64,000 nt of DNA, taken from assembly GCA_041946735.1 (NCBI GenBank), contig JBHGAY010000002.1, positions 102,368-166,367 of the forward strand. The letters run 5' to 3'. Origin of the DNA: Candidatus Eiseniibacteriota bacterium (lineage in GTDB: Bacteria > Eisenbacteria > RBG-16-71-46 > CAIMUX01 > VGJL01). A model generated the notes under the pieces. The model was given only the letters and a program-made list of their open reading frames with translations. It had not been told where the DNA came from and made no database searches. Positions within the stretch are counted from its first letter, which is position 1. Every line of letters starts with the position of its first letter. The translations under genes and the position numbers were made by a program. Below, in pieces: positions 1-64,000 of this stretch.

Positions 1-725
1 GCGCGGCTCGCGCCGACCGCGCCGCCGAGCGCCTCGGCGAGATCGCGGACGAGCGCGAAGTTCTCGGGCGACTTCAAGCCACGGCCTCCGGAGACGATCA
101 CCTCCGCCTCGGTGAGATCGACCGCCTGCCCCTCGGAGGCGACGACGTCGACGACGCGCACGCGCGAGGCGAGCGGATCGGCGGGGGCGGGAATCGCGTT
201 CGTCGCCCCGGCGCGACCCGGCTCGCTCGGCGCGGCGGTCACCGCGCCCGGCCGGACCGTCACGACGTAGGGCGGCTGCCCCTTCGTCTCCTGGTTCGCG
301 AAGAGCTTGCCGCCGTAGACCGACTTGCGCGCGCGCACCCGGCCGTCGGCCGTCGCCGCCACCTCGATCGCTTCGGCGATCCAAGGGCGGCCGATGCGGG
401 CCGCGAAGCGCGGGGCGAGGTCGCGTCCCATCGCGGTTGCGGGAAGGAGGACCAGCGAGGCGCCGGACGCTTCGAGCGCCGCCTTCAGCGCCGCCGGATA
501 GCCGGTCGGGTGGTAGCGGCGGTAGCTGGGATCCTCGACGACATGGACCGTGTCGGCGCCGGCCGCGAAGAGATCGCCGGCGAGGCTGGCGACGCCGTCG
601 CCGAGGAGCGCCGCATGCACCTTCCCGCCGCCGGCGAGCTGGCGGGCGAGAGTCAGGCACTCGAAAGCGCTCCTCTTGAAGGCTCCCTCGCGCTGCTCGG
701 CGAAGACCAGGACGTCGAAACCCAT
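1..725 (-). CDS. etfA: electron transfer flavoprotein alpha subunit, N-terminal ~241 aa; the 3' end runs past the window start
   Basis: The minus-strand ATG at 725-723 reads MGFDVLVFAEQREGAFKRSAFE. A GGGAGG RBS lies at 737-732, directly downstream of etfB. The ORF is absent from the track because it has no stop inside the window. Confidence 0.75.
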   Translation of the reverse strand, partial: MGFDVLVFAEQREGAFKRSAFECLTLARQLAGGGKVHAALLGDGVASLAGDLFAAGADTVHVVEDPSYRRYHPTGYPAALKAALEASGASLVLLPATAMGRDLAPRFAARIGRPWIAEAIEVAATADGRVRARKSVYGGKLFANQETKGQPPYVVTVRPGAVTAAPSEPGRAGATNAIPAPADPLASRVRVVDVVASEGQAVDLTEAEVIVSGGRGLKSPENFALVRDLAEALGGAVGASR

Positions 726-745
726 CCGCTGCCTCCCTGCCTGCC

Positions 746-1537
746 CTACAGCAGCTTGCGCTCCTCGCGGAGCGCCTTGAGCACCGCGAGGACCGACTCG
801 CGTGCGTCCCCCTGCAGCTTCTTCCCTTCGGCGCGCGGCGGAATCGGCTCGAGCGCGACGGTCTCGAGCTGCGCGCCCGACGGTCCCAGCGCGTCGGCTC
901 CCTGGCCGAGAGAGGCGGGATCGACCGCCTCGATCGGCTTCTTCTTCGCCTTCATGATGCCGGGCAGGGAGGGATAGCGAGGCTCGTTGAGCCCCTTGTT
1001 CGCGGTCAGCACGGCGGGAAGCTCGACCTCGACGAGCTCCGCCGCGTTCTCGATCTCGCGGCGCGCGCGGAGGCGCTTCTCGTCGGTCCACACGATCTCG
1101 GTGACCGCCGAGACGTGGGGCATCCCCAGCTCTTCAGCGAGGGCGACGGCGACTCCGTGGTTCTCGACGTCGATCGAGACCTTGCCGGCGAGGACGAGAT
1201 CGGCCTGGAGCGGCCGGATCACGCCGGCCAGGATGCGGGCGGTCTGCAGGTCGTCGCCCCCGAGGAGCGAGTCGTCCTTGACGATCAGCGCCCGGTCGGC
1301 GCCGAGGGCGAGGCAGGTGCGCAGCGCCTCCTCCGCCTTGGCCGGACCAATCGAGAGGACGGTGATCGTCGATCCCGCGAAACGGTCCCGGATCCGCAGC
1401 GCCTCCTCGATCGCGTACTCGTCGTAGGGGTTGACGACCATCTCCGCGCTGGCGCGGTCGATCGACTTGCCGTCCGGAGCGATCTGCACGCGGGCCTCCG
1501 AGCTGGGGACCTGCTTCACGCAGACCACGATGTTCAT
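746..1537 (-). CDS. etfB: electron transfer flavoprotein beta subunit
   Basis: A 263-aa ORF reading MNIVVCVKQVPSSEARVQIAPDGKSIDRASAEMVVNPYDEYAIEEALRIRDRF, which is the typical EtfB N-terminus and length. Confidence 0.9.
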   Translation of the reverse strand: MNIVVCVKQVPSSEARVQIAPDGKSIDRASAEMVVNPYDEYAIEEALRIRDRFAGSTITVLSIGPAKAEEALRTCLALGADRALIVKDDSLLGGDDLQTARILAGVIRPLQADLVLAGKVSIDVENHGVAVALAEELGMPHVSAVTEIVWTDEKRLRARREIENAAELVEVELPAVLTANKGLNEPRYPSLPGIMKAKKKPIEAVDPASLGQGADALGPSGAQLETVALEPIPPRAEGKKLQGDARESVLAVLKALREERKLL

Positions 1538-1758
1538 CGAGCCTCCCGGTCGCTACCCGGACCGAACCGATCCGGCTCCCAATGGATCTCCCTCCCCGGA
1601 ACGACGAAAAACGCCTCCCGGTCCCCGAAGCCTGCTGGAAATCGGAACGGGGAATGGATCGAGTGGACGGTATCAGAGCATTTCACGGAGGGGCAAGACG
1701 AAATGGCCCGCCGGGAAGGGGGCGGCCGGACGCCCACGCGGGCCTGGAACAAGGGAAA

Positions 1759-2691
1759 CTACCGCCCTTCGGCCCCCTCCTGGAGGATCCGGACCAGCTC
1801 CCGGTCGGTCAGGCGGCGGAAGCTCGCCGGTTTGGGCAAGCGGAAACGCCCCGGATCGGTCCCCGGGTCGGGGCCGGCGGCGGTGAGCCTCGCGTCTACG
1901 CGGAGCGAGGGGCGCATCGCCTCGATCCGCAGCGACCGGGGCAGGTCGATCCCGTTCGTGGAGCGGAAGGCGGCTCTCTCGATCCGGATCGCGACGCCGC
2001 CGTCCCGGTCCGGGATCTCGATCGTGTCGATCCGCTCCCCCTGGCCGGTCAGGACGAGGCGCGGCGCGGGGGCCCCCGCGGCCCCGTCCTCCGCCATGGC
2101 CCCGGCCCCGGGGCCCGCCCCGGCCCCGGCCCCCGCCGGGCCCCAGGCTGCGGAGAGCTTCCAGGGGTCGCCGGCCTTCTCGAGCACCGGGTCGCGAAGT
2201 TGCGCGACCAGCGGGGAGGGGCAGAGCAGCCAGAGCAGAGCGGCCGAAGCGATCGAGACGTCCTCGCCCCCCGGGCTGCCGCCCGGGCTGCCACCCGCCC
2301 GGCCGCCGGCCGACCAGTACGCCTTCTTTTGCGGCAGGCTCACGAAGGCCGAATCTCCGCGCAGGACGATCGAAGCCAGCGGCACGAAGGCGCCGAAGCG
2401 CAACTGCAGCCGGGCCTGGTCCGGCCAGGCGGCGCGGAGCGCCCCGTCCAGGCGCACCGGGCTTCCCTCCGCCGGGACGATCCGCAGGTCGAGGTTGGCG
2501 GCGAGGTCCGCCGGACAGGGGCGCGCGGCCAGGATCTCGGCGAGCCGCCGTCCCCCTTCCGCGCCCGTCTCGAGTTGCGGCAGGCGCGGCGCCCGCGCGG
2601 CGCAGCCCGCCAGGACCGCGGCCGTGGCGAAGAGGATCGCGAAGCGGATCGACGTCGACGACTTCGAGCGGATCGGCCTCCGCGACTGCAA
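1759..2691 (-). CDS. putative lipoprotein of unknown function
   Basis: A signal peptide with lipobox (IRFAILFATAAVLAGC) is embedded in the long ORF 1759..3246. The start is probably the TTG at 2691 and is uncertain. There are no recognisable catalytic motifs. Confidence 0.5.
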   Translation of the reverse strand: MQSRRPIRSKSSTSIRFAILFATAAVLAGCAARAPRLPQLETGAEGGRRLAEILAARPCPADLAANLDLRIVPAEGSPVRLDGALRAAWPDQARLQLRFGAFVPLASIVLRGDSAFVSLPQKKAYWSAGGRAGGSPGGSPGGEDVSIASAALLWLLCPSPLVAQLRDPVLEKAGDPWKLSAAWGPAGAGAGAGPGAGAMAEDGAAGAPAPRLVLTGQGERIDTIEIPDRDGGVAIRIERAAFRSTNGIDLPRSLRIEAMRPSLRVDARLTAAGPDPGTDPGRFRLPKPASFRRLTDRELVRILQEGAEGR

Positions 2692-2711
2692 GCGGATCGA
2701 CGTCGACGACT

Positions 2712-3101
2712 TCAAGCGGACGGGAACTCCGAAGGGCTGCGGCCGATCGCCACGATCGAGCACGCCTCGATCGGGTTCATCCCGAGCGACTCGATCTTGG
2801 CGATCAGCTCGGGGCTTCCGGCTCCCGGGTTCACGTAGACGTCCCGCACCCCCTTCGCCGGTGCCTGCTCGACGACCGAGAGGCCGTTCTTCGGCGGGAC
2901 GTAGAGGCTCATCCAGGCGGCGCGACCGGGGACATCGGCCACGGTGGGCGAGCAGGGAAGCCCCTCGACCTCCCGGTCGATCGGATGGACCGGGTAGACG
3001 ATCCAGCCCAGCTCCTTGTAGGCGCGGACCGCCTTGTTCGCGAAGCGGTCGCGCTTGTGCGACGCCCCGACGATGATGATGCTCCTCTCCTCCAGATCCA
3101 T
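2712..3101 (-). CDS. CoA-binding domain protein (YccU/YneT-like)
   Basis: The protein begins MDLEERSIIIVGASHKRDRFANKAVRAYKELGWIVYPVHP, with the CoA-binding-fold motif IVGAS...YPVNP-like. ATG at 3101 with a GGGAGG RBS at 3112-3107. Confidence 0.8.
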   Translation of the reverse strand: MDLEERSIIIVGASHKRDRFANKAVRAYKELGWIVYPVHPIDREVEGLPCSPTVADVPGRAAWMSLYVPPKNGLSVVEQAPAKGVRDVYVNPGAGSPELIAKIESLGMNPIEACSIVAIGRSPSEFPSA

Positions 3102-3324
3102 CGCATCCTCCCGTGCGGCCGGCCGGGCCGCCGCCCCTTGCGCGTTCGCGCCGTGCTCGCCCACACTGGCGGTTCGCGCCGTGCTCGCCCGCGCTGCCCG
3201 CACATGGGCGCCGGGCGGTCCAAGCCGCGCAGGGCGGCGTCCCCACCTCGTCCGAGCCTAGACGAGACGGGAGGGTCTGTCACCTCGGGCGGATTCCGGC
3301 GGCGAAGGAGGAGAACCGGCAACG

Positions 3325-4014
3325 ATGCGGCTGCGCGACTGGCAAGCGGCGGCGACCCTCGAGGAGCTGCAAGCGCTCCTTCTCGACGGGCCCTCTCTCT
3401 TCCCGCCGGATCGTCCCGCGCTCGACGCTCCCTTCGATGCCGTGCCGTTCTGCTTCTTCGACGTCGAGACGACGGGACTCGACCCCGAGCGCGGCGACCG
3501 GATCGTCGAGATCGCGGCTGTTCGGATCGATCCCGGCGGCCGCGAGCGGCGCCACGTCGAGATCCTCGATCCGCGCCGCGACATCCCCGACGAGGTGCGC
3601 GCGATCCATGCGATCCGCCCCGAGCAGGTGCGGTCGTGCCGGCGCTTCGCCGCGGGGCGCGACGAGATCCTCTCGCTCTTCGACGGCGCCGTGGCGGTCG
3701 GACACAACGTCGGCTTCGATCTTCGCTTCCTGAGGTGGGAGCTGCGCCGCGCCGGCGCGGATCTCCCGCCGCTGCGGGTGCTCGACACGTGGTGCCTCGC
3801 GCGCCGCTGGTGCCACTTGCGCAGCTACTCGCTCGAATCGGTCGCGCGGCATCTGGAGATCTCCCCGCGCGATCTGCACAAGGCTCTGGACGACGTCCTG
3901 ACGACGCGCGCGGTTCTCGAGCGGCTCGCGCCGCGCATCGAGCCGCCCGCCGCGCGGCTCGTCGATCTTCTGAATGCGATGCTGGCGCCGCTTCCCGAGA
4001 GCGTGAAGGAGTGA
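3325..4014 (+). CDS. DEDDh 3'-5' exonuclease, DnaQ / DNA polymerase III epsilon-like
   Basis: Exo motifs are present: I is FFDVETTGLD, II is VGHNVGFDLRFL, III is HKALDDV. An AAGGAGGAG RBS lies upstream of the ATG at 3325. Confidence 0.85.
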   Translation: MRLRDWQAAATLEELQALLLDGPSLFPPDRPALDAPFDAVPFCFFDVETTGLDPERGDRIVEIAAVRIDPGGRERRHVEILDPRRDIPDEVRAIHAIRPEQVRSCRRFAAGRDEILSLFDGAVAVGHNVGFDLRFLRWELRRAGADLPPLRVLDTWCLARRWCHLRSYSLESVARHLEISPRDLHKALDDVLTTRAVLERLAPRIEPPAARLVDLLNAMLAPLPESVKE

Positions 4015-4086
4015 CCCGGACGGGGAGGGGACGGAGTGATGGCGGTGGCGGAGTGACGGCGGTGAAGAAGTGACGAGGGGGAAGGA

Positions 4087-5241
4087 GTGACGGTGGATCC
4101 GCGGATCGGATGGACGAGCTGGGTCGAAGTGGAAGAGAAGGCGATCGTCGCGAATCTTGCGTCGTTCCGCCACCGCCTCGCGCCCGGCGCCGCGCTGATG
4201 GCGGTCGTGAAGAGCAACGGCTACGGCCACGGGATGGAAGAGGTCGCGCGGATCGCGGCGGCTCACGGAGCCGACGCGTTCGGCGTGCACACGGTCGCCG
4301 AGGCGGAGAGGCTCGGGCGGCTCGGACTCGGCAAGCCGGTCATCATCCTCGGATACACGGCGCGGGCGGAGGCGGAGCGACTCGTCGCGAGCGGCGCGGA
4401 GGCCACCGTCTACAACGTCGAGACGCTCGAGGCGCTGTCGGCGGCCGCGAGCGCGCGCGGCGCGGTCGTCCGCTGCCACGTCAAGGTCGAGACGGGCGTG
4501 CAGCGCCAGGGGATCTTCCTCGAGGATCTCGAGCCGTTCCTCGCGCGCCTCGCCTCGCTGCCGGGGCTCGCGCTCGCCGGAGTCTCCACGCACTTCGCCA
4601 ACATCGAGGACACGACCGACCACTCCTACGCGCGCCGCCAGCTCGCGATCTTCCGCGAAGCGGCTGAGCGCGTGCGTGCGCGCGCGCCCGAGGCGCTCCG
4701 TCACTGCGCCTGCTCGGCGGCGGTGCTGACGATGCGCGAGACGCTCTTCGACATGGTGCGCGTCGGGATCGGCCTCTACGGCATCTGGCCGTCGCGCGAG
4801 ACGCTGCTGTCGTGCCGGATGGCGGGAGAGGACGAGATGCCGCTGCGCCCCGCCCTGTCGTGGAAGGCGCGGCTCGCCCAGGTGAAGCTCGTGCCGGGGG
4901 GGGCGTACGTCGGGTACGGCTGCACCCACCGCACGACCCGGCCGACGCGGGTCGGCGTGATTCCGATCGGCTACGCGGACGGCTACGACCGCGGCCTTTC
5001 CGGGATCGCGCACGTGCTCGTGCGCGGCCGGCGCGCGCCGGTCCTCGGCCGCATCTGCATGAACCTCTTCATGGTCGACGTGACCGACATCGAGGGCGTC
5101 GGGCTCGAGGAGGAGGTGGTCCTGATCGGACGGCAGGACGGGGAGCAGGTGACCGCGGCCGACCTGGCCTCGCTGTGCAACACGATCGCCTACGAGATCG
5201 TGGCCCGCATCGGACCGCATCTGCCTCGGATCGTCGTGTAA
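4087..5241 (+). CDS. alr: alanine racemase
   Basis: The PLP-binding motif AVVKSNGYGHG is present and the length (~384 aa) fits. The GTG start at 4087 directly abuts the GAAGGA; the alternative GTG at 4093 has better spacing. Confidence 0.9.
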   Translation: MTVDPRIGWTSWVEVEEKAIVANLASFRHRLAPGAALMAVVKSNGYGHGMEEVARIAAAHGADAFGVHTVAEAERLGRLGLGKPVIILGYTARAEAERLVASGAEATVYNVETLEALSAAASARGAVVRCHVKVETGVQRQGIFLEDLEPFLARLASLPGLALAGVSTHFANIEDTTDHSYARRQLAIFREAAERVRARAPEALRHCACSAAVLTMRETLFDMVRVGIGLYGIWPSRETLLSCRMAGEDEMPLRPALSWKARLAQVKLVPGGAYVGYGCTHRTTRPTRVGVIPIGYADGYDRGLSGIAHVLVRGRRAPVLGRICMNLFMVDVTDIEGVGLEEEVVLIGRQDGEQVTAADLASLCNTIAYEIVARIGPHLPRIVV

Positions 5242-5286
5242 CGACGCGTAGCGTCGCCGTTCCGGTCCGGTCGGCTCCCCCGCGCC

Positions 5287-5560
5287 GTCGAATGCGGCAT
5301 CGAGCTTCCCGAACGGCGTTCGACCGGCGAGGCACGTGGCATCGACCTTCCCGCTTCGCTTTCGACCGCGGTCGGATGCAACGCCCACGTTCCCCGGCCG
5401 CGTTCGACCGGCGCCGCACGTCGCATCGACGTTTCCGGTACGCTCTCGCCCGCGGTCGGATGCGGCGCCCACGTTCCCCGGCCGCATTCGACCGCAGGAG
5501 AACGTCGAGGCGACCTTTCGGATCTGCATTTTCCGGGCAGAAAACGTCGAGGCGAGCCTT
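5287..5560. repeat. degenerate tandem repeat with an 84-bp period, about 3 copies, in the alr-downstream intergenic region
   Basis: Units at 5317-5400 and 5401-5484 are ~85% identical (cgttcgaccggcg..gcacgt.gcatcgac...gtcggatgc..cgcccacgttccccggccg). Partial copies flank them. Confidence 0.8.
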
Positions 5561-5788
5561 GCCGGTCCGAAGCTCCGCCGGGAGGAAGCGCGGGCGAGAG
5601 CCCGGACCGGCACGCTTCAGGCAGAAACTGCGGGACTGCCCGCGCCCCCTGCTGGTATCCTCATTTCGCCGAAATGAGAGAGGGACTCGGTCCGGCCGCG
5701 ACCGTATCCCGGTCCTCGATCGGAGCGCGGAGACCTGCTCCGCCTCCCGGCCGCTCAGGCCCCGCTCCCCGGCAGACGGAGGTCGCCT

Positions 5789-8431
5789 ATGTCTTGCGCG
5801 CGCCACGGTGCGATCGTCGCGTTCCCCGTCCTCGCCTTGCTGCTCCTCGTCTTCGCCGCTCTGGCCGATCCTCCCCCGATCTCGCAGGAAACAGGCCTCG
5901 ACCACGGCTTCCGGTACTCCTACGACGCGACCATGGCGATGGCGGCGTCGGCCGCCCTCAGCGACTCCTCCGTCCTCTTCTGCTGGAGCGAGGACTCCCA
6001 CGTGATGGCGATCCCGTTCGGCAGGAGCGGGGAATCGATTGGAGGCAACCGCACGGTCCTGTTCGAGGGATCCTATCCGGACCTCTCGTCGCCGGATGCG
6101 AGCGGCTGGAAGATCGCGGCGCGCGGCGGGGGCACTCTCCACGTCCGCAACCTCGATCCCGCCTCGCTCGCGACGACGATCGACCGCACGATCGGGACGA
6201 CGCCGGGCGCGGCGATCGAGAACCCGGAGATCGCGAAGATCGGCGACGCGCACGTCGTCGCCTGGCAGGAAGCGGCGGGCTCGACGTACGCGTTGCGTAT
6301 GCAGCGCTTCGACTCGCTCCTCGAGCCTCTCGATCCCGAGCCGATCGACCTCGGTCCGTGCAGCGAGCGGACCTGCGATCTCGCGTCGACGGACAGCGGC
6401 GGAATCCTGATCTACGTCGATGGTGCCGGGGAGGCGGCGGTTCGGCTCCTCGGAGCGGACGGCCTCCCAGCCGGCGATCCGCGCCCGCTCGACGCTACAG
6501 AGACGTACGATCCCGAAGTGGCGGCGTGCCCCTGCGGGGATGGATGGTTCGTCGCCTGGAGCCGCACGTCCGGGATCGGCGCCGCTTTCCTCGCGGCGGA
6601 CGGCTCCCTCCTGGCTCCGGGGATCCTCGGCCTCTCTCCGTACCCGGACTACGGCATGTCCGCATCCGAGGATGCGGAAGGCGGCGTGCTCCTCGCGTAT
6701 CGCGAGGACGGCTACGCCATCTGGGCGCAACGTCTGCGGGCGGGAGTGGGAGCGGTCGGAAACCCGCTCATCCTCTCCGGCGACGCGCCGTACCTGGCGT
6801 TCGGCTTTCCAATGGATCTCCGGGAAGTGGCGTGCGCGTGGACAGGCGAATGCTTCGCCGTCGCGTGGACCAGCTATCACGACCCGCCCGTCGGCGGCGA
6901 TCGTCGCGAGGGCGGTGGCGCGCGGGATCGCAACTGGTTCGGCGCCTTCCCGGTCTACTCCCAGTGGGTAGCGCCGGACGGCGGGTTGCTGTACGGCAAT
7001 CCGTTCCCGATCAACGTGCTGAGCTCGCCGGCCGAGGCGACCGTCGTTCGTCACCGGGACACGTCCCTCGCGATCGTACGGGACGGGATGCGGGGCGAAT
7101 GGCTGCACACGCTCGTCCTCGGCCCCGAGGGCGGCGTCATCGAGACCCCCGCGCGTTACCGCACCGCCGCGGAGCCGGACGACTGCGAGCTGTGGGATTG
7201 TGAAACGTGGAGTATCGATCAATTGGCCGCAGCTCGAGACGGGACGGGCGCGGCGGTCGGCTACCGGCTGCGCACTCACTTTTCGAACGAGTACTACGAG
7301 ATGGACGCGGCCTATCTCGTGATCGATCGCCTTGCGGCGGACGGCTCGTTCCTCGATCGCGCTTCGAGCTCCCTCTACATCGGAAACAGCGAGCTTACGT
7401 CCTTCGCGATCGTCCCGATCAACGAGACGCGCATCCTCGGGGCGTACACGGCCGACGATTGGGGCGGCCGCGCACCCGAGAGCGGCTACGTGCAGCTCCT
7501 CGACTGGAGCACCGGCGAGCCGATGGCGAGCTGGCGCCTTCATCGGGAGGACAACTTGACTCCGGTGACGGGAATCACCGCAGCGCCCCTTCCCGGCGGC
7601 ACGCGGTTCCTGATCGCCTGGAACGAGGGCGGCGCGCTGCGCGCGGGCGTTCTCGACCTCGACGATCCTCCGGACGAGATCGTCGGCGCCGTCGTGCCTC
7701 CATCTGCGCCTCTCGCCGGCCGCCCGCGGCTGATCGCCGGTGAGAGTCAGGTTCTCTGCGCGTATCCGGCCGAGCGGGCCGATGGGTCGGACATCGAGGC
7801 GGTACGCTTCGACGCGCAGGGCGAGCCGATCGACGCGACGCCGATCGTCCTCTGCGGGATCGCCGGATCCCAAGGGAACGTGGACGGCACGTGGGACGGG
7901 GACCGCTGGCTCGTCACCTGGTCGACCACGGGCTACGGCGTCCCCCACGAGCTGCGTGGCAACCGCGTCGATCCGGCCGGGGTCGCTCTCGATGGCGACG
8001 GCTTCGCGATTGCGCCGGACATCCGGGTCCCCGCGAGCGTCTCCTCGGACGGCGGCGGCCTCGTTTCGCTCGTCCACAGCGCGCGGCGCTTCCTCTGGAT
8101 CGACGATACGGAGGGATCGTCCGCCGTGGAGGAGCAGGCGACGGCTGCGCTCTCGCTCTCGGGCGTGCGCCTGGGCCCGAGCCCGACGACCGGGACGGTG
8201 CGCCTCGCCGCGCCGCTCGCCAGCGGCACGCGCGCGAAGGTCACGATCGTCGACGCGGGCGGGCGTGTCGTGGCGGTGCGCGCCCTCGACGGCTCGGGCG
8301 GCCTCGATGCACGCCTGCTCTGGGACGGCCGGCGTGACGACGGCACACGCGCTCCCGCCGGGCTGTACCTGGTCCGGATCGAGTCGCCGGAAGGCGCGGC
8401 GACGGCGCGGAAGATCTTGCTCGTCCGCTAA
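5789..8431 (+). CDS. secreted repeat (β-propeller-like) protein with a T9SS-type C-terminal sorting domain
   Basis: Signal peptide MSCARHGAIVAFPVLALLLLVFAALA. Recurring hhAW blade-like motifs (VVAWQEA, FVAWSRT, AVAWTSY, LIAWNEG, LVTWSTT). The C-terminus is ...LLWDGRRDDGTRAPAGLYLVRIESPEGAATARKILLVR. GGAGG RBS. Confidence 0.75.
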   Translation: MSCARHGAIVAFPVLALLLLVFAALADPPPISQETGLDHGFRYSYDATMAMAASAALSDSSVLFCWSEDSHVMAIPFGRSGESIGGNRTVLFEGSYPDLSSPDASGWKIAARGGGTLHVRNLDPASLATTIDRTIGTTPGAAIENPEIAKIGDAHVVAWQEAAGSTYALRMQRFDSLLEPLDPEPIDLGPCSERTCDLASTDSGGILIYVDGAGEAAVRLLGADGLPAGDPRPLDATETYDPEVAACPCGDGWFVAWSRTSGIGAAFLAADGSLLAPGILGLSPYPDYGMSASEDAEGGVLLAYREDGYAIWAQRLRAGVGAVGNPLILSGDAPYLAFGFPMDLREVACAWTGECFAVAWTSYHDPPVGGDRREGGGARDRNWFGAFPVYSQWVAPDGGLLYGNPFPINVLSSPAEATVVRHRDTSLAIVRDGMRGEWLHTLVLGPEGGVIETPARYRTAAEPDDCELWDCETWSIDQLAAARDGTGAAVGYRLRTHFSNEYYEMDAAYLVIDRLAADGSFLDRASSSLYIGNSELTSFAIVPINETRILGAYTADDWGGRAPESGYVQLLDWSTGEPMASWRLHREDNLTPVTGITAAPLPGGTRFLIAWNEGGALRAGVLDLDDPPDEIVGAVVPPSAPLAGRPRLIAGESQVLCAYPAERADGSDIEAVRFDAQGEPIDATPIVLCGIAGSQGNVDGTWDGDRWLVTWSTTGYGVPHELRGNRVDPAGVALDGDGFAIAPDIRVPASVSSDGGGLVSLVHSARRFLWIDDTEGSSAVEEQATAALSLSGVRLGPSPTTGTVRLAAPLASGTRAKVTIVDAGGRVVAVRALDGSGGLDARLLWDGRRDDGTRAPAGLYLVRIESPEGAATARKILLVR

Positions 8432-8466
8432 CAGGACGATCCGCCTCGCCGCGCCGCTTGCGGCGG

Positions 8467-8507
8467 AGACGGCGGCGGTCGGCTCGCGTGGCCGGCCGCC
8501 GCCGTCT
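8467..8507. terminator. bidirectional hairpin between convergent genes
   Basis: A 12-bp perfect stem (agacggcggcgg / ccgccgccgtct) with a 17-nt loop, 36 nt after the stop at 8431 and 9 nt after the csaA stop. There is no clear U-tract. Confidence 0.45.
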
Positions 8508-8515
8508 TGCTGCGA

Positions 8516-8950
8516 TCAGTGGATCGCGGAGCCGGGCGGCACCTCGCGAAGCGGCGTCAGGATCGAGACGGTGCCGGCGCCGCTCGCCGCGAGCAGCATC
8601 CCTTGCGACCACTCGCCGCGCAGCTTCGCCGGCTTCAGGTTCGCGACGACGACGATCGACTTCCCTTCCAGCTCCTCCGGCTGATACCAGGGCGCGATTC
8701 CCGCGACGATCTGACGCTCGCCGCCCCCCTCGGGCCCGAGGTCGATCGCGATCTTCAAAAGCTTCTCGGCGTTCGGGTGCCGCTCGACGCGCACGACCCG
8801 CGCCACGCGCAGGTCGAGCTTGCCGAACTCCTCGATGTCGATCTCGGGCTTGCCTTCCGCCGGGCGGGTCTCGCCGGCCCCCTGCGGAGCGCCGGTTCCC
8901 TGCGGAGCGCCGGTCGCGGGCGGACGGGCCTCCTCGTTCTCGCTGCTCAT
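8516..8950 (-). CDS. csaA: tRNA-binding protein (CsaA/Trbp111 EMAP-type domain)
   Basis: LDLRVARVVRVERHPNAEKLLKIAIDLGPEGGGERQIVAGIA is the classic tRNA-binding OB-fold motif. The ATG at 8950 overlaps the upstream GT2 stop (ATGA). GGAGGA RBS. Confidence 0.85.
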   Translation of the reverse strand: MSSENEEARPPATGAPQGTGAPQGAGETRPAEGKPEIDIEEFGKLDLRVARVVRVERHPNAEKLLKIAIDLGPEGGGERQIVAGIAPWYQPEELEGKSIVVVANLKPAKLRGEWSQGMLLAASGAGTVSILTPLREVPPGSAIH

Positions 8951-9876
8951 GTTTCCTCCGGGGACTCCGTCCCCTCGCTCGCGATCCCCTTCTTCTCGCG
9001 CGCTCCCCGCTTCTCGGCCTCGAGGAGCGCCGTGTACTTCATCCCGGCGTAGAGGGCGTCCATGACGGCGACGACGAGCCCCGTCCTGCCGTCACGGAAT
9101 CCTCCGCGGACCAGGTAGCCTTTCACGAAGCGCAGCGGCGGACGGAAGAGCAGATCGAGGGCCGTCGTTCTGCGGCCTTCCGCGCGCGCCTGTTCGGCCC
9201 ACAGCCGCGACCACTCGCCGATCTTCTCGAAGTGATGCGCGACGTCGCGATAGCTCTCGTGCCAAAGGATGCCGCGCAGGCGCGCGGTCGGGCCGTCCAC
9301 CCGCACCTGCTCGTGCACGGAACGGTCGTCGATGCGGGCGCGCTCGCGATCGAAAAGACGCAGCACCGAGTCGCTTCCCCAGTTTCCGTGACGGATCTCC
9401 CGGCCAAGATACCGGCTCCGCCGCCGCATCCAGAACCCCGCCTTCCCGCGCGGCTCGGCGGTGGCGGCCGCGCAGGCGGCGGCGAGGTCCGGATCGATCC
9501 GTTCGTCGGCATCGAGCCAGAGGATCCAGCGGTGACGCGCGCGCGCGATCGCGAAGCGCTTGGAGCCGGCGAACCCTTCCCACGGACGGACGATCACCTC
9601 GGTCGCGAGCGGCCGCGCAAGCTCGGCGGTGCGGTCGCGCGTCGTCTCGTCGACGACGACGATGCGCTCCGCCGCCCAGGCCGCGGAGCGGAGGCAGGCC
9701 TCGATCCGGTCCTCCTCGTCCTTCGCGACGACGACGACCGAGACCGGCGCGGGGCGCGCGGCGGAGGGATCGGGCGGCGCCGGCGTTGCCGGCGCCGTTG
9801 CCGGCGGCGCCGTTGCCGGTGCCGGCGGCCGCGGCCGCGGCCGCGGCGGCTCAGCGGCGTGCGCCACGGGGGCCAT
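8947..9876 (-). CDS. family 2 glycosyltransferase (LPS-core type)
   Basis: From the ATG at 9876 (MAPVAHAAEP...) the protein reads VSVVVVAKDEEDRIEACL...WLDADERIDPDL, a GT-A DxD fold. A Pro/Ala-rich N-terminal extension is present. Confidence 0.8.
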   Translation of the reverse strand: MAPVAHAAEPPRPRPRPPAPATAPPATAPATPAPPDPSAARPAPVSVVVVAKDEEDRIEACLRSAAWAAERIVVVDETTRDRTAELARPLATEVIVRPWEGFAGSKRFAIARARHRWILWLDADERIDPDLAAACAAATAEPRGKAGFWMRRRSRYLGREIRHGNWGSDSVLRLFDRERARIDDRSVHEQVRVDGPTARLRGILWHESYRDVAHHFEKIGEWSRLWAEQARAEGRRTTALDLLFRPPLRFVKGYLVRGGFRDGRTGLVVAVMDALYAGMKYTALLEAEKRGAREKKGIASEGTESPEET

Positions 9877-11044
9877 GCGACCTCCTCCTCTCCCGCTCCT
9901 CCGCGGCGGCCTCGACGATCTCGAGGGCGCGGCGCGACGTGCGCGCGATGTCGAAGCGCTCGCGAACCCGGCGGCGTCCCCGCTCGGCGAGCGAGCGAGC
10001 GCGCGCCGGCTCATCGAGGAGCGAGGCGATCGCGCCGGCCAGCGCGCCGGGATGCGCGGGCGGGACGAGCACACCCGCGTCGCCGACCGTCTCGGGAATC
10101 ACGTGAACCTCGGTCGCGACGAGCGGAACGCCGAGCGCCATGTACTCGAGCGCGGAGCGGCAGACCGCCTCGCTGCCGGTCGAGGCGATCACCGCGGCGT
10201 CGAGCCCCGCGGCGAGCGCGAGCGGATCGTCCACGGCCGGCAGGACGGCGAAGCGGTCCGCGATTCCCGCCTCTCGCGCCATCGTCTCCACCGCCTCCCG
10301 GCCGAGCTGCCCCTCCGGTCCTGCGCAGACGAACCGCAGCCTTTCGGCGAGCGCCCCGCGCGCCGGATCGAGCAACGACCGCGCCGCGGCGACGAGGTCG
10401 GCGTGCCCCTTGACCGGGCTGTAGCGCGCGAGCATCCCGGCCACGACGGCGCCCTCCGGCCACCCCCGCTCCTCGCGCAGGCGCCGGCGCGCGCACTCGC
10501 GATCGATCGTCCCACCGGTCTCCGGATCGATCCCCGCCGGGAGCACCTCGATCCGCTCCGCCGGGACGGCGAGACGCTCGAAATATCCGGGGATCATGAA
10601 GCGTCCGGACGGAAGGACGCGGTCGCTCCCCTCCACGTAGAGCCAGCGCGCCGCCGGGCCCGCGGCCGGCCGGCGTATGTCGGCGCGGAACCGGAGAAGC
10701 GGGCTCCTCGTCGCCCGCAGCGCGGCGGCGGCCGCGAAATGCCCGGAGCCGGTGTGCACGAAGACGGCAGCGAGGCGCCCCGACACGGCCGCTTCCCGGA
10801 GGTCGCGGAATGCGCGGAGCCACCGATCCGGGCGGCGCGACGCGAGATCCCGCCAGCGCGAGCCGTCCATTCCGGCGCTCGCCGCGCGGTCGGCGAGAGG
10901 GCTCGACGGAGGCGCGACGATGCGCGAGGCGAACCCATGGCGGCGCACCCCCTCGGCCAGGGAGAAGGCATGGTAGGCAAGGGCGCTCCACCATCGCACC
11001 CAGGCGAGATGCAAGACGTATCTCTCGGACTCCGGCTCTTCCAC
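9851..11044 (-). CDS. family 4 (GT1-type) glycosyltransferase
   Basis: The C-terminal domain reads ...SPVKGHADLV...EYMALGVPLVAT...AEAI... The N-terminus is YVLHLAWVRWW. The GTG at 11044 is a tentative start. It overlaps GT2 by 26 nt. Confidence 0.7.
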   Translation of the reverse strand: MEEPESERYVLHLAWVRWWSALAYHAFSLAEGVRRHGFASRIVAPPSSPLADRAASAGMDGSRWRDLASRRPDRWLRAFRDLREAAVSGRLAAVFVHTGSGHFAAAAALRATRSPLLRFRADIRRPAAGPAARWLYVEGSDRVLPSGRFMIPGYFERLAVPAERIEVLPAGIDPETGGTIDRECARRRLREERGWPEGAVVAGMLARYSPVKGHADLVAAARSLLDPARGALAERLRFVCAGPEGQLGREAVETMAREAGIADRFAVLPAVDDPLALAAGLDAAVIASTGSEAVCRSALEYMALGVPLVATEVHVIPETVGDAGVLVPPAHPGALAGAIASLLDEPARARSLAERGRRRVRERFDIARTSRRALEIVEAAAEERERRRSHGPRGARR

Positions 11045-11236
11045 TCGGACGGTGAGGCTAGCATGCGGGACGGAGGGCCTCAATCGGGGCGGCGACTCGA
11101 CCAGCGGCGCCGCCCTTCGCGACTCCGGCCCGCGCGGCCGGTTTCGCGTGGACTTCCCGTCGCCGGCGACCCTACAGTGGACCGCGATCCTGCCCGGCGT
11201 CCCGGGCGCTCGATGCTTGGCGATGAGGCTCTGCCG

Positions 11237-13264
11237 ATGCCGTTTCGAAGGACCGGATCCGTCTTCCTCCTGCTTCTCCTGCTGTGGGCCGCGACCGCCG
11301 CTTCCCCGGCATTTGGGCCGCCGGCTTCCGGGCCGCTCGCTTCCGAGCGGCTCGCCTCCGAGCGGCTCGCCTCGGTGCCGCTCCCGAAGGGACAGGCGTT
11401 CGTGGATCCGCCGGGAGGCGCGATCGGTCCGCTCCAGACGATCCGGATCGTTTCGCGATGGGACTCGGCGGGCTACGCGATCGCCCCCGACTTCTCGGAG
11501 CTGGAAGGCGGAGAAGCGGGCGACTTCGCCGTCGCGGACAGCGGCAACGGCTCCTACCTGATCGTGTATACGACCGGCCCGATGGCGGGGCTCTCGAGCG
11601 CCGCGGGCCTGACGATCCCGATCCAGGCGACGAACTCGATCCAGGGGAGCTTCACCGATCGCACCCTCCGCGCATGCCGCAATCTCGGCCGCCGGCCTGA
11701 GCACATCGCGACCGAGATCGTTCGCCCGCTCGAGGTCTACCATCCCGGCGACTCCCTCGTCGTCCGCACGCGCTGGCAGCAGGGCGACGCCTCGGGGATG
11801 ACCGTCACCGCGGATTACGCATCGCTCGCTAAGCCGGGCTCCGGCGTGCCGGCGCAGACCGTCGCGATCGTCGACACGCTCCTGCAGATCAAGGAGTACA
11901 CCTTCTCGTGGAAGATCCCGGGGGTCGGGCAGCTTCTCCAGGAGGGCAACGACCTGCCGCTCACCTTCGTCGGCCGCGATGCGCTGTGCAGCGAGGTGCG
12001 GGTCTCCCCGGTGACGATCGACCTCCGCCTGAGCGGCGCCCCCGCGCTCCTCTCGCACCGGGTCCTCGAGCCGGCCGGCCGCGGCGTTCGTGCCGGGGAC
12101 ACGCTGATCCTCTCCTGCGTCTGGGACCGGCCGGGCTACGACCTGCGGCCGGACTTCTCGGCGCTAGATGGCACGAGCGGCGACGGCAGCTTCGCGGTCG
12201 TCGACCTGGGAGGCGGCAGCTACGAGATCCGCCACACGGTCGCCCCGCTCGGCGATCTTCCCGACGCGCTCGTGCCGGTGCCGGTCACGGCGACCGATCC
12301 GTTCGGGGATCGTTTCACCGACAACTCGATCTCGATCAGCCGCAACCGGTCCACGCCGGGGCCGGTGCATCTGGGAACCGACACGCGGCGCTCGCGCCGC
12401 GTCTACAAGGGCAACGACTCGCTCGTCGTCGTCAGCCGCTGGACGCACCCGGCCGGCCTCGGCATCCAGATGCGCCCGCTGTTCACCGGGCTCGTTCCCA
12501 CGTTCGCCGACACCGAGGCGGTCGTGACGCGGCGCGGCGTCCCTTCCTCGGTCGACACCTTCTTCGTCGCCTACCGGCTCCCGCAGAAGGAATCGGGGCT
12601 CCTCGCTCCCGACGGAGAGCGGATCCGCATCGGCGTCGTCGCTCGCGACTCGCTCTGGACCGAGGTCGTCTACGACTCGATCCTCGTCGATCTCGACACG
12701 AAGGCGCCGCCGGCCTCGCCCACGCTCGACCCTTTGCCGGCGAGCACCGACGTAAGTCATATCCTGGTGACCGGCATCGCGCCGGAGGCCTACGCCGTCG
12801 CCTTCATCCGCAACGACGTGCTGCGCTTCCGCTCGCCGGTCGACAGCTTGACCGGACGGTTCGAGGCGGAGATGGATCTCGTTCCCGGCTCGAACAAGAT
12901 CACCGCTTGGGGGGAGGACTTCGCCGGCAACAAGACCCCGCTCGGGAACAACGTCTTCACGAACTACATCACCGGCAGGGTCACGAGCTACCCGACGCCG
13001 TTCCGCCCGGAGGACGAGATCTCCGTCGGCGATCCGGAGGGAATGCAAGAGGCGCTTGTGCAGATCTACAACCTGGAAGGGGACGTCGTTCGCGAGTTCC
13101 GCCAGGAGGGAGGAAGCTTCTTCGAGGCTCGTTTCGAATGGGACGGGAAGGACGTCGACGGGAGGATGGCGCAGCCGGGCTACTACCTGGTTCGCATCCA
13201 CCGGACGTCCACGAGCGGGAAGACGCGCAACGAGGTGAGCTCGATGCTCTTCCGGACCAACTGA
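11237..13264 (+). CDS. secreted Ig-like repeat surface protein with a T9SS-type C-terminal sorting domain
   Basis: Signal peptide MPFRRTGSVFLLLLLLWAATAASPA, then (LASER)x3. Three internal ~90-aa repeats (IRIVSRWDSAGYAIAPDFS..., TLILSCVWDRPGYDLRPDFS...). The C-terminus is ...EARFEWDGKDVDGRMAQPGYYLVRIHR...LFRTN. The upstream part of ORF 9560.. is antisense junk. Confidence 0.75.
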   Translation: MPFRRTGSVFLLLLLLWAATAASPAFGPPASGPLASERLASERLASVPLPKGQAFVDPPGGAIGPLQTIRIVSRWDSAGYAIAPDFSELEGGEAGDFAVADSGNGSYLIVYTTGPMAGLSSAAGLTIPIQATNSIQGSFTDRTLRACRNLGRRPEHIATEIVRPLEVYHPGDSLVVRTRWQQGDASGMTVTADYASLAKPGSGVPAQTVAIVDTLLQIKEYTFSWKIPGVGQLLQEGNDLPLTFVGRDALCSEVRVSPVTIDLRLSGAPALLSHRVLEPAGRGVRAGDTLILSCVWDRPGYDLRPDFSALDGTSGDGSFAVVDLGGGSYEIRHTVAPLGDLPDALVPVPVTATDPFGDRFTDNSISISRNRSTPGPVHLGTDTRRSRRVYKGNDSLVVVSRWTHPAGLGIQMRPLFTGLVPTFADTEAVVTRRGVPSSVDTFFVAYRLPQKESGLLAPDGERIRIGVVARDSLWTEVVYDSILVDLDTKAPPASPTLDPLPASTDVSHILVTGIAPEAYAVAFIRNDVLRFRSPVDSLTGRFEAEMDLVPGSNKITAWGEDFAGNKTPLGNNVFTNYITGRVTSYPTPFRPEDEISVGDPEGMQEALVQIYNLEGDVVREFRQEGGSFFEARFEWDGKDVDGRMAQPGYYLVRIHRTSTSGKTRNEVSSMLFRTN

Positions 13265-13294
13265 GCGCTGGATGAAGGACGGGACGGAGCAAGG

Positions 13295-14314
13295 ATGATC
13301 GATCGCCGCGACCCGGCAGCCGCCCGCGGGCAGGCGCCCACGATCTCGACCTCCCTCTCTCGCCGCGTGCGCGGCCCGCTGTCGCTCGCTCTTCTCGCGG
13401 CCTCGCTCGTCGCGATTCTCGCCTGCGCGGCGCCCGCGCGCGCGCAGGTGGCCGGAGCGTTCCCGCATCTCGAGCCGTGGCCGGCCGCCCTCGCCCTCGG
13501 AGGCGCCGAGGAGGGGCTCGGGCGCGGAACGGAGGCGACGCTCGAGAATCCCGCCGGGATGCTGGCCGTCCCGGGCAAAGGTTTCGCCTTCTCGCACGCC
13601 TCGCTGTTCGAGGGCGGGCTCGTGCACCACCAGGCGGCGGCGATCTCCTGGGCGCGTTCGGCGAAGCGGATGCGCTGGCAAGGCTCGAACATCGTCACGG
13701 AGGCCGGCGAGGTGCGATCGGCGTGGGGCCTCGCGTTGACGAACCTCTCCGGCGATCTCCCGGGGAGCGACACCTACGGCGAGCTGCAAGTCGGCGTCGC
13801 CTACGCGCGCCGCCTTCCGCTCGCGATCGACGGCGGAATTCGCGTCCGCTTCCTGCAGGCGCGGAGCACCGTCGACGGCTCCGATGGAGGGGGCTACGCG
13901 CTCGACCTCGGCCTGTCCGGCGAGATCGCCGGCTTCCGCCTCGGAGGCGTCGCGCGCTCCTTCTTCTCCGACACGCGTTGGGACCGCTCGCTGGACGAGC
14001 CGCTCCCGGCCGGCTTCGACCTCGCGCTCGAGCGCCCGCTCGCCGGCGGCGTCTCGTCCCGCTTCGGCGCGACGATCCGCGAGAACGGGGAGCCGCAGCG
14101 GGTGACCGGCGGGGCGTCGTGGGACGTCCCGGGAATGCCGCTCGCCCTGCTCGGGGCCGCCTCGCTGCGCGATACGCGCGCCGAGAACCGCGTGGAGCCG
14201 TCGGCCGGCGCCACGTTCCGCGTCGGGATCTTCGCCGCCGCCTACGCGGTCCGCTTCGGTCCGGCCGGACTCGGCGAAATCCATCGCTTCAGCCTCCGCG
14301 TCGCAGTTCCCTGA
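13295..14314 (+). CDS. outer-membrane β-barrel, PorV/PorQ/PorP-like T9SS-associated family (putative)
   Basis: A signal peptide ends ...APARA|QVAG. The N-terminal motif is LALGGAEEGLGRGTEATLENPAGMLAVPG (GGA..G.G..A...NPAGL-type). Alternating β-strand pattern; C-terminal ...SLRVAVP. It sits 30 nt after the cargo gene. Confidence 0.6.
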   Translation: MIDRRDPAAARGQAPTISTSLSRRVRGPLSLALLAASLVAILACAAPARAQVAGAFPHLEPWPAALALGGAEEGLGRGTEATLENPAGMLAVPGKGFAFSHASLFEGGLVHHQAAAISWARSAKRMRWQGSNIVTEAGEVRSAWGLALTNLSGDLPGSDTYGELQVGVAYARRLPLAIDGGIRVRFLQARSTVDGSDGGGYALDLGLSGEIAGFRLGGVARSFFSDTRWDRSLDEPLPAGFDLALERPLAGGVSSRFGATIRENGEPQRVTGGASWDVPGMPLALLGAASLRDTRAENRVEPSAGATFRVGIFAAAYAVRFGPAGLGEIHRFSLRVAVP

Positions 14315-14316
14315 TC

Positions 14317-14400
14317 GCTCGGCCGGAGAGCTCGGCTGGAGAGCTCGGCTGGAGAGCTCGGCCGGAGCGCTCGGCCGGAGCGCTCGGCCGGAGCGCGGCG
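14317..14400. repeat. tandem 13-nt repeat (gctcggcYggagM) x6
   Basis: The sequence reads gctcggccggagag ctcggctggagag ctcggctggagag ctcggccggagcg ctcggccggagcg ctcggccggagcg. It starts immediately after the stop at 14312-14314. Confidence 0.8.
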
Positions 14401-14622
14401 GGCCTCGGCCGCTCGGAGGCCGCAGGCCGGCGACGCCGGCCGTTCGGCGTTGGCGGGGCGGCGCAATCCGGAAGCCGCGAGCCGGCGGAGTCGATCGATT
14501 GCCCCGCCGGAAGCGTGGTGATAGTGTGAGGACCCTTGCGGCCGACGAGCGGGCGTCTCGGGGTTCCGATTGCCCGTCGGCTCTGAACCGTTCACCCTAC
14601 CTCCCTCGGAGAAAACGCCCTG

Positions 14623-16584
14623 ATGGATGCGACGTATCGGATTTCGATCCCCGTTCTCTATGGCATCGAGAACTGGGGCAGCGGTTACTTCGACGTCAAC
14701 GCGGCCGGCCACCTGATGGTGAAGCCGTTCCGCTCGGGCCCCGGCGTCGACCTCTTCCAGGTCGTCGAGGAGCTGCGCAAACGCCGCTGTCCGACGCCCG
14801 TCCTGCTGCGCTTCCCTCAGGTGCTGGAGACGCAGATCCGTCATCTCCACCAGGCGTTCCAGAGCGCGATCACCGAGTTCCAGTACGGAGCCCGCTACCA
14901 GGGCGTGTTCCCGATGAAGGTCAACCACCGGCGAGACGTCGTGGAGGAGCTTCTTCGCGTCGGCAGCCGCTATGACTTCGGCATCGAGGTCGGCTCGAAG
15001 GCGGAGCTGTACATCGCCCTTTCGATCCCCCAGCCGGAGGACAGCCTGCTGATCTGCAACGGCTTCAAGGACGACTCGTTCATCGAGATGGCGTTCTGGG
15101 GACTGAAGACCGGCAAGCGCGTCGTGATCGTGATCGAGCAGGTGCGTGAGATGTACGCCATCTTGAAGCGGATCGAGGAGACCGGGCTGGTCCCGACGCT
15201 CGGCCTGCGCGGGCGCCTCTACACGCGGGGCAGCGGCAAGTGGGAGGAGTCGGGAGGAGAGACGTCGAAGTTCGGGCTCTCGACCGTCGAGATGATCGAC
15301 TGCCTGCGGATCCTCCAGGGGCGGGGACTCGAAGGGGCCCTCAAGATGCTCCACTTCCACATCGGCAGCCAGATCACCGACATCCGGAGGATCAAGGCGG
15401 CGGTGAAGGAGGCGAGCCGCGTCTACTCGAAGATCCGGAAGATGAAGGTCCCGGTCGAGTACCTGAACGTCGGAGGCGGCCTCGGGGTCGACTACGACGG
15501 GTCGAAGACGCCCTCCGACTCGAGCGCGAACTACACGGTGCAGGAGTTCGCGAACGACGTCGTCTACACGATCCGCGAGATCTGCGACGCGGAGGACGTG
15601 CCGGTGCCGACGATCGTCTCGGAGAGCGGGCGCGCGGTCACGGTCTATCACTCGATGCTGATCGTTTCCGCCGAGAACCGCTCGGACGCGAGCACGCTCA
15701 CGCGCAACGAGATGATCAGCGCCGAGTCGGACAACCAGGTTTTGCGTGAGCTGTTCGAAATCGCCCGCGACATCAGCGTGAAGAACTTCCGCGAGTACTA
15801 CCACGACGCGCTGCAGCAGCGGGAGGAGCTGTTCACCCTCTTCGATCTCGGCTACATCGACCTGCTCGAGCGCGGGCGCGGCGAGGCTCTCTTCGAGGAG
15901 ATCTGCACACGCGCGCTACGCTTCGCGAAGCAAACGAACTACGTGAGCGACGAGTTCGACCTGCTCGAGAAGGCGCTCCGGAAGAAGTACGTCGCCAACT
16001 TCTCCGTCTTCCAGTCGGTCCCCGACTCGTGGAGCATCGGGCAGCTCTTTCCGGTCCTCCCGATCCACCGCCTGAACGAGTTCCCGACCGAGAACGGCAT
16101 CCTGGTCGACCTCACCTGCGATTCCGACGGACAGATCGACAGTTTCGTCGACGTGAAGGACATCAAGGAGATCCTGGAGCTGCACCCGACGGTCAACGGC
16201 GGCCCGTACTACATCGCGATCACGCTTCTCGGCGCCTATCAGGACGTGATGGGGGACTTCCACAACCTGTTCGGATCGGTCAACGAGGCGCACGTCGTCG
16301 TCGACGAAAACGGGCGCCATCACATCAGGAAGATCCTTCGGGGGAACTCGATCGAGGAGATGGCGCGGATCGCGGGCTTCGAGATCGAGGATCTGCAGAA
16401 GGAGTTCTCGTTCCGGATCGCGACCGGCGTGCGTCAGGGCCGCATGAGCGAAGCCGAGGGGGCGAGCCTGCTCGAGGCCTACCGGACGCGCGCCAGGGAA
16501 TCGACCTATCTGAGCCCGTATCCACCAGCGGCCGAACAGCCGGCGGCCCCTTCGAACGGGAACTTCCGGCAGGCTGAGGCGTAG
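14623..16584 (+). CDS. speA: biosynthetic arginine decarboxylase
   Basis: A 653-aa ORF reading MDATYRISIPVLYGIENWGSGYFDVNAAGHLMVKPF...FPMKVNHRRDVVEEL...HFHIGSQI, a full-length SpeA-family match. Confidence 0.9.
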   Translation: MDATYRISIPVLYGIENWGSGYFDVNAAGHLMVKPFRSGPGVDLFQVVEELRKRRCPTPVLLRFPQVLETQIRHLHQAFQSAITEFQYGARYQGVFPMKVNHRRDVVEELLRVGSRYDFGIEVGSKAELYIALSIPQPEDSLLICNGFKDDSFIEMAFWGLKTGKRVVIVIEQVREMYAILKRIEETGLVPTLGLRGRLYTRGSGKWEESGGETSKFGLSTVEMIDCLRILQGRGLEGALKMLHFHIGSQITDIRRIKAAVKEASRVYSKIRKMKVPVEYLNVGGGLGVDYDGSKTPSDSSANYTVQEFANDVVYTIREICDAEDVPVPTIVSESGRAVTVYHSMLIVSAENRSDASTLTRNEMISAESDNQVLRELFEIARDISVKNFREYYHDALQQREELFTLFDLGYIDLLERGRGEALFEEICTRALRFAKQTNYVSDEFDLLEKALRKKYVANFSVFQSVPDSWSIGQLFPVLPIHRLNEFPTENGILVDLTCDSDGQIDSFVDVKDIKEILELHPTVNGGPYYIAITLLGAYQDVMGDFHNLFGSVNEAHVVVDENGRHHIRKILRGNSIEEMARIAGFEIEDLQKEFSFRIATGVRQGRMSEAEGASLLEAYRTRARESTYLSPYPPAAEQPAAPSNGNFRQAEA

Positions 16585-16632
16585 AGGGAGCGTATCGACC
16601 TCTCGCTGCAGGGGCGGGGCGCTGCTTCCACC

Positions 16633-16655
16633 AGAGCGGCGCCCCGCTCTTTTCG
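16633..16655 (+). terminator. intrinsic terminator of speA
   Basis: A hairpin (agagcgg-cgcc-ccgctct) is followed by TTTT, 49 nt after the speA stop. It is embedded in a longer GC stem (gcggggcgc...gcgccccgc). Confidence 0.6.
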
Positions 16656-16678
16656 TCTCCGGCCTGAGTCAGACCTGG

Positions 16679-17083
16679 TCAGAGGATCTGGCGCTCCGCC
16701 CAGCGGCCGAGATACGGGATCCGGTACCAGCGTCCCTGATGGGCTTGCCAGAGCAGGTAGATCCAGAGGACGAACAATCCCACCCGGAAGACGTAGAGGA
16801 GAGTCCCGTAGAGGAATCCCACGAACGGGAAGAAGGTGAGCAGCCACAGCGCGAACCAGACGAGGATCGCGACCGCCGTGGCGGCGATCGACTGGAGGCA
16901 GTGGAACTGCACGAACCGGTCCTCGCGCTTCCAGACGAGAAGGACCACGCCCGAAAATCCGGCGAGGGCATAGGCGAGCGCTGCATGCAGCCGCGAGGAG
17001 GGCAGCAGATCGAGCGAGGCGCCTCGCCCGCGCTCCCCCCCTTCCAGAACGTTCAGAGGATCCGCTCCCCGATCCGGTCCCAT
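16679..17083 (-). CDS. small integral membrane protein (DUF4870-like)
   Basis: The motif WKREDRFVQFHCLQSIA (matching ..DPFVRFHAKQAL..) is present, with 3-4 TM helices and the C-terminus WIYLLWQAHQGRWYRIPYLG. It overlaps the lepB 3' end by 31 nt. Confidence 0.6.
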   Translation of the reverse strand: MGPDRGADPLNVLEGGERGRGASLDLLPSSRLHAALAYALAGFSGVVLLVWKREDRFVQFHCLQSIAATAVAILVWFALWLLTFFPFVGFLYGTLLYVFRVGLFVLWIYLLWQAHQGRWYRIPYLGRWAERQIL

Positions 17084-17754
17084 CGTATCCGCCTCCAGAC
17101 CGACTTGGCGTCGTTCGGCTCGAGCGACCAGTAGACCGCCATCGCCTTCCCTATCACGAGGCGGCGGTCGAGGAAACCCCAGACGCGCGAGTCGGAGCTG
17201 TTGTCGCGGTTGTCCCCGAGCATGAACAGGTGGTTCGCGGGGACCCGCACCGGACCGTAGTCGTCGAACGCCGCGGCGTGGCGCGCCGGGTCGATCTTAC
17301 CCCCCGGCGGCAGGCTCACCCGCTTCCCGTCCACGTAGAGGACCTTGTCGCGGATCGTCACCATCTGCCCGCCCACCGCTACGCAGCGCTTGATGAAGGT
17401 GGCTCCGTCCTCGTTCGGCGAGCGGAAGATCAGAATCTCGCCCGCGCGCGGCTCGCGAAGCGCCGGAGTACGGAGCCCGATCAGCGGCAACCGCGTGCCG
17501 TAGAGGAACTTGTTCGCGACGACGCGATCCCCGGGAAGGATCGTCTCCTCCATCGAGCCCGATGGGATCTTGAACGCCTCGACGACCGAGACGCGGATGA
17601 GCAGCGCCAAACCGACGGCCAGCAGGACGGTCCGGACGTACGGGAGGGCGAGGTGGTTCGCGGAGCGCCGGATCGGACGGGGGAGGAGGTTAGGATCCGA
17701 AGCAGGGTCTTCAGCTGGGAACGAAGCGGGAAAGAGTGGTGAACGACTCGACAT
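17053..17754 (-). CDS. lepB: signal peptidase I
   Basis: The catalytic Ser box is IPSGSMEETILPGDRVV, Lys is in FIKRCVAVGG, and the GDNRDNSSDSR box is present. Confidence 0.9.
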   Translation of the reverse strand: MSSRSPLFPASFPAEDPASDPNLLPRPIRRSANHLALPYVRTVLLAVGLALLIRVSVVEAFKIPSGSMEETILPGDRVVANKFLYGTRLPLIGLRTPALREPRAGEILIFRSPNEDGATFIKRCVAVGGQMVTIRDKVLYVDGKRVSLPPGGKIDPARHAAAFDDYGPVRVPANHLFMLGDNRDNSSDSRVWGFLDRRLVIGKAMAVYWSLEPNDAKSVWRRIRWDRIGERIL

Positions 17755-18393
17755 GACACCAAGTTAGCATGAACCGGACGAAGCAAGGGGGAGATCGTTC
17801 GGGACTGCTGCGCCGGCCACGGGGCGAACAGGAAGAGAGCCGCCGGAATCACTCCAGCGACTCTCTTCGGAGGTTCGGCCGCTTGCCCCAGGTTCGGTCT
17901 CCGGAACCCATCTAGCCACGCCGTGGGTCAACGATGAATTCCGGCGACCGAAGCATCTGCAGGTTCGCAGCCAGAATCGGGGATCGGGGGCCCGCCGGTC
18001 ACGGAAGCAACCTTCGGTTCCGGCATTCGCCGGCATCCGGATTGCGCTTCTGCCGGGGTTGGGAAACAGTCCGTACCCAGCGAGCGTCCCGATCTGCCGC
18101 TCCTATGAGCAGCCGGCATGCCAGAACGGGTTGAACTCCCCGAAGGTTGTTAACTCTATTGCGGATCAAGAGGATAGGAGGTCGTCGCCGCCGCTCGAGC
18201 GCGCGAAGGTCGAGGAGGGCTCGCGATGTCGGAGGCTGGCGCGGTTCCCGGCGGGCGACGCCGCGCGCCCTCCGCCTGTAAACGGTTGTCCTGACAAGGC
18301 TTGGTGGTGGTTCCACCGGTACCACCACTTCGGCACCGGTGGTCGCAACTTCACTCACTCCCTTTCAGGAAAGAGGAACGCGATTCGCGTGGC

Positions 18394-18423
18394 GCAAAGA
18401 AAAGCCCCCGGACGACCGGGGGC
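18394..18423 (-). terminator. intrinsic terminator of the barrel/lipoprotein operon
   Basis: A perfect hairpin (gcccccgg-acga-ccgggggc, 18404-18423) is followed on the minus strand by UUUUCUUUG (the plus-strand A-tract at 18394-18403). Confidence 0.65.
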
Positions 18424-18491
18424 TCGTTCGAGCGCGGATTGCCGGACCCGCGGGCGTCGCGAGCGGACCCGCGGCGACCCGGCGGCGCCTG

Positions 18492-19967
18492 TCAGAGGCT
18501 CAGACCGGCGGTCAGCCTCAGCATTGCCACGCGGCGGTCGACATCGACGACCGTGGACTGCGGGTTGATGAAGGGATCGCCGGGCGACTCGTAATAGAAC
18601 TTCCTCAGCTTGTAGTCGACGATCTCGTAGGCCACGTCATAGCGAAGATTGCCCGTCTCGAATCCGAGACCGAACGTGAAGGAGTCGGTGTCGATGTCGC
18701 CTCCCGCCCACTGGTCCGGATCCGGGCCGCCGTTGAGCTTCGCGACGGACAACGGTCCTCTGTGATATCCGATCCGCAGGGGAAGGTCGATTTGCTTGAA
18801 CCGCAGCCAACGTCCCTCGGCTCCAATGTGGAAGCTCGTGACGTCGCGAAGCGGAAGCGACGGGTTCGATTCCATCCCCAGGAAATCCTCCCGGTACTCG
18901 ATCTTCGTCTCCGACCAGTTCTGGCGGTTCACCTCGACCGCCACCCGCACCTGTGGGATAGGCTGGAACCAGCCGCCGATCGACAGGAGCGCCGGGACGT
19001 CCATGTCGTAGCCCGCGATCCTCCCGAAGATGCGCTGCTGCGGAGCGCCGGGAGCACTGAGAACGAGGTAGTCCAGCCGGCCGCCGGTCACCTCCACCGT
19101 GTAGCCGGGCGTGAACCGCACGCCGATCCCGCCGAAGTTCGGGCGCCGCGCCTGGATGCCCAGGTCGGCCGAGATGCCTCGATAGCGATAGCGCGTCTTC
19201 AGGTATCCGCCCGCCGAGTTCGCGCCTCCGGTCGCGACGATCGACTCGATCTTCGAGCTGAGGCGGCCGGTCAGGTAGTTCAAGTTCGCCCCGACCGACA
19301 CCACATCGGGGATCAACTGCGCGGCGGCGGAGGCGGAGGCCGCGTCGACGCCTCCCTCTTCCTTGCCATCGACCGCGAGAGTCACCGGGAAGGCGAGCCC
19401 TTCGCCGAAGACAAGATCCGAGACGATCTCCTCCGGATAGGACGTGTCGAGGTAGCGGCGGAAGCTGATCGCGCCGGCGACCGGACGCCCGAGCAGCTCG
19501 CCCGAGATCCCCGCGCCGAGCATGTTGCCCCGGAGGTTCGACTTCAGATTGACGTCGTACCGCTGCACGGCGAGCAGCGGCGAGTTGGGAATATTGAACG
19601 TGTCGGGATATCCCGAGGTCGAGCCCGAGGATCGGATCCAGCGAAGGTCGCCGGTCACGTTCGGGCGCTGGAGCCATCCCAGCCCGGCCGGGTTCCACGA
19701 GATCGCCTGCAGATCGGTGGCCTCGCCGACGTAGGCGCCACCCATTCCATGACCCACCGCGCTCGCGCGCACTCCGGTCATGTCGAGCGGCCGGAAGACG
19801 AGCGACGGCTGGAGCGTCTCCAGCGTGGCGATCCCGATCGTGCCGAGGTCGGTCTCGACCAACTGTGCGGAGACCGGCGAGGGCATGAGAGCCGCGGCGC
19901 AGGCGACGAGAGCGAGCGCGAAGATGGCCGGGGCTGCGAGACGACGAACGACACCCACTCCTCTCAT
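18492..19967 (-). CDS. outer-membrane β-barrel, PorV-like T9SS-associated family (putative)
   Basis: The start is the internal ATG at 19967, with the signal peptide MRGVGVVRRLAAPAIFALALVACAAA. The motif GMGGAYVGEATDLQAISWNPAGLGW is present and the C-terminus is ...LRLTAGLSL. ORF-track residues 1-150 are junk. Confidence 0.65.
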   Translation of the reverse strand: MRGVGVVRRLAAPAIFALALVACAAALMPSPVSAQLVETDLGTIGIATLETLQPSLVFRPLDMTGVRASAVGHGMGGAYVGEATDLQAISWNPAGLGWLQRPNVTGDLRWIRSSGSTSGYPDTFNIPNSPLLAVQRYDVNLKSNLRGNMLGAGISGELLGRPVAGAISFRRYLDTSYPEEIVSDLVFGEGLAFPVTLAVDGKEEGGVDAASASAAAQLIPDVVSVGANLNYLTGRLSSKIESIVATGGANSAGGYLKTRYRYRGISADLGIQARRPNFGGIGVRFTPGYTVEVTGGRLDYLVLSAPGAPQQRIFGRIAGYDMDVPALLSIGGWFQPIPQVRVAVEVNRQNWSETKIEYREDFLGMESNPSLPLRDVTSFHIGAEGRWLRFKQIDLPLRIGYHRGPLSVAKLNGGPDPDQWAGGDIDTDSFTFGLGFETGNLRYDVAYEIVDYKLRKFYYESPGDPFINPQSTVVDVDRRVAMLRLTAGLSL

Positions 19968-20431
19968 GACCTCTCCCCCAGGAGCAGCGTCACGATGACG
20001 GCCCCTGTCGTCCAGAAGCTCGCCGAGCGAGCGGTCCGCGCGATGTCGAAACGCACCTGGTCCACGTTGGTGATGTCGCTCTTCAGCAGCATCTTGTCGG
20101 GAGCGGGAGGCTCGAGCGAGACGCGGGCGTTCTCGAGACGCGAGACCTGCTTCTCGACCCCGTCCGCGTCGCGGATCGGGACGAGTCCGGTGAGGACGAT
20201 CTTCTGGTCGTCGACCTCCTTCACCTTGCCTTCCGAGACGACCCGGGGCTCGCGGAGCACGACGTTCTGGCCCGGAGCGATCCGGCCCTCGATCTGCTCT
20301 CCGGTCCTGAAGGTCAACACGACGCGCTGATGCTCGTCGTACGTCAGATCCTCGACCGGAACGCGCTTCGCGCAGCCGAGCGCAAGCAGGAAACATCCGA
20401 TCATGGCCAAGAGCCACGGGACTCGTTTCAT
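19964..20431 (-). CDS. small lipoprotein of unknown function
   Basis: MKRVPWLLAMIGCFLLALGCAKR carries a lipobox. The stop overlaps the downstream barrel's ATG (ATGA at 19964-19967). Confidence 0.55.
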   Translation of the reverse strand: MKRVPWLLAMIGCFLLALGCAKRVPVEDLTYDEHQRVVLTFRTGEQIEGRIAPGQNVVLREPRVVSEGKVKEVDDQKIVLTGLVPIRDADGVEKQVSRLENARVSLEPPAPDKMLLKSDITNVDQVRFDIARTARSASFWTTGAVIVTLLLGERS

Positions 20432-20602
20432 TGCGTCTCTCCGAGGTCGGCAGGTGACGTCCGGGAAACGAGGGGGGTCTGACGACCTTGCAGCATCCCC
20501 AACAGCCACGCCTCCAACCACACCTTGTGCCCGGATCCCCCGGCGGATCCGAAGCCGGTCATCCAACGCCGCGACTCTAGGAGAACGGGGGGCGAACGTC
20601 AA

Positions 20603-20626
20603 GGGGGAGGCCCGGCGGCCTCCCCC
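20603..20626 (-). terminator. GC hairpin downstream of glnA (weak or no U-tract)
   Basis: The hairpin is gggggaggcc-cggc-ggcctccccc, a 10-bp perfect stem, ~155 nt after the glnA stop. Confidence 0.35.
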
Positions 20627-20781
20627 GCAAGCTCAAATCCCGAAAGGCACCTACGGCGCTGCGGCTGCTTCCCTCCGGCTCCCCTGTCTGGCCTCCGGCC
20701 GCCGATCCTCCGGCCGCCGATCCGCGGCGCCTGGATCCGCAGCGCCTGCTGGATCCGCAGCGCCTGCTGGCCCCGCAGTCC

Positions 20782-22131
20782 CTAGAGGAGGGGCAGGTAC
20801 CGCTCGATCTCGTATCCGGTCACCTGCACGCGATAGCGGTCCCACTCGATCTTCTTGTTCTCGAGGAACTTCGTGAAGACGTGCTCCCCCAGCGCCTCCG
20901 CGAGCAGCTCGCTCTCCTCGGCGATCTGGATGGCGGCGAGGAGCGATCCCGGGAGCGTGTCGATCCCCCGGGAAAGCTTCTCGGAGGCGGTCATGTGGAA
21001 GATGTCCTCCTCGACGGGCGGCGCAAGATCGTAGCCCTCCTGGATCCCCTTCAGTCCCGCCGCGAGCATCACCGAGAAGGCGAGGTACGGGTTGCAGGCG
21101 GGATCGGGGCAGCGGTACTCGATCCGCGTCGCCTTCTCCTTGCCGGGCTTGTACATCGGCACCCGCACGAGGGCCGAGCGGTTGCGTTGGCCCCAGGCGA
21201 CGTAGACGGGAGCTTCGAAGCCGGGAACGAGGCGCTTGTAGGAGTTGATCCACTGATTGGTGACCACGCACATCTCGCGGGCGTGCCGCATCAACCCCGC
21301 CATGAATGCGCGACCCACCTTCGAGAGGTGGTGCGGATCGGAGGCATCGAAGAACGCGTTCTGCTCCCCCCGGAAGAGCGACTGGTGCACATGCATGCCG
21401 CTGCCGTTCTCGCCGAAGAGCGGCTTCGGCATGAACGTCGCGTAGGTGCCGTTCGCACGCGCGATCCACTTGACCACGTAGCGGTAGGTGATCGTCGCAT
21501 CCGCCATGAGCATCGCTTCCTGGTACTTCAGGTCGATCTCGTGCTGGCTTGGCGCGACCTCGTGATGCCCCACCTCGACGCCGATCCCCATCGCCTGCAG
21601 CGCCTGGATCGTCTTGTGGCGCAGCTCGGTCCCGAGGTCGTCCGGCGTCTGGTCGAAGTAGCCGGCGATGTCCATGGTCACCGGCTCGCTGGGACTCTTC
21701 AGGTAGAAGTACTCCAGCTCGGGACCGACGTTGAAGCTGTAGCCGAGGTCGCGGGCGCGCTGCAGGTTCCTCCGGAGGACGTGACGCGGATCGCCGACGT
21801 AGGGCTGCCCGTTGGGATTCAGGATGTCGCACATCATCCGCGCGTGCAGCTCGCCGTCGATGCGCCAGGGCAGCAACTGGAAGGTGGAGAGATCGGGGAC
21901 GGCGATCAGGTCCGACTCGTAGATCCTCGCGAACCCCTCGACCGAGGAGCCGTCGAATCCGAGCCCTTCGTCGAGCGCCTCCTCGAGCTGCATGGGGGTG
22001 ATGCCGAACGACTTCAGCATCCCGAGGATGTCCACGAACCAGAGATTGATGATCTTGATGCCGCGCTCCTCGATGAAGCGCATCACGTTCTGGCGGGTGA
22101 GGTTGGTGGGGTTCACGCTTTCCTGGGCCAT
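20782..22131 (-). CDS. glnA: glutamine synthetase type I
   Basis: A 449-aa protein reading MAQESVNPTNLTRQNVMRFIEERGIKIINLWFVDILGMLKSF...MPKPLFGENGSGMHVHQSLF...NPYLAFSVMLAAGLKGI. Confidence 0.9.
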   Translation of the reverse strand: MAQESVNPTNLTRQNVMRFIEERGIKIINLWFVDILGMLKSFGITPMQLEEALDEGLGFDGSSVEGFARIYESDLIAVPDLSTFQLLPWRIDGELHARMMCDILNPNGQPYVGDPRHVLRRNLQRARDLGYSFNVGPELEYFYLKSPSEPVTMDIAGYFDQTPDDLGTELRHKTIQALQAMGIGVEVGHHEVAPSQHEIDLKYQEAMLMADATITYRYVVKWIARANGTYATFMPKPLFGENGSGMHVHQSLFRGEQNAFFDASDPHHLSKVGRAFMAGLMRHAREMCVVTNQWINSYKRLVPGFEAPVYVAWGQRNRSALVRVPMYKPGKEKATRIEYRCPDPACNPYLAFSVMLAAGLKGIQEGYDLAPPVEEDIFHMTASEKLSRGIDTLPGSLLAAIQIAEESELLAEALGEHVFTKFLENKKIEWDRYRVQVTGYEIERYLPLL

Positions 22132-22877
22132 CCGGGTCCCTCCTGGTCGGTCGGGTCGCGTTCGACGAGCGCGGCCCGCTCGTGGGGGGAAAGGGGATGG
22201 ATACCGCCCAGGAGCCGGGCCGTCAAGAGCGCAGAAGCGACCTGTTCGAGCCGCTCCATGCGCCGTTCCGCATCTTCCGGGTCGCGGCCGAGGGCGACCG
22301 CCCCGTGGTTGGCGAGGAGGAAGGCCCAGTGGCGCCGGGCGAACGGCTCCGCCGCCGCCACCGCCTCCTCCGTCCCCGGCCGGGCATAGGGAACGACCGG
22401 CACAGGACCGAGCGCGGCGGCCGCCTCGACGAGCGCATCGTCACGGATCGGGCGATGGGCGATCGCGTAGCCGGTGGCGACGGGCGGGTGGGCGTGGAGG
22501 ATCGCTCCGATCTCCGGTCGCCAGCGATAGACGGCGAGATGGAGGGGCATCTCCGACGAGGGGCGGGCGCCGAACCCGGCATCCTCCACGATGCGACCGC
22601 CCGCATCGACGCGCACCAGGTCGGCGCGTGTGAGCTCGTCCTGCCGGCAGCCGGAGGCGGTGATCCAGATCGTCCCGTCGGGACAGCGGGCGCTCAGATT
22701 TCCGTCGTCTGCGGCGAGGAGTCCGCGCGCGCCGAGACGGCGGCCGACCCGGCGCAGCTCCTCCGCGAGGCGTTCGATCTCCTCGGCCTCGGATCGATCC
22801 GCTTCTCCGGCTCGATCCCCGGCCCCGGCTCGATCCCCGGCTCCGGACCGGTCAATCGGCGGTATCGATCCCATTCC
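22113..22877 (-). CDS. class II aldolase/adducin-family protein (fuculose-phosphate aldolase / MtnB-like)
   Basis: The core reads ...LLAADDGNLSARCPDGTIWITASG...AILHAHPPVATGYA...AFLLANHGAVALG. The start is set at M77 (22877) and is uncertain. The N-terminus carries a (GAGDRA) repeat. Confidence 0.7.
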   Translation of the reverse strand, partial: GMGSIPPIDRSGAGDRAGAGDRAGEADRSEAEEIERLAEELRRVGRRLGARGLLAADDGNLSARCPDGTIWITASGCRQDELTRADLVRVDAGGRIVEDAGFGARPSSEMPLHLAVYRWRPEIGAILHAHPPVATGYAIAHRPIRDDALVEAAAALGPVPVVPYARPGTEEAVAAAEPFARRHWAFLLANHGAVALGRDPEDAERRMERLEQVASALLTARLLGGIHPLSPHERAALVERDPTDQEGPGWPRKA

Positions 22878-24471
22878 AGACGTCCGCGAGATGATCCGGC
22901 ACTTCCCCGGGAAGCGCTCCGCGCTCGCCTGCCCGCGCGACCGCGAAGTCGGCCGCCGCGCCGTGCGCATACACCGCGCACGCGGCCGCCTCGAAGGGAG
23001 AGAGACCCTGCGCGAGCAGCGCCCCGAGAATGCCGGAGAGGACGTCGCCCGACCCTCCGGTCGCCATTCCCGGATTGCCGCTCGTGTTGACGAGGACCCG
23101 GCCATCGGGGGAAGCGACGATCGCCGGCACGGTCTTCAGAACCACGATCACGCGCGCCTCGGCGGCGAGCCTCGACGCGGCCGCGATCGGGTCGGAGAGA
23201 ATCTCCGGGATCGAGGCGCCGGTCAGCCTCTCCATCTCGCCGGGATGCGGAGTGAAGACCGGCGTGACCCGATCGGCCGCCCGAAGCGCAGGACGGAGAG
23301 GATCGAGACCGGCGGAGGCGATCGCGTTCAGACCGTCGGCATCGACGACGATCGGTCCGAGCCATCCGGCGAGAAGCTCGACCACGAGCGCGTCGGTGTC
23401 CGCGTGGCGAGCGAGGCCGGGACCGAGGACCAGCGCGTCCCATCGATCCCGAAGCGAGATGAGAAACAGCAGATTCGAGGAGGCGAGAGTTCCGGTGTCG
23501 GTCTCCTGCAGCGGGAAGGTCATCGCCTCGGTCAACTTCGCCTCGAGGATCGGGTTCAGCGAGCGCGGGACGCCGGCGCGCACCAGCCCGGCGCCGGCGC
23601 GCAGCGCTCCGATCGCCGCGAGGGATGGCGCGCCGGTCAACCCCGGAGAGCCGCCGGCGATCAGGACGCGCCCGCGCGTCCCCTTGTGCGCCTGAGGCTC
23701 GAAGCGAGCGATCCGACCGCGAAGATAACCGGCCGCCAGCAGTCGCACGCGGCACCCGGCGGCCTCCTCCGCCTCGCGGGGAATCCCGATGTCGGCGACG
23801 TCCCAGAGACCGACGTGGGAACGGGCCGGCCAGAAGAGGAACGAACGCTTCGGGTAGGCCATCGTGATCGTGCGCTCCGCCCGGAACGCCTCCCCGTCGA
23901 CGGCGCCCGAGTCGGCGGAGAGTCCGCTGGGAATGTCGACGGCGATTCGCCGCGCCGGCGAGCGGTTCATCGCGGCGATCGCCTCGGCCTTCGGGCCTTC
24001 CAGCCGGCCGCGGAATCCGGTGCCGAGGACAGCGTCGAGGAGGAGATCGCCCGGCTCGAGACGCTCGATCGCGGCGAGGCGCTCGGGCGTCAGGGGCTCG
24101 AGCGCGACGCGGCGGGCGAGGAGCGGCGGCACCTGGAGCGCCGCGTCGCCGGCGATCGACGCGACCGGATCGGTGAGGAGCACGCGCGGGTTCGCGCCGG
24201 AATCGTGCAGCAGCCTCGCGACGACGAGGCCATCGCCTCCGTTGTTCCCGCGGCCGCAGACGATCCAGACGCGCCGGCGCGCGAGGCGCGGGTAGTGCCG
24301 CCGCAGGGCGCGCACGATCCCGATCCCCGCGCGCTCCATCAGCGTGGGACCGGGGACGCCGGCGCGCTCGATCGCGAAGCGGTCGCAGGCCCGCATCTCC
24401 TCCGCCGTCACGAGCGGCGGCGGGAGCGGAGGCGAGACGGAGATGGGGTCAGGAGGTGGCGGCGTTTCCAT
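22852..24471 (-). CDS. nnr: bifunctional NAD(P)H-hydrate repair enzyme (epimerase + ADP-dependent dehydratase)
   Basis: The N-terminal YjeF_N region is LMERAGIGIVRAL...IVCGRGNNGGDGLVVARLL. The C-terminal carbohydrate-kinase region is HKGTRGRVLIAGGSPGLTGAP...GGSGDVLSGILGALLAQG. Confidence 0.85.
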   Translation of the reverse strand: METPPPPDPISVSPPLPPPLVTAEEMRACDRFAIERAGVPGPTLMERAGIGIVRALRRHYPRLARRRVWIVCGRGNNGGDGLVVARLLHDSGANPRVLLTDPVASIAGDAALQVPPLLARRVALEPLTPERLAAIERLEPGDLLLDAVLGTGFRGRLEGPKAEAIAAMNRSPARRIAVDIPSGLSADSGAVDGEAFRAERTITMAYPKRSFLFWPARSHVGLWDVADIGIPREAEEAAGCRVRLLAAGYLRGRIARFEPQAHKGTRGRVLIAGGSPGLTGAPSLAAIGALRAGAGLVRAGVPRSLNPILEAKLTEAMTFPLQETDTGTLASSNLLFLISLRDRWDALVLGPGLARHADTDALVVELLAGWLGPIVVDADGLNAIASAGLDPLRPALRAADRVTPVFTPHPGEMERLTGASIPEILSDPIAAASRLAAEARVIVVLKTVPAIVASPDGRVLVNTSGNPGMATGGSGDVLSGILGALLAQGLSPFEAAACAVYAHGAAADFAVARAGERGALPGEVPDHLADVWNGIDTAD

Positions 24472-25144
24472 TGAGACGGTCCACGATCGCGAGGAGATCC
24501 TGGATGTCGTCGATCTCGTAGTCGGCCCCGGACTGGGCGACCCCTTTGGTGTCTCCGTAGCGCGCGAAGACGGTGGGAATGCCGAGACGGGAGGCGCCGA
24601 CCATGTCGCGGTCCGGCCAATCCCCCACCATCAACACCTCGGAGGGACTCATCTGCAGCAGCTCGAGCGCGCGCCGGAAGCCGATCGGGCTGGGCTTGCG
24701 CTCCTGGGTGTCGTCGAAGGTGATGACGAACTCGAAGATGTGGTGCAGGGCGAGGTGGTGCAGGCGCATCCACGCCTGGAGCGCCGGCGCGTCGGACAGG
24801 ACAGCCAGCCGGATGCCGCGACGGAGCAGCTCCGTCAGCGTGAGCCGCACGTGGGGATAGAGGACGAGGTAGGAGTCGCGCACGCGCCGGTACGCCGTGA
24901 TGGCGGCCGCGAGCACGCTCGGCGACACCTTGTCGAACTGCTCCTTCAGGAACTGATCGAAGACGTTCTGATACTCGATCCCCTGCCTGTCGTAGATTTC
25001 GAAGATGCGGGCGCGCGCCTCCTCACGGCTCAGCGGGAGGCCCATGTCGATCATCCCCTCGACCGCGGCGAGGATCGACGCCTCCTTCATCTTCATGAAA
25101 TCGGTCAGTGTGTTGTCGAGATCGAAGAGGATCGCTCGGATCAT
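24449..25144 (-). CDS. HAD-superfamily hydrolase
   Basis: Motif I is MIRAILFDLDNTLTD. There is a later conserved K, and the VGDWPDRDMVGA motif IV. 231 aa. Confidence 0.8.
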   Translation of the reverse strand: MIRAILFDLDNTLTDFMKMKEASILAAVEGMIDMGLPLSREEARARIFEIYDRQGIEYQNVFDQFLKEQFDKVSPSVLAAAITAYRRVRDSYLVLYPHVRLTLTELLRRGIRLAVLSDAPALQAWMRLHHLALHHIFEFVITFDDTQERKPSPIGFRRALELLQMSPSEVLMVGDWPDRDMVGASRLGIPTVFARYGDTKGVAQSGADYEIDDIQDLLAIVDRLNGNAATS

Positions 25145-25183
25145 CGCGACATGCGCCTCCGAAACGGCTCCTCGACGGCGACG

Positions 25184-25381
25184 CTACTTCGAGGAGTGAA
25201 TGATCGATCTCCCGTAGCTGATCTCGCCGTTGTCGATGCGGATGTTGAAGCCGCATTCGGGATTGGAGCAGACCCAAGCCTTGAAGTTGATCGGAGCACC
25301 TTCGCGACCATAGTCGGAGAGCGGGATCAGTACGCCGTCGTGGCACTTCTTGCAGTCCGGGTACGGCTGTCCCACGTCCAT
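25184..25381 (-). CDS. small zinc-ribbon protein (YgiT/MqsA-type zinc finger only)
   Basis: The protein reads MDVGQPYPDCKKCHDG...WVCSNPECGF, a CxxC...CxxC pattern. A strong AGGGGAGGAAAG RBS lies 3 nt before the ATG at 25381; the ORF track starts 9 codons earlier. Confidence 0.5.
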   Translation of the reverse strand: MDVGQPYPDCKKCHDGVLIPLSDYGREGAPINFKAWVCSNPECGFNIRIDNGEISYGRSIIHSSK

Positions 25382-25562
25382 GGTCTTTCCTCCCCTCATC
25401 ACACTCATCTTCTCCCCAACCTCACTGCCCTACCCGGCCTCCCAAAACCCATCCGGGGCGGACGATGGATCGCCCCGGCGACGTCGGACCCGTCCTTTGC
25501 CGGACGGCTCAGGTTTTAGAGCATCGCCATCGACGCCCCGGTTGTCAAGAGGAACGACGGCA

Positions 25563-26942
25563 TCAGGTTTTCCGCTCCTGCTTCTTCGCGGCCGGGAAGA
25601 GGATGTTGTTCAGGATGAGACGGTACCCGGGCGAATTCGGATGCAGCTCCAGCTCGGTCGGCGGATCGCCCACCTGGTGCTGGTAGTCCTCCGGATCGTG
25701 GCCGCCGTAGAACGTGAACGTCCCCTTGCCGTAGTTGCCATGGATGTACTTCACCTCGTCGGCGCCGGGCACCTCCGCCAGCAGGATGACCGACTTCTTG
25801 AGCAGCGACTTGCGGAAGCTGGTGGTCTGCCCCATGAAGCCCCGGATCATGTTCTGGTGGCACTGGGTCAGCATCGTCGGGACCGGGTCTTCCTTGGCGG
25901 AAAAATCAAAGAGCTGGAAGTAGTCGCTCTCCTGCCCGCGAAGCGACGCTTCGCGCGTCATGTCGATGTCGGAGAACTCGTAGACGAGCGGGTTCATCTC
26001 CAACCGGAAGTCGGTGAAAGCGAGGCAACGACGGTAGTCGATCTTCTGCGCCGCGCCCGCTTCGGGAGGATCGCCGTCGTAAGGAGTGTCGACGATGTCG
26101 ACTCCCTGGGCCGCGAGGGAGATGTCGAAGCTGTCGGTCGCCGAGCACATTGCGAAGACGAACCCGCCCTGCGCAATGTACTCGCGAATCCGCTGCGAGA
26201 CCGCCTGTTTGTGCTGCCACACCTTCTGGAATCCGGCATCGTGCGCGCGTTGCTCGAACGTGCGCACCTGCTCGATGTACCAGGGCGCCGTGTGGTAGGA
26301 GGCGTAGAACTTGCCGTACTGGCCGGTGAAATCCTCGTGGTGCAGGTGGAGCCAGTCGTACTTCGGCAGATCGCCGGCGAGCACCTCTTCGTCCCAGATG
26401 TGATCGAAAGGGATCCCCGCGTAGTCGAGCGCGAGAACGACCGCATCGTCCCACGGGTCTTTCGTCGGCGGGATGTAGACGGCGACCTTCGGCGCTTTCT
26501 CGAGGAGGACGACCTCCATGTTGTTCTTCTCGATCTCGTCCAGGATCGACGCCTCGTCGGATGCCCCGATGGTCTCGTACGTGACGCCGCCGAGCGCGCA
26601 GTCGCGGCCCGTCTCCGGATCGTCTTCCATCAGGAACGAGCCGCTCCGGTAGTTCAAAAGCCACTCGACGTTCTCGCCTCGCTGCAGCGCGTGATAGGCG
26701 ACGCCGTAGGCCTTCAGATGGTTGGCCTGCGAGAGGTCCATCGGGATCAGGATCTTCGCCCAGGCGGCCGCGGGGACGAGAAGCGCCACGAGGAGCAGCG
26801 CCGCGGCGATGGCGGCCGCGACGATGGCGGTGCCGGTGCCAGGAGCGACGGCGGTGGCGGCTGCGGCGCCGGTGCCGGCGGCAGGGGCGGTGGCGGTGGC
26901 AGGGGCGGTGGCAGGGGCCGTCGCGGTCATCCGTGGGGTCAT
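25563..26942 (-). CDS. membrane-anchored class-I glutamine-amidotransferase-like (ThuA/DJ-1-like) protein, putative
   Basis: The ATG at 26942 overlaps the TPR stop (ATGA). An (ATAP) low-complexity tract precedes a TM helix IVAAAIAAALLLVALLVPAAAWA. Cys context FVFAMCSATDSF; C-terminal TFTFYGGHDPEDYQ. The family assignment is from memory. Confidence 0.55.
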   Translation of the reverse strand: MTPRMTATAPATAPATATAPAAGTGAAAATAVAPGTGTAIVAAAIAAALLLVALLVPAAAWAKILIPMDLSQANHLKAYGVAYHALQRGENVEWLLNYRSGSFLMEDDPETGRDCALGGVTYETIGASDEASILDEIEKNNMEVVLLEKAPKVAVYIPPTKDPWDDAVVLALDYAGIPFDHIWDEEVLAGDLPKYDWLHLHHEDFTGQYGKFYASYHTAPWYIEQVRTFEQRAHDAGFQKVWQHKQAVSQRIREYIAQGGFVFAMCSATDSFDISLAAQGVDIVDTPYDGDPPEAGAAQKIDYRRCLAFTDFRLEMNPLVYEFSDIDMTREASLRGQESDYFQLFDFSAKEDPVPTMLTQCHQNMIRGFMGQTTSFRKSLLKKSVILLAEVPGADEVKYIHGNYGKGTFTFYGGHDPEDYQHQVGDPPTELELHPNSPGYRLILNNILFPAAKKQERKT

Positions 26943-28747
26943 CCCTTCTTCTCCTCCGCGCCCCCGGCGTTCCGGCCGGTGCGGCGCAGGTCCTGGAGCA
27001 GCGGCCGCACCTCGCTCGCCTCGTGGCTCTTCGGAAACTTGAGGATCAGGTCCTCGTAGCGGCGCACGACCGCCTCGCTGTCGCCGTACTTCTCGCGCAT
27101 CTTGTCCGCCACGGCGCGAAGGACGGGGGGAGCGGCGAAGCCATCGGCATGCCGCGCCGCGAGGGTGTCCGCGCGGGCCGCGGCCTCGTCCAAGCGGCCG
27201 AGATCGAGGAGCAGGAGGCTCTCCTCGCGAAGAAGATCCTCCTCGGCCGGGCACCGGTCGCACTTGCTCGACGCCTCGCGCACAATCTCGAGTCCGCGAT
27301 CGAAGGAGCCGATGCGGCGCTGGTAGGCGACCTGCCCCAGCGCCGCGCCGGTGACGTCTCCCGATCCCTCGATCCGCGTCAGCAGGAGAATCCGGTCGAG
27401 CGCGTCGTTCACCCGCGTTCCGCCCTCGAACTCCTTGACGATCCGTTCGTAGAGCGCCTTCGCCTCCTCCGTCTTGCCGGAATAGAAGAGAATCTCCGCC
27501 TGCTGGAAGACCGCCTCCTCCTTGCCGGCCGGATCGCTCGCCTGCTCCTCGATGCCGTGGAGCGCCTGGCGCGCCTCTTCGTAACGGCCGGCCGCAAGCT
27601 GCATCTCGGCGAGCGCGAGACGGGCTTTCGCGAGGCGCGCGGAAGCATCGGGAGTCCGGGCGTTCTGCAGCAGCGAGACGATTTCCTGATAGGCGGCCGC
27701 CGCGCGCTCCGCGTCGTGCTGTTCGTCCGCGAGCATGCGGGCGCGCTGCTCGAGAGCGGTGAACGCCTGCCGTCCGCGTGGGAAGCTGTCGTACGCCTGG
27801 CGGAACGCGGCGTCCGCTTCGGGATAGCGCTGGAGGCGGCGAAGGGCGGAGGCGCGGTAGATCTGCGCCTGCTGCAGGTCCTCGCCGGAGAGGCCGAGCG
27901 AGGCTGCCAGATCGGCCGCGCGGAGGACCGGCTCCTTCATCTCGCGCTCATCCAGCAGCGCGAGGTGCGAGAGCATCACCTTCCCTTTCGCGCCGCGCAC
28001 CTCGTCGAGCCGCTTCGCCTCGTCGATCGATTCGTCGGCGCGGCCCAGGAACAGGAGCGCCGCGACGAGAAGCTCACGCAGCGACGGCTCCTCCGGCCTC
28101 TTCTCGATCTCCGCGCGCAGGGGAGGCAGCGCCTTCTCGCCTAGCGAGTCGGCGCGGATCAGCGACTCCATCTCGTCGCGCACCCAGACGCCGGCGGCGC
28201 CGCCGCGGCGGTGGATCTCGAGGCAGACGGAGAAGGCCTCCTCCGGATGGTGCGCCTCGCGCGCGACGCGCTCCAACTCGACGAGGAGCGGAGTCGGATC
28301 GCCTCCGGCCTCGATCCGCTCGTCGGCCGCCTTGCGGTAGAGCGCGCGCGCCTCGTCGAGACGCCCCATCTTGCGCAGGCAGGTTCCCTCGAGGAGCCGC
28401 AGGTCGGGATTGTCGGGGAACTGCTCCTTCAGGGTCTCGATCAGCCGGTACGCCTGCTCGAACTTCTCCTGCCGCATGAGGACCTGAACGTCCCGCATGC
28501 CCCGCTCGACGGTGATGCGAGGGATGGGAGCCTGCGAGCCGCTCGGGGGCGGCGCGGGCCGGCCCGGCGAAGGGATGGTGACCGCGGGCGGCTGCGGGCG
28601 GCGGTCGTCCTGCGGCCGGCCGTCCTGCGGCCGGCCGTCCTGCGCGAGCGCCGCCGAGAGGGCGAGCGAGAGCGCGAGTGAGAGCGGGAGCGGGAGCAGA
28701 AGCAGGATGGAGGCGCGAAGCGCCCGCGGGATCGCCCGGCGCCTCAC
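26939..28747 (-). CDS. secreted tetratricopeptide-repeat protein
   Basis: The GTG start at 28747 overlaps the upstream stop (GTGA). The signal peptide is VRRRAIPRALRASILLLLPLPLSLALSLALSAALAQ, followed by (DGRPQ)x2. There are many TPR-like helical hairpins. ORF-track residues 1-741 are junk. Confidence 0.7.
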   Translation of the reverse strand: MRRRAIPRALRASILLLLPLPLSLALSLALSAALAQDGRPQDGRPQDDRRPQPPAVTIPSPGRPAPPPSGSQAPIPRITVERGMRDVQVLMRQEKFEQAYRLIETLKEQFPDNPDLRLLEGTCLRKMGRLDEARALYRKAADERIEAGGDPTPLLVELERVAREAHHPEEAFSVCLEIHRRGGAAGVWVRDEMESLIRADSLGEKALPPLRAEIEKRPEEPSLRELLVAALLFLGRADESIDEAKRLDEVRGAKGKVMLSHLALLDEREMKEPVLRAADLAASLGLSGEDLQQAQIYRASALRRLQRYPEADAAFRQAYDSFPRGRQAFTALEQRARMLADEQHDAERAAAAYQEIVSLLQNARTPDASARLAKARLALAEMQLAAGRYEEARQALHGIEEQASDPAGKEEAVFQQAEILFYSGKTEEAKALYERIVKEFEGGTRVNDALDRILLLTRIEGSGDVTGAALGQVAYQRRIGSFDRGLEIVREASSKCDRCPAEEDLLREESLLLLDLGRLDEAAARADTLAARHADGFAAPPVLRAVADKMREKYGDSEAVVRRYEDLILKFPKSHEASEVRPLLQDLRRTGRNAGGAEEKKG

Positions 28748-31700
28748 TGTCCGCCGCCCTCCTGCAGCGCCCGGAAGTACTCGTCGACGATGCGGCGGAA
28801 GTCGCCCGGGATCGGATCCTGCGAGCCTTTCAGGATCCCGCGACGGAGGCGCTCCGCGGCCGTGAGGGTCGAGGACACGGGGGGAGGCGAGATCGGGTTC
28901 TCTGCGTCGATCCCGGTGCGCGAGCGCCGTTGCTCCTCGAAGTCCTGCCGGCGCACGCTGCGCTGCGCGGTCAGCAGGCGGCTCAGGATCTTCTCCTGCC
29001 TGTCGAGGATCCGCGGATCGACGTTCTTCTCGCGCATCTCCTTGACGACATCCTCCATCTCTTCGCCGAGGTCTCCCAGCCGGCCGAGGACGTCCTTGCG
29101 ATCCTGCATCGACTGCGCGAGATCCTGCAGCCCGGCGCGAATCTGCATCTGTCGCGCCGCGAGCTGCTCCATCCGTCCAGAGCCGTCCTGCGGGAGCCTC
29201 CCTCCCTGCATCTGGCTCATCGCGTCCTGCGTTTCCTGATTGAGTCCCTGCTGCTGGCTCGTCAGTCCCTGCATCTGCTGCATCGGATTCGGATTGTTGC
29301 AGGAGGAGGACGAGGAGCACATGCTCTGGTTCGATTCGAGCAGGCTCGCGACCGCCATGTCGATCGACGTCCCGGTCTGGCGGCCCAGCGTGACACCGCC
29401 GGTCCGCTGCCCGGTTTCGAACGCGTTGGTCGCGTCGCCGAGCTTCTGAAGGATCTCGCCGAGCATCTTCGCCTGTGCCCCGGTGATGAACGGCGTTTGC
29501 CGCGCGATCGCGTAGATCTCGGAGACCACGTCGGAGACGGAGCGCTCGATCCGGTTTTGCTCGACCGCCAGGTCCCGCGTGCTCTTCTGCGCCGCTCCCT
29601 CGACCAGCGATTCCTGGCTCTTGGAGAGATCGACCAGGTCGCCGGCGAGGGCGAGCAGCTTGCGCGACAGCTCCTCGGTCATCGACTGGTTCATCTGCTG
29701 CTGCATCTGGCGCATCTGATCGGCGAACTGCTGGATCTGGCTCTTCGCCTTCTTCCCGGAGCGCATCGCCCCCCGCCGGTTGTTCTTGCCCATGCACATC
29801 TTGCCCGACTGCATCTCTTCGGACGCGGACTGCAGGGCCTGCTGCGCCTGCTGCCCCTGCGGGCTCTCCAGGTTCTGCTCCATCTGGGGATGGCTCTTCT
29901 CGGCGAGCTTCGACAGCTCCTCCATCTGCTTGCGGAGCTCGGCGAGCTCCTTCTGCAGCGCCTCCTGCTGCTCGGCGAGCTTCTGCGCCTCCTCGGGACT
30001 CATCGACGCCGTCGAGTCGGGCTTCGAGGAGTCCTGCGGCGTGCCGGCCTGCTGATTGAGCTGCTCCTGCTCCTTCGCGAGCTGCTCGGCTCGCCGGATC
30101 GCCTCGTCGAGCTTCTCCTCCGCCAGCATCTTCTCGAGCATCGCGATCGTCCGGTCGAGCCCCTGCTCGATCGCCTGCTGGGTGAGCTTCATCTTCTCGA
30201 GCGCCTTCTGCACCTCCTTCGGATCGAGGGAGCGCATCGCCTCGCGCATCTGCTCGAGCATGTTGTGGAACTCGGGGCTCTGGATCTCGCGCATCATCTC
30301 CTGGATCCGCGCGATCTTCTCGACGATCTCCGGGCTGAAGAGCTGCCCTTGCTGCATCCGGTCCATCTGGCGGTCCATCGCGGTCGCCATCTGGTCCATC
30401 TTCTGCAGGATCTCCTCCTGCTTCTGGAGGAACTGCTCCATCTCGTTCTTCTGGTCCCAGTCGATCGCCTGGTCGCGCCGCATCTCGCGCGACATGTCCT
30501 CGAGCTCCTTGCGGAGGTCGACCTGCTTGTCGAGCGATTCGCGCAGATCCTCGAGGCCCTCGTGCCGCTCCTGCTCCTGCTGCGCGTACATCTGCTCGAG
30601 GGTCGGGAAGCGGATCGAGTACTCCGGCGAGACGGTCGTCTTCGGTCCGCTCACCGCGTCGTTGTCGGTCAGCTCCAGGTGGTAGCGGATCTCGTCGCCC
30701 GGCGTGAGCGCGATCTCCTCGAGGTTCCACGGGTAGGCGACGCGCGCTTCGGTCTCGCTCTGCCACCGGGTGAGAGAGATCCGGGAGGATGGTTGATCGT
30801 TGCGGTGATAGACGAGGTCGAGCTTGCGGATCCCGAAGTCGTCCGCGCAGTCCGCCTCGACGACGACTCGCATCTCGGGGGGAAGATCGACCTGCTCGCC
30901 CGGACCGACGAGGAAGAGGCTCGGCATCCGGTCGGGGATCGGATCGATCCGGAACGACTCCGACGTCCACGCGGCGCTTCGCTCTGCGCCGCCATCGCTT
31001 CCCGACAGTTCGACGCGGAACTGGTCCGCCTCGCGCACCGGGACCTTCGCCGACAGCACCCCTTCCTCGCCCGCCTCGAGCGGGATCGTCCGGCCGGAGT
31101 CGAACCGCAAGCGTCCGCGCGCGTCGGGACGGCTCACGGCGACCAGCAGCTGCGCGTCGCTCCCCTTCAGCGCGGCGATCGAGGCATGCGGGGAGAGCTC
31201 CTTCTCCGGAGCGAGCCCCGTGTAGTCGGGGAAGCGGATCCGCTTCTCGTAGCCGGTCGCGCGGTACGGCTCCTGCACCGCGACCCGGTAGGTGCGGGAG
31301 CGATGCCGATCGAGGGAAACCATGTACTCCGTCTCGGCCTGGACATCGGCGAGCGTCGCGAGGAACTCGGTCCCCACGTCCGCCTGCATCGGCAGGCGCG
31401 ACCAGGCGCTCCCCCCCGTGCGGTAGAAGAGGGCCGGTGCGCCTTCGAGGCCGACGAGGCGCGCGCGCACCGGCAGCGAGGCGCCGCGCAGGATCGAGGC
31501 GTCCCCGGGCGTGACGAGGATCTCGCTGCTGTCGATCGCCACGGCGCGTCCCGGATGCAGGATCTGCGCCGCCCCGCGCGTGACCGCCTGCGGAGCGAGC
31601 GCCGCGAGCAGGAGGATCGCGACGAGCGCGCCGCCCGCCTGGGCGAGGGGAACCGACAGGGTGCGCGAGCGAGCGAGATCACGGTAACGGATCGAGGCCG

Positions 31701-32103
31701 CCGCATCCTCGCCGCGGCGCAGGACCTCCGCGGCGACGTCGCGCGCCAGCGGATCCTCCAGGCTCGACGCCTTGCGGCCGAGCTGCAGCGCATTGATCAG
31801 CTCGTTCTTCGCGAGTCCCGCCCGCCTCTCGACCTCCAGGATGAAGGCGCCGAACGGCAGGTGACGCTGCAAGCCGAAGCGCACGGCGCGAACGACACCG
31901 CCGGCGATCCCGGCCACCGCGATCGCCGGGACGATCCACGAGGCGGCGCGCCCGTTGCCGAGTAGCCATCCGAGCAGCAGCGCGACCAAGAGGGCCGGCA
32001 AGACGATCGCGGCGGCCAGCGACGCCGCTTCGAGAGCCCGCCGCGCGCGGAACGCCGCGTAGCCGCGTCGCAGGGTGCGCAGGAGTCGAACGTGCAGCTC
32101 CAT
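28744..32103 (-). CDS. large membrane protein with N-terminal TM helices and an extended Met/Gln/Glu-rich coiled coil (DUF4175-like)
   Basis: The 1119-aa protein has TM segments AAAIVLPALLVALLLGWLLG, WIVPAIAVAGIAGGVV and GGALVAILLLAALAP. About 400 aa are heptad-like, Q/E/M/K-rich (QMREAMRSLDPKEVQKALEKMKLTQQAIEQ...). A Cys/Ser/Asn tract SMCSSSSSCNNPNPMQQMQ is present. Confidence 0.7.
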   Translation of the reverse strand: MELHVRLLRTLRRGYAAFRARRALEAASLAAAIVLPALLVALLLGWLLGNGRAASWIVPAIAVAGIAGGVVRAVRFGLQRHLPFGAFILEVERRAGLAKNELINALQLGRKASSLEDPLARDVAAEVLRRGEDAAASIRYRDLARSRTLSVPLAQAGGALVAILLLAALAPQAVTRGAAQILHPGRAVAIDSSEILVTPGDASILRGASLPVRARLVGLEGAPALFYRTGGSAWSRLPMQADVGTEFLATLADVQAETEYMVSLDRHRSRTYRVAVQEPYRATGYEKRIRFPDYTGLAPEKELSPHASIAALKGSDAQLLVAVSRPDARGRLRFDSGRTIPLEAGEEGVLSAKVPVREADQFRVELSGSDGGAERSAAWTSESFRIDPIPDRMPSLFLVGPGEQVDLPPEMRVVVEADCADDFGIRKLDLVYHRNDQPSSRISLTRWQSETEARVAYPWNLEEIALTPGDEIRYHLELTDNDAVSGPKTTVSPEYSIRFPTLEQMYAQQEQERHEGLEDLRESLDKQVDLRKELEDMSREMRRDQAIDWDQKNEMEQFLQKQEEILQKMDQMATAMDRQMDRMQQGQLFSPEIVEKIARIQEMMREIQSPEFHNMLEQMREAMRSLDPKEVQKALEKMKLTQQAIEQGLDRTIAMLEKMLAEEKLDEAIRRAEQLAKEQEQLNQQAGTPQDSSKPDSTASMSPEEAQKLAEQQEALQKELAELRKQMEELSKLAEKSHPQMEQNLESPQGQQAQQALQSASEEMQSGKMCMGKNNRRGAMRSGKKAKSQIQQFADQMRQMQQQMNQSMTEELSRKLLALAGDLVDLSKSQESLVEGAAQKSTRDLAVEQNRIERSVSDVVSEIYAIARQTPFITGAQAKMLGEILQKLGDATNAFETGQRTGGVTLGRQTGTSIDMAVASLLESNQSMCSSSSSCNNPNPMQQMQGLTSQQQGLNQETQDAMSQMQGGRLPQDGSGRMEQLAARQMQIRAGLQDLAQSMQDRKDVLGRLGDLGEEMEDVVKEMREKNVDPRILDRQEKILSRLLTAQRSVRRQDFEEQRRSRTGIDAENPISPPPVSSTLTAAERLRRGILKGSQDPIPGDFRRIVDEYFRALQEGGGQ

Positions 32104-32137
32104 CAGGGCTTCCTCCTCGTCCGGCCGCCGCCGTCTG

Positions 32138-32821
32138 TCATCGCGTCAAGGCGTATACGACCACGTTGATCGCCATCCGCATCGCCTGCTCGCGCTTCTC
32201 CGGCGGATCGTTGTGCACCTCGGGATCCTCGATCCCATCTCCGATATCGGACTGGTAGGTGTAGTAGACCATCAGCCTGTTGCCATCGAAGATCCCGAGC
32301 CCCTCGGCCGGTTTCCCGTCGTGTTCGTGGATCTTCGGGGGACCCTTCGGGAAGTCGTAGAAGGAATGGTAGATCGGGTGGCGGAACGGAACAGGGGTGA
32401 GCTTGCGGTCGGGGAAGACGCGGGCGATCTCCCTCCGGAAGCTCTCGTCCATCCCGTAGTTGTCGTCAGCGAAGAGGAAGCCGCCGTTCTCGAGATAGCG
32501 GCGCAGCCGCTCCACCTCGGCGTCGCTCCACCTCACGTTGCCGTGTCCGTTCATATAAAGGAACGGATGCTGGAAGAGATCCGGGTCGAGGATCGACACC
32601 CGGTCCTCATCCATTCGTTCGATCGCCACCGGGGTGCGGTCACGCAGCGCGCGCGCCAGGTTCGGCAGGCTCGAGGGGTTGCTGTACCAGTCGCCTCCCC
32701 CGTCGTACTTCATGCGGGCCAGAACGAAGCCGGTCGGGGCTTCGGCCGCCGACCGGTCCAGGATCCCGGAGCCCGGGATCCCGACGATGAGCAGGAGAAC
32801 GAACGAGAGGATTCTGCGCAT
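32138..32821 (-). CDS. DUF4159-like secreted protein
   Basis: Signal peptide MRRILSFVLLLIVGIPGSG. Motifs are YDGGGDWYSNPSSLPNL, HPFLYMNGHGNVRWSDAEVERLRRYLENGGFLFADDNYG. The family name is from memory. Confidence 0.65.
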   Translation of the reverse strand: MRRILSFVLLLIVGIPGSGILDRSAAEAPTGFVLARMKYDGGGDWYSNPSSLPNLARALRDRTPVAIERMDEDRVSILDPDLFQHPFLYMNGHGNVRWSDAEVERLRRYLENGGFLFADDNYGMDESFRREIARVFPDRKLTPVPFRHPIYHSFYDFPKGPPKIHEHDGKPAEGLGIFDGNRLMVYYTYQSDIGDGIEDPEVHNDPPEKREQAMRMAINVVVYALTR

Positions 32822-32999
32822 CCACGCCTCGAAGGGGTAAGAAACCCGGGGTGTCAGCGCAGTTCCTTCCGCCGCCGCGATCCCCGGCTGCAACGGAGTC
32901 TAGCAGAGCTTCGGCGGCAAGATCCGAAGGATCGATCCTTCGCCAGGGCGGCTCCCCCGGTGGCCGGAGCCACCGCGGCGCCCGCCCCGGACGGATCGG

Positions 33000-33947
33000 T
33001 CAGGCCTTCAGCTTGGTGGCGCGCGTGTCGGCGGCCGCCTTGCGGCGCTCCGAGGCGAGGGTCATATCCAGGGCGAGCGCCGACGCCACGAAGACGGAGG
33101 AATAGGTGCCGAACCCGACGCCGATCAGCATCGCGAAGGCGAAGTCGTGGATCACCCGCCCGCCCATGAAGAGCAGCGCCTCGATCGTGAAGATCACCGT
33201 CAGCCCCGTGATGATCGTGCGGCCCAGGGTCTGGTTGATCGCGAGATCGAACAGGGCCGCGTCCGGCGCCCGCCCGCTCCCCTTCAGCCTCTCGCGGATC
33301 CGGTCGAAGACGACGATCGTGTCGTTGATCGAATATCCGCCGATCGTCAGCAGGGCCGCGATGATCGGGATCGTGATCTCCTTGTTCGTGAAGGAAATGA
33401 ACGAGAGGATCACGAGCGTGTCGTGGGCGAGCGCGGCGACGCCCCCGAGCGCAAACTTGAACTCGTAACGGACCCCGACGTAGATCAGGATTCCGGCCAG
33501 CGACAGCAAAACCGCCCACAACGCCTTGCCCCGAAGCTCCTTGCCGACCCGCGGACCGACGACCTCCTCACGAAGCAGATCGCTCTTGATGCCTGGGAAA
33601 TCGGCCTGGATGGCCTCGGCCATCTTCTCCGACGGAGCCTTCTCTCCGGCCTGTCGCTCCTCGCCAGTCGGGATGCGGATCAGGAAGTCCTTGCCTCCCT
33701 CGCTCGACTGGATCTCGGCGTCGGACCATCCTGCATTGGCCAACGACGACCGCAGAGCGTCCGCCTCGAGGGCCCGATCGAAGCGGAACTCGATCAGCGT
33801 GCCACCCGCGAAGTCGACCCCCATCCGGAAGCCACCGTGCGCGATGACCGAGATCGCTCCCGCGAGGATGATCGCGAGAGAGAAGACGTAGGCGTACTTC
33901 CGGTTCTGCATGAACGGGACTCGCGCCCCATGCAACACCTGCAACAT
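33000..33947 (-). CDS. secF: protein translocase subunit SecF
   Basis: 315 aa. The protein reads ...VDFAGGTLIEFRF...SINDTIVVFDRIRE...FGTYSSVFVASALAL. Confidence 0.9.
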   Translation of the reverse strand: MLQVLHGARVPFMQNRKYAYVFSLAIILAGAISVIAHGGFRMGVDFAGGTLIEFRFDRALEADALRSSLANAGWSDAEIQSSEGGKDFLIRIPTGEERQAGEKAPSEKMAEAIQADFPGIKSDLLREEVVGPRVGKELRGKALWAVLLSLAGILIYVGVRYEFKFALGGVAALAHDTLVILSFISFTNKEITIPIIAALLTIGGYSINDTIVVFDRIRERLKGSGRAPDAALFDLAINQTLGRTIITGLTVIFTIEALLFMGGRVIHDFAFAMLIGVGFGTYSSVFVASALALDMTLASERRKAAADTRATKLKA

Positions 33948-33983
33948 GATTCCCCTGCCTCTTTCCCCGGGATCCGGGCCCCG

Positions 33984-35573
33984 TCAGATCGAAATGCTCT
34001 TGGCCTGGCGCCGCGCGAGGAAGGTCTCGAAGATCATCCGCGCAACGAAGACGGCCGTGTACATGTTGGCGATCAGGCCGATTCCGAGCGTGATCGCGAA
34101 TCCCTTGATCGGCCCGGTCCCGAACCGGAAGAGGATGAGCGAGCTGATCAACGTGGTCAGGTTCGAGTCGAGGATCGTCCGCCAGGCTCGATCGAATCCG
34201 TTCTCCACGGCCAAGCGCGACGATTTCCCCGCACGCAGCTCCTCCCGAATTCGTTCGAACACGAGGATGTTCGCGTCGACGGCCATGCCCACCGTCAGCA
34301 CGATCCCCGCGATGCCGGGCATCGTCAGCGTGCCGCGCAGCGCGGCCAGCCCGGCGAAGAGGAAGAACATGTTCAGCAGGAGCGTGAGGACGGCGATCAT
34401 GCCGCTCCCGCGATAGTAGATGAGCATGAACAGGACGACGATGATCGATCCGACGATCCCGGCACGAACGCCGCTGGCGACCGAGTCCTTCCCAAGCGAC
34501 GGGCCCACGGTGCGCTCCTCGACGATCCGGACGGGAGCGGGAAGGGCGCCTGCCCGGAGCACGATTGCCAGGTCCTTCGCCTCGGCGTCGCTGAACCGGC
34601 CGGTGATCTGCGCCTGACCGGTCGGAATGCGGTCCTGGATCACCGGCGCGGAGGCCACCTTGTTGTCGAGGACGATCGCGAGCTGCCGGCCGATGTTCGC
34701 GCCGGTCACCTTGCGGAACGTCGAGGCCCCCTTGTTCGTCATGGTCATCGAGACGCCGGGCGCGTTCGGGTTGCGCGGATCGAGACCGAACTTCATCACC
34801 GCGGTCGAGATCGCCTCTCCCGTCATCTCGGGACGGCGGTTCATCACGAAGAGGATCCGGCCCGTGCGACCCTGCTCGAACTGCTCGGGATCGGAGCTGA
34901 AGCCGATCGAGGCGTCGCGCGGCAGCACCTGATCGAGATCGACGTTGGCCAGGAGCGCCTGGACCTTCGGGAAGTCCTCCTCGAGGATCTCCGCTCCGCC
35001 TTGCGCGAGGTTGGGGTAGTCCCACAGAAGGTCGGTCAAGGGGTTCGCGGCCTGCGTCGAGTCGGGGAGCAAGGAGTCGGGCAGGGCATCGGACCGTCCC
35101 GCGAGGGACCGGTTCAGGCGCTCGATCGCCTGGCGGGCCTCGGCCGGCTGCTTGACGAGCTTGAACTCGAGCACGGCGGTCTGGCCGATCAGCTGCACCG
35201 CGCGGTCCTTGTCGAGGAGACCGGGGAGCTGCACGAGGATGCGGTCTTCCCCTTGCTTCTGGATGATCGGCTCGGCGACGCCGAACTGGTCGATCCGGTT
35301 GCGCAGGACTTCCATGGCCCGGTCGACCGCTTCGGACACCTGGGCTTGCGACGGGAGATTCGTCCGGTCCACCTCGAGCAGCAGGTGCATGCCGCCGACG
35401 AGGTCGAGGCCGAGCTTCAGCGCCTTCGAACGGAGGTTCTTCGCCTCCGGATCCCTGCTCGTATACCGCTCCGAAGCCGGCATGCTGTAGAGCTGGAAGC
35501 TCGGAAGCAGCGAGTAGATCGCGAGCCCCAAGAGCACCGCGAGCAGGACCAACTTCCACGTGTTACTTTTCAT
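33984..35573 (-). CDS. secD: protein translocase subunit SecD
   Basis: The protein reads MKSNTWKLVLLAVLLGLAIYSLLP...LGLDLVGGMHLLLEVD... with the SecD periplasmic and TM domains. ATG at 35573; the ORF track begins 12 codons earlier. Confidence 0.9.
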   Translation of the reverse strand: MKSNTWKLVLLAVLLGLAIYSLLPSFQLYSMPASERYTSRDPEAKNLRSKALKLGLDLVGGMHLLLEVDRTNLPSQAQVSEAVDRAMEVLRNRIDQFGVAEPIIQKQGEDRILVQLPGLLDKDRAVQLIGQTAVLEFKLVKQPAEARQAIERLNRSLAGRSDALPDSLLPDSTQAANPLTDLLWDYPNLAQGGAEILEEDFPKVQALLANVDLDQVLPRDASIGFSSDPEQFEQGRTGRILFVMNRRPEMTGEAISTAVMKFGLDPRNPNAPGVSMTMTNKGASTFRKVTGANIGRQLAIVLDNKVASAPVIQDRIPTGQAQITGRFSDAEAKDLAIVLRAGALPAPVRIVEERTVGPSLGKDSVASGVRAGIVGSIIVVLFMLIYYRGSGMIAVLTLLLNMFFLFAGLAALRGTLTMPGIAGIVLTVGMAVDANILVFERIREELRAGKSSRLAVENGFDRAWRTILDSNLTTLISSLILFRFGTGPIKGFAITLGIGLIANMYTAVFVARMIFETFLARRQAKSISI

Positions 35574-35822
35574 CTCTTCTCCCGCCTCTGGGGCGCCCGA
35601 CGCGTACAAACCACAACAAACAAAGAGGCTAGGCTGTTCCCGCCGAGGGTGTCAATGCAAAACGACGGCGATCGCGGCGCGCTGGCAGCCCCGAAGCGAG
35701 GACGGGCACCTCGATGGTGGGCGGACGGCCTGAATGCCCCGCGAAGCCGGAATCAATCGGACACCCGGCGCCCTAAGCGCGGCGAGCCGAGGGCGCAGCA
35801 ACCCAGCGAGGGGAGCAGGCCA

Positions 35823-35859
35823 AGAGAAAAGGGTGGCCGGTTTGGAGAACCGGCCACCC
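35823..35859 (-). terminator. intrinsic terminator of the OMP-lipoprotein operon
   Basis: A perfect 10-bp stem (gggtggccgg-tttggagaa-ccggccaccc) is followed on the minus strand by UUUUCUCUUG. Confidence 0.6.
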
Positions 35860-35996
35860 GAGAATGGAGGACACCGCCGTCCGGGGACCGGCGGAGCGCA
35901 GAGTCAGGCCAGCGAGGCGGACGGACGCTGGCCGGTCCCGGCCAGCTGCATCTCTCGCTCGCGCTCAGGCCAGGCCGGGCCAGGCTAGGCCGTCGA

Positions 35997-36629
35997 TCAG
36001 GACTGCTGGCGCGCCGCAACGAGACCGATCGGACGGTCCACCCAGCGCACGATTTTCCAGATGTTGCCTGTCTTGGCGAAGTAGAGATCTGCCTGGTCGC
36101 CGCTGACGAGATACCGGAGGTTCTCGCCGCTCTGCGACTGCCGTGTGTCGACGTAGAGGTTGACCCCGGTCAGCTGGACCTTCTGCCAACCCGGATTCAC
36201 GTCGTTGGCCGGCGTCGGCGTCCCGGCGTCGAAGCTCAGCTCGATGGTCTCGGCGATGTAGCCGTCGTGGTTCGGCTCGGACTTGCTGAACATGTTGCGG
36301 GTGGCCACCATTTCGTCGTCGAATCCCCACGACGGCGGGATGTTGTCGTCTCCCCCGACGTCGTTGGGATCGAAGATGTACTCGAAATCGTAGGCGTCCC
36401 CGCCTTGGGAGTGGCCGAGAAGCTTCTCGTATTCATCGGGATTCATCTCGACGTACGCCTTCTTCAGGTTCTGAAGCACGTTGGTGATCGTCGTCTGCTC
36501 CAGATACCCCGTGTTGCCTCCGTCGTCCGGTTTCTTGGAGTCGGTGCTCCACGGACAGCCGGACAGGCCGAACAGCACGGGAAGGAACAGGACGATCAGA
36601 AGGAACTGAGTTGGACGTCGGATTCTCAT
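35997..36629 (-). CDS. lipoprotein, paralog A (unknown function)
   Basis: MRIRRPTQFLLIVLFLPVLFGLSGC carries a lipobox. It shares blocks with the next gene (NLKKAYVEMN vs NLKAATEERV; YFAKTGNIWKIVRW vs YFKQDGLSWLIARW). Confidence 0.6.
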   Translation of the reverse strand: MRIRRPTQFLLIVLFLPVLFGLSGCPWSTDSKKPDDGGNTGYLEQTTITNVLQNLKKAYVEMNPDEYEKLLGHSQGGDAYDFEYIFDPNDVGGDDNIPPSWGFDDEMVATRNMFSKSEPNHDGYIAETIELSFDAGTPTPANDVNPGWQKVQLTGVNLYVDTRQSQSGENLRYLVSGDQADLYFAKTGNIWKIVRWVDRPIGLVAARQQS

Positions 36630-36732
36630 CGGTATCTCTCCTCGGACGCCAGTGTCACCTGTCGAAACCACTCGATTCTAGCACATGGCCATGTCTGTCT
36701 CACGCCCCCGCCGCCGCCCGGATCCACCCGTC

Positions 36733-37293
36733 TCAACTTCCGAGATTCGGGTTCAAGCGGGCGTATCCCCAGGTGGGCAGATTCGGGTCGTCCCGCTTGT
36801 CCGCCCAGCGGGCGATCAGCCAGCTCAGCCCATCCTGCTTGAAATACAACGTGCAACGTCCTTGAAAGACGATGCTGTCGGCCGTCGCCGGCCGGTAGAC
36901 GAGGCGGTACCCCAGGTCCTGGTAGTAGACCAGATCACCGGCCACGCCGGAGTCCCGGACCGTCCAGGTTAGCTGGGCCGGCATGTCGTTGCGATACAGC
37001 TCGGTCATCGCCTGGATATCGCGGCTCATCGTCCATAGGGTGTCGTCGCCCGCCGCATCGAAGGTGTCGAAGCGAAAGACGTATCCATCGGCAAGCGACT
37101 GCTGGAATCCGCTGATCACTCTCTCTTCGGTCGCCGCCTTGAGGTTCTGGAGGGCGATCCGGGTATCGGTCGGCGTCTTCCAGCTTCCCGAATCCCCGGT
37201 GGGATTCTCCGCGTCCCGCAAGTCGAAGAGGCAGCCGCTGATGGCCACGCCGGCGGCCACGACGAGCGCGCCGAAGGCGAACCCGCGGGCCAT
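36733..37293 (-). CDS. lipoprotein, paralog B (unknown function)
   Basis: MARGFAFGALVVAAGVAISGC carries a lipobox. ~25% identical to paralog A over its full length. Confidence 0.6.
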   Translation of the reverse strand: MARGFAFGALVVAAGVAISGCLFDLRDAENPTGDSGSWKTPTDTRIALQNLKAATEERVISGFQQSLADGYVFRFDTFDAAGDDTLWTMSRDIQAMTELYRNDMPAQLTWTVRDSGVAGDLVYYQDLGYRLVYRPATADSIVFQGRCTLYFKQDGLSWLIARWADKRDDPNLPTWGYARLNPNLGS

Positions 37294-37356
37294 CCGGCGC
37301 CGCCGCAACGGCCACCCGCCCCGAACCACAGCGCCGCCCGTGCTCGTCCGCATGGC

Positions 37357-39363
37357 CTAGAAGTCCCTCCGGATCTGCGCGGTGATCGTCCAGTAGTCGC
37401 GTTCCGTCATCGATTCGGTCTTCGCGAAGGAGCCGGTCAGATGGAACGTGTCGGAGAAATCGTGAGTCATGTCCGCGCGCACGGAGAACTCGCCGCGATC
37501 GGTGGCCGTCAGCCGGTTGCTCGCCAGGGCGCGCGTCTCACGACGCTCGAACTTCTGGCGCGCCTCGAGGCGTAGGCCCTGCCCGAGCGGGTAGGAGCTG
37601 GCGAGCGTCATCGCGTGCCTCGTCTCCCTCGTGGCCGGCTGATAGTACCGTGCGCCGTTCGGGTCGGAACGCACGTACTTTCCCGAATCGCGGAACTGGT
37701 ACTCGTGCACGAATTGCATGGCGAGCCGCTCGCCGAGCCCGCTCACGAAGGTGGTCACGACGCCGTTGGTCCGCACGAGCGTGTTGTTCGACTCCTCGAA
37801 GACGTACTCCGTGTAGTCCGCTTGAATCGTGTAGCGCTGGCTGAGGTTCAGCTTTCCCCGCGTGTATCCCAGCTCGCCGGAGATACGGTAGGTCTCGGTC
37901 GTGTTGTTCTGCCCGGCGCGCGCGCCGGGAACGTTCACGAGCTGGCGCTGGCCGTAGTTGACGTTGAAGATGCCGTTCCACATCGACGACGGGCGATAGT
38001 TGAGCGAGGCGTCGGTCACGGTGCGCTTCTCGTCGCGGTCGTTGGCGCGATCGTCGTAGTAATACTGCAGCAGCGTGATCTCCTCGCTCCCCTGCAGCTG
38101 GATCTTGGTGCCGAGGTTCCTCCGGACGACCCCGCGGAACTTGCGGTTCACCTGCCGGAAGCCGACCGTCTCCTGAAGCCGGTTCTTCGCTTCGTCGGAG
38201 GAGAGGGTGGCCTGGAGATCGGTGCCGGCCAGCAGCTTCACGAACTCCGGGATCTTCCACTTGGCGTCGAGCTGCCCTCTCGTCGTCAGCTTGCGGAAGT
38301 CCTTCTCCTGCATCTGATAGTCGCCGGACACCTCCCCGCGCTCGACCTCCCCCTTGAACTCGGAGCCGGTGTTCGGCTTCCAGCTGAGGCTCATCCGCGC
38401 GTTCTTGTCCCGCCCGTCCTTTCCTTCCATCGCTCCCTGGCTGTTGAACGCCTGGGTGTCCCAGTACTGGGTGAAGTCGTGGACCCAGCGGCCGGTCAGA
38501 TTGCCGGTCACAGTGCTGCTCGGGGCCCAATCGACCGCGGACTCCCAGTGCTGTGAAACGTCGTCGGAGGGGGAGTTGAGCTCGAACCGCCGTTGTCCGC
38601 TGGTGACGTCGTACTGCCGCGTGCGCGAATCGCCCGCCCGGGTCTCGCGGCGCATCGTCGTGCTCGTCCGGAACTTGCTCACGTTGCCGCTGAGAACCAT
38701 CTCATAGCGGCGGTAGGAGCCGTCCACCTTGACCGAGTCGCGGAAGGCCGTGCGCCGGCTCATGTTTCTCTCTCCGTCATAGCCGAAGCTCGCCTTCGTC
38801 GTGAGACCGAAGCCGGCCATCGGAGCGAGGAATCGGTGCAGCATCTGCTCGGGAAGCTTGGAGGCCACGGCGAGGCCGAGGCTCGTGCGATTGTTGACCT
38901 GGTCCTGATACTTGGAGAGCTGCGATTGACGGCCGAACTGTCCGTCGACCCCGACGGTCAGCCCGCCCAACCCCTTCATCGCGTAGTCGAGCTTGAGATT
39001 CATCGTCCCGCGGCGGCCGCGGAGGTCGTTCTGCGACGTGTCGCGACGATTGTTCAGGCTCCAGTCGTTCGTTAGCGAGAGGCCGGCAACGCGCCGGTAG
39101 ATGCCGAGCGACTGGTCCCAGGACCGCGAGGATCGGTTGACGGTGTAGGTGCTCGAGTAGCTCGGGTGGAAGTCGATCCGGTCGAGGAAACGGTCGCTCG
39201 GAGCGGCGGGCCGGGCGGGCGGGGGAGCCGGTTCGGCGGGAGGCTGGGTCTGGCCGAACACCGGGTCGCCGGCCGCCATCAGGGCGAGAAGCCCCGTGCC
39301 GGCGAGGAGGTAGCGGAGTGCGGAGTGGATGGGTGAAGCCTCCCTCGAGATCCCGTCTGCCAA
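37357..39363 (-). CDS. outer-membrane β-barrel protein of unknown family (~668 aa)
   Basis: A signal-like N-terminus (...SALRYLLAGTGLLALMAAGDPVFGQ). The TTG at 39363 is a tentative start. Amphipathic β-strands alternate with Y/R/N/S/T-rich loops. The C-terminus ...ITAQIRRDF ends in an aromatic residue. Confidence 0.6.
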   Translation of the reverse strand: MADGISREASPIHSALRYLLAGTGLLALMAAGDPVFGQTQPPAEPAPPPARPAAPSDRFLDRIDFHPSYSSTYTVNRSSRSWDQSLGIYRRVAGLSLTNDWSLNNRRDTSQNDLRGRRGTMNLKLDYAMKGLGGLTVGVDGQFGRQSQLSKYQDQVNNRTSLGLAVASKLPEQMLHRFLAPMAGFGLTTKASFGYDGERNMSRRTAFRDSVKVDGSYRRYEMVLSGNVSKFRTSTTMRRETRAGDSRTRQYDVTSGQRRFELNSPSDDVSQHWESAVDWAPSSTVTGNLTGRWVHDFTQYWDTQAFNSQGAMEGKDGRDKNARMSLSWKPNTGSEFKGEVERGEVSGDYQMQEKDFRKLTTRGQLDAKWKIPEFVKLLAGTDLQATLSSDEAKNRLQETVGFRQVNRKFRGVVRRNLGTKIQLQGSEEITLLQYYYDDRANDRDEKRTVTDASLNYRPSSMWNGIFNVNYGQRQLVNVPGARAGQNNTTETYRISGELGYTRGKLNLSQRYTIQADYTEYVFEESNNTLVRTNGVVTTFVSGLGERLAMQFVHEYQFRDSGKYVRSDPNGARYYQPATRETRHAMTLASSYPLGQGLRLEARQKFERRETRALASNRLTATDRGEFSVRADMTHDFSDTFHLTGSFAKTESMTERDYWTITAQIRRDF

Positions 39364-39525
39364 GCCCGCCGTTGCCGGATCGGTCCGATGCCTGCATCCG
39401 TTTCTGGCTTCGGCCGGCAAGGCGCGGTGGTTCACGTTACGGAGCTTTCCTCTCCCGATCAAGCCACGCTCCTCAAGGAGTTCCGGTCCCCAGCCGATGA
39501 ACCCTGGGGAGTTCCCGGGGGAGCT

Positions 39526-41016
39526 ATGACACCAGAGCGAGTCCGTCTGTTCCGTCTCCGTCCCGAAAATCGACGCATTCTCGAGAACGCTCTCGACCGG
39601 CTGGGATGGCCGGGCACGTACGAGGAGCCCGGAGCGGCGGAGCATGAGGACGACGGGGCGCTCTCCTCCCGGCAGGCCGGCGACGCGGGTCGGAGCGGAG
39701 GCGGCCGCCTGGCCGATCCCCAGGGAGGCGGCATCGAGCTGTGGGTCCGGGAGCCGGGCGGGATCGCTCCTCCCGTGTCGGACTGCCCCACGCTCTGGAT
39801 CGTCGAGCGCCGCGTCGCCGGCTTCTGGCCGGCCGGCCCGGGCCCTCATGAGATGGTGCGGATGCCGGCGAGCCAGGAGGAGATCGTCCATCGCCTCCTC
39901 GCGCTTCTCCAGACGGTGAGGCGCGAGCGAACGATCGCTCGCTACGAGAGGGAGGCCGCCCTCAATCTCGATCGCAAGCTCGGCCTGGTCCGCGCGATCG
40001 CCCACGATCTCGTCTCCCCCCTGACCGCCGTCCTGGAGTACCTGGAGCTTCTTGCGGATGGAACGTGCGGCGAGACGACAGAGCAGCAGCACGGCCTGCT
40101 CCTCGAAGCGCGCAGCGCTGCCCGGCGCGTGATCGATCGGGTGGACGAGATGGCCGATGCGGCGCAGGCGGAAGCCGGCCGGCTGCTACGCGTGCGCCTG
40201 CGGCGGACCGACCTGCAGGAGATCCTCGACGGCCTGCAGGAATGGTCGGTCCCGCGGCTGCGCGGGAAGCGACAGCAAGTGACGATCCAGATCGAGCGCC
40301 AATGCCTGGTGGTCTGCAGCGACGCGGAGAGGGTGGAGCAGGCATTCCGGCATCTGGTCGAGAACGCCCACCGGTTCTCCCCGCCGGGGACGCGGATCTC
40401 CATCGCCGCTGGCGCGGACCCCGAGGCGATCGGGTACGCGCGGGTCACGGTCGCGGACGAAGGGCCCGGAATTCCGCCGGACCGGCGCGATCGCCTCTTC
40501 GATCCCTTCCCGCGTCGCGAGGGCACGGAGGCGTACGAGAGCGCGCGCGTCGGCGTCGGGCTCGCGATCTCCAGGGCGATCGCGGTCGCCTCCGGAGGGG
40601 AGCTGTGGATCGAGAACCCGCCGCTGGGGGGAACGCGCGTCGCGATGCGCCTTCCGCTGTGGGGCTCGCGCGCCGCGCGAATCGCGCAAGCGCAAGCGCG
40701 CCTCGCCGGCGCGCTGGATCTTCCCGCGAGCGCCTTGGTCGGCGTCGCTCGCCGTGCGCCCGTCGCGCAGGGACCCGCCTTCGAGGGCTTCCCGTTCCGC
40801 TTGAGCCCCGGCGAGCTTCTCGTCGTCGCTCCCCGCTTCGGCTCGGGCGTCCTCGTGCTCGGGACGGTGCGGGACTTCCGGAAAGCGGGCTCGCTCGAGC
40901 GGGTCCTGTCGCCTCGCATCACGATCCACCCGATGGAAGCGCCGGAAGCGGAAGCGCCGGAAACGCCCGAAACCCCCGAAACCCCCGAAACGCCCGAGGC
41001 GCCGATCACGACGTAA
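39526..41016 (+). CDS. cytoplasmic sensor histidine kinase with an N-terminal receiver-like domain
   Basis: The H-box is AIAHDLVSPLTAV; the N/G boxes are VENAHRFSP, VADEGPGI and GVGLAISRAIA. There is no TM segment. The C-terminus carries (ETP) repeats. The alternative start at 39388 has weaker codon bias. Confidence 0.8.
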   Translation: MTPERVRLFRLRPENRRILENALDRLGWPGTYEEPGAAEHEDDGALSSRQAGDAGRSGGGRLADPQGGGIELWVREPGGIAPPVSDCPTLWIVERRVAGFWPAGPGPHEMVRMPASQEEIVHRLLALLQTVRRERTIARYEREAALNLDRKLGLVRAIAHDLVSPLTAVLEYLELLADGTCGETTEQQHGLLLEARSAARRVIDRVDEMADAAQAEAGRLLRVRLRRTDLQEILDGLQEWSVPRLRGKRQQVTIQIERQCLVVCSDAERVEQAFRHLVENAHRFSPPGTRISIAAGADPEAIGYARVTVADEGPGIPPDRRDRLFDPFPRREGTEAYESARVGVGLAISRAIAVASGGELWIENPPLGGTRVAMRLPLWGSRAARIAQAQARLAGALDLPASALVGVARRAPVAQGPAFEGFPFRLSPGELLVVAPRFGSGVLVLGTVRDFRKAGSLERVLSPRITIHPMEAPEAEAPETPETPETPETPEAPITT

Positions 41017-41091
41017 TCGCGATCGACGCCTCCGGATCACCGCGCGTTTCGCGCCTCTCGGCGCGCGGCGCAGGGGGCCGGCGCGAGGCGG

Positions 41092-43611
41092 CTATGGCAG
41101 CCGGACGATCCTCTCCGTCCTCGTGACGGCGCCCGCTGTCACCCGGCAGAAGTAGATCCCCGACGGGGCGCGGCGCCCTGCGTCATCCCGGCCGTCCCAG
41201 AGGACCTCATGCATTCCGGCGCCTTGCTCAGAACCCTCTCCTAGCGAGCGGACTCTCCTTCCCGAGAGATCGAGCAGATCGACCTGCACCGGCATCGGGC
41301 GGGCGATCTCGTAGTGGATCGACGTCGTCGCATGGAACGGGTTGGGGCCCGCGGGGAAGAGCTTCAGATCGTCGAACGGGCGGATCGCCGGCTCCCCGAC
41401 CGCGGTCTGGCCGGGAACGAAGAGCGTCACGTCGTCGATGTACCATCCCTCCCCCGTCGGCTCCTGCCCGCGCGTGCCGAACCGGAAACGGAAGGAGAGG
41501 ATCTGCCCCGCGTACGCCTCGAGAGGGACGACGACCGGCGTCCAGTCGAAGGATCCCGACCAGAGAGGGGTGCCGGTCACGAACGGGACGACCGTGAAGC
41601 GCCGCCAGACGTGGTCGTAGCCGCCTTCGATCGGTTGCAGCGTGAACCAGCTGGCGCCCGAGTCGGTCGAAGCCTCGAGGATGCCGCCGTCCCCGGCCGT
41701 CGAATCGTCGACCGCGTAGGCGTCCATCCAGTGCCAGAAGATCAGTCGAGACCCGTCGGGGACGCGGACGAGCGGCGATTGCAGGTAGGCGTGGATCCGG
41801 GTTCCGTACGGGCCGTCACCGGCGTCCCCGCACTTGTACGAGGTCTGCCCGCCGTCCGTATGGTTGCGCTGCTGGCTCAGGTGCCAAGCGTCGGTGTATC
41901 CGACGGTCAGGGAATCGTGCCTCCACTCGGCCGCGCTCGGGCCCTCGAACCCCTCCTCGATCGAGGCGACGAGGTCCGATGCGAGGACGACGGAGCGGTT
42001 GGCGTTCACGCGTCCCCATCCGAAGTACATGTCCCAGCCGGGGGAATCCTCGTTGGGCGGGCCGACCTGATCCTCGGCCCCCTCCTCGAGCATCGCGCGC
42101 ACCTGATGGGCGTCGAGCGAGGGCGCGGCGCTCCAGATCAAGGCGCAGATGCCGGCCGTGAGCGGTGTGGCCGACGAGGTGCCGTTGAACGTCGTCGTGT
42201 AGTTCGTGCCGCTGTAGCCGGCGACGCCGGTCCGGTCGGTCGTGGTGATCTTGACTCCCGGCGAGATCACGTCCAACTCGGCGCCGTAGTTGCTGCCCCA
42301 GAAGTTCTCGCCGTCGCAGGAGGTGTAGCTCTTGCGCTGGTCGCACGGGCTGCTCGCGCCGCACGCGATCGTCTCCGGATAGCGAGCGGGATAGTTGACG
42401 TCGTTCGCGTTGGAGTTGCCCGAAGCGAAGACCATGATGCAGTCGAGCGCGTCGGCGTTGATGACCGCGTCGTGCACCGCGGTGAAGTCCCCCGACGACA
42501 TCCGCCACGAGCAGGACATGACGAGCCCCGTGAACTCCGCGCGCCGGCTGGCCGCATAGTTGATCGCGTCCGCGCGATTCTGGTTCATTCCGGAGCCGAG
42601 ATCGACGCGCAGCGGCATGATCCGGCAATGCGGCGCGATGCCGCTGACGCCGAGGGAGTTGTCCTGGACGGCGGCGGCGATTCCCGAGCAGCACGTGCCG
42701 TGCGCGTCCTCGTCGTCGGGGCTGCCGTCGGGACCGTTCGCGAAGTCCCAGTCCTCGCCGTTGCGGGGGAGGAAGTTGTCGCGAAGGTCCTCATGGTTCA
42801 AGTCGGCGCCCGTGTCGATCACGGCGATGATGACGTTCGGGTCTCCCTTCGTGATGTCCCAGGCGAGCGGCGCCTCGACGTCCGCCCCTGGCGTTCCGCC
42901 TCCTTGTCCCGTGTTGTTCTCGGACCACTGCTGCGGGAAGAGCGGATCGTTCGGGATGCTCAGCGCATCGTCCCAGAGCAGATAGGACGGTTCGGCGAAC
43001 AGCACCTCCGGGTCGGCGTAGAGCCCGCGAACCGCCGCGAAGACGGACAGTCCCGGAGGAAGGACGATCGTGTAATAGCCGGGCGTCCAGTGATCCTCCA
43101 GGACCGAGGCGCCGAACGCATGGATCTTCTCGATGCACCGCTCCGGGGAGACGCCCGAGCGGTAGCGGACGGTCGCCTCTCCCTCGAGGTAGTACTTCGT
43201 GAACCCCTCGGCGTCGATCACGGCCGGGATCGCCGACGCGACGCCCACCTCGGCGCGGAGACGCGGCGCCAGGTCCGCCGGGGTCGTGGCGCGCGACACG
43301 CGATAGACGGCCGCGCGGGTCTCCGGATCGAGAGGATGGACGGGGACGAGGCCGTAGCGGTTCTCGACGATCTCGCGATCGAGACTGCTCGCCGCGCGGT
43401 CGTACCGGACGAGGATCTCCTCGGTCGATTGCCGCAGATCCCATGGCTTGCCGAAGCGTGTGTCGAACCAGCTCCCGTCGAAGGAGGCGGCGGGCGAGGC
43501 GGCCGCCACGCCGGTGAGCAGAGCAGCGACGAGCAAGGCGCGGCGTAGCGGGACGAGCGAAGACACGGAATTGGTGCGGCGGGAAGGCAGCAGGGCCCCT
43601 CGGTCGGACAT
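41092..43611 (-). CDS. subtilisin-family (S8) serine protease with a T9SS-type C-terminal sorting domain
   Basis: The catalytic triad lies in VIAVIDTGAD, HGTCCSGIAAA and GTSSATPLTAG. The C-terminus is ...VQVDLLDLSGRRVRSLGE...VLWDGRDDAGRRAPSGIYFCRVTAG...IVRLP. Confidence 0.85.
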   Translation of the reverse strand: MSDRGALLPSRRTNSVSSLVPLRRALLVAALLTGVAAASPAASFDGSWFDTRFGKPWDLRQSTEEILVRYDRAASSLDREIVENRYGLVPVHPLDPETRAAVYRVSRATTPADLAPRLRAEVGVASAIPAVIDAEGFTKYYLEGEATVRYRSGVSPERCIEKIHAFGASVLEDHWTPGYYTIVLPPGLSVFAAVRGLYADPEVLFAEPSYLLWDDALSIPNDPLFPQQWSENNTGQGGGTPGADVEAPLAWDITKGDPNVIIAVIDTGADLNHEDLRDNFLPRNGEDWDFANGPDGSPDDEDAHGTCCSGIAAAVQDNSLGVSGIAPHCRIMPLRVDLGSGMNQNRADAINYAASRRAEFTGLVMSCSWRMSSGDFTAVHDAVINADALDCIMVFASGNSNANDVNYPARYPETIACGASSPCDQRKSYTSCDGENFWGSNYGAELDVISPGVKITTTDRTGVAGYSGTNYTTTFNGTSSATPLTAGICALIWSAAPSLDAHQVRAMLEEGAEDQVGPPNEDSPGWDMYFGWGRVNANRSVVLASDLVASIEEGFEGPSAAEWRHDSLTVGYTDAWHLSQQRNHTDGGQTSYKCGDAGDGPYGTRIHAYLQSPLVRVPDGSRLIFWHWMDAYAVDDSTAGDGGILEASTDSGASWFTLQPIEGGYDHVWRRFTVVPFVTGTPLWSGSFDWTPVVVPLEAYAGQILSFRFRFGTRGQEPTGEGWYIDDVTLFVPGQTAVGEPAIRPFDDLKLFPAGPNPFHATTSIHYEIARPMPVQVDLLDLSGRRVRSLGEGSEQGAGMHEVLWDGRDDAGRRAPSGIYFCRVTAGAVTRTERIVRLP

Positions 43612-43834
43612 CCATTCCCCCCTTTTGCCGGGTGCATCGGCGGTTTGCGCTCCCCCAGGCGAAGGAGAGCGCCGGTCAGTCCAGGACGGCCGTGGTTCCG
43701 TAGTCGTTCAATTGTAGTGGATCTCGGGACCTCCGGCAAGGAGGCGGGCCCTCGTGCGAGCCTTCGCGCGGGCCTCGTGCGGGCCTTCGCTCGTCCCACC
43801 GCCGATTCCCGGAGGCGCCGTCTCGCTGCTGCGA

Positions 43835-45406
43835 TCAGCCGAAGAGGTCGAGATCGCCCACCGATCGAGGAATCTTGCGCAGGAAGCGCCGGATCTCGGC
43901 CGGTCCCATCGAGACGAGGGCCGCTCCAGCCAGGCAGAGCAGCCCGCCGATCGCGAGCGCGGCGAGGATCGACACCATCGATCCTCCGTAGACCGGGCGC
44001 GTGAACCAGAGAAGGACGAGGGCCGGCGCGCCGCCGAGAAGCGCCTTCGGGATGGGCAGGAGCAGGTCGGCAAGCCCCGGGATCGTCGCCTCCCGCCTGC
44101 CGGCCAGCGGAATCAACAGCAGGTTCTTCAGGAGCAGCGCGATCGTGTTGCCGAGGGCGAAACCGAGAATGCCGAGCCCGGCGACGAACGCGAGGAGAAG
44201 GCTGATCGCGACGTTCGCCACGGCGACCACGAGATCCCCGATCGCGATCCACCCGATCCGGCCGCGCCCGACCAGAGCCGCCCAGACGGGGGCGAGCGAG
44301 ATCGTCAAGGCGGACGGAGCGAGCATCGCGACGAGGTAGACCGCCGAGCCGCGGTACTCCTCTCCGACCCAGTGCACGAGAAAGAGGTCCCCGAGGATCG
44401 ACGGCACGAGGCAGCAGGGCACCGCGATCGCCGCCGCCATCCTCACCGCGCGGCGCACGGCGCCCCGGCTGCGCTCCTCCTCCTCGTGCGCCTCGAGCTG
44501 CGTGAAGAGCGGGGCGAGCGCGACGATCGGCGCCCAAAGGAATCCGCGGATCATCGGCTCCCAGCGCGCGCCGAGGGAGTACGCGGTCACCGACGACGGT
44601 CCGAAGAAGCGCCCGATCAGGATGTTGTCGGTCGTCGTGTAGAGGATCGCCGAGATCTGCGAGAGCAGCGCCACCCCTCCGTAGGCGAGCAGGTCGCGAC
44701 GAACCTGCGGCGTGCCGGTCTGCGGCCGCGGAAAGGGAGGGCCGGCGACGCCGGCGCGGGCGGCGAGCAGCCCGAGGGCGAGGAGCACCGGCACCTCAGC
44801 GACGGCGAGTGAAGCGCCATAGACCGAGAGCGACGGCGAGAGCAGGGAGAAAGCGATCACGAGGACCGCGAGGCGGATCCAGGGATTGAGCGCATTCAGG
44901 ATCTGCATCCCGCCGAGCCTGCCGGTGGCGTAGAGCGGCACCTCGAGCGTCGCCGACGTGTTCGCGACCGTCTGCGCGAGGATGACGAGCCAGACCCCGA
45001 ACGCCGCCCCGCGGGAGACCGCTTCGGACAGCCCCAGGAAGCGGCAGTACGGATAGGCGAGGAACGCCGCCCCGATCAGGATGGCGAGGTGGGCGGCGTT
45101 GCCGAGCCAGAAGCCGACCGCGTAGTGCGCGCGCGCTTCCTCGCGGCGCCCCGAGTGGACGTGCAGCGTCACGTGGCGGCGCATCGCGGCGCCGATCCCC
45201 CCGCGCATCAGGAGCAGGTACTCGAACGCGGAGCTGGTCGCCACGACCACCCCGTACAGGTCGCTGCCCAGCTTGCGGATCAGGAAGGGGGTGAGCAGGA
45301 TCCCGACGAGGAGCGCCGAGGCGCGTGCGAAGATCGCGGTCGCCGCGTTGCGCGAGGCGAGGGAGACGAGCCCGGCGGGGTTCGCCTTGCCCGCCGCCGC
45401 GCTCAC
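43835..45406 (-). CDS. polysaccharide flippase (Wzx/PST family)
   Basis: Twelve-plus TM helices. The N-terminus is ...FARASALLVGILLTPFLIRKLG. The GTG start at 45406 overlaps the rmlA-like stop (GTGA). It is the 3' part of the junk 1696-aa ORF. Confidence 0.8.
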   Translation of the reverse strand: MSAAAGKANPAGLVSLASRNAATAIFARASALLVGILLTPFLIRKLGSDLYGVVVATSSAFEYLLLMRGGIGAAMRRHVTLHVHSGRREEARAHYAVGFWLGNAAHLAILIGAAFLAYPYCRFLGLSEAVSRGAAFGVWLVILAQTVANTSATLEVPLYATGRLGGMQILNALNPWIRLAVLVIAFSLLSPSLSVYGASLAVAEVPVLLALGLLAARAGVAGPPFPRPQTGTPQVRRDLLAYGGVALLSQISAILYTTTDNILIGRFFGPSSVTAYSLGARWEPMIRGFLWAPIVALAPLFTQLEAHEEEERSRGAVRRAVRMAAAIAVPCCLVPSILGDLFLVHWVGEEYRGSAVYLVAMLAPSALTISLAPVWAALVGRGRIGWIAIGDLVVAVANVAISLLLAFVAGLGILGFALGNTIALLLKNLLLIPLAGRREATIPGLADLLLPIPKALLGGAPALVLLWFTRPVYGGSMVSILAALAIGGLLCLAGAALVSMGPAEIRRFLRKIPRSVGDLDLFG

Positions 45407-46140
45407 GCCTCCGCCCTGGCTCCGAGCTTGCGCTCCGCGATGAGCCGGTTCGCGCGGTAGAGGCTCTCGAACGTCCCGGCGTCGGTCCAGAAGCCGCGCA
45501 GGAAGTCGAACGACATCATCCCGCGCTCGATGTAGGCGTTGTTGACGTCGGTGATTTCCAGCTCGCCGCGGGCGGACGGCTCCAGCGTCCCGATGATCTC
45601 CCAGACCCAGTCGTCGTAGAAGTAGACGCCGGTGACCGCATAGCTCGAGCGCGGGCTCGCCGGCTTCTCGACGATCCGCACGACACGGTCTCCCTCCAAC
45701 TCGGCGACGCCGAACCGCTCGGGGTCGGGAACTTCCTTGAGAAGAATCTTCGCGCCGGCCTTCTGCTTGCGGAACGATTCGACGTGCGGGGCGATGTCGT
45801 CCTCGAGGATGTTGTCGCCGAGGATGACGACGATCCGGTCCCCGCGACCGTAGTAGCGGGCGAGACCGAGCGCGTCGGCGATGCCGCCGTTGCCTTCCTG
45901 GTAGACGTAGTCGATGTGGGTCAGGCCGAGGTGCTTGCCGTTGCCGAGGAGGCGGACGAAGTCGCCCGCGTTGTTGTCGCCGGTGACGAGGATCAGGTCC
46001 TTCACGCCCGCCCGGACCAGAGTCTCGATCGGGTAGTAGATCATCGGCTTGTCGTAGATCGGCAGCAGATGCTTGTTCGTCACCTTGGTGAGCGGCGCGA
46101 GCCTGGTGCCCAGTCCCCCAGCCAGAACGACCCCTCGCAT
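45403..46140 (-). CDS. rmlA: glucose-1-phosphate thymidylyltransferase-like sugar nucleotidyltransferase (short form)
   Basis: The protein reads MRGVVLAGGLGTRLAPLTKVTNKHLLPIYDKPMIYYPIETL... (a G-x-G-T-R-L motif). GGAGGAG RBS; ATG at 46140. Confidence 0.8.
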   Translation of the reverse strand: MRGVVLAGGLGTRLAPLTKVTNKHLLPIYDKPMIYYPIETLVRAGVKDLILVTGDNNAGDFVRLLGNGKHLGLTHIDYVYQEGNGGIADALGLARYYGRGDRIVVILGDNILEDDIAPHVESFRKQKAGAKILLKEVPDPERFGVAELEGDRVVRIVEKPASPRSSYAVTGVYFYDDWVWEIIGTLEPSARGELEITDVNNAYIERGMMSFDFLRGFWTDAGTFESLYRANRLIAERKLGARAEA

Positions 46141-46180
46141 CGGTTCTCCTCCTCGCGCGCGAACGCTTGGCGCCGGTACC

Positions 46181-46220
46181 CCCACGGCCGATCACGGATT
46201 CCCACGGCCGGTCACAGATT
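46181..46220. promoter_or_regulatory. 20-bp tandem direct repeat (candidate operator) in the divergent rmlA/clpC promoter region
   Basis: The two copies are cccacggccgatcacggatt | cccacggccggtcacagatt, 18 of 20 identical, 41-80 nt upstream of the rmlA ATG. Confidence 0.4.
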
Positions 46221-46456
46221 CCGGGGGACATTACCACCGCCGGGGCGGAGGAAGCAGCACCGCGCAGCGGAAAGCGGCACGGGGCAGCGGAGATCGGGGG
46301 GCGGACGCCTTCGGGGTCGAGAGTCGGGTCGCCGGAGACGGGCTTGCGAGGCGCGGATGCCCCGGCGCGCGCGTGAGGCCGGATCGTCCACGCGACGCCC
46401 GGGAGCGGATCGAGCGGGATGCTATGGTAGCGGAAACGGAAGGAAGGGGGTCCCGG

Positions 46457-48958
<2,502 letters not shown>

Positions 48959-48988
48959 CCCGTCCGGCGGCGATCCGCCGATTGCCGG

Positions 48989-50002
48989 TCAGCGAAGCGA
49001 CGGCCCGGCGGCGCTCGCCAGGGCGCGGGCGAGCGCGGCGAAGGCCGCGAGATCGAGCGTCTCGGCCCGCCGCGTCGGATCGATCCCCGCCTCGGAGAGC
49101 ACGCGCGCCGCGAGCGCCCCGTCGCCCAGAGCCGACCGGAGGGCCGCGCGCAGCATCTTGCGCCGCTGCCCGAACGCGGCCGCCAGCGCCTTCTCCAGAT
49201 CGCGCGGATCGCCGGCATCGACCGGCGGCTGCGGATGGAACCGCAACCCGATCAGCGTGGAGTCGACTTCGGGGACCGGCCAGAACGAGCTGGGGCCGAC
49301 GCTGGCGAGCTTCTCCACCGCGGCATGATAGGAGACCCACACGGTGAGGCTGCCGTAGGTGCGCCCCCCGGGCGAAGCGAGCAGCCGGGCGGCCACTTCC
49401 CGCTGCACCAGGAACGCGGCGCGCGAGAACGAGGCGCGGTGCTCCAAGGTCCAGAGGAGGATCGGCGTCGTGATCGCGTACGGGAGATTCCCCGCGAGGA
49501 AGAGCGGCGAGGATCGAGGCGTCCAGCCGCTGGCGCCGGCGCCGTCGCCGTCGCTGGCTTCGCCGTCGTGGCCGTCGCTGGCGGCCGCGCGGCCAGGAAG
49601 AGCGCACGGATCGAGATCGAGGATGCTCCCCTCGAGGAGGTGAAGCCGGCCCGCCGTGATCTCCGGCGCGAACCTCTCGCGCAGGAGCGCGGCCAGACGC
49701 GCGTCGACCTCGACCGACCAGACGCGCGCAGGGCGTCCGGACCCGGTCGCTGGCGGATCGAGAAGCGCTCGGGTCAACGATCCCGCGCCCGCCCCGATCT
49801 CGAGGACGTCGCTGCCCTCCGCGATCTTCATCGCGCGCACGAGGCGGCCGGCCGCGGCCGGATGCACGAGGAAGTTCTGGCCGAGCCGTTTGCGCGGCGT
49901 CACGCCATGGGCGCGCAGCCAGGCCCGCTCCGACGCCGAGCCCTCGCCGCCGCGGCCGCCTTCGATGCCGGCGTCGTCGCCGCCGGCGCCGCCCGGGCTC
50001 AT
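48989..50002 (-). CDS. rsmA: 16S rRNA (adenine1518/1519-N6)-dimethyltransferase
   Basis: The LGQNFL motif, the SAM-binding VLEIGAGAGSLT, and the NLPY motif are present. It has an acidic low-complexity insertion (AASDGHDGEASDGDGAGASG). The ATG at 50002 overlaps the tatD stop (ATGA). Confidence 0.85.
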   Translation of the reverse strand: MSPGGAGGDDAGIEGGRGGEGSASERAWLRAHGVTPRKRLGQNFLVHPAAAGRLVRAMKIAEGSDVLEIGAGAGSLTRALLDPPATGSGRPARVWSVEVDARLAALLRERFAPEITAGRLHLLEGSILDLDPCALPGRAAASDGHDGEASDGDGAGASGWTPRSSPLFLAGNLPYAITTPILLWTLEHRASFSRAAFLVQREVAARLLASPGGRTYGSLTVWVSYHAAVEKLASVGPSSFWPVPEVDSTLIGLRFHPQPPVDAGDPRDLEKALAAAFGQRRKMLRAALRSALGDGALAARVLSEAGIDPTRRAETLDLAAFAALARALASAAGPSLR

Positions 50003-50781
50003 GCGCGATCGGCGGGGTCGGCGGGGAGGTGGAAGAGGCGGATCGCGTTGGAGTCGGTCACGCGCTCGACCTCCTCGATCCCGACCTGGAGGGAATCGGC
50101 GATGGCGGCGGCGATCTTCGGAATGTTCGCCGGCTCGTTGCGATCGTTGCGTCTCGGATGGGGCGTGAGGTAGGGGCAGTCGGTCTCGAGCACCATCCTC
50201 TCGAGGCCGACGGCGCGCAGCAGCGGTCCGCTCTTCTTGGGGCTGTAGGTGACGGAGCCGCCGAAGCCCAGGAGAAATCCGAGATCGCCGGCCCTCTTCG
50301 CGATCGCCTCGTCCCCGGAGAAGCAGTGCAGCACGCCGCGAACCGCTCCGCGCCCCTCCTCCTCGAGGATGCGCAGGACGTCCTCATGGGAAGCGCGGGC
50401 ATGGACGACGAGCGGCAGCCCCGACTCGCGCGCGAACTCCACGTGCCGGCGGAAGAACGCCTGCTGCACGTCGTGCGGCGCGTAGTTGCGGTAGTAGTCG
50501 AGCCCGGTCTCGCCGATCGCCACGATCTTCGGGTCGGGGAGCGCGGCGAAGAGGCGTTCGAGATCCGCGAGCGAGGCGGCGCCGCTGTCGTGCGGATGGA
50601 TTCCGGCCGAGAGGACGATCCGCGGATCGGCGGCGGCCAGCTCCCTCGCCTTCGGCCAGTCCGCCGCGCTGATGTTCACCTCCAGGAGCGCGCGGCCTCC
50701 CGCCTCCCAGTAGCGCCGGAGCACGGCGTCGCGGTCCTTGTCGAAGGCGGACGCGTGGACGTGCGCGTGCGTGTCGATCAT
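49999..50781 (-). CDS. tatD: TatD-family metal-dependent hydrolase / DNase
   Basis: The protein reads MIDTHAHVH..., ...GETGLDY..., ...HCFSG..., ...ETDCPYL. 260 aa. The ATG overlaps the PSP1 stop (ATGA). Confidence 0.85.
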   Translation of the reverse strand: MIDTHAHVHASAFDKDRDAVLRRYWEAGGRALLEVNISAADWPKARELAAADPRIVLSAGIHPHDSGAASLADLERLFAALPDPKIVAIGETGLDYYRNYAPHDVQQAFFRRHVEFARESGLPLVVHARASHEDVLRILEEEGRGAVRGVLHCFSGDEAIAKRAGDLGFLLGFGGSVTYSPKKSGPLLRAVGLERMVLETDCPYLTPHPRRNDRNEPANIPKIAAAIADSLQVGIEEVERVTDSNAIRLFHLPADPADRA

Positions 50782-51752
50782 GCCTCGAATCCTTCGGAGC
50801 GCGAGGCCGCGCGCTCGCCCGGCGCGCGAGCCGCTCTACCGGCGGAGCGGCAGCATCCGCCCGCGCCGCAGCCGCCGCGTTCCGGCGTAGGGCCGTCCCG
50901 CTCCGGCGTATGGGCACCCCGCGCGACGCCGACGCTTGCGTTCCCGCCCTCTTCGCTCTCGCCCTCGCCCTCCCCCTCGCCGTCGTCCTTGAACGCGAGG
51001 CAACAGAGAAGGCGCCCACACATCCCGGAGATCCGCGCGGGGGCGAGCGCGAGGTTCTGGCGCTTCGCCATCTTCAGCGTCACGGGCTCGAAGGCGCCGC
51101 TCAGGCGGGTGCAGCAAAGCGGACGGCCGCATGGTCCGAGACCTCCGAGCCGGCGCGCCGCCTCGCGTTGCGGGATCTGCCGCAGCTCGATCCGGGTGCG
51201 GAAGATCTTGGCGAGGTCCCGCACGAGCGCGCGGAAGTCGATCCGTCCCTCCGCGGTGAAGTAGAAGGTGACGCGGTTGCCGTCGAATTGGTACTCCGCG
51301 TCGAGGAAACGCATCGGCAGGTCCAGCGCCTGCGCCCGCTCCCTGCAGATACGGAGCGCCTCCTCGTCCTCGCTGCGAATCGTCTCGAGATGGCGGATCT
51401 CCTCGGGCCCCGCCTCCCGCAGCACGCGCCGCGGTTCCCGCCGGTCCTCGCTGGCCGCCCCCTCGGCGACGGTGTGGCAGAGCAGGCCGATGTCGATACC
51501 GCGGTCGGCCTCGACGATCAGGTAGGCGCCGGGATCCGGATCGAGCGAGTCGGGAAGCAGGCACCTCTCGTAGCGATGCCCTTTGAAGCGGACCTGCACG
51601 AGCCGGGGCGACGTGCCGCTGCCTGCGCCGCCGCTGGCGGCGGCGGGGCTGCCGGCGCCGCCGCTGCTGCTGGCGGGACTGTTGCCGGCGGCGGGGCCGT
51701 TGCCCGCGGCGCGGCTGCCGGTGCCGGCGGCCGCGCGATCCTCGGATCCCAT
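50778..51752 (-). CDS. PSP1 C-terminal-domain protein (RicT/YaaT homolog)
   Basis: The PSP1 motif reads GLGPCGRPLCCTRLSGAFEPVTLKMAKRQNLALAPARISGMCGRLLCCLAF. ATG at 51752. It has a Gly/Ala/Ser-rich N-terminus and a GEGEGEGESEEGG C-terminus. Confidence 0.8.
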   Translation of the reverse strand: MGSEDRAAAGTGSRAAGNGPAAGNSPASSSGGAGSPAAASGGAGSGTSPRLVQVRFKGHRYERCLLPDSLDPDPGAYLIVEADRGIDIGLLCHTVAEGAASEDRREPRRVLREAGPEEIRHLETIRSEDEEALRICRERAQALDLPMRFLDAEYQFDGNRVTFYFTAEGRIDFRALVRDLAKIFRTRIELRQIPQREAARRLGGLGPCGRPLCCTRLSGAFEPVTLKMAKRQNLALAPARISGMCGRLLCCLAFKDDGEGEGEGESEEGGNASVGVARGAHTPERDGPTPERGGCGAGGCCRSAGRAARAPGERAASRSEGFEA

Positions 51753-52963
51753 CACCGGGACCTCCCCTGCGGCCCGGCCGTGGTGGAGCGCGTCGCCCCG
51801 GGAGCCTCTCCCGCGATCTGCGAAAGCGCCTCGAAGAGCGAGAGGGCGGGATTCACGTTCCGATCGATCGAGTCGACCATCTCCTCGAGCGCGTCGACCC
51901 AGGCGCGCAGCGTCGCGACCGGCATTCGCGCCGCCTCCTTCTCTAGAAGGTCGAGGCGGTCGGGATTCGCGAGCGAATCGGGCGACTGGCCGAACTTCAC
52001 CGCGAGCAGGTCGCGGCACCAGAGGAGCAGCAGCTCGACCGTGCGCCGCGCCGCGTTCGGGTCGAGACTGCGCGACCATTCCCGCGTCTTCTCCTGCGCC
52101 CGCTCGGGATCGACGTGCAGGAGGCTGAGCGCGCGGTCGCGCGTCTCGGGGATCGAGTCTTCGAGGCGAAGCTGGAGCGCGCGGCCGAGGCTCCCTTGCG
52201 CGAGAGCGGCGATCAGGCGGGAGGTCTTCGGCGCGACGCCGAAGCGGGCAGCGAGGATCTCCTCGATCGTCTCGCGGCGGAGCGGGCGGAACCGCACCTG
52301 CTGGCAGCGGGACACGATCGTCGGCAGCAGCATCGACGGCTCCTCGGCGATCAGGATGAGGTGCGTCCCCGGGGGAGGCTCCTCGATCAGCTTCAGGGCG
52401 GATTGCGCGGCGTCCTCGGTCATCCTCGGCGCGTCGGCCAGGATGTAGACCCGCCGCGGGCCCTCGACGAGCGCCATCCCCGCTTCCGCCTTCAGCTCGC
52501 GGACGCGCTCGATCCCGATCGTCGCATTGCGCGCGAACTCGAGCAGGTGGAACGGCCCGGCGGCGTACTCGTGCAGGCGCCGGGCGATGTCCTCCGGACT
52601 CGACTCCTCGTCTCGCGTCGCCGGAAAGAGCAGCCGCAGGTCGGGATGGATCAGCGCGGCGACCTTGCGGCAGCCGAGGCAGGCGCCGCACGGTCGCCGG
52701 TCCGCTTCCGCCCCGCATTCCAGCGCCTGCGCGAGCCCGAGCGCGGTGCGCGTCTTGCCGACCCCGCGCGGCCCATGGAACAGGTAGGAGTGCGGGACGC
52801 GATCCTCGCGCGCCGCGCGCCGGAGTCGCTCGACCGCGTCGTCCTGATCGCGAATACCGGAAAGAATCGGCGGAGCCGCCGGCGCGGCGCCTCCGGAGAC
52901 ACCGGCCGCCTCGGGCTCCTCCTCCCTCGCCCGCCGCCCTCCGCGGCCCCCGCGCGCGGTCAC
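51752..52963 (-). CDS. holB: DNA polymerase III delta' subunit
   Basis: The Walker A is HSYLFHGPRGVGKT, the zinc-module-like region is ECGAEADRRPCGACLGCR, and SRC-like LPTIVSRCQQVRF is present. The GTG at 52963 overlaps the envC stop (GTGA). The stop abuts the PSP1 ATG (TGATG). Confidence 0.7.
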   Translation of the reverse strand: MTARGGRGGRRAREEEPEAAGVSGGAAPAAPPILSGIRDQDDAVERLRRAAREDRVPHSYLFHGPRGVGKTRTALGLAQALECGAEADRRPCGACLGCRKVAALIHPDLRLLFPATRDEESSPEDIARRLHEYAAGPFHLLEFARNATIGIERVRELKAEAGMALVEGPRRVYILADAPRMTEDAAQSALKLIEEPPPGTHLILIAEEPSMLLPTIVSRCQQVRFRPLRRETIEEILAARFGVAPKTSRLIAALAQGSLGRALQLRLEDSIPETRDRALSLLHVDPERAQEKTREWSRSLDPNAARRTVELLLLWCRDLLAVKFGQSPDSLANPDRLDLLEKEAARMPVATLRAWVDALEEMVDSIDRNVNPALSLFEALSQIAGEAPGATRSTTAGPQGRSR

Positions 52964-54198
52964 CGCAGCCACTCCTGCGGATCCATCGCCTCCTCGCCCC
53001 GCCGGATCTCGAAGTGCAGGCAGGTCCCCTTGATCGAGTCGGTGTCGCCGACCTCGGCGATCGTCTCCCCCTCGGCGACCTTCGCCCCCTTGCCGACCAG
53101 CACGCGCGAGCAATGGGCGTAGAGGGTGTAGAAGCCGCCGCCGTGATCGAGGATCACGCAACGCCCGTAGCCGGAGAGCCAGTCGACGAACTCCACCCGT
53201 CCCGCGGCGACCGCCGCGACCGGGGTCCCGGCCGGAGCCGCGATGTCGATGCCGTTGCTCGGCACCTCGGTGCCGAATCGTGGGTTGCGCTCCAGACCGA
53301 AACGGCCGACGAGCTTTCCTTCGACAGGCCAGCGCAGCCCATGGCGCTTGCCGCCCAGGCCCGGGCCGGCCTGCGAGGGAGTCCCCCTCTTCTTCGCTTC
53401 CGCCCGCTCCTTCTCCAGCCGCGCGATCAGGCCTTTGATCTGCGCCTCGCTCTTGGCCAGCTCCTTCTGCCGCTCCTCGAACTTGCCCCGCTCCTTGCGC
53501 ACGCCGACCATTTCGCGCTGCGCCGCCGCCGCCTTCTTGTCCAGCCGCTGCTTCTCGCGAAGCTTCTCCTCCTGGAGCTGGTCGAGCCCGCGCTGGCGCG
53601 AAAGAAGGAGCGAAGTGGCGAGCGCCAGCTCGTCCTTCTGCTGCGCCAGCCAGATCAGGTCGGCGCGATCCTTCTGGATCGCCTGCGAGAGGAGCGTCGC
53701 CCGCGAGAACAGGTCGGCGAACCCCTTGGAAGAGAGGAGCAGCTCCGGCGTTCCCGGCTGGCGGTGCCGCTGGAAGGCGCGCAGGCGCCGGCGCAGCGAG
53801 GAGCCGACCTCCTCCTGCCGCGCAACCTTCTCGTCCAGCTCCCCCTGCCGCTGCTCGAGGTCGCCGAGCAGCGCCCGCTCCTGCGCTTCGAGCTGGGCAA
53901 GATAGCTCTCGGTCAGCTCGCGGTCGCGCCGGATCCGCTCGTCGACCGCCCCGAGGTTCTTCTCCTTGCGCCGCAGCTCCTCGATCTTCTTGCGGTTCTC
54001 CTCCATCTGCCGCTTGAGCGTCTGGAGCTGCCGCTGCCCCTCGATCAGCGGGTCCTCGCTCTTCTGGGACAGGACGGGAAACGCCACGGCGAGCAGCAGC
54101 GCGAGAAGCGCGCCACCGGCGATCGCCGCCGTCCGGCGCGACGGCGAGAGGAGGGCGGAGCGCCGCCCCTTCCCATCAAGAGCTGGTGAGCGCCTCAC
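52960..54198 (-). CDS. envC: murein hydrolase activator EnvC-like (coiled coil + LytM/M23 domain)
   Basis: A signal peptide (AIAGGALLALLLAVAFPVLSQ) from the GTG at 54198. About 250 aa of coiled coil. The C-terminal M23 domain is GIDIAAPAGTPVAAVAAGRVEFVDWLSGYGRCVILDHGGGFYTLYAHCS. Confidence 0.75.
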   Translation of the reverse strand: MRRSPALDGKGRRSALLSPSRRTAAIAGGALLALLLAVAFPVLSQKSEDPLIEGQRQLQTLKRQMEENRKKIEELRRKEKNLGAVDERIRRDRELTESYLAQLEAQERALLGDLEQRQGELDEKVARQEEVGSSLRRRLRAFQRHRQPGTPELLLSSKGFADLFSRATLLSQAIQKDRADLIWLAQQKDELALATSLLLSRQRGLDQLQEEKLREKQRLDKKAAAAQREMVGVRKERGKFEERQKELAKSEAQIKGLIARLEKERAEAKKRGTPSQAGPGLGGKRHGLRWPVEGKLVGRFGLERNPRFGTEVPSNGIDIAAPAGTPVAAVAAGRVEFVDWLSGYGRCVILDHGGGFYTLYAHCSRVLVGKGAKVAEGETIAEVGDTDSIKGTCLHFEIRRGEEAMDPQEWLR

Positions 54199-55072
54199 TC
54201 CGCCGCTCCAGGTGCCGCAGCGCCGGTCCGACCGACGCGATCGAGCTTCCCATCCCCAGCAGAATCGACCCACCCAGGAACAGCAGAATCCAGAGGGGCG
54301 GGAAGAAGAGCATCCCCGGCATCGTTTGCGAGATCGCGAACCGCAGCAGCGCGGCGAGGCCGAGCGCCGCCGCCGAAGCGAACGCCGCGTGCAGCGAGCC
54401 GAGGAGGACGTACGGGAAGCGGATGAAGGCGGAGGTCGCCCCGACGATCTTCAGGATCCGGATCGTCTCGTGGCGGCCGAGGAAGGCGAGCTTGATCGTG
54501 TTCCAGAGGACGATCAGGACGGCGAGGCCGGCGAGAAGCGCGGCGCCCGCCGTCGCGAAGTAGACGTTGCGCAGTCCCCGCTCGAGCGACTGCACGAACC
54601 CGGCGCCGTAGACCACTTCGTCCACGCCTTCGTAGCTGCCGATCTCGCCCGCCAGCTCCTCGAGGACGCCGGGCCGCCGCGCCGCCTGGGGCGTCAAGCG
54701 GATCCGGAAGGCGTGCGAGAGCGGATTCTCGCCGAGCGCGCCGATGACGTCGACGCCGCCCAGATCCTTCTCGACCTCGGCCAGCGCAACGTCGCGCGAG
54801 ACGAACGTCACCTCCGACACCTCGCCGAAGCCGCGGAACGTCTGCCCCAGCTCCTCGATCCGCTCCGGTCCGATCCGGTCGGAGAGGAACACCTCGATCC
54901 CCTTGCGCGCCTCGAGGGCGTGGGCGAGCGTGCGGATGTTGTGTCCGGCCAGCAGGACGACGGCGAGCAGGAAGAGGACGGCGACCAGGGCGGTCAGGCT
55001 GGCGAGCGCGCCCGCCCGGTCGCGCGAGGCGATCTCCCAGGCCTCCGAGAAGAAGAAGCGGAGCCGGCTCAC
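54176..55072 (-). CDS. ftsX: cell division ABC transporter permease FtsX
   Basis: 298 aa with four TM helices and a periplasmic domain between TM1 and TM2. The ATG overlaps the ftsE stop (ATGA). Confidence 0.9.
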   Translation of the reverse strand: MSRLRFFFSEAWEIASRDRAGALASLTALVAVLFLLAVVLLAGHNIRTLAHALEARKGIEVFLSDRIGPERIEELGQTFRGFGEVSEVTFVSRDVALAEVEKDLGGVDVIGALGENPLSHAFRIRLTPQAARRPGVLEELAGEIGSYEGVDEVVYGAGFVQSLERGLRNVYFATAGAALLAGLAVLIVLWNTIKLAFLGRHETIRILKIVGATSAFIRFPYVLLGSLHAAFASAAALGLAALLRFAISQTMPGMLFFPPLWILLFLGGSILLGMGSSIASVGPALRHLERRSEALTSS

Positions 55073-55761
55073 AGCGCCCTCACCCGCCCGCCCGGGACGT
55101 CCCGCACGAGCCTGCCATCCTCCAACGTCACGGTGCGGCTGGCGAACCGGGTCGCCATCGTCTCGTCGTGCGTCGCGACCAGAACGGTTGCGCCGGAACG
55201 GTGCACGCGCCGGAAGAGGTCGAGGATCTCGGCGGCGGAGGAAGCGTCCAGATTCCCTGTCGGCTCATCGGCCAGGAGGATCCGCGGCTCGTGCACGAGC
55301 GCCCGGGCGATCGCCGCCCTCTGCTGCTCGCCGCCGCTCAGCTGATCGGGGAAGGAGTTCCTCTTGTGGTAGAGGCTGACCTGCGTCAGCAGCCGGAGCA
55401 CGATCCGCTGCAAGGTCGGCGTATCGAGCACCCCGGTCATCCGAAGGACGTAGGCGATGTTGTCGAAGACGGTCTTGTCGCGGATCAAGCGGAAGTCCTG
55501 GTAGACGACGCCGAGCCTGCGGCGGAGGCGCGGCAAGTCGCGGTCGCGGATCCGGGCGGAGTCGAACTCGAGGACGCGCACGCGCCCTCGGACCGGCAGT
55601 TCCTCCATGGTCACAAGCTTCAACAGGCTCGACTTCCCCGCTCCGCTCGGGCCGAGGAGGAAGAGCATTTCGCCCGGTTCGATGGAGATCTGGATGTCCT
55701 GGAGGGCGTATTCCTGATGCCCGCCCGGATAGCGAAGCCAGACGTGCTCGAAGCTGATCAT
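55069..55761 (-). CDS. ftsE: cell division ABC transporter ATP-binding protein FtsE
   Basis: The Walker A is LGPSGAGKSSLL, the signature is LSGGEQQRAAIARAL, and the Walker B is ILLADEPTGNLD. Confidence 0.9.
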   Translation of the reverse strand: MISFEHVWLRYPGGHQEYALQDIQISIEPGEMLFLLGPSGAGKSSLLKLVTMEELPVRGRVRVLEFDSARIRDRDLPRLRRRLGVVYQDFRLIRDKTVFDNIAYVLRMTGVLDTPTLQRIVLRLLTQVSLYHKRNSFPDQLSGGEQQRAAIARALVHEPRILLADEPTGNLDASSAAEILDLFRRVHRSGATVLVATHDETMATRFASRTVTLEDGRLVRDVPGGRVRAL

Positions 55762-55941
55762 CGGCGCGCTCGGCGGCGGGCTCGCCTGTCGATTGGTCGG
55801 CTCTGCGGTGGTCGGATCATCGGTCGCTCCCCCGTCCCGTCGTACTTCCTGAGGCCCGGCCTCCGCAAGCCCCGATCGCGCGGCGCGGGATTTTTCGACT
55901 CGCGCGCAGCCGATCGGCCGCGCCGTGCCTCGGCTCCGCGA

Positions 55942-56220
55942 TCAGATCCAGGGGTCGTCGAGGGCGCGCCGCCCGATCTCGCGGACCATCTCGCGCGCCT
56001 GCACGCGCGAGACCTGTCCGGAGGGCACCTCGAGGATCTCCACCTCCTGCTCGTAGCGACCCAGCGGATCGCGCCATCGTATCCGATCCCCGGCCCGGAT
56101 CGTACGAGAGGGACGGGCGACCGAGTCGTTGACCCAGACCCGTCCCTCGGTGCAGGCCTTCGTGGCCTGGCTGCGCGTCTTGAAGAGGCAGAGGGCGTGA
56201 AGCAGGAGATCGAGTCTCAA
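55942..56220 (-). CDS. RNA-binding S4-domain protein (Hsp15-like)
   Basis: From a tentative TTG start at 56220, the S4 fold reads LRLDLLLHALCLFKTRSQATKACTEGRVWVNDS...AGDRIRW. A GGGGG tract lies upstream. Confidence 0.55.
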   Translation of the reverse strand: MRLDLLLHALCLFKTRSQATKACTEGRVWVNDSVARPSRTIRAGDRIRWRDPLGRYEQEVEILEVPSGQVSRVQAREMVREIGRRALDDPWI

Positions 56221-56245
56221 CCCACCCCCGGGGACGCGCGCCGGA

Positions 56246-57649
56246 TCACGGGTTCCGGCGCACCTCCACGAACGTCTTGTTGCGAAGCTCGGCGATGTAC
56301 GCCTCGAGCTTCTTCTGTCTCTCGTCGCGCTCCACCATCGCCCGAAGCTGGTCGCGGACCTCGTCGAACGTATAGTCGGTCTCCGCCTGCTCCCCGAGGA
56401 GCTTGAAGAGGTGGAATCCTCCCTCGACCTTGGCCGGGCGACTGATCTGGCCGACCCGCAGCGAATCGACCGCCCCCTGCGTGTCGCCGAGGAAGTTGTC
56501 GATCGGCAACCAGCCGACATCGCCGCCGGTCTGGCGCGTCGCCGGGTCGTCGGAGTACTTCCGCACCGCTTCGGCGAAATCGATCGCCCCCGAGACGATC
56601 TCCTTGCGGATCTCGTCGACGCGAGCGCGCGTGCGCGACTCGTCGCTCCGGGTCGGCGTGATCTTCACGAGGATGTGCCGCACCTGCGCCCAGGCCCCCG
56701 AGCTGTCCCGGTCCATGACCTGGATCAGGTGGTAGCCGAGGTTCGTACGGATCGGACGGCTCACTTCGCCGATCGGGAGCGTGAAGGCGCGCGACTCGAA
56801 GTTGCGATCTCCGAGATCGCCGGGACCGAAGCGGCCGAGCAGGCCTCCCTGATCGCGGCTGTTCTCGTCGTCGGAGTAGCGGCGGGCGGCTTCGTCGAAC
56901 GCGAGGCCCTTCTGGATCTCCTCGTAGATGTCCTGCGCCTTCTGGCGGTAGGTGCGCTCGATCGTGCTGTCCGGGCTGATCCGCACGAAGAGGTCGAGCA
57001 CCCGAAGGGCGCGTGGCTTCTTGCCGATGTCCCCCTTGTGCTCCTCGAACTGCTTCTGCACGTCGGCGTCGCTGACGACGATCTTCGAGAAGATCTCGCG
57101 CTGGAGGAGCTGGCGGCGCAGGTAGTCCTTGCGGGCTTCGTCGGTGTAGCGCTTGCGGAGATCCGCCTCGGTGATCCCTTCCTTCTGGAGCTGCTTGGCG
57201 AAGCCGTCGGCGCCGAGCCGCTGGCGGTCCCCCTGGATCGCCTCGTCGACCGCGCGCTGGATCGCCGCTTCGTCGACCTTGATCCCCTTCGCCGCCGCCT
57301 CCTTGTCGAGGAGCAGCTCGCTGATCATGTTGTCGAGGATCTGGCGGCGCAGCTCGTTCGCCTGGGACGTGTCGTTCGGATCGACCTGGAACTGAGGGGC
57401 GAGCATGCCGAACTGCTCTTCCACCTCGGAGCGGAGGATCGGATGATCTCCCACGACCGCCGCCACACCGTCCGCCACCTTCGCGGGCGCCCCAGCCGTC
57501 CCGGCCACACCTGCAGCGCCGGCCGCCGGCGCGCTCTGGGGCTGATTCCCCGCCTGAGCCTCGCCGTCGGACGGCAGCGACAACAGGAAACCAGCCGCCG
57601 CCAGCAAGGCGATCCCGAGGAAACTCCGGGACCTGTTCGAAATCCGCAT
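56246..57649 (-). CDS. surA: periplasmic chaperone / peptidyl-prolyl isomerase SurA-like (two parvulin domains)
   Basis: The signal peptide is MRISNRSRSFLGIALLAAAGFLLSLP. The parvulin motifs are DQGGLLGRFGPGDL and TGGDVGWLPIDNFLGD. ORF-track residues 1-102 are junk. Confidence 0.8.
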   Translation of the reverse strand: MRISNRSRSFLGIALLAAAGFLLSLPSDGEAQAGNQPQSAPAAGAAGVAGTAGAPAKVADGVAAVVGDHPILRSEVEEQFGMLAPQFQVDPNDTSQANELRRQILDNMISELLLDKEAAAKGIKVDEAAIQRAVDEAIQGDRQRLGADGFAKQLQKEGITEADLRKRYTDEARKDYLRRQLLQREIFSKIVVSDADVQKQFEEHKGDIGKKPRALRVLDLFVRISPDSTIERTYRQKAQDIYEEIQKGLAFDEAARRYSDDENSRDQGGLLGRFGPGDLGDRNFESRAFTLPIGEVSRPIRTNLGYHLIQVMDRDSSGAWAQVRHILVKITPTRSDESRTRARVDEIRKEIVSGAIDFAEAVRKYSDDPATRQTGGDVGWLPIDNFLGDTQGAVDSLRVGQISRPAKVEGGFHLFKLLGEQAETDYTFDEVRDQLRAMVERDERQKKLEAYIAELRNKTFVEVRRNP

Positions 57650-58065
57650 CCTTCCTCTCCTACCTCTCCCCATCATGGAGAAGCCCACCAGGACAGGCAT
57701 CCGCCGATCCCTCGGGCTTTTCCGTTGCGTACGATATCCCGCGCTCGCTGGCGGGGGCAAATACTCCCTGTGCGACTGTCCGGCCATGGGCGACCGCTTC
57801 TGCCGATCCATGGGCATTCCGCGCCGATCCTTGCGGACTGCGGCACCCCGATGCAGATCGCGGCCGGAGCCGCCGAGCGCCTTGCAGCGTGCACGCGGCC
57901 GTAGCCAGTCCGGCACAGGCGGACCGCAACCTACCCGCGAACTTCGTTTCTTCATGCGACTTCGGTGATCGGCCCCCGTGAACAGGGCCTGGCAGACCTC
58001 TTGCTTCCGGGATTTCGTGCCTCGATCGGTTTTTGGCTAGGGGCCCGAGAGCAGAGGAGCGAGTC

Positions 58066-58464
58066 GTGGTTTCGACCCGGATCGTCCTGATCTCCGATTC
58101 CGTCCGCTTGGCTGGGCGTCTTCGCGCAGCCCTACGTCACGAGGGATACACGACAATGGTGCATGGGTTCGCCGGACATCCGAACTTGATTCTCCTCCGC
58201 TCTTGCCCCGACCTCCTGATCCTCCATGCGAGCCGGGACGCCGCGCACCTGGAGCGCTGGCGCCAGGGAGTCGAGGCGACTCGGCGGCGGCGCTCGCTGC
58301 CGGTCCTCGGGATCGCCCCGCGCCACATGGGCGGGAGGGAGCGTTCGATTCTCGAAGGGATCGCCGATCTCGGCGTTTGCCGGAGGCCCGTGCGCAAGCG
58401 AGAGATTCTGGAGCGGATCGACCCCTGGTCCACCTCCGGGGCTCGACTGCTTCGTGCGAGTTAG
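58066..58464 (+). CDS. stand-alone receiver-like domain protein (pseudo-receiver; His replaces the phospho-Asp)
   Basis: The REC-fold pattern is RIVLISDSVRLAGRLRAALRHEGYTTMVHGF...PDLLILHASRD...LPVLGIAP. An AGAGGAG RBS lies 6 nt before the GTG at 58066. Confidence 0.5.
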   Translation: MVSTRIVLISDSVRLAGRLRAALRHEGYTTMVHGFAGHPNLILLRSCPDLLILHASRDAAHLERWRQGVEATRRRRSLPVLGIAPRHMGGRERSILEGIADLGVCRRPVRKREILERIDPWSTSGARLLRAS

Positions 58465-58623
58465 GGCTCGAGTCGGGGCACGAGTTGGGGGCTCGGAATA
58501 AGGGGGTCGAGCGGGGGCTTCGAGTAGGGGAGTAGGGCGACAAGAGTAGGAGCTCGAGCGAACTTCGTGTGCGACGAGCGAACTTCGCATAGGGATCGCG
58601 ACGGAAACGGCCGAGGACAGGGG

Positions 58624-60426
58624 ATGCACGTGGGTACGCACGCAAAAGAGGCTTCCAAGCTGCCGCCGCGCTGCCAATCGCTCCTCGAGAGCGCGGCGCG
58701 CATGACCGGCATGTGGCTCGAGGTGTGGAACGGGGGACGCGACCCGCTCGCCTCCGCCCCGGTTCCGCCGTCCTGCCGGGCGTGTGGTCGGCGTGATCTC
58801 GAACGCTTCTCGGTCTGCCGGCGCGAGCGGGCCCGGGCTGTGGTCACCGGGTGCGCCGGGAATCCGGAGGGAAGAGGATCGGTCTGCCCGCGCGGCCGGA
58901 AGATCCTCTGCGTGCCGATCGCCATGGCCGACGCCCCGTGGCTGCGGCTCGTCGCATGCGTCAACGGTCATGGCCACCGGCACGGAGAGGTCGCTTCCGC
59001 GGATGGCAACGGGCGCGGGGGCGCCGCCCACGGGAGCGGGAACGGCAACGGGAACGGCAACGGGAAGGGCAGCGGAAACGGCAACGGCAACGGCAACGGC
59101 AACGGAAGCGGAAACGGCAACGGGAAGGGCAACGGAAACGGCAACGGCCGCAGCGCGAGCGTAAACGGAAACGGCAGCGGAAACGGCAGCGGCAGAGGCG
59201 CGGACGAGTCCCGCATCCGCTTCCTCGAGGATCTGGCAGCCCTCTTCGCCGAGCACCTCTCCTTCGCCCGCTCGCTGACCCACGCGACCGGAGAGCTGAC
59301 CCACCGTCACGAGGAGCTGGACCTCCTGTATACGATCTCCGGCTCCCTGCGCCATGCCGAAGGGGTGCGCAGCCCCTTGCGCCGAATCCTCGAGCAGGCG
59401 CGCGTCGCCCTGGTGGCCGATGCCGTCGTGCTCTCGATCGACTCCAGCCGGGTGTTCGAGCAGGTGTCCGGACCGTCCCTCGGCAACGGCAAGGCGCCGG
59501 GCGGGCGGGACTGGCGGCTGCTCTCGAGCTTTCTCGCGGAGCGTTTCCGCGACGGCGCGCTCGGCTTCTTCGAAGGCGCGCCGGCCGACCTTCCCGGGAT
59601 GGATGGGCGGCTGGCCGTCGTGCAGCGACTCCTCGCCGTCCCGCTGCCCGGCAGCGCCGGCAACGACGGCTGCCTCTGCCTCGCCTACATGCAGGCGGAG
59701 CGGCGCCGCGGCTCCTCGGAAGTCCGGCTGCTGAAGCTGCTCGCCGAGAAGGTGTCGATGGCCGTCGCCAACGACCTCCTCGTCGAGGACCTGCACGACT
59801 TCCTGATGGCGACGGTGAAGAGCCTGGTCAGCGCAATCGAGGCGAAGGATCCCTACACGTCCGGCCATTCCGAGCGGGTGAACCTCCTTTCGATGCTTCT
59901 TGGCAAGACGATGGGGCTCTCGGCGGCCGATCTCGAGGTGCTCCGCTGGGCCTCGATCCTGCACGATGTCGGCAAGATCGGGATGCCCGAGGAGATCCTG
60001 AAGAAGCCGGGGATCCTGACGCCCGAGGAGTACGAGGTGATGAAGGAGCACCCGGACCGCGGCTACAAGGTGCTCGCGCCGATCCGGCAGCTGGAGGCGG
60101 CGAGCCTCGGCGTCCGCCATCACCACGAGATGTTCGACGGACGCGGGTATCCGCTCGGGCTGAAGGGAGAGGCGATCCCGCTCCCGGCTCGGATCATTTC
60201 CGTCGCCGACACGTACGACGCGCTGACGAGCACCCGCTCCTATCGCAAGCGGCGCGGGCCGGACCAGGCGTTCGCGATCATCCAGGCGGTGCGCGGCACG
60301 CAGCTCGATCCGCGAGTGGTCGACACCCTCGCCGAGCTGATGCCGTTCATCCGCGAGCACGAGGTCATGCTTCAGCCCGAGGGGCTGGAGGGCGCGCCGC
60401 TCACACTGCCGTCGCAGGCGGCCTAG
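58624..60426 (+). CDS. HD-GYP c-di-GMP phosphodiesterase with a Cys-rich N-terminal region, a Gly/Asn repeat linker and a GAF-like middle domain
   Basis: The HD-GYP core is HDVGKIGMPEEILKKPGILTPEEYEVMKEHPDRGYKVL...HHHEMFDGRGYPLGL. The N-terminal cysteines are CQSLL..CRACG..C..C. GAGGA RBS; ATG at 58624. Confidence 0.85.
   Translation: MHVGTHAKEASKLPPRCQSLLESAARMTGMWLEVWNGGRDPLASAPVPPSCRACGRRDLERFSVCRRERARAVVTGCAGNPEGRGSVCPRGRKILCVPIAMADAPWLRLVACVNGHGHRHGEVASADGNGRGGAAHGSGNGNGNGNGKGSGNGNGNGNGNGSGNGNGKGNGNGNGRSASVNGNGSGNGSGRGADESRIRFLEDLAALFAEHLSFARSLTHATGELTHRHEELDLLYTISGSLRHAEGVRSPLRRILEQARVALVADAVVLSIDSSRVFEQVSGPSLGNGKAPGGRDWRLLSSFLAERFRDGALGFFEGAPADLPGMDGRLAVVQRLLAVPLPGSAGNDGCLCLAYMQAERRRGSSEVRLLKLLAEKVSMAVANDLLVEDLHDFLMATVKSLVSAIEAKDPYTSGHSERVNLLSMLLGKTMGLSAADLEVLRWASILHDVGKIGMPEEILKKPGILTPEEYEVMKEHPDRGYKVLAPIRQLEAASLGVRHHHEMFDGRGYPLGLKGEAIPLPARIISVADTYDALTSTRSYRKRRGPDQAFAIIQAVRGTQLDPRVVDTLAELMPFIREHEVMLQPEGLEGAPLTLPSQAA
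59033..59203 (+). repeat. hexanucleotide microsatellite (AACGGC)n with Lys/Ser variants, inside the HD-GYP gene
   Basis: About 28 tandem hexamers (aacggc/aacggg/agcgga/aagggc) encode GSGNGNGNGNGKGSGNGNGNGNGNGSGNGNGKGNGNGNG... Confidence 0.85.
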
Positions 60427-60589
60427 CGACCAGCGGGTCGTTGCTGCAGGCGCGACAGTTTTGGGGCTGAGAGGCGCGCATTCCTTTGAAGCCGTCCCCG
60501 ACCTCCGGGGCGGCTTCGCCGGGGGCCGTCCCGCGCGCGGTACGCGAAGAGCGGACCCGATGCGGGGCGGACCCTGCTACCATCTCGGC

Positions 60590-60865
60590 ATGACCGATTC
60601 CATCGAGGAGATCCGGGTCGTCTTCCGCCTCTGGGGACCGATGCGTCTCGCGGCGAGGCAGGAGACCATCGCCGTCCGGCTTCCTGCGAAGAGCGGCGCG
60701 GCAAGACTTTCCGCGGCCCTCGACATCCTCTATCGGAGCTTCCCGGCCCTGGCGCCCCATCGCGCGAGCGCGCGGGTCGCGATCGGAAACGACTACGTGC
60801 GGGACGACCGTCCGCTCCAGGGCGGCGAGGAGATCTCCTTGATCCCGCCGGTGCAGGGCGGATGA
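60590..60865 (+). CDS. moaD: MoaD/ThiS-family sulfur carrier protein
   Basis: A 91-aa protein ending ...EEISLIPPVQGG (C-terminal Gly-Gly). The stop overlaps the moaE ATG (ATGA). Confidence 0.8.
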   Translation: MTDSIEEIRVVFRLWGPMRLAARQETIAVRLPAKSGAARLSAALDILYRSFPALAPHRASARVAIGNDYVRDDRPLQGGEEISLIPPVQGG

Positions 60866-61296
60866 TCGGTGGCGTTCCGGAATCGGCCGCTCCCGCGACC
60901 GTCCGTGTGGTCATCACGGCCGAGCCACTCGCCATCCCCGCGGAGGAGCGGTCACGTGAAGGGCGCGACGGCGCGGTCCTCGAGTTCTACGGCGTCGTGC
61001 GAGACACGGAGGACGGCCGCGCCATCGAGGCGATCGATTACGAATGCCATCTCTCGATGGCGCAGGCGCAGCTCGAGCGGATCGCGCGTGAAACGGCCGC
61101 CCGCCACTCGCTCTCGGAGCTGATCGTGCTGCACCGGATCGGCGTCGTCCCGGCGGGCGAGCCGAGCTTGTACGTGCGCACCCTCGCGCCGCATCGCGGG
61201 CCGGCCCTGGCGGCGGTCGCGGAGCTGATCGAAGACTTGAAGCGCGACGTCCCGATCTGGAAGCACCCGATCGAGCGGCGCGGCGCGGAGGCCTGA
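60862..61296 (+). CDS. moaE: molybdopterin synthase catalytic subunit
   Basis: 144 aa. The MoaE pattern is ...LEFYGVVRD...IVLHRIGVVPAGEPSLYV...DVPIWKHP. Confidence 0.85.
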   Translation: MIGGVPESAAPATVRVVITAEPLAIPAEERSREGRDGAVLEFYGVVRDTEDGRAIEAIDYECHLSMAQAQLERIARETAARHSLSELIVLHRIGVVPAGEPSLYVRTLAPHRGPALAAVAELIEDLKRDVPIWKHPIERRGAEA

Positions 61297-61401
61297 CCAG
61301 ACCTCAGCCATCGGGCGGCCCGGCTCATGGTGCCCCCACTCAGTTTTCCTGCTGCATCACGATGCGGCGGGCGGACCGCACCGCTGCCACTACCACCACC
61401 C

Positions 61402-62277
61402 CTACCGCTCGGCCGAGCCCTCGAGCAGCGCCGTCGCTGCGGTGGCCGCCTCGCGGCCGCTCTCCTCGATCGACCGTCCCGCCCGCCGCCACCACGAATA
61501 GACCGCGAGGAACGTGTCGCCGAGTCCGACCGGCTCGCCGCCCAGCCGGCGAGGCGGAACGGCCGCGACCTCGACCGGCTGCCCGGCGCCGGCGGCGATG
61601 CGCGCCCCGTGGTCCCCGCGCGTCACGACGATCTCGCTCGCGATCTCGGCGAGCGGCGGAGCCCCTGGGGAGCCCGCCAGCGCGTCCACCTCCGACTCGT
61701 CGCCGCAGAGGACGGCGAGCGGCGGAAGCTGCGCGACGAGCGGGTACGCGGCAGGGACGACGACCGCGCCGGGATCGGCGGCGCGCACGAGCCCCTGGAT
61801 GCCGAGATGGAGCGGCCGCCCGCACTGTGTGAGCGCCGCCAGCAGCGACGCCGGCAGGTCGCGTGGCAAGAGCGGCCCGAGCAGCACCCATGCGGCCTCG
61901 CTCAGCGCCTGCGCGCCGATCCGGTCCGCGTCGACCGGGTCGGAGGCGGAGACGGCGAAGAGCCGGCGCTCGTTCGGGCGCGCGCGATCGAACTCGAGGC
62001 GGAAGCGGGTCGTTTCGCGCGAGGGATGTTCGACGACGCGCACGCGCGCGGGCAGCGCGCCGAGCAGGTCGCGATCGCGTGCGGCGAGCGGGGTGTGGAG
62101 GATCACGCGGGCGCCGAGCCGGTCGAGCGCGCGCGCCGCGTAGAGTCCCGCTCCTCCCGCGCGCACGAGCCCGCTCGGGAGCTCATCGCGGCAAAGCGGC
62201 GCGATCAGGAGGACCGGCCTCGGCGCGCGGCCCAACGAGGGAGCAGCGCGAAGCGGCCGCGGCGGGCGAGCGCTCAC
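61402..62277 (-). CDS. PfkB-family carbohydrate kinase (ribokinase-like)
   Basis: The C-terminal motif is PVGLGDTFLAVY (GAGD-T-F type). The GTG start at 62277 overlaps the peptidase stop (GTGA). ORF-track residues upstream are junk. Confidence 0.75.
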   Translation of the reverse strand: MSARPPRPLRAAPSLGRAPRPVLLIAPLCRDELPSGLVRAGGAGLYAARALDRLGARVILHTPLAARDRDLLGALPARVRVVEHPSRETTRFRLEFDRARPNERRLFAVSASDPVDADRIGAQALSEAAWVLLGPLLPRDLPASLLAALTQCGRPLHLGIQGLVRAADPGAVVVPAAYPLVAQLPPLAVLCGDESEVDALAGSPGAPPLAEIASEIVVTRGDHGARIAAGAGQPVEVAAVPPRRLGGEPVGLGDTFLAVYSWWRRAGRSIEESGREAATAATALLEGSAER

Positions 62278-64000
62278 CGGAGCTTCAGGAGCCGGAGCGT
62301 CGCCTCCTGGCCGCCGCCCGCGGTCCGCATGCGCAGGAAGTAGACGCCGGACGGCAGATCGCGGCCGTCCTCGTCGCGCCCCTTCCAGATCAGGTCGTGG
62401 CGTCCCGCCGGGCGATCCTCGTCGAGAAGCTGCGCGACGCGGCGTCCCTGCACATCGAACAGGTCGAGGCGCACGCGATCGGCTGCGAGCATGTCGAAGA
62501 GGATCGTCGTGTCGTCCCGCAACGGCGACGGCCAGGCGCCGACGAGCCGTGATCGCGCCGAGAAGGCCGGCTCGGGAGCAGAGACGACGCCGACGAGCCG
62601 CACGTCGTCGACCGCCGCCTCGTAGAGCGATGCGGAGCCCCCGTCGTCGGCGACGAAACGCAGGCGCATCCGGTCGGTCAAGGGCCACCGCGTCTCGAGA
62701 TCGTGGAAGGTGACCTCCGCCCATGCGGCGTCGCCGCCACGCACGCTTTCGAGGACCGTCCAGCTCTCGCCGTCGTCGTTGGACAGCAGCACGAGGAGCG
62801 AGTCGTCCGGCACCGTGCCGTCGACGAACCAGCGCGAGTAGGAAAGGACGACCTGCCGGGCGCCGGCCAGGTCGATGCGCGGAGAGGTAAGCGTCGTGCG
62901 GCCGCCATCGACGTCCGCCTCGCCGGTCGGCGCGCCTTCGGGCGCGTTGCCGGTGACGAAGCAGGCTCCCGAGCTGTCCCCTTCGGCGTCGATCGCCGGC
63001 TGCGCGGAGGTGCCGACCGGCGGCTCCCGGACCCACAACCCGCTCGTCGCGCCGTCCTCCGGACCGCCGATCGTCCAGCCCTGATCCGCGTCGAAGCTGT
63101 CGGCGAAGAGCGCTTCGCGGCCGACGACGAACGAGAAGGTTCCGTCGTACGGGTCGGTCGCCGCCCGTCCCTCGAGATCGCGCGCGCGAATCGCATACTC
63201 GACGCGCCGGCCGGGTCGCTGACGCGGGATCGTGTAGGAGTAGCGCACCGAGTCGTCGACCGAGCGCATCCGCCCGATCGTCCACGCCCCGCCGTCCACG
63301 CGCCACCGCACGACGACGCTGTCGGCCTCGAGCGGCGCGATGTACGAGAAGATCTGCGCGGTCACCGGGTAGCCGTCGCCGCCGATCGCGGGATCGTGCA
63401 ACGGCTCGTGCTCGATCCGCACGCGCAGCGGCCTCGCGTAGCTCGCGAGCAAGGCGACCGCGGACTGCACGTTCGCCCGGAGGAACGGAAAGCTGTTCAG
63501 CCCGATTCCGATCCGGTCGGTCGAGCGGTGGTAGGCGGGATTCGGCGGATTCTCCCCTTCGAAAAAGAAGATCGCGGCGTAGCCGTTGTTCCAGAACGAC
63601 TGCTGATCCGAGTTGCCGCCGCTCAGCGTCGACTCGCGAAACCGATGGCCGGGAAGGTAGGTCTCGATCGCCTCGTAGGTGCGCTCGATGATCTCCGGAT
63701 ACGACGGATCGGTGATGAGGTCGAGGTCGGGATCGGCTCCGGCGTAGCCGATCATGTCGAGGTTCACCATCCCCCGGATGTCGAGAGCCAGGTCCGCCGC
63801 CTGCCCCGCCCATGCCGCGCTTCCGTGCAGTCCCTGCTCCTCCCCGGAGAAGCAAAGGAAGATCAGCGTCGCCTCGAACGGCTCGGGCGCGAGCACGCGC
63901 GCCGCCTCGAGCACGCCGGCGGTGCCCGATCCGTTGTCGTCCGCTCCCGGAGAAACGGGAACGGAGTCGTAGTGCGCGCCGATCACGTAGATCTCGTCCG
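62274..64000 (-). CDS. M28-family aminopeptidase with a T9SS-type C-terminal sorting domain (the 5' end runs past the window end)
   Basis: The Zn ligands are in GAHYDSV...GADDNGSG...SGEEQGLHGS. The C-terminus is ...VRLDLFDVQGRRVAQLLD...LIWKGRDEDGRDLPSGVYFLRMRTAGG...LRLLKLR. The frame stays open to 64000 (...DEIYVIGAHYD). Confidence 0.8.
   Translation of the reverse strand, partial: DEIYVIGAHYDSVPVSPGADDNGSGTAGVLEAARVLAPEPFEATLIFLCFSGEEQGLHGSAAWAGQAADLALDIRGMVNLDMIGYAGADPDLDLITDPSYPEIIERTYEAIETYLPGHRFRESTLSGGNSDQQSFWNNGYAAIFFFEGENPPNPAYHRSTDRIGIGLNSFPFLRANVQSAVALLASYARPLRVRIEHEPLHDPAIGGDGYPVTAQIFSYIAPLEADSVVVRWRVDGGAWTIGRMRSVDDSVRYSYTIPRQRPGRRVEYAIRARDLEGRAATDPYDGTFSFVVGREALFADSFDADQGWTIGGPEDGATSGLWVREPPVGTSAQPAIDAEGDSSGACFVTGNAPEGAPTGEADVDGGRTTLTSPRIDLAGARQVVLSYSRWFVDGTVPDDSLLVLLSNDDGESWTVLESVRGGDAAWAEVTFHDLETRWPLTDRMRLRFVADDGGSASLYEAAVDDVRLVGVVSAPEPAFSARSRLVGAWPSPLRDDTTILFDMLAADRVRLDLFDVQGRRVAQLLDEDRPAGRHDLIWKGRDEDGRDLPSGVYFLRMRTAGGGQEATLRLLKLR

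What the first reader, a model, noticed from the sequence alone, without database searches (positions are those of the whole stretch)
5789..8431. Four unrelated secreted proteins share one C-terminal sorting-type domain (T9SS-like signature)
Four proteins end with the same ~70-aa block. The proteins are 5789..8431 (a β-propeller-like protein), 11237..13264 (an Ig-repeat protein), 41092..43611 (an S8 protease) and 62274..64000 (an M28 peptidase). The shared block reads V.LDL.D..GR.V..L.......G.H...WDGRD..GR..PSGVYF.R......KIVLLR, a conserved C-terminal β-sandwich (FlgD-Ig / T9SS-CTD-like) appended to cargo with different catalytic or adhesive N-terminal parts. That is the hallmark of a dedicated CTD-dependent secretion and anchoring pathway. 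No core translocon genes (SprA, PorK/L/M/N, GldK-N) lie in this window, so the machinery must sit elsewhere.
Basis: partly seen in the sequence, partly recalled or inferred. Interest (0 to 1): 0.6.

Follow-up and report, generated by a model that had tools for sequence, protein, structure and literature searches.

The report
Type IX-style secretion tags, Eisenbacteria
Four otherwise unrelated exported proteins of an uncultured Eisenbacteria genome end in the same small beta-sandwich domain, a variant of the known type IX secretion sorting tag, so this is an ordinary, unannotated example of a known system and not a new one.

Summary
Four ORFs end in one homologous ~85-90 aa domain: A 5789-8431, B 11237-13264, C 41092-43611 and D 62274-64000. 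An HMM built only from 120 outside homologues scores them 44-105 bits. The next best ORF in the window scores 4.5, and shuffled controls reach at most 7.4. There is no fifth copy.

The domain lies between Pfam FlgD_ig and the T9SS type A CTD. All four pass the FlgD_ig gathering score. On TIGR04183, only C passes as a full-length protein. A, C and D pass when the last 110 aa are scored alone, and B fails.

The AF2 model (pLDDT 93) is an Ig-like sandwich that superposes on the PorU and PorZ CTDs and on FlgD about equally well. In 80 related genome loci, 148 of 148 scorable copies are single and end 0-6 aa from the stop codon. Every locus with a phylum label belongs to an FCB-type phylum, and 79% of the copies pass TIGR04183.

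The organism is Candidatus Eisenbacteria. T9SS core genes are absent from the window, and I could not check the rest of the genome.

The best reading is Sec-exported cargo carrying a type-A-like T9SS tag (confidence about 0.7). It is a new member of a known kind, of low to moderate interest.

The parts
5789..8431 (+). Protein A, 880 aa. It has an N-terminal signal-peptide-like segment (MSCARHGAIVAFPVLALLLLVFAALA), an all-beta region that looks like a tandem beta-propeller, and the C-terminal tag. GenBank MFB3907110.1, annotated 'hypothetical protein ACE15D_01805'.
   Evidence: No Pfam family covers the first ~790 aa. The AF2 model has mean pLDDT 65 (80-90 over residues ~50-330), and all of its Foldseek PDB hits are tandem beta-propeller proteins. 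The orthologue P0002 (36% identity over 97% of the length) keeps the tag at its very end.
8171..8428 (+). C-terminal tag (CTD) of protein A
   Evidence: 51 bits on the external family profile. FlgD_ig 27.3 bits against a cut-off of 27. TIGR04183 scores 20.1 on the full-length protein and 25.8 on the last 110 aa, against a cut-off of 23.
11237..13264 (+). Protein B, 675 aa. GenBank MFB3907114.1, 'hypothetical protein ACE15D_01825'.
   Evidence: BLASTP against itself shows no internal repeat.
12986..13261 (+). C-terminal tag of protein B, the most divergent of the four
   Evidence: 44 bits on the external profile, with the last strand unaligned. FlgD_ig 27.4 bits. TIGR04183 scores 11.7 and 16.5, both below the cut-off. 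It matches the CTD ends of the PorU (27 bits) and PorZ (24 bits) models.
13295..14314 (+). Gene g12, 339 aa, 30 bp downstream of B. It has a signal peptide and is a candidate outer-membrane barrel with weak PorV/PorQ-family similarity. It may be an accessory of the pathway. GenBank MFB3907115.1, 'hypothetical protein ACE15D_01830'.
   Evidence: NF033709 PorV_fam E 1.6e-7, 31 bits against a cut-off of 90; PorQ E 0.011. Weak match in two same-order stretches covering the N-terminal ~60% (E 1e-6) to a profile of PorV/PorQ-family proteins from related loci (two above the NF033709 cut-off, one just below). No Pfam hit and no PDB sequence hit. No relatives were found by either collection scan.
41092..43611 (-). 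Protein C, 839 aa. It has a signal peptide, a fervidolysin-like prodomain, an S8 subtilase domain, a MAM / choice-of-anchor-J-like domain and the tag. GenBank MFB3907136.1, 'S8 family serine peptidase'.
   Evidence: Peptidase_S8 1.3e-43; Fervidolysin_NPro-like 2.4e-7; choice_anch_J 26.7 bits against 30.
41095..41358 (-). C-terminal tag of protein C
   Evidence: 105 bits on the external profile. FlgD_ig 34.1 bits. TIGR04183 scores 25.8 and 31.5, both above the cut-off. AF2 model pLDDT 92.9.
62274..64000 (-). Protein D, at least 574 aa, with its N-terminus beyond the end of the window. It has an M28 aminopeptidase domain, a middle region with weak similarity to C's MAM-like domain, and the tag.
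   Evidence: Peptidase_M28 1.7e-33. Weak C-D match, E 0.002.
62277..62546 (-). C-terminal tag of protein D
   Evidence: 98 bits on the external profile. FlgD_ig 31.0 bits. TIGR04183 scores 19.5 on the full-length protein and 24.7 on the last 110 aa.

Best explanation
The four genes encode exported cargo proteins of a Candidatus Eisenbacteria bacterium: a tandem-propeller protein, a protein of unknown fold, an S8 protease and an M28 aminopeptidase.

Each is most likely taken across the inner membrane by Sec, through an N-terminal signal peptide. Each is then recognised in the periplasm through its C-terminal Ig-like beta-sandwich, which is a FlgD_ig-like variant of the type A C-terminal domain (CTD) of the type IX secretion system. 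By analogy with Bacteroidota, the folded CTD would be bound by the SprA/Sov outer-membrane translocon and a PorV-type shuttle barrel. The cargo would then be released or fixed on the cell surface, probably after the CTD is cut off by a PorU-type sortase.

Shown here: the homology of the four C-termini, their relation to T9SS type A CTDs and to FlgD_ig, the fold, the strictly terminal single-copy position across the family, and the restriction of close relatives to FCB-type phyla.

Inferred, not shown: the signal peptides (read by eye), the presence of the T9SS machinery in this genome, and the cleavage and anchoring steps.
For: 1. Homology well above chance: 44-105 bits on a profile of external sequences, against 4.5 for the next ORF; shuffled ORFs reach at most 7.4 on the family profile A2.

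2. HMM membership. On TIGR04183, C passes as a full-length protein, and A, C and D pass on the terminal 110 aa. In a sample of 150 family members (the 4 window copies plus 146 from related genome loci), 118 match TIGR04183 at E<=5e-5, which I estimate equals its 23-bit cut-off. 113 match the CTD end of the PorU model, and 81 match the CTD end of a 'T9SS-dependent M6-like' model.

3. NCBI already names close homologues 'T9SS type A sorting domain-containing protein' in Eisenbacteria and Latescibacteria.

4. Position. In 80 related genome loci, 148 of 148 ORFs that run to a stop codon carry exactly one copy. 140 of them end exactly at the stop and the rest within 6 aa. 118 of the 120 closest database hits also end with the domain within 2 aa of the C-terminus.

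5. Cargo diversity. The parts upstream of the tag are unrelated in the window. In the loci they include M6-like proteases, a cytochrome c, and NHL and TreS-like proteins. C carries a 'choice-of-anchor J'-like domain; by my recollection of NCBI's 'choice-of-anchor' families (not checked here), that class is defined by sitting in front of alternative sorting signals.

7. The glycine in the strand beta3-beta4 loop, shown to be needed for RgpB secretion (PMC11285876), appears to correspond to a glycine invariant in all four tags (G35 in 'D-x-x-G-R-x-V'); the correspondence was judged by eye, from the stretch of the RgpB CTD matched.

8. Taxonomy. All 53 labelled loci are from FCB-type phyla: Eisenbacteria, Krumholzibacteriota, Fibrobacteraceae, KSB1, Cytophagia, Gemmatimonadota, Cloacimonadota, Latescibacterota, Calditrichota and Zixibacteria. 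The literature places T9SS in this same group (PMC11285876, PMC11205867).

9. Machinery hints.
- PorV/PorQ-family genes lie close to tag-bearing genes in related genomes: L026 scores 225 bits and L062 113 bits, above the 90-bit cut-off; L043 (76 bits) falls below it.
- L062 comes from the same MAG (contig prefix CAYYQN01) that holds the orthologue of protein A.
- In the window, a weak PorV/PorQ-like barrel follows B, and a BamG-like barrel is present. BamG is reported to co-occur with SprA across FCB phyla.
Against: 1. No T9SS core gene (SprA, PorK/L/M/N, PorU, or a PorV that passes its cut-off) was found in the 64 kb window. None was found among the ORFs I scanned in 80 related loci (the five largest ORFs without a tag and the 38 largest with one), and no T9SS Pfam family was on record in 3 further contexts. 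The rest of this genome was out of reach.

2. Pfam's own T9SS model PF18962 is failed by all four (15.3 bits at most, against 27). Only 32 of 150 family members pass it.

3. As full-length proteins, three of the four fall below the TIGR04183 cut-off. NCBI's pipeline left them as 'hypothetical protein' or plain 'S8 family serine peptidase'.

5. The same core domain occurs as 3-16 internal tandem copies in giant proteins. Of the 150 best representatives, 82 lack a copy within 12 aa of the end. The fold as such is therefore not exclusively a terminal signal.

6. NCBI taxonomy does not place Eisenbacteria formally inside the FCB group.

7. No paper in the library mentions T9SS in this phylum.
Confidence: 0.7

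Rival explanations
1. The domain is only a structural or binding Ig-like module of the FlgD/Vpr kind, of the sort often appended to secreted hydrolases and adhesins. It would have no role as a sorting signal. The proteins would stay in the periplasm or leave by another general route.
Against: A generic module would not be confined to one copy ending 0-6 aa from the stop codon in 148 of 148 cases. It would not be restricted to FCB-type phyla.

Terminal copies cover the ends of the profile more often than internal copies do. The N-terminal 'PNP' segment is covered in 76% against 28%, and the last strand in 26% against 1%. That points to a distinct terminal subtype.

79% of the family pass the T9SS type A model. 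The beta3-beta4 glycine needed for secretion appears to be conserved (matched by eye).
Confidence: 0.15
2. The tag is a real sorting signal, but it is read by a lineage-specific pathway that differs from the Bacteroidota T9SS. One possibility is a reduced system without the PorK/L/M/N motor. Another is a set of cargo-linked PorV/PorQ-like barrels such as the gene downstream of B.
For: The tag forms its own subfamily, nearer to FlgD_ig than to PF18962. A divergent PorV/PorQ-like barrel is encoded 30 bp after cargo B. PorV/PorQ-family genes sit next to tag genes in related loci, and some of them match the 'PorV2' model best. No core T9SS gene was found among the candidate ORFs scanned in about 1.2 Mb around tag genes.
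Against: Not finding core genes in a small, non-random sample of loci says little. The expected number was below one to a few, and only selected ORFs were scanned.

The tag family is shared with Cytophagia and Fibrobacteraceae MAGs. From my own knowledge, not tested here, those groups carry standard T9SS genes. The literature reports SprA in all FCB phyla except Chlorobiota (PMC12611786).

The gene after B has no detectable relatives in either collection scan, so no conserved pairing could be shown.
Confidence: 0.12
3. These are flagellar hook-cap (FlgD) proteins or fragments, as the JGI pipeline labels many family members.
For: The JGI name 'flagellar hook assembly protein FlgD' is attached to dozens of hits. 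The FlgD_ig domain match and FlgD are the top PDB sequence hits.
Against: Only the Ig-like insert of FlgD is matched. The FlgD equivalog models score 23-33 bits against cut-offs of 230 or more. In the window the domain is fused to a protease, an aminopeptidase, a propeller protein and a protein of unknown fold, with signal-peptide-like N-termini on A, B and C (D's is outside the window). No flagellar gene is nearby.
Confidence: 0.01

Closest known systems
T9SS type A C-terminal domains (TIGR04183 / Pfam PF18962), e.g. P. gingivalis RgpB, PorU and PorZ, T. forsythia mirolase, F. johnsoniae NucA
   Same: - Size of about 80-90 aa, at the extreme C-terminus, in a single copy.
- Attached to unrelated cargo with signal-peptide-like N-termini (A, B, C).
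- A glycine that appears to correspond (judged by eye) to the conserved one in the beta3-beta4 loop.
- A basic-hydrophobic last strand.
- A host range confined to FCB-type phyla.
- Three of the four tags pass TIGR04183 when scored alone.
   Different: - It carries a strong 'W-D-G-R/K-D-x-x-G-x-x-x-x-S/A-G-V/I/L-Y' motif that it shares with FlgD. I did not see this motif in the PorU, RgpB or PorZ CTD matches.
- It fails PF18962.
- By sequence it is nearer to FlgD_ig than to any solved T9SS CTD.
- The host is Eisenbacteria, where no T9SS has been described and none could be checked here.
Ig-like domain of the flagellar hook cap protein FlgD (Pfam PF13860 FlgD_ig; PDB 7eh9, 3osv, 3c12)
   Same: It gives the best sequence-profile and Foldseek matches among solved structures: E 2e-12, 30-36% identity to the Salmonella FlgD chains (23-26% to P. 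aeruginosa FlgD), TM about 0.6-0.67. The 'WDGxDxxGxxxxxGxY' motif is shared.
   Different: In FlgD the domain is an internal part of the protein (residues ~68-136 of 180 and ~120-188 of 232 in the matched chains); from my own knowledge FlgD is a cytoplasmically made, flagellar-exported protein without a Sec signal peptide. Here the domain is terminal, in proteins with signal-peptide-like N-termini. It has an extra 'PNPF' N-terminal segment and a last strand that the FlgD alignment does not cover (profile positions 30-97 of 110 only). Full-length FlgD models are failed by a wide margin.
Domain of the Bacillus S8 peptidase Vpr (PDB 8jmw); from memory, InterPro groups an Ig-like domain of Vpr with FlgD's
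   Different: From my own knowledge, Bacillus is a Firmicute with no outer membrane and no T9SS. Identity is only 15%. This shows that the fold alone does not prove a sorting role.
PorV/PorQ family outer-membrane barrels (NF033709), and BamG of the Bacteroidota BAM complex
   Same: Gene 13295-14314 has a weak match, in two same-order stretches, to the PorV/PorQ family. Gene 18492-19967 matches the BamG model and, by profile, PDB 9hiv_F, an 'Outer membrane protein' chain that I take to be BamG from the F. johnsoniae BAM study (not verified) (E 1.8e-16).
   Different: Both score far below the family cut-offs (31 and 43 bits against 90; BamG 35 against 250). No role in secretion is shown for either gene.

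Membership tests
T9SS type A CTD cargo (TIGR04183 / PF18962) | Score at or above the curated TIGR04183 cut-off of 23 bits | tested here: inconclusive
   Full-length proteins: C 25.8 (pass), A 20.1, D 19.5, B 11.7. Last 110 aa alone: C 31.5, A 25.8 and D 24.7 pass, B 16.5 fails. In the wider family, 118 of 150 match at E<=5e-5, which I estimate equals 23 bits.
T9SS type A CTD cargo (TIGR04183 / PF18962) | Score at or above the Pfam PF18962 (Por_Secre_tail) gathering score of 27 bits | tested here: not met
   A 11.8, B 12.7 and D 15.3 bits; C is not listed at E<=1. Only 32 of 150 family members match at E<=5e-6.
T9SS type A CTD cargo (TIGR04183 / PF18962) | The domain sits at the extreme C-terminus, in one copy, on cargo of unrelated function | tested here: met
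   All four end 0-2 aa from the stop on the four-sequence profile. 148 of 148 copies in related loci are single and end within 6 aa of the stop. The parts upstream of the tag are unrelated.
T9SS type A CTD cargo (TIGR04183 / PF18962) | N-terminal Sec signal peptide | tested here: inconclusive
   A, B and C begin with a basic stretch, then a hydrophobic stretch, then small residues. I read this from the sequence and ran no predictor. The N-terminus of D lies outside the window.
T9SS type A CTD cargo (TIGR04183 / PF18962) | Ig-like beta-sandwich fold like the solved CTDs, with the beta3-beta4 loop glycine and a C-terminal motif (PMC11285876) | tested here: met
T9SS type A CTD cargo (TIGR04183 / PF18962) | The host genome encodes the T9SS core (SprA/Sov, PorK/L/M/N, PorU, PorV) | not testable with these tools
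   None is in the window. The rest of the 265,622-bp contig and of the MAG could not be fetched. None was found among the candidate ORFs scanned in related loci. PorV/PorQ-family genes above the cut-off do occur beside tag genes in L026 and L062.
T9SS type A CTD cargo (TIGR04183 / PF18962) | Occurrence restricted to the FCB superphylum | tested here: met
   All 53 labelled loci of the best 80 are from FCB-type phyla, and 27 carry no label. The sample is biased towards close relatives of the Eisenbacteria tag. NCBI taxonomy lists the phylum under 'Bacteria candidate phyla'.
T9SS type A CTD cargo (TIGR04183 / PF18962) | The CTD is needed for export and is removed by the PorU sortase | not testable with these tools
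   This needs proteomics or genetics.
T9SS type B CTD (TIGR04131 / Pfam CHU_C PF13585) | Match to TIGR04131 or CHU_C at the C-terminus | tested here: not met
   TIGR04131 gives no hit at E<=1. CHU_C gives only E 0.14 at the end of D, and E 0.0071 at an internal site of C. 2 of 150 family members match CHU_C.
Flagellar hook cap protein FlgD | Match to a full-length FlgD model above its cut-off; from my own knowledge FlgD has an N-terminal part and a Tudor-like domain around the Ig-like domain | tested here: not met
   Only the Ig-like part matches. FlgD equivalog models score 23-33 bits against cut-offs of 230-383. The architectures are a protease, an aminopeptidase, a propeller protein and a protein of unknown fold.
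PorV/PorQ family (for gene 13295-14314) | NF033709 score of at least 90 bits | tested here: not met
   31.2 bits, E 1.6e-7, covering model positions 12-157 of 326. There is a weak match in two same-order stretches to PorV/PorQ-family proteins from related loci. No structure could be modelled because no alignment was available.

The most novel reading that the evidence does not exclude
The FlgD_ig-like tag is a separate class of outer-membrane sorting signal used by Eisenbacteria and neighbouring non-Bacteroidota FCB phyla. It would be read by a reduced or different apparatus, for example cargo-linked PorV/PorQ-like barrels such as the gene after B, and not by the standard Bacteroidota T9SS. 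It would also be the sequence intermediate that ties T9SS CTDs to the Ig-like domain of the flagellar hook cap FlgD in evolution.
Probability: 0.1. Interest if true: 0.6.

Novelty: new member of a known kind. Interest (0 to 1): 0.25.

Why it matters
Practically, it corrects annotation. Two of these proteins are 'hypothetical' in GenBank, one is only 'S8 family serine peptidase' (the record for D, which is cut by the window, was not looked up), and the JGI pipeline labels many relatives 'flagellar hook assembly protein FlgD'. Reading them as secreted or surface cargo identifies part of the extracellular protease and adhesin set of an uncultured soil and sediment phylum.

About 9% of the genes in this window carry the tag. 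44 of 80 related loci hold two or more tag genes within 20 kb. Tag-dependent export is therefore probably a major route in these organisms.

More broadly, this family passes FlgD_ig much more often than Pfam's own T9SS model (127 against 32 of 150). Surveys based on PF18962 alone would therefore miss most T9SS-type cargo outside Bacteroidota. None of this changes how T9SS is understood, unless the genome turns out to lack the core machinery.

Tried and rejected
1. Reaching the rest of the source genome. Exact-protein look-ups for glnA, the HD-domain protein and the PfkB kinase found nothing. C is held only on a 24 kb Logan contig that lies inside the window. EtfB is held on a 1.8 kb contig. 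The T9SS core therefore remains untested.

2. Looking for SprA and PorU in related loci. The five largest ORFs without a tag turned out to be an RND pump, a GltD/PreA-like oxidoreductase, a TolB-like protein, a histidine kinase and one with no hit. The 38 largest tag-bearing ORFs contain no PorU at E<=1e-40. Three Mb-scale contexts showed no T9SS Pfam family.

3. Gene 18492-19967 as PorV. Rejected. Its family profile hits PDB 9hiv_F, which I take to be the F. johnsoniae BAM subunit BamG (1.8e-16), and TbuX/TodX. It does not hit PorV. NCBI calls it hypothetical.

4. Relatives of the gene after B. Two collection scans found none. There are no homologues in the 80 loci. hhalign against the BamG-like family matched only the shared 'GGA...NPAG' N-terminal motif.

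A four-sequence alignment with an invariant 'WDGRDDAG' worked.

6. Literature. No paper links Eisenbacteria with T9SS. One broad phylum search was uninformative.

7. Fold comparison as a way to separate FlgD from the T9SS CTD. Rejected as non-discriminating.

8. Protein A as a PorZ homologue (two propellers plus a CTD). There is no sequence match outside the CTD, and PorZ is not among the top 50 Foldseek hits.


Full report
**What is there.** The window has about 70% G+C. It comes from an uncultured Candidatus Eisenbacteria bacterium. Proteins A, B, C and the gene after B are exact matches to GenBank proteins of one MAG, with locus tags ACE15D_ and a contig of 265,622 bp. A second, fragmented MAG of the same organism also matches.

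- A, 5789-8431, + strand, 880 aa.
- B, 11237-13264, + strand, 675 aa.
- C, 41092-43611, - strand, 839 aa.
- D, 62274-64000, - strand, with its N-terminus beyond the end of the window.

C has a fervidolysin-like prodomain, an S8 subtilase domain (1.3e-43) and a MAM / 'choice-of-anchor J'-like domain. D has an M28 peptidase domain (1.7e-33). A and B have no family match upstream of the shared block. A, B and C start with signal-peptide-like sequences. I read this by eye and ran no predictor.

**Is the shared block real?** Yes.
- The last ~90 aa of the four align with 22-39% pairwise identity and 11 invariant positions.
- A profile built only from 120 external homologues scores C 105, D 98, A 51 and B 44 bits. 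The next best of 504 six-frame ORFs in the window scores 4.5 bits.
- The family profile A2 (which includes the four) reaches at most 7.4 bits in five shuffles of all the ORFs.
- There is no fifth copy.
- Outside the block the proteins are unrelated by BLASTP, apart from a weak C-D match (E 0.002) in the MAM-like domain.

**What the block is by sequence.**
- All four reach the Pfam FlgD_ig gathering score: 27.3, 27.4, 34.1 and 31.0 against 27.
- All four fail Pfam Por_Secre_tail: 15.3 bits at most, against 27.
- On NCBI's T9SS type A model TIGR04183 (cut-off 23 bits), only C passes as a full-length protein (25.8; A 20.1, D 19.5, B 11.7).
- When the last 110 aa are scored alone, C (31.5), A (25.8) and D (24.7) pass and B (16.5) does not.
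- The type B model gives nothing.
- The tags also match the CTD ends of the PorU, PorZ and 'T9SS-dependent M6-like protease' models.
- Against PDB sequences, a 124-sequence family profile hits true FlgD best (2e-12), then the PorU CTD (5e-6), the RgpB CTD (2e-4) and the PorZ CTD (2e-4).

The family is therefore a sequence intermediate. It has the 'WDGxDxxGxxxxxGxY' motif of FlgD's Ig-like domain. It also has an N-terminal 'PNPF' segment and a basic-hydrophobic last strand (family consensus 'T-R-K-L-V-L-L-R') that the FlgD alignment does not cover.

**What the block is by structure.** AlphaFold2 with the family alignment gives a confident beta-sandwich (pLDDT 92.9).
- Foldseek ranks FlgD first (TM 0.6-0.67), followed by PorZ, PorU, the RgpB CTD, the translocon-bound NucA CTD and the mirolase CTD.

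The fold fits a T9SS CTD, described as a compact Ig-like 3+4 sandwich (PMC11285876), but it does not discriminate. That paper shows that the beta3-beta4 loop, with one conserved glycine, is needed for RgpB secretion. A glycine in what appears to be the corresponding position (judged by eye from the RgpB stretch matched) is invariant in the four tags ('D-L-S-G-R-R-V' in C).

**Position and distribution across the family.** This evidence best separates a sorting tag from a generic module.
- A scan of one genome per GTDB species with the invariant stretch 'WDGRDDAG' returned at least 540 confirmed places, of which the best 80 loci (1.16 Mb) were kept.
- In these loci, 151 ORFs carry the domain. 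All 148 that run to a stop codon carry exactly one copy. In 140 of them it ends exactly at the stop, and in the other 8 within 6 aa.
- 44 of the 80 loci hold two to four such genes within 20 kb.
- Of the 120 closest hits in the 5.8-billion-protein collection, 118 end with the domain within 2 aa of the C-terminus.
- All 53 loci with a phylum-level label are from FCB-type lineages: Eisenbacteria 22, Krumholzibacteriota 7, Fibrobacteraceae 7, KSB1 5, Cytophagia 3, Gemmatimonadota 3, Cloacimonadota 2, Latescibacterota 2, Calditrichota 1 and Zixibacteria 1.
- Of 150 tag segments (the 4 window copies plus 146 from these loci), 118 match TIGR04183 at E<=5e-5, 127 match FlgD_ig and only 32 match PF18962.
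- NCBI already names close homologues 'T9SS type A sorting domain-containing protein' or 'FlgD immunoglobulin-like domain containing protein'. JGI calls many of them 'flagellar hook assembly protein FlgD', which their domain architectures contradict.

**A caveat from the exhaustive search.** The four-sequence profile matches 284,863 cluster representatives at E<=0.001. The top 150 are giant proteins with 3-16 internal tandem copies, and only 68 of them have a copy within 12 aa of the end. The beta-sandwich core is therefore also used as an ordinary repeat module.

Terminal copies differ from internal ones, however. They cover the first 8 profile positions in 76% of cases against 28%, and the last strand in 26% against 1%. 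This suggests that the terminal tag is the core plus end segments.

**The machinery.** NCBIfam and Pfam scans of the genes without an obvious function found none. Two points modify the picture.

First, the gene 30 bp downstream of B (13295-14314, 339 aa, with a signal peptide) has a significant but sub-threshold match to the PorV/PorQ family: E 1.6e-7, 31 bits against a cut-off of 90. It also has a weak match, in two same-order stretches, to a profile of three PorV/PorQ-family proteins found in related loci (E 1e-6).

Second, the gene at 18492-19967 (491 aa) is a FadL-type barrel. Its family profile hits an 'Outer membrane protein' chain of PDB 9hiv, which I take to be the F. johnsoniae BAM subunit BamG (1.8e-16), and does not hit PorV. 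BamG is reported as conserved in FCB phyla, and its absence as coinciding with absence of SprA (PMC12611786). That is only circumstantial.

In related genomes, PorV/PorQ-family genes above the curated cut-off lie close to tag-bearing genes: next to one in L026 (225 bits) and about 4.5 kb from one in L062 (113 bits); L043 (76 bits) falls below the cut-off. L062 is from the same MAG (contig prefix CAYYQN01) that carries the orthologue of protein A.

I could not fetch more of the source genome. My searches for SprA or PorU in the related loci found none. Given how little of any one genome was sampled, this says little.

No paper in the library mentions T9SS in Eisenbacteria. Reviews place T9SS in Bacteroidota and, probably, in other FCB phyla (PMC11285876, PMC11205867).

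**The cargo at the stated coordinates.** Protein A has one clear orthologue, P0002 (36% identity over 97% of the length), with the tag conserved at the very end. Its AF2 model is of medium quality (mean pLDDT 65; 80-90 over residues ~50-330) and is all-beta. Every top Foldseek hit is a tandem beta-propeller protein such as EMC1, DDB1 or LRP6.

The layout of two propellers plus a CTD recalls PorZ. There is no sequence match outside the CTD, and PorZ is not among the top hits.

**Conclusion.** The most likely mechanism is Sec export, followed by recognition of a folded C-terminal Ig-like tag by a T9SS-type outer-membrane translocon and shuttle, and then release or surface attachment.
- Shown: the domain homology, the terminal single-copy rule, the diversity of the cargo, the fold, and the FCB-restricted distribution.
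- Inferred: the signal peptides, the presence of the machinery in this genome, and cleavage and anchoring.

I put this reading at about 0.7. A non-sorting structural module gets about 0.15, and a lineage-specific variant pathway about 0.1.

It is a new, unannotated member of a known kind. The main practical value is better annotation, together with the point that Pfam PF18962 alone would miss most such cargo outside Bacteroidota.

Noticed in passing
window 18492-19967 (- strand): A 491-aa FadL-type outer-membrane barrel, conserved at 45-56% identity in many Eisenbacteria contigs. Its family profile hits an 'Outer membrane protein' chain of PDB 9hiv, which I take to be the Flavobacterium johnsoniae BAM subunit BamG (E 1.8e-16), and TbuX/TodX. 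The NCBIfam BamG and PorV_fam matches are sub-threshold. This suggests a Bacteroidota-style BAM complex in this phylum.
   Followed up: partly
window 13295-14314 (+ strand): A hypothetical 339-aa protein with a signal peptide, 30 bp after cargo gene B. It has a weak PorV/PorQ-family match (31 bits against a cut-off of 90). Two collection scans and the 80 related loci gave no relatives, so it looks like a lineage-specific orphan.
   Followed up: partly
window 25563-32821 (- strand): A run of four genes: an unknown 455-aa protein, a 602-aa TPR protein, a 1119-aa protein with a weak DUF4175 match, and a DUF4159 protein (6e-67). It resembles the Bat/aerotolerance-type clusters of Bacteroidota. SecD and SecF follow at 33000-35552.
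   Followed up: no
window 35997-39363 (- strand): Three consecutive genes (193, 206 and 668 aa) with no Pfam or NCBIfam match at all. They lie between secDF and the histidine kinase next to protease C.
   Followed up: no
proteins P0126-P0275: Giant proteins of up to 7,779 aa carry 3-16 tandem internal copies of the same FlgD_ig-like core. Internal copies mostly lack the first ~10 and last ~10 profile positions that terminal tags have.
   Followed up: partly
L082 10001-10411, L083 10001-10435, L084 10001-10282: On Mb-scale contigs the tag also occurs as stand-alone called genes of 93-144 aa with no cargo. These may be split genes, mis-called starts, or real tag-only proteins.
   Followed up: no
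one search hit table; There are annotation problems. JGI labels dozens of these tags 'flagellar hook assembly protein FlgD', and one 'F420-0:gamma-glutamyl ligase'. In GenBank, A and B are 'hypothetical protein' and C is only 'S8 family serine peptidase', with no mention of a sorting domain.
   Followed up: yes
window 5789-8431: Protein A has the same overall layout as the T9SS component PorZ (two beta-propellers plus a CTD). No sequence similarity outside the CTD was detected, and PorZ is not among the top 50 Foldseek hits.
   Followed up: partly
L026 1114-3861; L062 2682-3818; L043 3-884 and 13473-14474: PorV/PorQ-family genes lie beside or near tag-bearing genes in a Calditrichota MAG (L026, 225 bits, directly upstream) and an unlabelled MAG related to this one (L062, 113 bits, about 4.5 kb away), both above the 90-bit NF033709 cut-off. 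The scanned Latescibacterota copy (L043 13473-14474) scores 76 bits, below it; the second L043 copy was seen only with a local profile. The scanned copies in L062 and L043 match the 'PorV2' model best.
   Followed up: partly

Follow-up and report, generated by a model that had tools for sequence, protein, structure and literature searches.

A PorV/PorQ-family barrel gene paired with the gene of an Ig-like domain protein in Eisenbacteria and Krumholzibacteriota

The gene pair and the Ig-string protein

In the 64-kb window (the whole stretch of Eisenbacteria DNA that was analyzed), a gene for a secreted protein with a C-terminal domain (CTD) is followed after 30 nt by the gene for an outer-membrane barrel (Table 1). 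Both open reading frames are exactly those given in the initial annotation, which had described a CTD-bearing Ig-repeat gene, the "cargo" (here called the partner), followed by a 339-aa barrel gene. The two genes are in the same frame, so that a start of the barrel gene further upstream is impossible; with the GTG at 13367 as an alternative start, the signal peptide of the barrel would be 26 aa long. The partner gene has a GC3 of 0.90. Neither a sigma-70-like promoter nor an Rfam family was found around the pair, and the one terminator-like site there is sub-chance.

Table 1. Coordinates of the two genes and their features in the window
Feature	Position	Strand	Description
CTD-protein (partner) gene	11237..13264	+	675 aa
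Putative Sec-type signal peptide of partner	11237..11317	+	about 27 aa, MPFRRTGSVFLLLLLLWAATAASPAFG; n-region, hydrophobic core, small residues
D1-D2-D3-D4 of partner	11384..12700	+	four beta-sandwich domains as a duplicated pair; approx. residues 50-152, 153-266, 267-374, 375-488; from pairwise matches, AF2 strands and Foldseek
Fifth Ig-like domain of partner	12761..12943	+	approx. residues 509-569; AF2 strands at 509-568
FlgD_ig-type CTD of partner	12995..13261	+	approx. residues 587-675; beta-sandwich, PF13860 match
Ribosome-binding site of barrel gene	13283..13286	+	GGAG, read from the sequence, 8 nt before ATG 13295
Barrel gene	13295..14314	+	339 aa; PorV/PorQ-family 14-strand outer-membrane barrel
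Barrel signal peptide	13295..13444	+	residues 1-50; ends ARA, then Q
N-terminal plug (hatch) of barrel	13445..13576	+	residues 51-94; four short helices at 63-90 (AF2)
Plug motif of barrel	13499..13576	+	residues 69-94, GGAEEGLGRGTEATLENPAGMLAVPG
Fourteen transmembrane beta-strands of barrel	13577..14308	+	residues 95-338; DSSP on the AF2 model
W-D-R-S...P motif of barrel	13979..14008	+	residues 229-238, within the long connection 226-239

The partner consists of a signal peptide and six beta-sandwich domains, the last of which is the FlgD_ig-type CTD. Judged by its residues, the N-terminus is plausibly a Sec signal peptide, with an approximate cleavage site that was inferred rather than predicted by a tool, and the homologs have signal peptides at the equivalent place. 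The Ig repeats described earlier are upheld: while self-BLAST of the whole protein did not show them, pairwise domain comparisons did, with D1 matching D3 at 35% identity (E 2e-18) and D2 matching D4 at 27% (E 2e-7). The fifth domain has a weak Glucodextran_B/Big-like match in Pfam. An AF2 model of the partner is all-beta, and its modest confidence (pLDDT 67.9, pTM 0.37) is due to an alignment of only 4 sequences, the yield of the homolog search with the partner profile. Foldseek with this model returned only strings of Ig domains, a generic result. No enzyme domain was detectable in the partner, and no Cys/His pair is conserved across the clades.

The C-terminal domain, likewise part of the initial annotation, just reaches the Pfam cutoff for FlgD_ig (PF13860; 27.4 bits, cutoff 27), and it scores under the cutoffs of the T9SS type A models, TIGR04183 (11.7 bits, cutoff 23) and PF18962 (12.7 bits, cutoff 27). 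Of the NCBIfam models, PorU (NF033707) matches only the last ~120 residues of the partner (25 bits) and PorZ (NF052228) only the last ~75 (19 bits), which is the CTD region in both cases; the PorZ match is thus not full-length, and the C25 domain that defines PorU is lacking, as Pfam finds no Peptidase_C25 in the partner. The generic CTDs of the window can be aligned with this CTD, which departs from them by 3 inserted residues and in its last strand. The CTD of the partner is presumed to be a sorting and docking domain and, together with the fifth domain, is the best-conserved part of the partner over all loci.

The barrel and its family

The earlier prediction of an outer-membrane barrel agrees with the AF2 model, which has 14 strands and an N-terminal plug (pLDDT 83.6). 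In alignment A1, the signal peptide of all barrel homologs ends in ARA(E/D/Q) and is followed by an invariant GAFP; the mature barrel is about 289 aa long. The connections between strands are very short (2-6 residues), apart from one of 14 residues (226-239), in which W229, D230, R231, S232, and P238 are invariant in alignment A1. If the topology of FadL and PorV is assumed, this connection would be extracellular loop L4, and its W-D-R-S...P motif is a candidate site for partner binding. Conservation is concentrated in the plug (mean 0.77) and in the odd-numbered, presumed extracellular connections, which are more conserved than the even-numbered ones (0.73 vs 0.58, p 2e-4). This pattern is opposite to that of ordinary porins, with the extracellular side assigned from the assumed topology.

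Within the FadL fold, the barrel belongs to the PorV/PorQ branch, as a divergent member. The affinity to these proteins, for which HMM searches had been named as a check, appears in the broad, subfamily-level NCBIfam PorV_fam model (NF033709; 31.2 bits, E 1.6e-7, residues 62-208 only), but the score stays below the cutoff of 90, and every other curated cutoff is missed as well: PorQ (NF033711) gives 14.8 bits against a cutoff of 220, the PorV equivalog (NF033710, cutoff 250) has no match at E<=1, and PorV2 (NF052325, cutoff 325) has no match in NCBIfam. The nearest relatives outside the clade reach 45-81 bits with PorV_fam, some over the full length, and wider relatives match PorV_fam, PorQ, and PorV in 75, 56 (best 1e-56), and 50 of 76 cases, respectively. 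A search of the PDB with the narrow clade profile A1 gave nothing meaningful, and a broader profile of the clade and its sister clades (A4) was needed. With A4, Flavobacterium johnsoniae PorV (6h3i_F) was matched at E 2.5e-10, and FadL-type chains followed at 0.011 (TbuX, the best), 0.066 (CymD), and 0.13 (3dwo). The barrel belongs with PorV_fam both by its modeled fold, a 14-strand FadL-fold barrel with an N-terminal plug, and by stronger homology to a characterized member than to other FadL-fold families.

The N-terminal motif on which the initial annotation had based its comparison with PorV and PorQ is less telling. The stretch GGAEEGLGRGTEATLENPAGMLAVPG does align to the start of PorV_fam and to the N-terminus of PorV 6h3i_F, but since it also aligns with FadL-type TbuX, and since the corresponding motif of a second barrel in the window matches Pfam Toluene_X, the NPAG-containing motif is, by these alignments, a plug motif common to the entire FadL superfamily and not diagnostic of PorV/PorQ. 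No Pfam family matches the barrel at E<=1, including Toluene_X (PF03349), which is weakly matched by 15 of the 76 wider relatives. The likeness to SprF/PorP barrels proposed earlier was set aside, as neither TIGR03519 nor PF11751 matches the barrel at E<=1 in NCBIfam or Pfam, and PorV/PorQ and PorP/SprF are different families; weak PorP/SprF matches occur in 1/76 (NCBIfam) and 3/76 (Pfam) wider relatives.

Related loci and T9SS context

A homolog of the CTD protein is encoded directly upstream of the barrel homolog in 13/13 related loci examined, at a spacing of -14 to +7 nt. These loci come from Eisenbacteria, from a second clade at 24-30% identity (L009-L011, L013, and L014), and from one Krumholzibacteria contig; in this count L001 and L007 are one record, and L003 and L004, which come from two samples, are nearly identical contigs. 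A search with profile A1 gave only 4 Eisenbacteria loci. The flanks of the pair differ, with GT1/GT2 and speA in Eisenbacteria, NUDIX in the second clade, and a rhomboid and a C25 PorU-like protein in the Krumholzibacteria contig. Full-length partner homologs in the Eisenbacteria loci occupy the same position at 41-46% identity (tblastn), compared to 50-59% for the barrel, and those of the second clade are about 25% identical (BLASTP E 1e-13) and have an additional FlgD_ig-like segment close to the N-terminus. Between loci, the identity of the barrels rises and falls with that of the partners (r 0.98), a correlation expected from shared descent alone. The synteny that had been named as a check is thus conserved, and the persistence of the pair over deep divergence while the flanks change supports a dedicated partner role. 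The idea of a cargo-specific partner holds in this respect, although SprB/SprF, to which it had been tied, is not the closest precedent.

None of the T9SS core genes (SprA/Sov, PorK/L/M/N or GldK/L/M/N, PorU) was seen among the scanned proteins of the window. Four CTD proteins are encoded there, namely the partner and three other secreted proteins with the same kind of CTD; two of the four are hydrolases, the domain lies at the extreme C-terminus, and the S8 protease passes TIGR04183 (25.8 bits). Besides the S8 protease, the product of 5789..8431 and an aminopeptidase carry CTDs. Only one of the four CTD-protein genes has a barrel gene as its neighbor. The second barrel (18492..19886), 4 kb away, is PorV_fam-like with a higher score and also carries a BamG signal. 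In the Krumholzibacteria contig, the gene run that holds the pair also encodes a C25 peptidase of 1586 aa that ends in a type A CTD; this protein passes the TIGR04183 cutoff and partially matches the PorU sortase model (85.6 bits). No paper linking Eisenbacteria to T9SS was found in the literature.

A proposed carrier and anchor, and its alternatives

With moderate confidence, we propose that the two genes form an operon for a stable outer-membrane complex, in which the barrel would be the private carrier and anchor of its partner along a T9SS-like route. Because the genes stay together in distant relatives, the barrel is probably the private cell-surface anchor of the Ig-string protein. The partner, with its six Ig-like beta-sandwiches, would be exported by Sec, and its FlgD_ig-type CTD, which is related to T9SS type A sorting domains, would take it across the outer membrane by a T9SS-like route. 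The CTD would then be captured and held, uncleaved, by the barrel, which would serve as the partner's own carrier and anchor, as PorQ does for PorZ and PorV for PorU in Porphyromonas. This proposal would entail passage of the partner through T9SS, retention of its CTD, and a physical 1:1 complex with the barrel, with binding presumably at the conserved, presumed extracellular rim, with L1-L4, L7, and the WDRS loop. Synteny in 13/13 loci and the conserved, presumed extracellular connections may lend indirect support to CTD binding by the barrel and to its work with a SprA/Sov translocon. On the other hand, several points weigh against the anchor: the partner's CTD falls below the T9SS type A thresholds, the barrel is far below the PorV_fam cutoff with no match to the PorV equivalog, and its modeled connections are very short compared to the long CTD-binding loops of PorV. 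The lack of a T9SS core gene among the scanned window proteins also counts against it.

The pair would be best read as a stoichiometric carrier/anchor pair like PorQ-PorZ or PorV-PorU, which are a closer precedent than SprB/SprF. PorZ is a two-beta-propeller protein, whereas the partner here is a string of Ig-like domains, and porQ and porZ are not known to be neighbors, whereas the genes here are adjacent and often overlapping. In Bacteroidota, porU and porV are adjacent in the order CTD protein and then barrel, the same gene order as here, and PorU-PorV likewise joins a CTD protein with a FadL-fold 14-strand barrel; however, the partner here lacks a C25 peptidase domain, and the barrel lacks both a PorV equivalog match and long loops. 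The loops by which PorV binds CTDs are long and extend into SprA (PMC10994853). PorQ-PorZ and PorV-PorU are both cases of a PorV-family barrel that retains a specific CTD protein (PMC5562754, PMC10947112); both are found as subcomplexes, with a 1:1:1 ratio of PorU, PorZ, and PorQ and an about 16-fold excess of PorV over its partners (PMC5562754). The tight 1:1 coupling of the genes here differs from such a large excess of PorV as a general shuttle. In the T9SS attachment complex of P. gingivalis, PorQ collects PorZ and keeps it at the surface, CTD uncleaved, in a 1:1 ratio (PMC5562754, PMC10947112). With this PorQ-PorZ subcomplex, the pair would share a PorV-family barrel dedicated to one surface CTD protein, an uncleaved CTD, and a 1:1 ratio. 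The PorQ model has 335 positions compared to the 339 aa of the barrel, and strong PorQ matches occur among the wider relatives, but the barrel itself is not a PorQ equivalog (14.8 vs 220 bits), and the lineage is Eisenbacteria/Krumholzibacteriota and not Bacteroidota. A type B cargo gene followed by the gene for its own outer-membrane barrel, which acts as surface anchor, is known from SprB-SprF and PG1035-PorP (PMC9143113); the order of cargo and barrel is the same here, but the barrel has no PorP/SprF signal and the CTD is FlgD_ig/type A-like, not type B.

The dedicated T9SS carriers known so far are PorP/SprF-type barrels beside type B cargo, or PorV and PorQ holding the machinery subunits PorU and PorZ, and this work is all from Bacteroidota. 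The present pair stands apart in three respects: its PorV/PorQ-family barrel is genetically locked to one non-enzymatic Ig-string protein, this lock persists across deep divergence, and the setting is that of uncultured FCB phyla (Eisenbacteria, Krumholzibacteriota). In these phyla, current annotation calls the two proteins hypothetical, and Pfam misses them. If they form a carrier-substrate complex, they would offer a small co-evolving system for CTD recognition by PorV-type barrels, and the principle that each anchored surface protein has one barrel would extend past type B cargo and Bacteroidota. The pair also points to a protein family to which annotation pipelines could give a name.

It is unlikely that the pair instead belongs to the secretion or attachment machinery, with the barrel as a general PorV-type shuttle (or PorQ) and the Ig-string protein as a stand-in for PorZ or PorU. 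In favor of this, the best structural match of the barrel is PorV, which is also its sole significant PDB sequence match, the pair is kept in at least two FCB lineages in a housekeeping-like manner, the partner is conserved as well as the barrel, which is unusual for an adhesin, the Krumholzibacteria gene run holds a PorU-like C25 peptidase, and porU and porV lie side by side in Bacteroidota. However, that peptidase is adjacent in only 1/13 related loci, and the partner has neither a C25 domain nor a conserved Cys/His pair, with the PorU and PorZ models matching its CTD only. Furthermore, PorV exceeds the barrel by about 80-100 residues, the connections of the barrel are short, a higher-scoring PorV_fam-like barrel lies only 4 kb away, and the overlapping stop and start codons would lead to equimolar synthesis, at odds with the excess of PorV (PMC5562754). 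Somewhat more doubtful still is a broader version, in which the pair would be an unrecognized ancient core sorting module of non-Bacteroidota FCB phyla, with the Ig-string protein replacing PorZ or another attachment-complex subunit and perhaps tethering secreted proteins to a surface glycan that the neighboring glycosyltransferases would make, or in which the barrel would anchor its partner with no T9SS translocon.

A complex independent of T9SS, in which FlgD_ig serves simply for docking and the Ig-string protein attaches to the barrel from the periplasmic side or by way of another export route, seems quite improbable. It would account for the window's scanned proteins including no T9SS core component, for a CTD that reaches the FlgD_ig threshold and not those of type A, for the insertion and terminal strand that set the CTDs of the clade apart from generic ones in the same genome, and for the additional N-terminal FlgD_ig-like segment of second-clade partners. 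However, the homology of the barrel is specifically with the T9SS carriers PorV and PorQ, four window proteins, two hydrolases included, share an extreme C-terminal domain, which is the hallmark of a sorting signal, and one of them passes the TIGR04183 cutoff, as does the Krumholzibacteria C25 protein.

It is very improbable that the barrel imports hydrophobic compounds as an ordinary FadL/TodX-type protein and lies beside the CTD-protein gene with no functional meaning. Like FadL, TodX, and TbuX, it has 14 strands, an N-terminal plug, and the NPAG-type motif common to such transporters, and some wider relatives match Toluene_X weakly; the barrel itself does not match Toluene_X at E<=1 or have any other significant sequence match to this group, and its profile favors PorV by eight orders of magnitude over any FadL-type chain. 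Its mature length is also well short of the about 400-420 aa of FadL-type proteins (PDB chains 404-444), and it is locked to the CTD-protein gene, with near-zero or overlapping spacing in 13/13 related loci whose flanks change. Finally, a BamG-like accessory subunit of the BAM complex is scarcely credible, as the BamG model (NF053685) does not match the barrel and matches only 2/76 wider relatives, no BAM genes lie nearby, and the BamG signal of the window belongs to the second barrel.

Anatomy and conservation of the gene pair

The barrel gene and the gene directly upstream of it form a currently unannotated pair: a barrel of the PorV/PorQ family, locked to an Ig-string protein that is non-enzymatic and ends in a FlgD_ig-type C-terminal domain (CTD). 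The pair is conserved across uncultured lineages of the FCB group. The two open reading frames (ORFs) of the initial annotation match the window sequence (~70% G+C) exactly, share a reading frame and are separated by TGA and 10 codons. Read from sequence, the upstream protein (the partner) has a convincing Sec signal peptide at its N-terminus, and a GGAG lies 8 nt 5' of the barrel ATG. The barrel is identical to the NCBI entry [quoted passage not shown], and its host is an uncultured FCB group member, not a member of the Bacteroidota.

Features of the window discussed in the text
Feature	Position	Strand	Remarks
880-aa secreted protein, FlgD_ig / T9SS-type-A-like CTD	5789..8431	+	function unassigned
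Partner gene	11237..13264	+	675 aa, ORF
Barrel gene	13295..14314	+	339 aa, ORF
Second, larger FadL-fold barrel, ~464 aa	18492..19886	-	sub-threshold PorV_fam (43 bits), BamG (35 bits) and Toluene_X
148-aa ORF preceding second barrel	19964..20410	-	no family (family models)
1119-aa ORF, adjoins TPR protein	28744..32103	-	weak DUF4175 match, sole hit (family models)
668-aa ORF	37357..39363	-	no match (family models)
S8 subtilase, same kind of CTD	41092..43566	-	TIGR04183 25.8 bits, over cutoff
M28-like aminopeptidase, same kind of CTD	62274..63986	-	family models

A dedicated partner for the barrel had been proposed, and the genomic record agrees, as the pair is kept in 13/13 related loci (L001 and L007 being one record, and L003 and L004 near-identical contigs from two samples) while the flanks vary. 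In the Eisenbacteria relatives, the barrel is 50-59% identical, homology of the partner spans the whole protein (41-46%, tblastn), the barrel start overlaps the partner stop by 8-11 nt, and the order is tRNA_bind <- GT2 <- GT1, then -> partner -> barrel -> speA. A second high-GC clade (L009, L010, L011, L013, L014 and one JGI contig) has a barrel of 24-30% identity; immediately ahead of it, across a gap of 1-7 nt, is the gene of a FlgD_ig protein of 552-590 aa, a partner homolog by BLASTP (E 1e-13, 438 residues aligned). The neighbours of the pair differ from those in Eisenbacteria, with a NUDIX gene upstream. Across all loci, the best conserved regions of the partner are the CTD and the domain preceding it. 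Pairwise identities of barrel and partner correlate (r 0.98), which carries little weight alone, as co-inheritance predicts such tracking.

GT2 and GT1/GT4 glycosyltransferase genes (8947..11044, minus strand) diverge from the partner gene at a distance of ~190 nt, an arrangement kept in Eisenbacteria loci L001-L004; L011 and L013 have a GT1 gene ~6 kb upstream. These neighbours could reflect a surface-glycan link, or simply inherited synteny. Downstream, the 308-nt barrel-speA spacer contains a 13-bp tandem repeat, CGCTCGGCCGGAG (14316..14396, 6.2 copies, 94% matches), which begins 2 nt past the barrel stop and has no match in Rfam.

Family and conserved surface of the barrel

Within the FadL fold, the barrel falls in the PorV/PorQ branch as a divergent member. 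Pfam gives no family for it at E<=1, and NCBIfam returns a trace of PorQ and a sub-threshold match to NF033709, the broad PorV/PorQ model (31.2 bits; curated cutoff, 90; E 1.6e-7; residues 62-208), whereas PorP/SprF and BamG give no match there. When 1.8 billion representatives were searched in full with HMMER, an alignment of the barrel with 20 homologs of 47-56% identity yielded 421 relatives, mostly 300-330 aa. Among 76 of these tested, 75 match PorV_fam (best 2e-59) and 56 match PorQ (best 1e-56); the counts for the other models are PorV2 61/76, PorV 50/76, BamG 2/76 and PorP 1/76; Pfam adds weak matches to UPF0164, Toluene_X and PorV. In the PDB, a profile of the barrel clade and its sister clades finds PorV at E 2.5e-10, and the best FadL-type chain, TbuX, at 0.011. 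The candidate families are told apart more clearly by sequence profiles. The PorV/PorQ affinity first suspected is thus upheld by NF033709, the relatives and the PDB search. Assignment as an equivalog of PorV, PorQ or PorV2 was rejected, because curated thresholds are not reached, as was PorP/SprF, for which NCBIfam has no match.

The AlphaFold2 model (pLDDT 83.6, pTM 0.76) has 14 strands; ahead of them, residues 63-90 form four short helices that correspond to the FadL-type plug. The NPAG-containing motif at residues 69-94, once taken as a PorV/PorQ mark, does align where the PorV model begins, yet it aligns with TbuX as well, and its counterpart in the window's other barrel matches Toluene_X; it therefore marks the superfamily plug and is not diagnostic. 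Among distant relatives, P0097, P0120, P0125, P0133 and P0173 are 570-864 aa long, with the barrel N-terminal and extra domains following, and the set includes TPR, HEAT or LysM matches, suggesting that these proteins are PorV/PorQ-like barrels fused to periplasmic modules.

When the predicted strand map was combined with alignment conservation, connection by connection, the plug scored 0.77, odd-numbered connections L1, L2, L3, L4 and L7 0.70-0.89, and even-numbered connections 0.51-0.66 (odd vs. even overall, 0.73 vs. 0.58; Mann-Whitney p 2e-4). If the FadL/PorV topology holds, with both termini assumed periplasmic, the conserved face would be extracellular and would include the invariant W229-D-R-S...P238 motif of the one long loop. 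Porins do not usually conserve their extracellular loops, and the presumed conservation here is consistent with a fixed protein partner. PorV loops bind CTDs inside SprA (PMC10994853); the connections of this barrel are much shorter than those loops, which speaks against a like role.

The Ig-string partner and its C-terminal domain

The last ~90 residues of the partner reach the FlgD_ig threshold (27.4 vs. 27 bits) and fall under those of the T9SS type A models (11.7 vs. 23; 12.7 vs. 27); PorU and PorZ models match solely via this region. The remainder holds a duplicated pair of ~110-residue domains (first and third 35% identical, E 2e-18; second and fourth 27%, E 2e-7). A modest AlphaFold2 model (pLDDT 67.9, from 4 sequences only) is all-beta, with six beta-sandwich domains, and with it Foldseek retrieves generic Ig-domain strings only (contactins, S-layer SbsB, alpha-2-macroglobulins and PorU Ig domains). 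Family models find no enzyme domain, and homolog comparison no conserved catalytic residues. Just past the signal peptide, a 15-bp tandem repeat (11327..11383, 3.8 copies) encodes ASERL repeats, a lineage-specific insertion in the linker, since it is missing from all homologs.

Three further secreted proteins of the window end in the same type of CTD, so the organism uses a T9SS-type-A-like C-terminal tag widely. A barrel gene adjoins only the partner among these four.

Proposed mechanism and alternatives

The data show the gene anatomy, the barrel fold, its family affinity, and the linkage of the pair with its spacing. We infer that the two genes would be translated equally, that Sec would take the Ig-string protein over the inner membrane, that the CTD would guide it through the outer membrane by a T9SS-like route, and that its own PorV/PorQ-type barrel would capture it by direct contact, presumably at the conserved face, and keep it at the surface with the CTD retained. 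In P. gingivalis, PorU and PorZ are each anchored in a subcomplex, PorU:PorV and PorQ:PorZ respectively, with PorU, PorZ and PorQ at 1:1:1 and PorV in ~16-fold excess (PMC5562754). A cargo gene with an adjacent barrel gene is also known for type B CTD proteins and PorP/SprF-like barrels (PMC9143113); the layout is alike, but the present barrel belongs to a different family, and the earlier merging of the pair with PorP/SprF systems does not hold.

The main alternative, rather unlikely, would make the pair itself a component of the attachment machinery. Two observations favour it: the partner is conserved like a housekeeping protein, and a contig labelled Krumholzibacteria (L012) carries a PorU-like neighbour. 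There, the partner's counterpart is a FlgD_ig/Big protein of 568 aa whose gene runs 14 nt into the barrel gene; the start of a rhomboid protease gene (8960..9760) in turn overlaps the barrel stop, and next comes a Peptidase_C25 and FG-GAP protein of 1586 aa (9915..14675) whose CTD is of type A (36.6 bits). It matches in part the models of PorU2 and of the PorU sortase (85.6 bits), which makes it a candidate sortase adjoining the pair. A T9SS-independent complex of partner and barrel appears improbable, as the partner carries the CTD type of the tagged subtilase. Two observations weigh against a T9SS-like route all the same: no T9SS core genes were seen in the scanned parts of the 64-kb window, and both proteins score under curated thresholds (PorV/PorQ models for the barrel, T9SS type A models for the partner). 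A plain FadL-type transporter is very unlikely, and a BamG-like role even more so, given the profile matches described.

The window's second FadL-fold barrel may be a general PorV, BamG or a transporter, and in Eisenbacteria loci L001-L004 a gene pair of ~500 and ~150 aa occupies the same position as this barrel and its preceding ORF.

Follow-up and report, generated by a model that had tools for sequence, protein, structure and literature searches.

A four-gene envelope cluster adjoining secDF in Candidatus Eisenbacteria encodes a conserved GATase1-like protein and is linked to MoxR/DUF58/BatA clusters

Bat-like gene clusters take their name from a prototype, the Bacteroides aerotolerance (Bat) operon. 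Proteins of the TIGR02302 family have a Gln-rich, low-complexity extracytoplasmic region, and RSP_0730 of Rhodobacter sphaeroides, an alphaproteobacterial TIGR02302 protein of the CenKR regulon, is presumably of the DUF4175 type. RSP_0730 is a non-essential member of that cell-envelope regulon (PMC9275681). Deletion of Bat genes in Leptospira produced no phenotype, including no oxidative-stress phenotype (PMC3557215), so that even this parent system is without a known mechanism. Structural evidence has placed DUF4159 in the Glutaminase_I clan (PMC4702930).

The window considered here is a stretch of 64,000 nt from a Candidatus Eisenbacteria genome. Its minus strand carries four consecutive genes, designated g1 to g4, which lie downstream of secDF, as follows.

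35831..35859, minus strand: strong terminator-like hairpin upstream of secD, with a 12-bp stem and a T tract (terminator scan)
33984-35609, minus strand: secD (Pfam), directly upstream of secF and g1 on the same strand
33000-33947, minus strand: secF (Pfam), directly upstream of g1 on the same strand
32138..32821, minus strand: g1, secreted DUF4159 protein of 227 aa (Pfam PF13709, E 6e-67, 225 bits)
28744..32103, minus strand: g2, predicted inner-membrane-anchored, DUF4175-related stalk protein of 1119 aa (AF2 model, pLDDT 84.5)
26939..28747, minus strand: g3, secreted TPR protein of 602 aa whose GTG start overlaps the g2 stop, with matches to many Pfam TPR families
25563..26942, minus strand: g4, secreted protein of 459 aa with a GATase1-like fold (the AlphaFold model matches GATase1-like folds)

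Independent gene calls on the identical Logan contig agreed on the lengths of the four products (227, 1119, 602 and 459 aa) and on the overlaps between the genes. A preliminary description of this DNA had placed the four ORFs at the same coordinates; its spacing of 35 nt between g1 and g2 is corrected here to 34 nt, with AGGAGG preceding the g2 ATG. The translational coupling that it claimed was confirmed by direct reading of two 4-nt stop/start overlaps, GTGA at the g2/g3 junction (28747-28744) and ATGA at the g3/g4 junction (26942-26939), with AGGAGG-like Shine-Dalgarno sequences 5′ of g3 and g4. The high-GC setting next to secDF was also correctly described, the G+C content of the window being approximately 69%. 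The gap between secF and g1 is 178 nt, and no terminator-like site was seen in it in the terminator scan; the hairpin upstream of secD possibly marks the start of a secDF-g1-g4 transcription unit. All four products are predicted to be extracytoplasmic: g1, g3 and g4 each have a hydrophobic N-terminus, and g2 has three TM segments. The domains proposed earlier (DUF4159, DUF4175-like, TPR and a GATase-like C-terminal domain) were borne out by Pfam, by the g2 homologues and by the g4 fold. As to the claim that no member has an assigned biochemical function, a literature search returned no functional study of these families.

Conservation of the cluster was determined in 53 informative loci, i.e. 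those with at least 7 kb available upstream of g4. It is apparent that the four genes are co-conserved in multiple phyla: the colinear order g1-g2-g3-g4 was found in 25 of the 53 loci, from Eisenbacteria, KSB1, Marinimicrobia, Krumholzibacteriia, Latescibacterota and Gemmatimonadota. The gene order had been likened to the Bat-like clusters of the Bacteroidota, but the arrangement is not a hallmark of that phylum: most of the Bacteroidota loci recovered, like those of Ignavibacteria and Cloacimonadota, contain g4 alone or with a TPR gene only, and the full cluster is typical of the six lineages just named. The g3-g4 pair occurred without g1-g2 in 16/53 loci and g4 alone in 12/53, so that g1 and g2 were both missing within 10 kb of g4 in 28/53; in Flavobacteriia g4 is entirely alone, and in Ignavibacteria a TPR-clpX-g4 arrangement was observed. 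Some g4 paralogues carry a type A sorting domain of the type IX secretion system (T9SS) and are stand-alone cargo. Given these paralogues and the 28 loci, g4 is therefore not strictly dependent on g1/g2. A TPR gene of approximately 600 aa adjoins g4 in 47 of 68 loci, the 4-nt g3/g4 overlap was found again in at least 11 loci, and no neighbour family of g4 other than g1, g2 and g3 recurs widely. The wider core of the cluster is g3-g4.

Homologues of g1 and g2 were also observed in MoxR-DUF58-BatA loci of Acidobacteria (L086, L087 and L088). The first cluster comprises, in order, TPR, DUF4159, MoxR, DUF58, BatA-VWA, the g2 homologue and GATase1_like; the second has the identical gene set with TPR fused to DUF4159; and the third consists of MoxR, DUF58, BatA, a 944-aa protein and the g2 homologue. 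A MoxR gene lies directly 3′ of g4 in a Latescibacterota locus (L077). The presence of distant g2 homologues in MoxR-DUF58-BatA clusters with DUF4159, TPR and GATase1_like genes supports the Bat-like analogy drawn in the preliminary description. That analogy holds in part, however, as MoxR, DUF58 and VWA/BatA genes are missing from the window, though they may be situated elsewhere in the genome.

These distributions bear on whether the four genes belong together at all. Two independent modules might simply have come to adjoin each other, with only envelope location and an operon in common: one would be a Bat-like pair of DUF4159 and DUF4175 genes, the other a housekeeping pair, encoding a TPR protein and the g4 enzyme, that is spread throughout the Bacteroidota-related (FCB) superphylum. 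The loci with g3-g4 or g4 alone, the Ignavibacteria arrangement and the Acidobacterial MoxR clusters, which contain g1/g2 homologues without a g4-family gene, would all be explained in this way. It is nevertheless regarded as somewhat unlikely, given the fixed gene order with overlapping codons at g2/g3 and g3/g4 in at least six phylum-level lineages; the Acidobacterial clusters, moreover, also hold TPR and GATase1-fold proteins, so that the same four types of part recur together.

The genes upstream of the cluster were considered as well. Among the 25 loci having g1 and g2, secDF was upstream in nine, and surA-like genes immediately preceded the cluster in KSB1 and in a second lineage; secDF or surA-like genes were thus found upstream in three lineages. 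The T9SS occurs in the FCB superphylum. The cluster might assist protein export, the biogenesis of the outer membrane or type IX secretion by offering Sec-exported clients a periplasmic platform on which they are held or processed. An accessory role of this kind would be consistent with these surA-like neighbours, with the location immediately 3′ of secDF in Eisenbacteria, where no terminator intervenes, with the FCB-wide spread of the g4 family and the sorting domain on some of its paralogues, and with the FlgD_ig-type C-termini of several window proteins, read as typical of T9SS cargo. Such a role is very unlikely, however: the neighbours vary by lineage, with secDF adjacent in only 9/25 clusters, the CTD on g4 paralogues denotes cargo and not machinery, and g1-g4 have no Pfam or NCBIfam homology to known T9SS, Bam or Sec components.

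Within the cluster, g4 shows the strongest conservation and is the most informative gene, a point that the preliminary description missed. Its family is 56-79% identical across FCB phyla, and clustering at 50% identity gives few full-length clusters. The family is matched by no model in Pfam or NCBIfam, and comparison of g4 with Pfam and the PDB at the sequence level gave no match, even by profile. The protein is a member of an uncatalogued, very conserved, secreted, enzyme-like family, with the following features.

26757..26942, minus strand: g4 residues 1-62, long Ala/Thr/Pro-repeat N-terminus, then a signal peptide with predicted cleavage between AWA and K
26328..26348, minus strand: g4 H199-L-H-H-E-D-F205, invariant His/acid-rich loop after strand 197-200, also in the CTD paralogues
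26145..26147, minus strand: g4 Cys266 codon, putative nucleophile in A-M-C-S-A, between strand 261-265 and helix 267-277 (AF2)
25689..25700, minus strand: g4 H415-D-P-E418, putative His/acid part of a catalytic triad, after the last β-strand, in a loop modelled with low confidence

Homologues of g4 have signal peptides of 20-25 aa that end in AxA directly before (K/E)ILIPMD. A cleavable signal peptide of the same kind, with KILIPMD following AWA, is thus more likely than the membrane anchor claimed for g4. Tandem repeats are present at 26825-26927, and translation could in fact start further downstream. The GATase-like C-terminal domain, by contrast, was upheld by the fold matches of the AlphaFold model, which also has an extra α/β N-terminal subdomain of approximately 90 aa and a conserved but poorly modelled insert (residues 333-371). 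Cys266, the codon of which was verified, is invariant in 48/48 sequences and in the T9SS-CTD paralogues. The HDPE motif, comparable to the H-P-E motif of class I amidotransferases, is invariant in the family; in the paralogues H415-D-P is invariant and E418 nearly so. The H199-F205 loop could be a substrate-binding or metal-binding site.

Homologues of g4 bear the name 'asparagine synthetase B' in NCBI and UniRef. This was rejected on the basis of the missing Pfam/NCBIfam match, the class I-like fold and the signal peptide. AsnB is cytoplasmic and combines a class II (Ntn) amidotransferase domain at its N-terminus with an Asn_synthase domain, and the word 'amidotransferase' is all that the two have in common.

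The first gene had been described as encoding a DUF4159-like secreted protein, in agreement with the PF13709 match and the hydrophobic N-terminus (residues 2-23). The g1 product has an exact counterpart (100% identity, 227 aa) among NCBI Eisenbacteria proteins and matches PDB 4i66 (Hoch_4089; E 3e-14). It has a GATase1-like fold without the nucleophile Cys: 'GGFLFADD' in g1 is situated where g4 has 'GGFVFAMC', and the hhalign match between the two is limited to a helix and the GGFxFA strand. The third product is a secreted TPR protein, as claimed, on the evidence of its Pfam TPR matches, signal peptide and overlapping GTG. The signal peptide is followed by a Pro/Gln-rich repeat linker and then by the TPR repeats; in-frame tandem repeats occur at 28598-28697, and weak YbgF- and BamD-type matches were found in NCBIfam.

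The g2 product is the longest of the four and is divided as follows.

31570..32040, minus strand: g2 residues 22-178, three hydrophobic helices at 22-52, 53-78 and 148-178 (hydropathy scan and AF2 helices)
30604..31524, minus strand: g2 residues 194-500, three tandem Ig/FN3-like β-sandwich domains (AF2 secondary structure)
28927..30600, minus strand: g2 residues 502-1059, segmented all-helical region of approximately 560 aa, rich in Gln, Glu and Met (AF2 helices and composition)
29299..29319, minus strand: g2 C929-SSSSS-C935, Cys-(Ser/Asn/Ala/Gly)n-Cys loop (pLDDT below 50 at residues 931-938)

The Pfam DUF4175 match, spanning residues 290-501, reached 22.1 bits against a gathering cut-off of 27.3, but g2 is clearly homologous to PF13779-annotated proteins (P0144, E 4e-132) and, judged by sequence, is a divergent DUF4175-type protein. 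The three predicted TM helices near its N-terminus agree with the membrane anchoring first described. A basic, helical, presumably cytoplasmic loop separates the second from the third, and the distribution of positive charge suggests an N-terminus-in, C-terminus-out topology. The β-sandwich region matched tandem Ig/FN3/MG arrays in Foldseek (E about 1e-6) and contains the family-invariant residues P292, G314, P401, D421, D422 and D480. Residues 500-1000 contain 15.6% Gln, 11.0% Glu, 7.6% Met and 5.8% Lys, compared with 2.9, 6.4, 1.7 and 2.5% in the other window genes. The composition of the claimed ~400-aa coiled coil is therefore as described, but not its form, as AF2 predicts many helices over ~560 aa and not a single coiled coil. 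Nor does the protein end in a Cys/Ser/Asn tract; C929-SSSSS-C935-NNPNP lies well inside it, in a loop modelled with low confidence. This loop, possibly a small periplasmic disulfide loop, is kept as C-x5-8-C in homologues down to approximately 40% identity and missing from more distant ones.

It had been suggested that the Met-rich coil could be a redox or methionine-oxidation sink, or else an envelope tether. Such a sink, or a Cu(I)-binding array of Met motifs, would then be the point of the operon, in keeping with the Met content of 7.6% against a background of 1.7%, the 13 MxxM/MxxxM motifs (5.3 ± 2.1 in shuffles) and the relationship to 'aerotolerance' clusters. However, Met enrichment and the Cys tract are seen in the Eisenbacteria clade only, and it is the richness in Gln and Glu that extends through the whole family; g2 homologues elsewhere contain 1-3% Met although the cluster is conserved. 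Met richness is therefore not central to function, and a methionine sink cannot be the conserved one. The i, i+3/4 spacing of the Met residues is expected from core positions of a helical bundle, and the Leptospira Bat result also argues against this extremely improbable role.

In structural comparison, g4 comes nearest to GATase1-like domains that are non-catalytic (GH42-M, ThuA and 3rht). Accordingly, the cluster could be viewed as purely structural, an inner-membrane-anchored periplasmic tether or spacer in which both GATase1-fold proteins are non-catalytic binding modules akin to GH42 domain M, ThuA, the IFT52 GIFT domain and OST48. The missing nucleophile of g1 fits this view, as do the Ig-like domains and long helices of g2, which has no enzyme-like domain. 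It is quite unlikely, however, because the nucleophile-elbow Cys, HDPE and HHED of g4 do not vary between phyla or in the T9SS-sorted paralogues, and the degree of identity of g4 between phyla would be unusual for a mere scaffold.

The reading favoured here, tentatively and with slightly less than even confidence, is that g1-g4 constitute one periplasmic assembly with g4 as its catalytic member, a MoxR-less and VWA-less derivative of the MoxR/DUF58/BatA clusters that is typical of the FCB superphylum. In its favour are the gene structure and coupling, the export signals, the co-conservation across phyla, the link to Bat-like clusters, the enzyme-like features of g4, the architecture of g2 and an envelope context, given by secDF or surA-like neighbours in three lineages and by the CenKR membership of RSP_0730. 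Against it stand the 28 loci and the paralogues in which g4 does without g1 and g2, the non-catalytic structural neighbours of g4 and its low-confidence His loop, the missing sequence homology between g4 and the Acidobacterial GATase1_like protein, the absence of MoxR, DUF58 and BatA from the window, and the Leptospira deletions. The guess preferred here is a periplasmic scaffold that is anchored in the inner membrane and bears a cysteine amidohydrolase. The g2 product would provide anchor and stalk, its three TM helices being followed by three Ig-like domains and a ~560-aa helical stack reaching into the periplasm. The nucleophile-free GATase1-fold subunit g1 would probably serve in binding or regulation, and g3, translationally coupled to g4, would be a TPR adaptor. 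The Sec-exported g4, with its putative Cys266/His415/Glu418-type triad, would most likely hydrolyse or transfer an amide bond, of the gamma-glutamyl type, in an envelope substrate.

Comparison with known systems places the cluster as follows. TIGR02302/DUF4175 proteins such as RSP_0730 resemble g2 in being long, with N-terminal TM helices, but g2 gives no TIGR02302 match in NCBIfam and a PF13779 match below cut-off, and differs in its three Ig-like domains and clade-specific Met enrichment. In the class I glutamine amidotransferase-like superfamily (Glutaminase_I clan), to which g1 also belongs, g4 was compared with the ThuA/GATase1_like/Glyco_hydro_42M sub-cluster and with catalytic PdxT, HisH, PurQ and the peptidase C26 gamma-glutamyl hydrolases. 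It shares the Cys at a strand-helix elbow and the His-x-Pro-Glu motif after the last strand; it differs in being Sec-exported and not cytoplasmic, in having no synthase partner, and in its N-terminal subdomain and insert. The invariant nucleophile-elbow Cys sets g4 apart from its nearest structural relatives. The MoxR-DUF58-BatA clusters contain true homologues of g1 (DUF4159, 34% identity) and of the g2 β-sandwich region (28% identity, E 8e-17), and TPR, DUF4159, a long membrane-anchored Gln/Glu-rich protein and a GATase1-fold protein recur in them, with products predicted to be envelope-located in both cases. They differ from the window in possessing the MoxR ATPase, DUF58 and BatA/VWA, in gene order, and in their PF07090 (GATase1_like) protein, to which g4 has no sequence homology.

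The four minus-strand ORFs proposed as an envelope operon in a preliminary description of this DNA were recovered at exactly the coordinates claimed for them, and the same four lengths and overlaps were obtained in independent gene calls on an identical Logan contig. The first product, g1, is 100% identical to a 227-aa NCBI protein from a Candidatus Eisenbacteria MAG. The features concerned are as follows.

Genes of the cluster and the neighbouring hairpin (positions in the window, strand, description)
32138-32821, minus strand, g1, DUF4159 protein, 227 aa
28744-32103, minus strand, g2, stalk protein related to DUF4175, 1119 aa
26939-28747, minus strand, g3, TPR protein, 602 aa, start codon GTG
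25563-26942, minus strand, g4, GATase1-like protein, 459 aa
35831-35859, minus strand, strong terminator-like hairpin just upstream of secD, 12-bp stem (nine GC pairs) followed by a T tract

The window has a G+C content of approximately 69%. Read directly, the g2/g3 junction is GTGA (28747-28744) and the g3/g4 junction is ATGA (26942-26939), each preceded by an AGGAGG-like Shine-Dalgarno sequence; g1 and g2 are separated by 34 nt, with a good Shine-Dalgarno sequence at the g2 start. The secD and secF genes are situated immediately 5′ of the cluster, and the hairpin upstream of secD suggests that a transcription unit starts at that gene. A terminator scan detected no terminator-like site inside the cluster or in the secF-g1 interval, so that co-transcription of the cluster with secDF would be possible. 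No sigma-70-like promoter was found, and an Rfam scan of the window returned no RNA families.

Other ORFs of the vicinity were recorded as well. Between g4 and a HAD hydrolase gene lies a 65-aa ORF (25184-25381, minus strand) with two Cys pairs (CxxC ... CxxxxC) of zinc-ribbon-like appearance; the Logan contig calls include it, and a related Eisenbacteria genome has a 73-aa version. No Pfam match was obtained for several upstream ORFs of 206-942 aa (36733-40185 and 35997-36671, both minus strand), one of which is 701 aa long in the Logan contig calls. Another of them, of 224 aa, is conserved upstream of secD in related Eisenbacteria loci.

Relatives of g4, of approximately 420 aa, number more than 8000, and identities among species-representative genomes of the groups compared (Eisenbacteria, Ignavibacteria, Bacteroidota, Cloacimonadota, KSB1, Marinimicrobia, Krumholzibacteria, Latescibacterota, Zixibacteria and Gemmatimonadota, all of the Bacteroidota-related FCB superphylum) range from 56 to 79%. 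Synteny was analysed with iterated local HMM searches of the ORFs from 80 g4 loci; the sequence 5′ of g4 is at least 7 kb long in 53 of these loci and at least 2.2 kb long in 68. In 25 of the 53, g1 and g2 genes kept their order and strand, and 22 of these 25 also had a full-length g3; the TPR gene alone accompanied g4 in 16 of the 53, and neither the TPR gene nor g1/g2 was present in 12. A TPR gene of approximately 600 aa was located within 4 kb of g4 in 47 of the 68 loci, and at least 11 of the 47 show the same 4-nt overlap with g4. All-against-all clustering revealed g3, g2 and g1 as the only widely recurrent neighbours of g4. Since these genes recur beside g4, the four genes first proposed as a unit are indeed co-conserved, the arrangement g1-g2-(g3)-g4 being found in many phyla. 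A broad g3-g4 core, to which a g1-g2 pair is attached in many phyla, describes the cluster better. Treating core and pair as two independent modules would suit the loci in which the TPR gene alone accompanies g4, and would suit less well the 25 in which the genes stand together; this alternative is considered unlikely. A reading of the cluster as specific to the Bacteroidota was rejected.

Some lineages depart from this arrangement. In Ignavibacteria, clpX lies between the TPR gene and g4, and in a Flavobacteriia MAG g4 is found alone, after dnaB. In 13 Ignavibacteria-type loci (L010, L012, L026, L033, L037, L044, L046, L056, L059, L064, L073, L075 and L080) a gene of approximately 417 aa separates the TPR gene from g4 with a constant gap of approximately 1.3 kb; it was identified as clpX by Pfam in L073 only. 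In three loci without g1, g2 or g3 (L008, 9262-9894; L021, 914-1543; L030, 9154-9870), g4 is directly preceded by a co-directional gene for an ECF-type sigma factor. The 416-aa Eisenbacteria protein P0001 from NCBI begins with MYKRQ..., which we take to be a translated Nextera transposase adapter (ATGTATAAGAGACAG); adapter contamination of this deposited contig end is probable.

The domain assignments of the preliminary description were essentially right, as is apparent from the Pfam and NCBIfam searches, homology and structure models for the four products. The g1 protein, which has a signal-like N-terminal segment, matched DUF4159 (PF13709) over profile positions 2-202 of 202 with a score of 225.5 bits (cut-off 25.9; E value 6e-67), and matched PDB entry 4i66, a solved but uncharacterised relative, with an E value of 3e-14. 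DUF4159 has been placed in the glutaminase-I clan by Pfam on structural grounds (PMC4702930).

For g2, the match to DUF4175 (PF13779) scored 22.1 bits, under the gathering cut-off of 27.3, and covered only profile positions 191-394 of 825; no NCBIfam model, TIGR02302 included, was matched at E ≤ 0.01. Its homologue P0144 (E value 4e-132) carries a precomputed PF13779 assignment, as do eight further homologues (P0145, P0152, P0157, P0159, P0163, P0164, P0166 and P0173), and g2 shares the DUF4175 architecture of N-terminal TM helices followed by a long Gln/Glu-rich extracytoplasmic region. It is best described as a divergent DUF4175 relative. The AlphaFold model (pLDDT 84.5) comprises three sections: at the N-terminus, a helical membrane region with three hydrophobic segments and a basic loop, from which we infer a probable N-in, C-out topology; three β-sandwich domains (residues 194-500) that match tandem Ig/FN3/MG arrays and contain the few family-invariant residues; and approximately 560 aa of segmented helices.

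Compared with the other genes of the window, residues 500-1000 of g2 are enriched approximately 5-fold in Gln and 4.5-fold in Met, with MxxM/MxxxM spacing over-represented. The suggestion that this region is a redox or methionine-oxidation sink was not supported by comparison with homologues, among which Gln/Glu richness is general and Met richness is not conserved: high Met (5-7%) and a Cys-(Ser/Asn/Ala)n-Cys loop occur in the Eisenbacteria clade only, and distant homologues contain 1-3% Met. An i, i+3/4 spacing of Met would also be expected at the core positions of helical bundles. A Met sink would therefore be at most a lineage-specific addition; as the core function it was rejected for lack of conservation, and as an account of the cluster it is scarcely credible.

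In g3, the signal peptide is followed by a linker of Pro/Gln repeats and then by the TPR repeats. Short in-frame tandem repeats (QDGRP and LSLA) at the 5′ end of its gene (28598-28697) make the signal/linker region longer than in homologues.

The families to which g1, g2 and g3 belong have been catalogued, though not characterised; that of g4 is absent from Pfam and NCBIfam, in neither of which g4 found a match, and is misnamed. Homologues are designated 'asparagine synthetase B' in databases, a name supported by no domain evidence. The domains that define AsnB (N-terminal class II (Ntn) amidotransferase and Asn_synthase) are absent in Pfam and NCBIfam searches, and AsnB is cytoplasmic, whereas g4 has a signal peptide and a class I-like fold; the identification was rejected. 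The misnaming is systematic, and correction of the annotation would be useful in itself.

The AlphaFold model of g4 (pLDDT 77) has a class I glutamine-amidotransferase-like (GATase1) α/β fold. More than 100 columns are invariant among 48 sequences of the family. The sequence A264-M-C266-S-A268, in which C266 is invariant, is positioned in the model exactly between a strand (261-265) and a helix (267-277), as at a nucleophile elbow, and fits the pattern small-x-Cys-x-small. Also invariant are H199-L-H-H-E-D-F and, after the last strand, H415-D-P-E418, which resembles the H-P-E motif of class I amidotransferases and could supply the His and Glu of a putative triad with Cys266; the latter loop has a pLDDT of approximately 50-60, and both this His loop and a conserved insert (333-371) are modelled poorly. 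The insert (approximately 25830-25946; DYFxLFDFSAKEDPVPTMLTQ...GFMGQTT) combines high conservation with a pLDDT below 50, and a basic C-terminal tail, AAKKxxxKT (25566-25598), is conserved in g4 paralogues without a T9SS sorting domain; the insert may bind a partner or form a lid, and the tail may bind TPR. Members of the family have classical signal peptides, the AxA end directly preceding (K/E)ILIPMD. The N-terminus of g4 in the window is lengthened, in comparison with homologues, by Ala/Thr/Pro repeats (in-frame tandem repeats at 26825-26927), and the real start codon may be further downstream.

Searches for more distant relatives of g4 did not connect it to a known family. Nothing meaningful was found in PDB with the single sequence or a profile (the profile search was empty), and permissive scanning of 48 members with Pfam yielded nothing beyond faint BPL_N matches (E ≥ 0.055), with no GATase or Peptidase_C26 match. 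When 1.84 billion representative proteins were searched with the g4 profile, the best 150 matches were family members and fragments, without a bridge to any known family, and by this measure the family is compact. An hhalign comparison of g4 with g1 aligned only 18 columns (a helix and GGFxFA) at 62% probability, which is suggestive of a shared fold and does not prove paralogy.

The same profile search brought to light six longer g4 paralogues, of approximately 500 aa (P0306, P0308, P0313, P0316, P0318 and P0326), which have the type A sorting domain of T9SS at the C-terminus (TIGR04183; E values 1e-8 to 1e-13, above cut-off) and retain Cys266, His415-Asp-Pro and the HHEDFTGQ motif; the single such locus examined (L085, 5745-7271) is stand-alone. 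This enzyme-like protein is therefore a putative cell-surface T9SS cargo in some lineages. The hypothesis that the cluster is an accessory of export or of T9SS, regarded as very improbable, could draw on these paralogues, on secDF, which precedes 9 of the 25 full clusters, and on surA-like genes upstream in KSB1 and one other lineage. The g4 of the window ends in ...AAKKQERKT, with no Por_Secre_tail/TIGR04183 domain or other NCBIfam match. Three large proteins encoded elsewhere in the window (5678-8431 and 9536-13264, plus strand; 41092-43707, minus strand), one of them a subtilase with a fervidolysin-like prodomain, have FlgD_ig-like C-terminal domains, which we take to be typical ends of T9SS cargo in these phyla; they suggest that the source organism possesses T9SS.

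Relatives of genes of this cluster are found in a second setting, the poorly understood MoxR-DUF58-BatA (VWA) envelope gene clusters. The most distant g2 homologues (P0171, P0173 and P0182) sit inside such clusters, and those of P0171 and P0173 additionally hold DUF4159, TPR and GATase1_like genes.

Gene order in three Bat/MoxR clusters with g2 homologues
Vicinamibacterales cluster: TPR (+Peptidase_MA_2), DUF4159, MoxR (AAA_3), DUF58, BatA_N-VWA, g2 homologue, GATase1_like (PF07090) protein, 330-aa protein
Second cluster contig (L087): same gene set, TPR and DUF4159 in one ORF (22015-22913)
Third cluster (L088): MoxR, DUF58, BatA, 944-aa protein, g2 homologue

The same kinds of part occur inside MoxR clusters; thus the TPR protein, DUF4159 protein, DUF4175-type stalk and GATase1-fold protein are accessory parts of a Bat-like cluster. 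The TPR-DUF4159 fusion of L087, which lies in a non-FCB MoxR cluster, hints, as a Rosetta stone, that these two parts work together. No MoxR gene was detected in the window by tblastn with an Acidobacterial MoxR or by Pfam scans of neighbouring genes, and tblastn gave no DUF58 or BatA_N/VWA match in the window or in 85 related loci. Among those 85, a single FCB-type cluster is linked to a MoxR gene by tblastn: in L077 (Latescibacterota) a MoxR (AAA_3) gene (11238-12215) directly follows g4 and precedes a MurD-like ligase gene. In hhalign comparisons, g4 had no sequence homology to the Acidobacterial GATase1_like (PF07090) protein, nor g2 to the 944-aa protein of L088; g4 and the PF07090 protein may be analogues rather than orthologues.

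In the best-supported reading, which we hold tentatively and with slightly less than even confidence, g1-g4 would form a periplasmic assembly with g2 as anchor, g1 and g3 as adaptors and g4 as enzyme. The g2 protein would be fixed in the inner membrane and project its Ig-like and helical modules; g1, which has no nucleophile, and the TPR protein g3 would be binding or adaptor subunits; and g4 would act as a thiol amidohydrolase or transferase on an envelope substrate. A purely structural tether would be in keeping with the stalk of g2 and would leave the invariant Cys266 of g4 to be accounted for; it is thought improbable. An anti-phage defence system was rejected; no PADLOC model was matched by any of the four proteins.

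It is conceivable, though decidedly doubtful, that the g4 family represents an undescribed, FCB-wide secreted cysteine amidohydrolase or transamidase of class I amidotransferase fold whose substrate would be universal in the envelope (γ-glutamyl or isopeptide bonds of peptidoglycan, or of surface proteins or lipids, being examples), and that this enzyme, the TPR protein and the DUF4159-DUF4175 pair together form an ATPase-independent periplasmic machine that would reveal the role of Bat/MoxR clusters. Should peptidoglycan, or some other component universal to the envelope, prove to be its substrate, g4 would define a new class of envelope enzyme in Bacteroidota-related bacteria. Cys266 offers a concrete experimental handle on a family that numbers over 8000 sequences and has no Pfam or NCBIfam model, and the cluster is a solid and testable lead, if not a startling one.

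Full-text literature searches found no paper treating the g1-g4 cluster, and no functional work on DUF4159, DUF4175, their PF/TIGR accessions or 'asparagine synthetase B' in connection with T9SS or Bacteroidetes. The DUF4175 match of AdvA (Acinetobacter) concerns the N-terminal TM region only. Deletion of the Bat genes of Leptospira gave no phenotype, oxidative stress included (PMC3557215), and a TIGR02302 protein from an alphaproteobacterium belongs to the CenKR envelope regulon and is non-essential (PMC9275681). Both results fit an envelope role; neither gives a mechanism.

The cluster is a variant of the Bat/MoxR-associated envelope clusters, which are widespread. In contrast to these, it has no ATPase or VWA genes in the window: the FCB variant drops the cytoplasmic ATPase and VWA parts, and four exported proteins remain. 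Its GATase1-fold member, g4, is also a different one from theirs and is probably catalytic, having the appearance of a genuine, if putative, thiol enzyme under very strong purifying selection.
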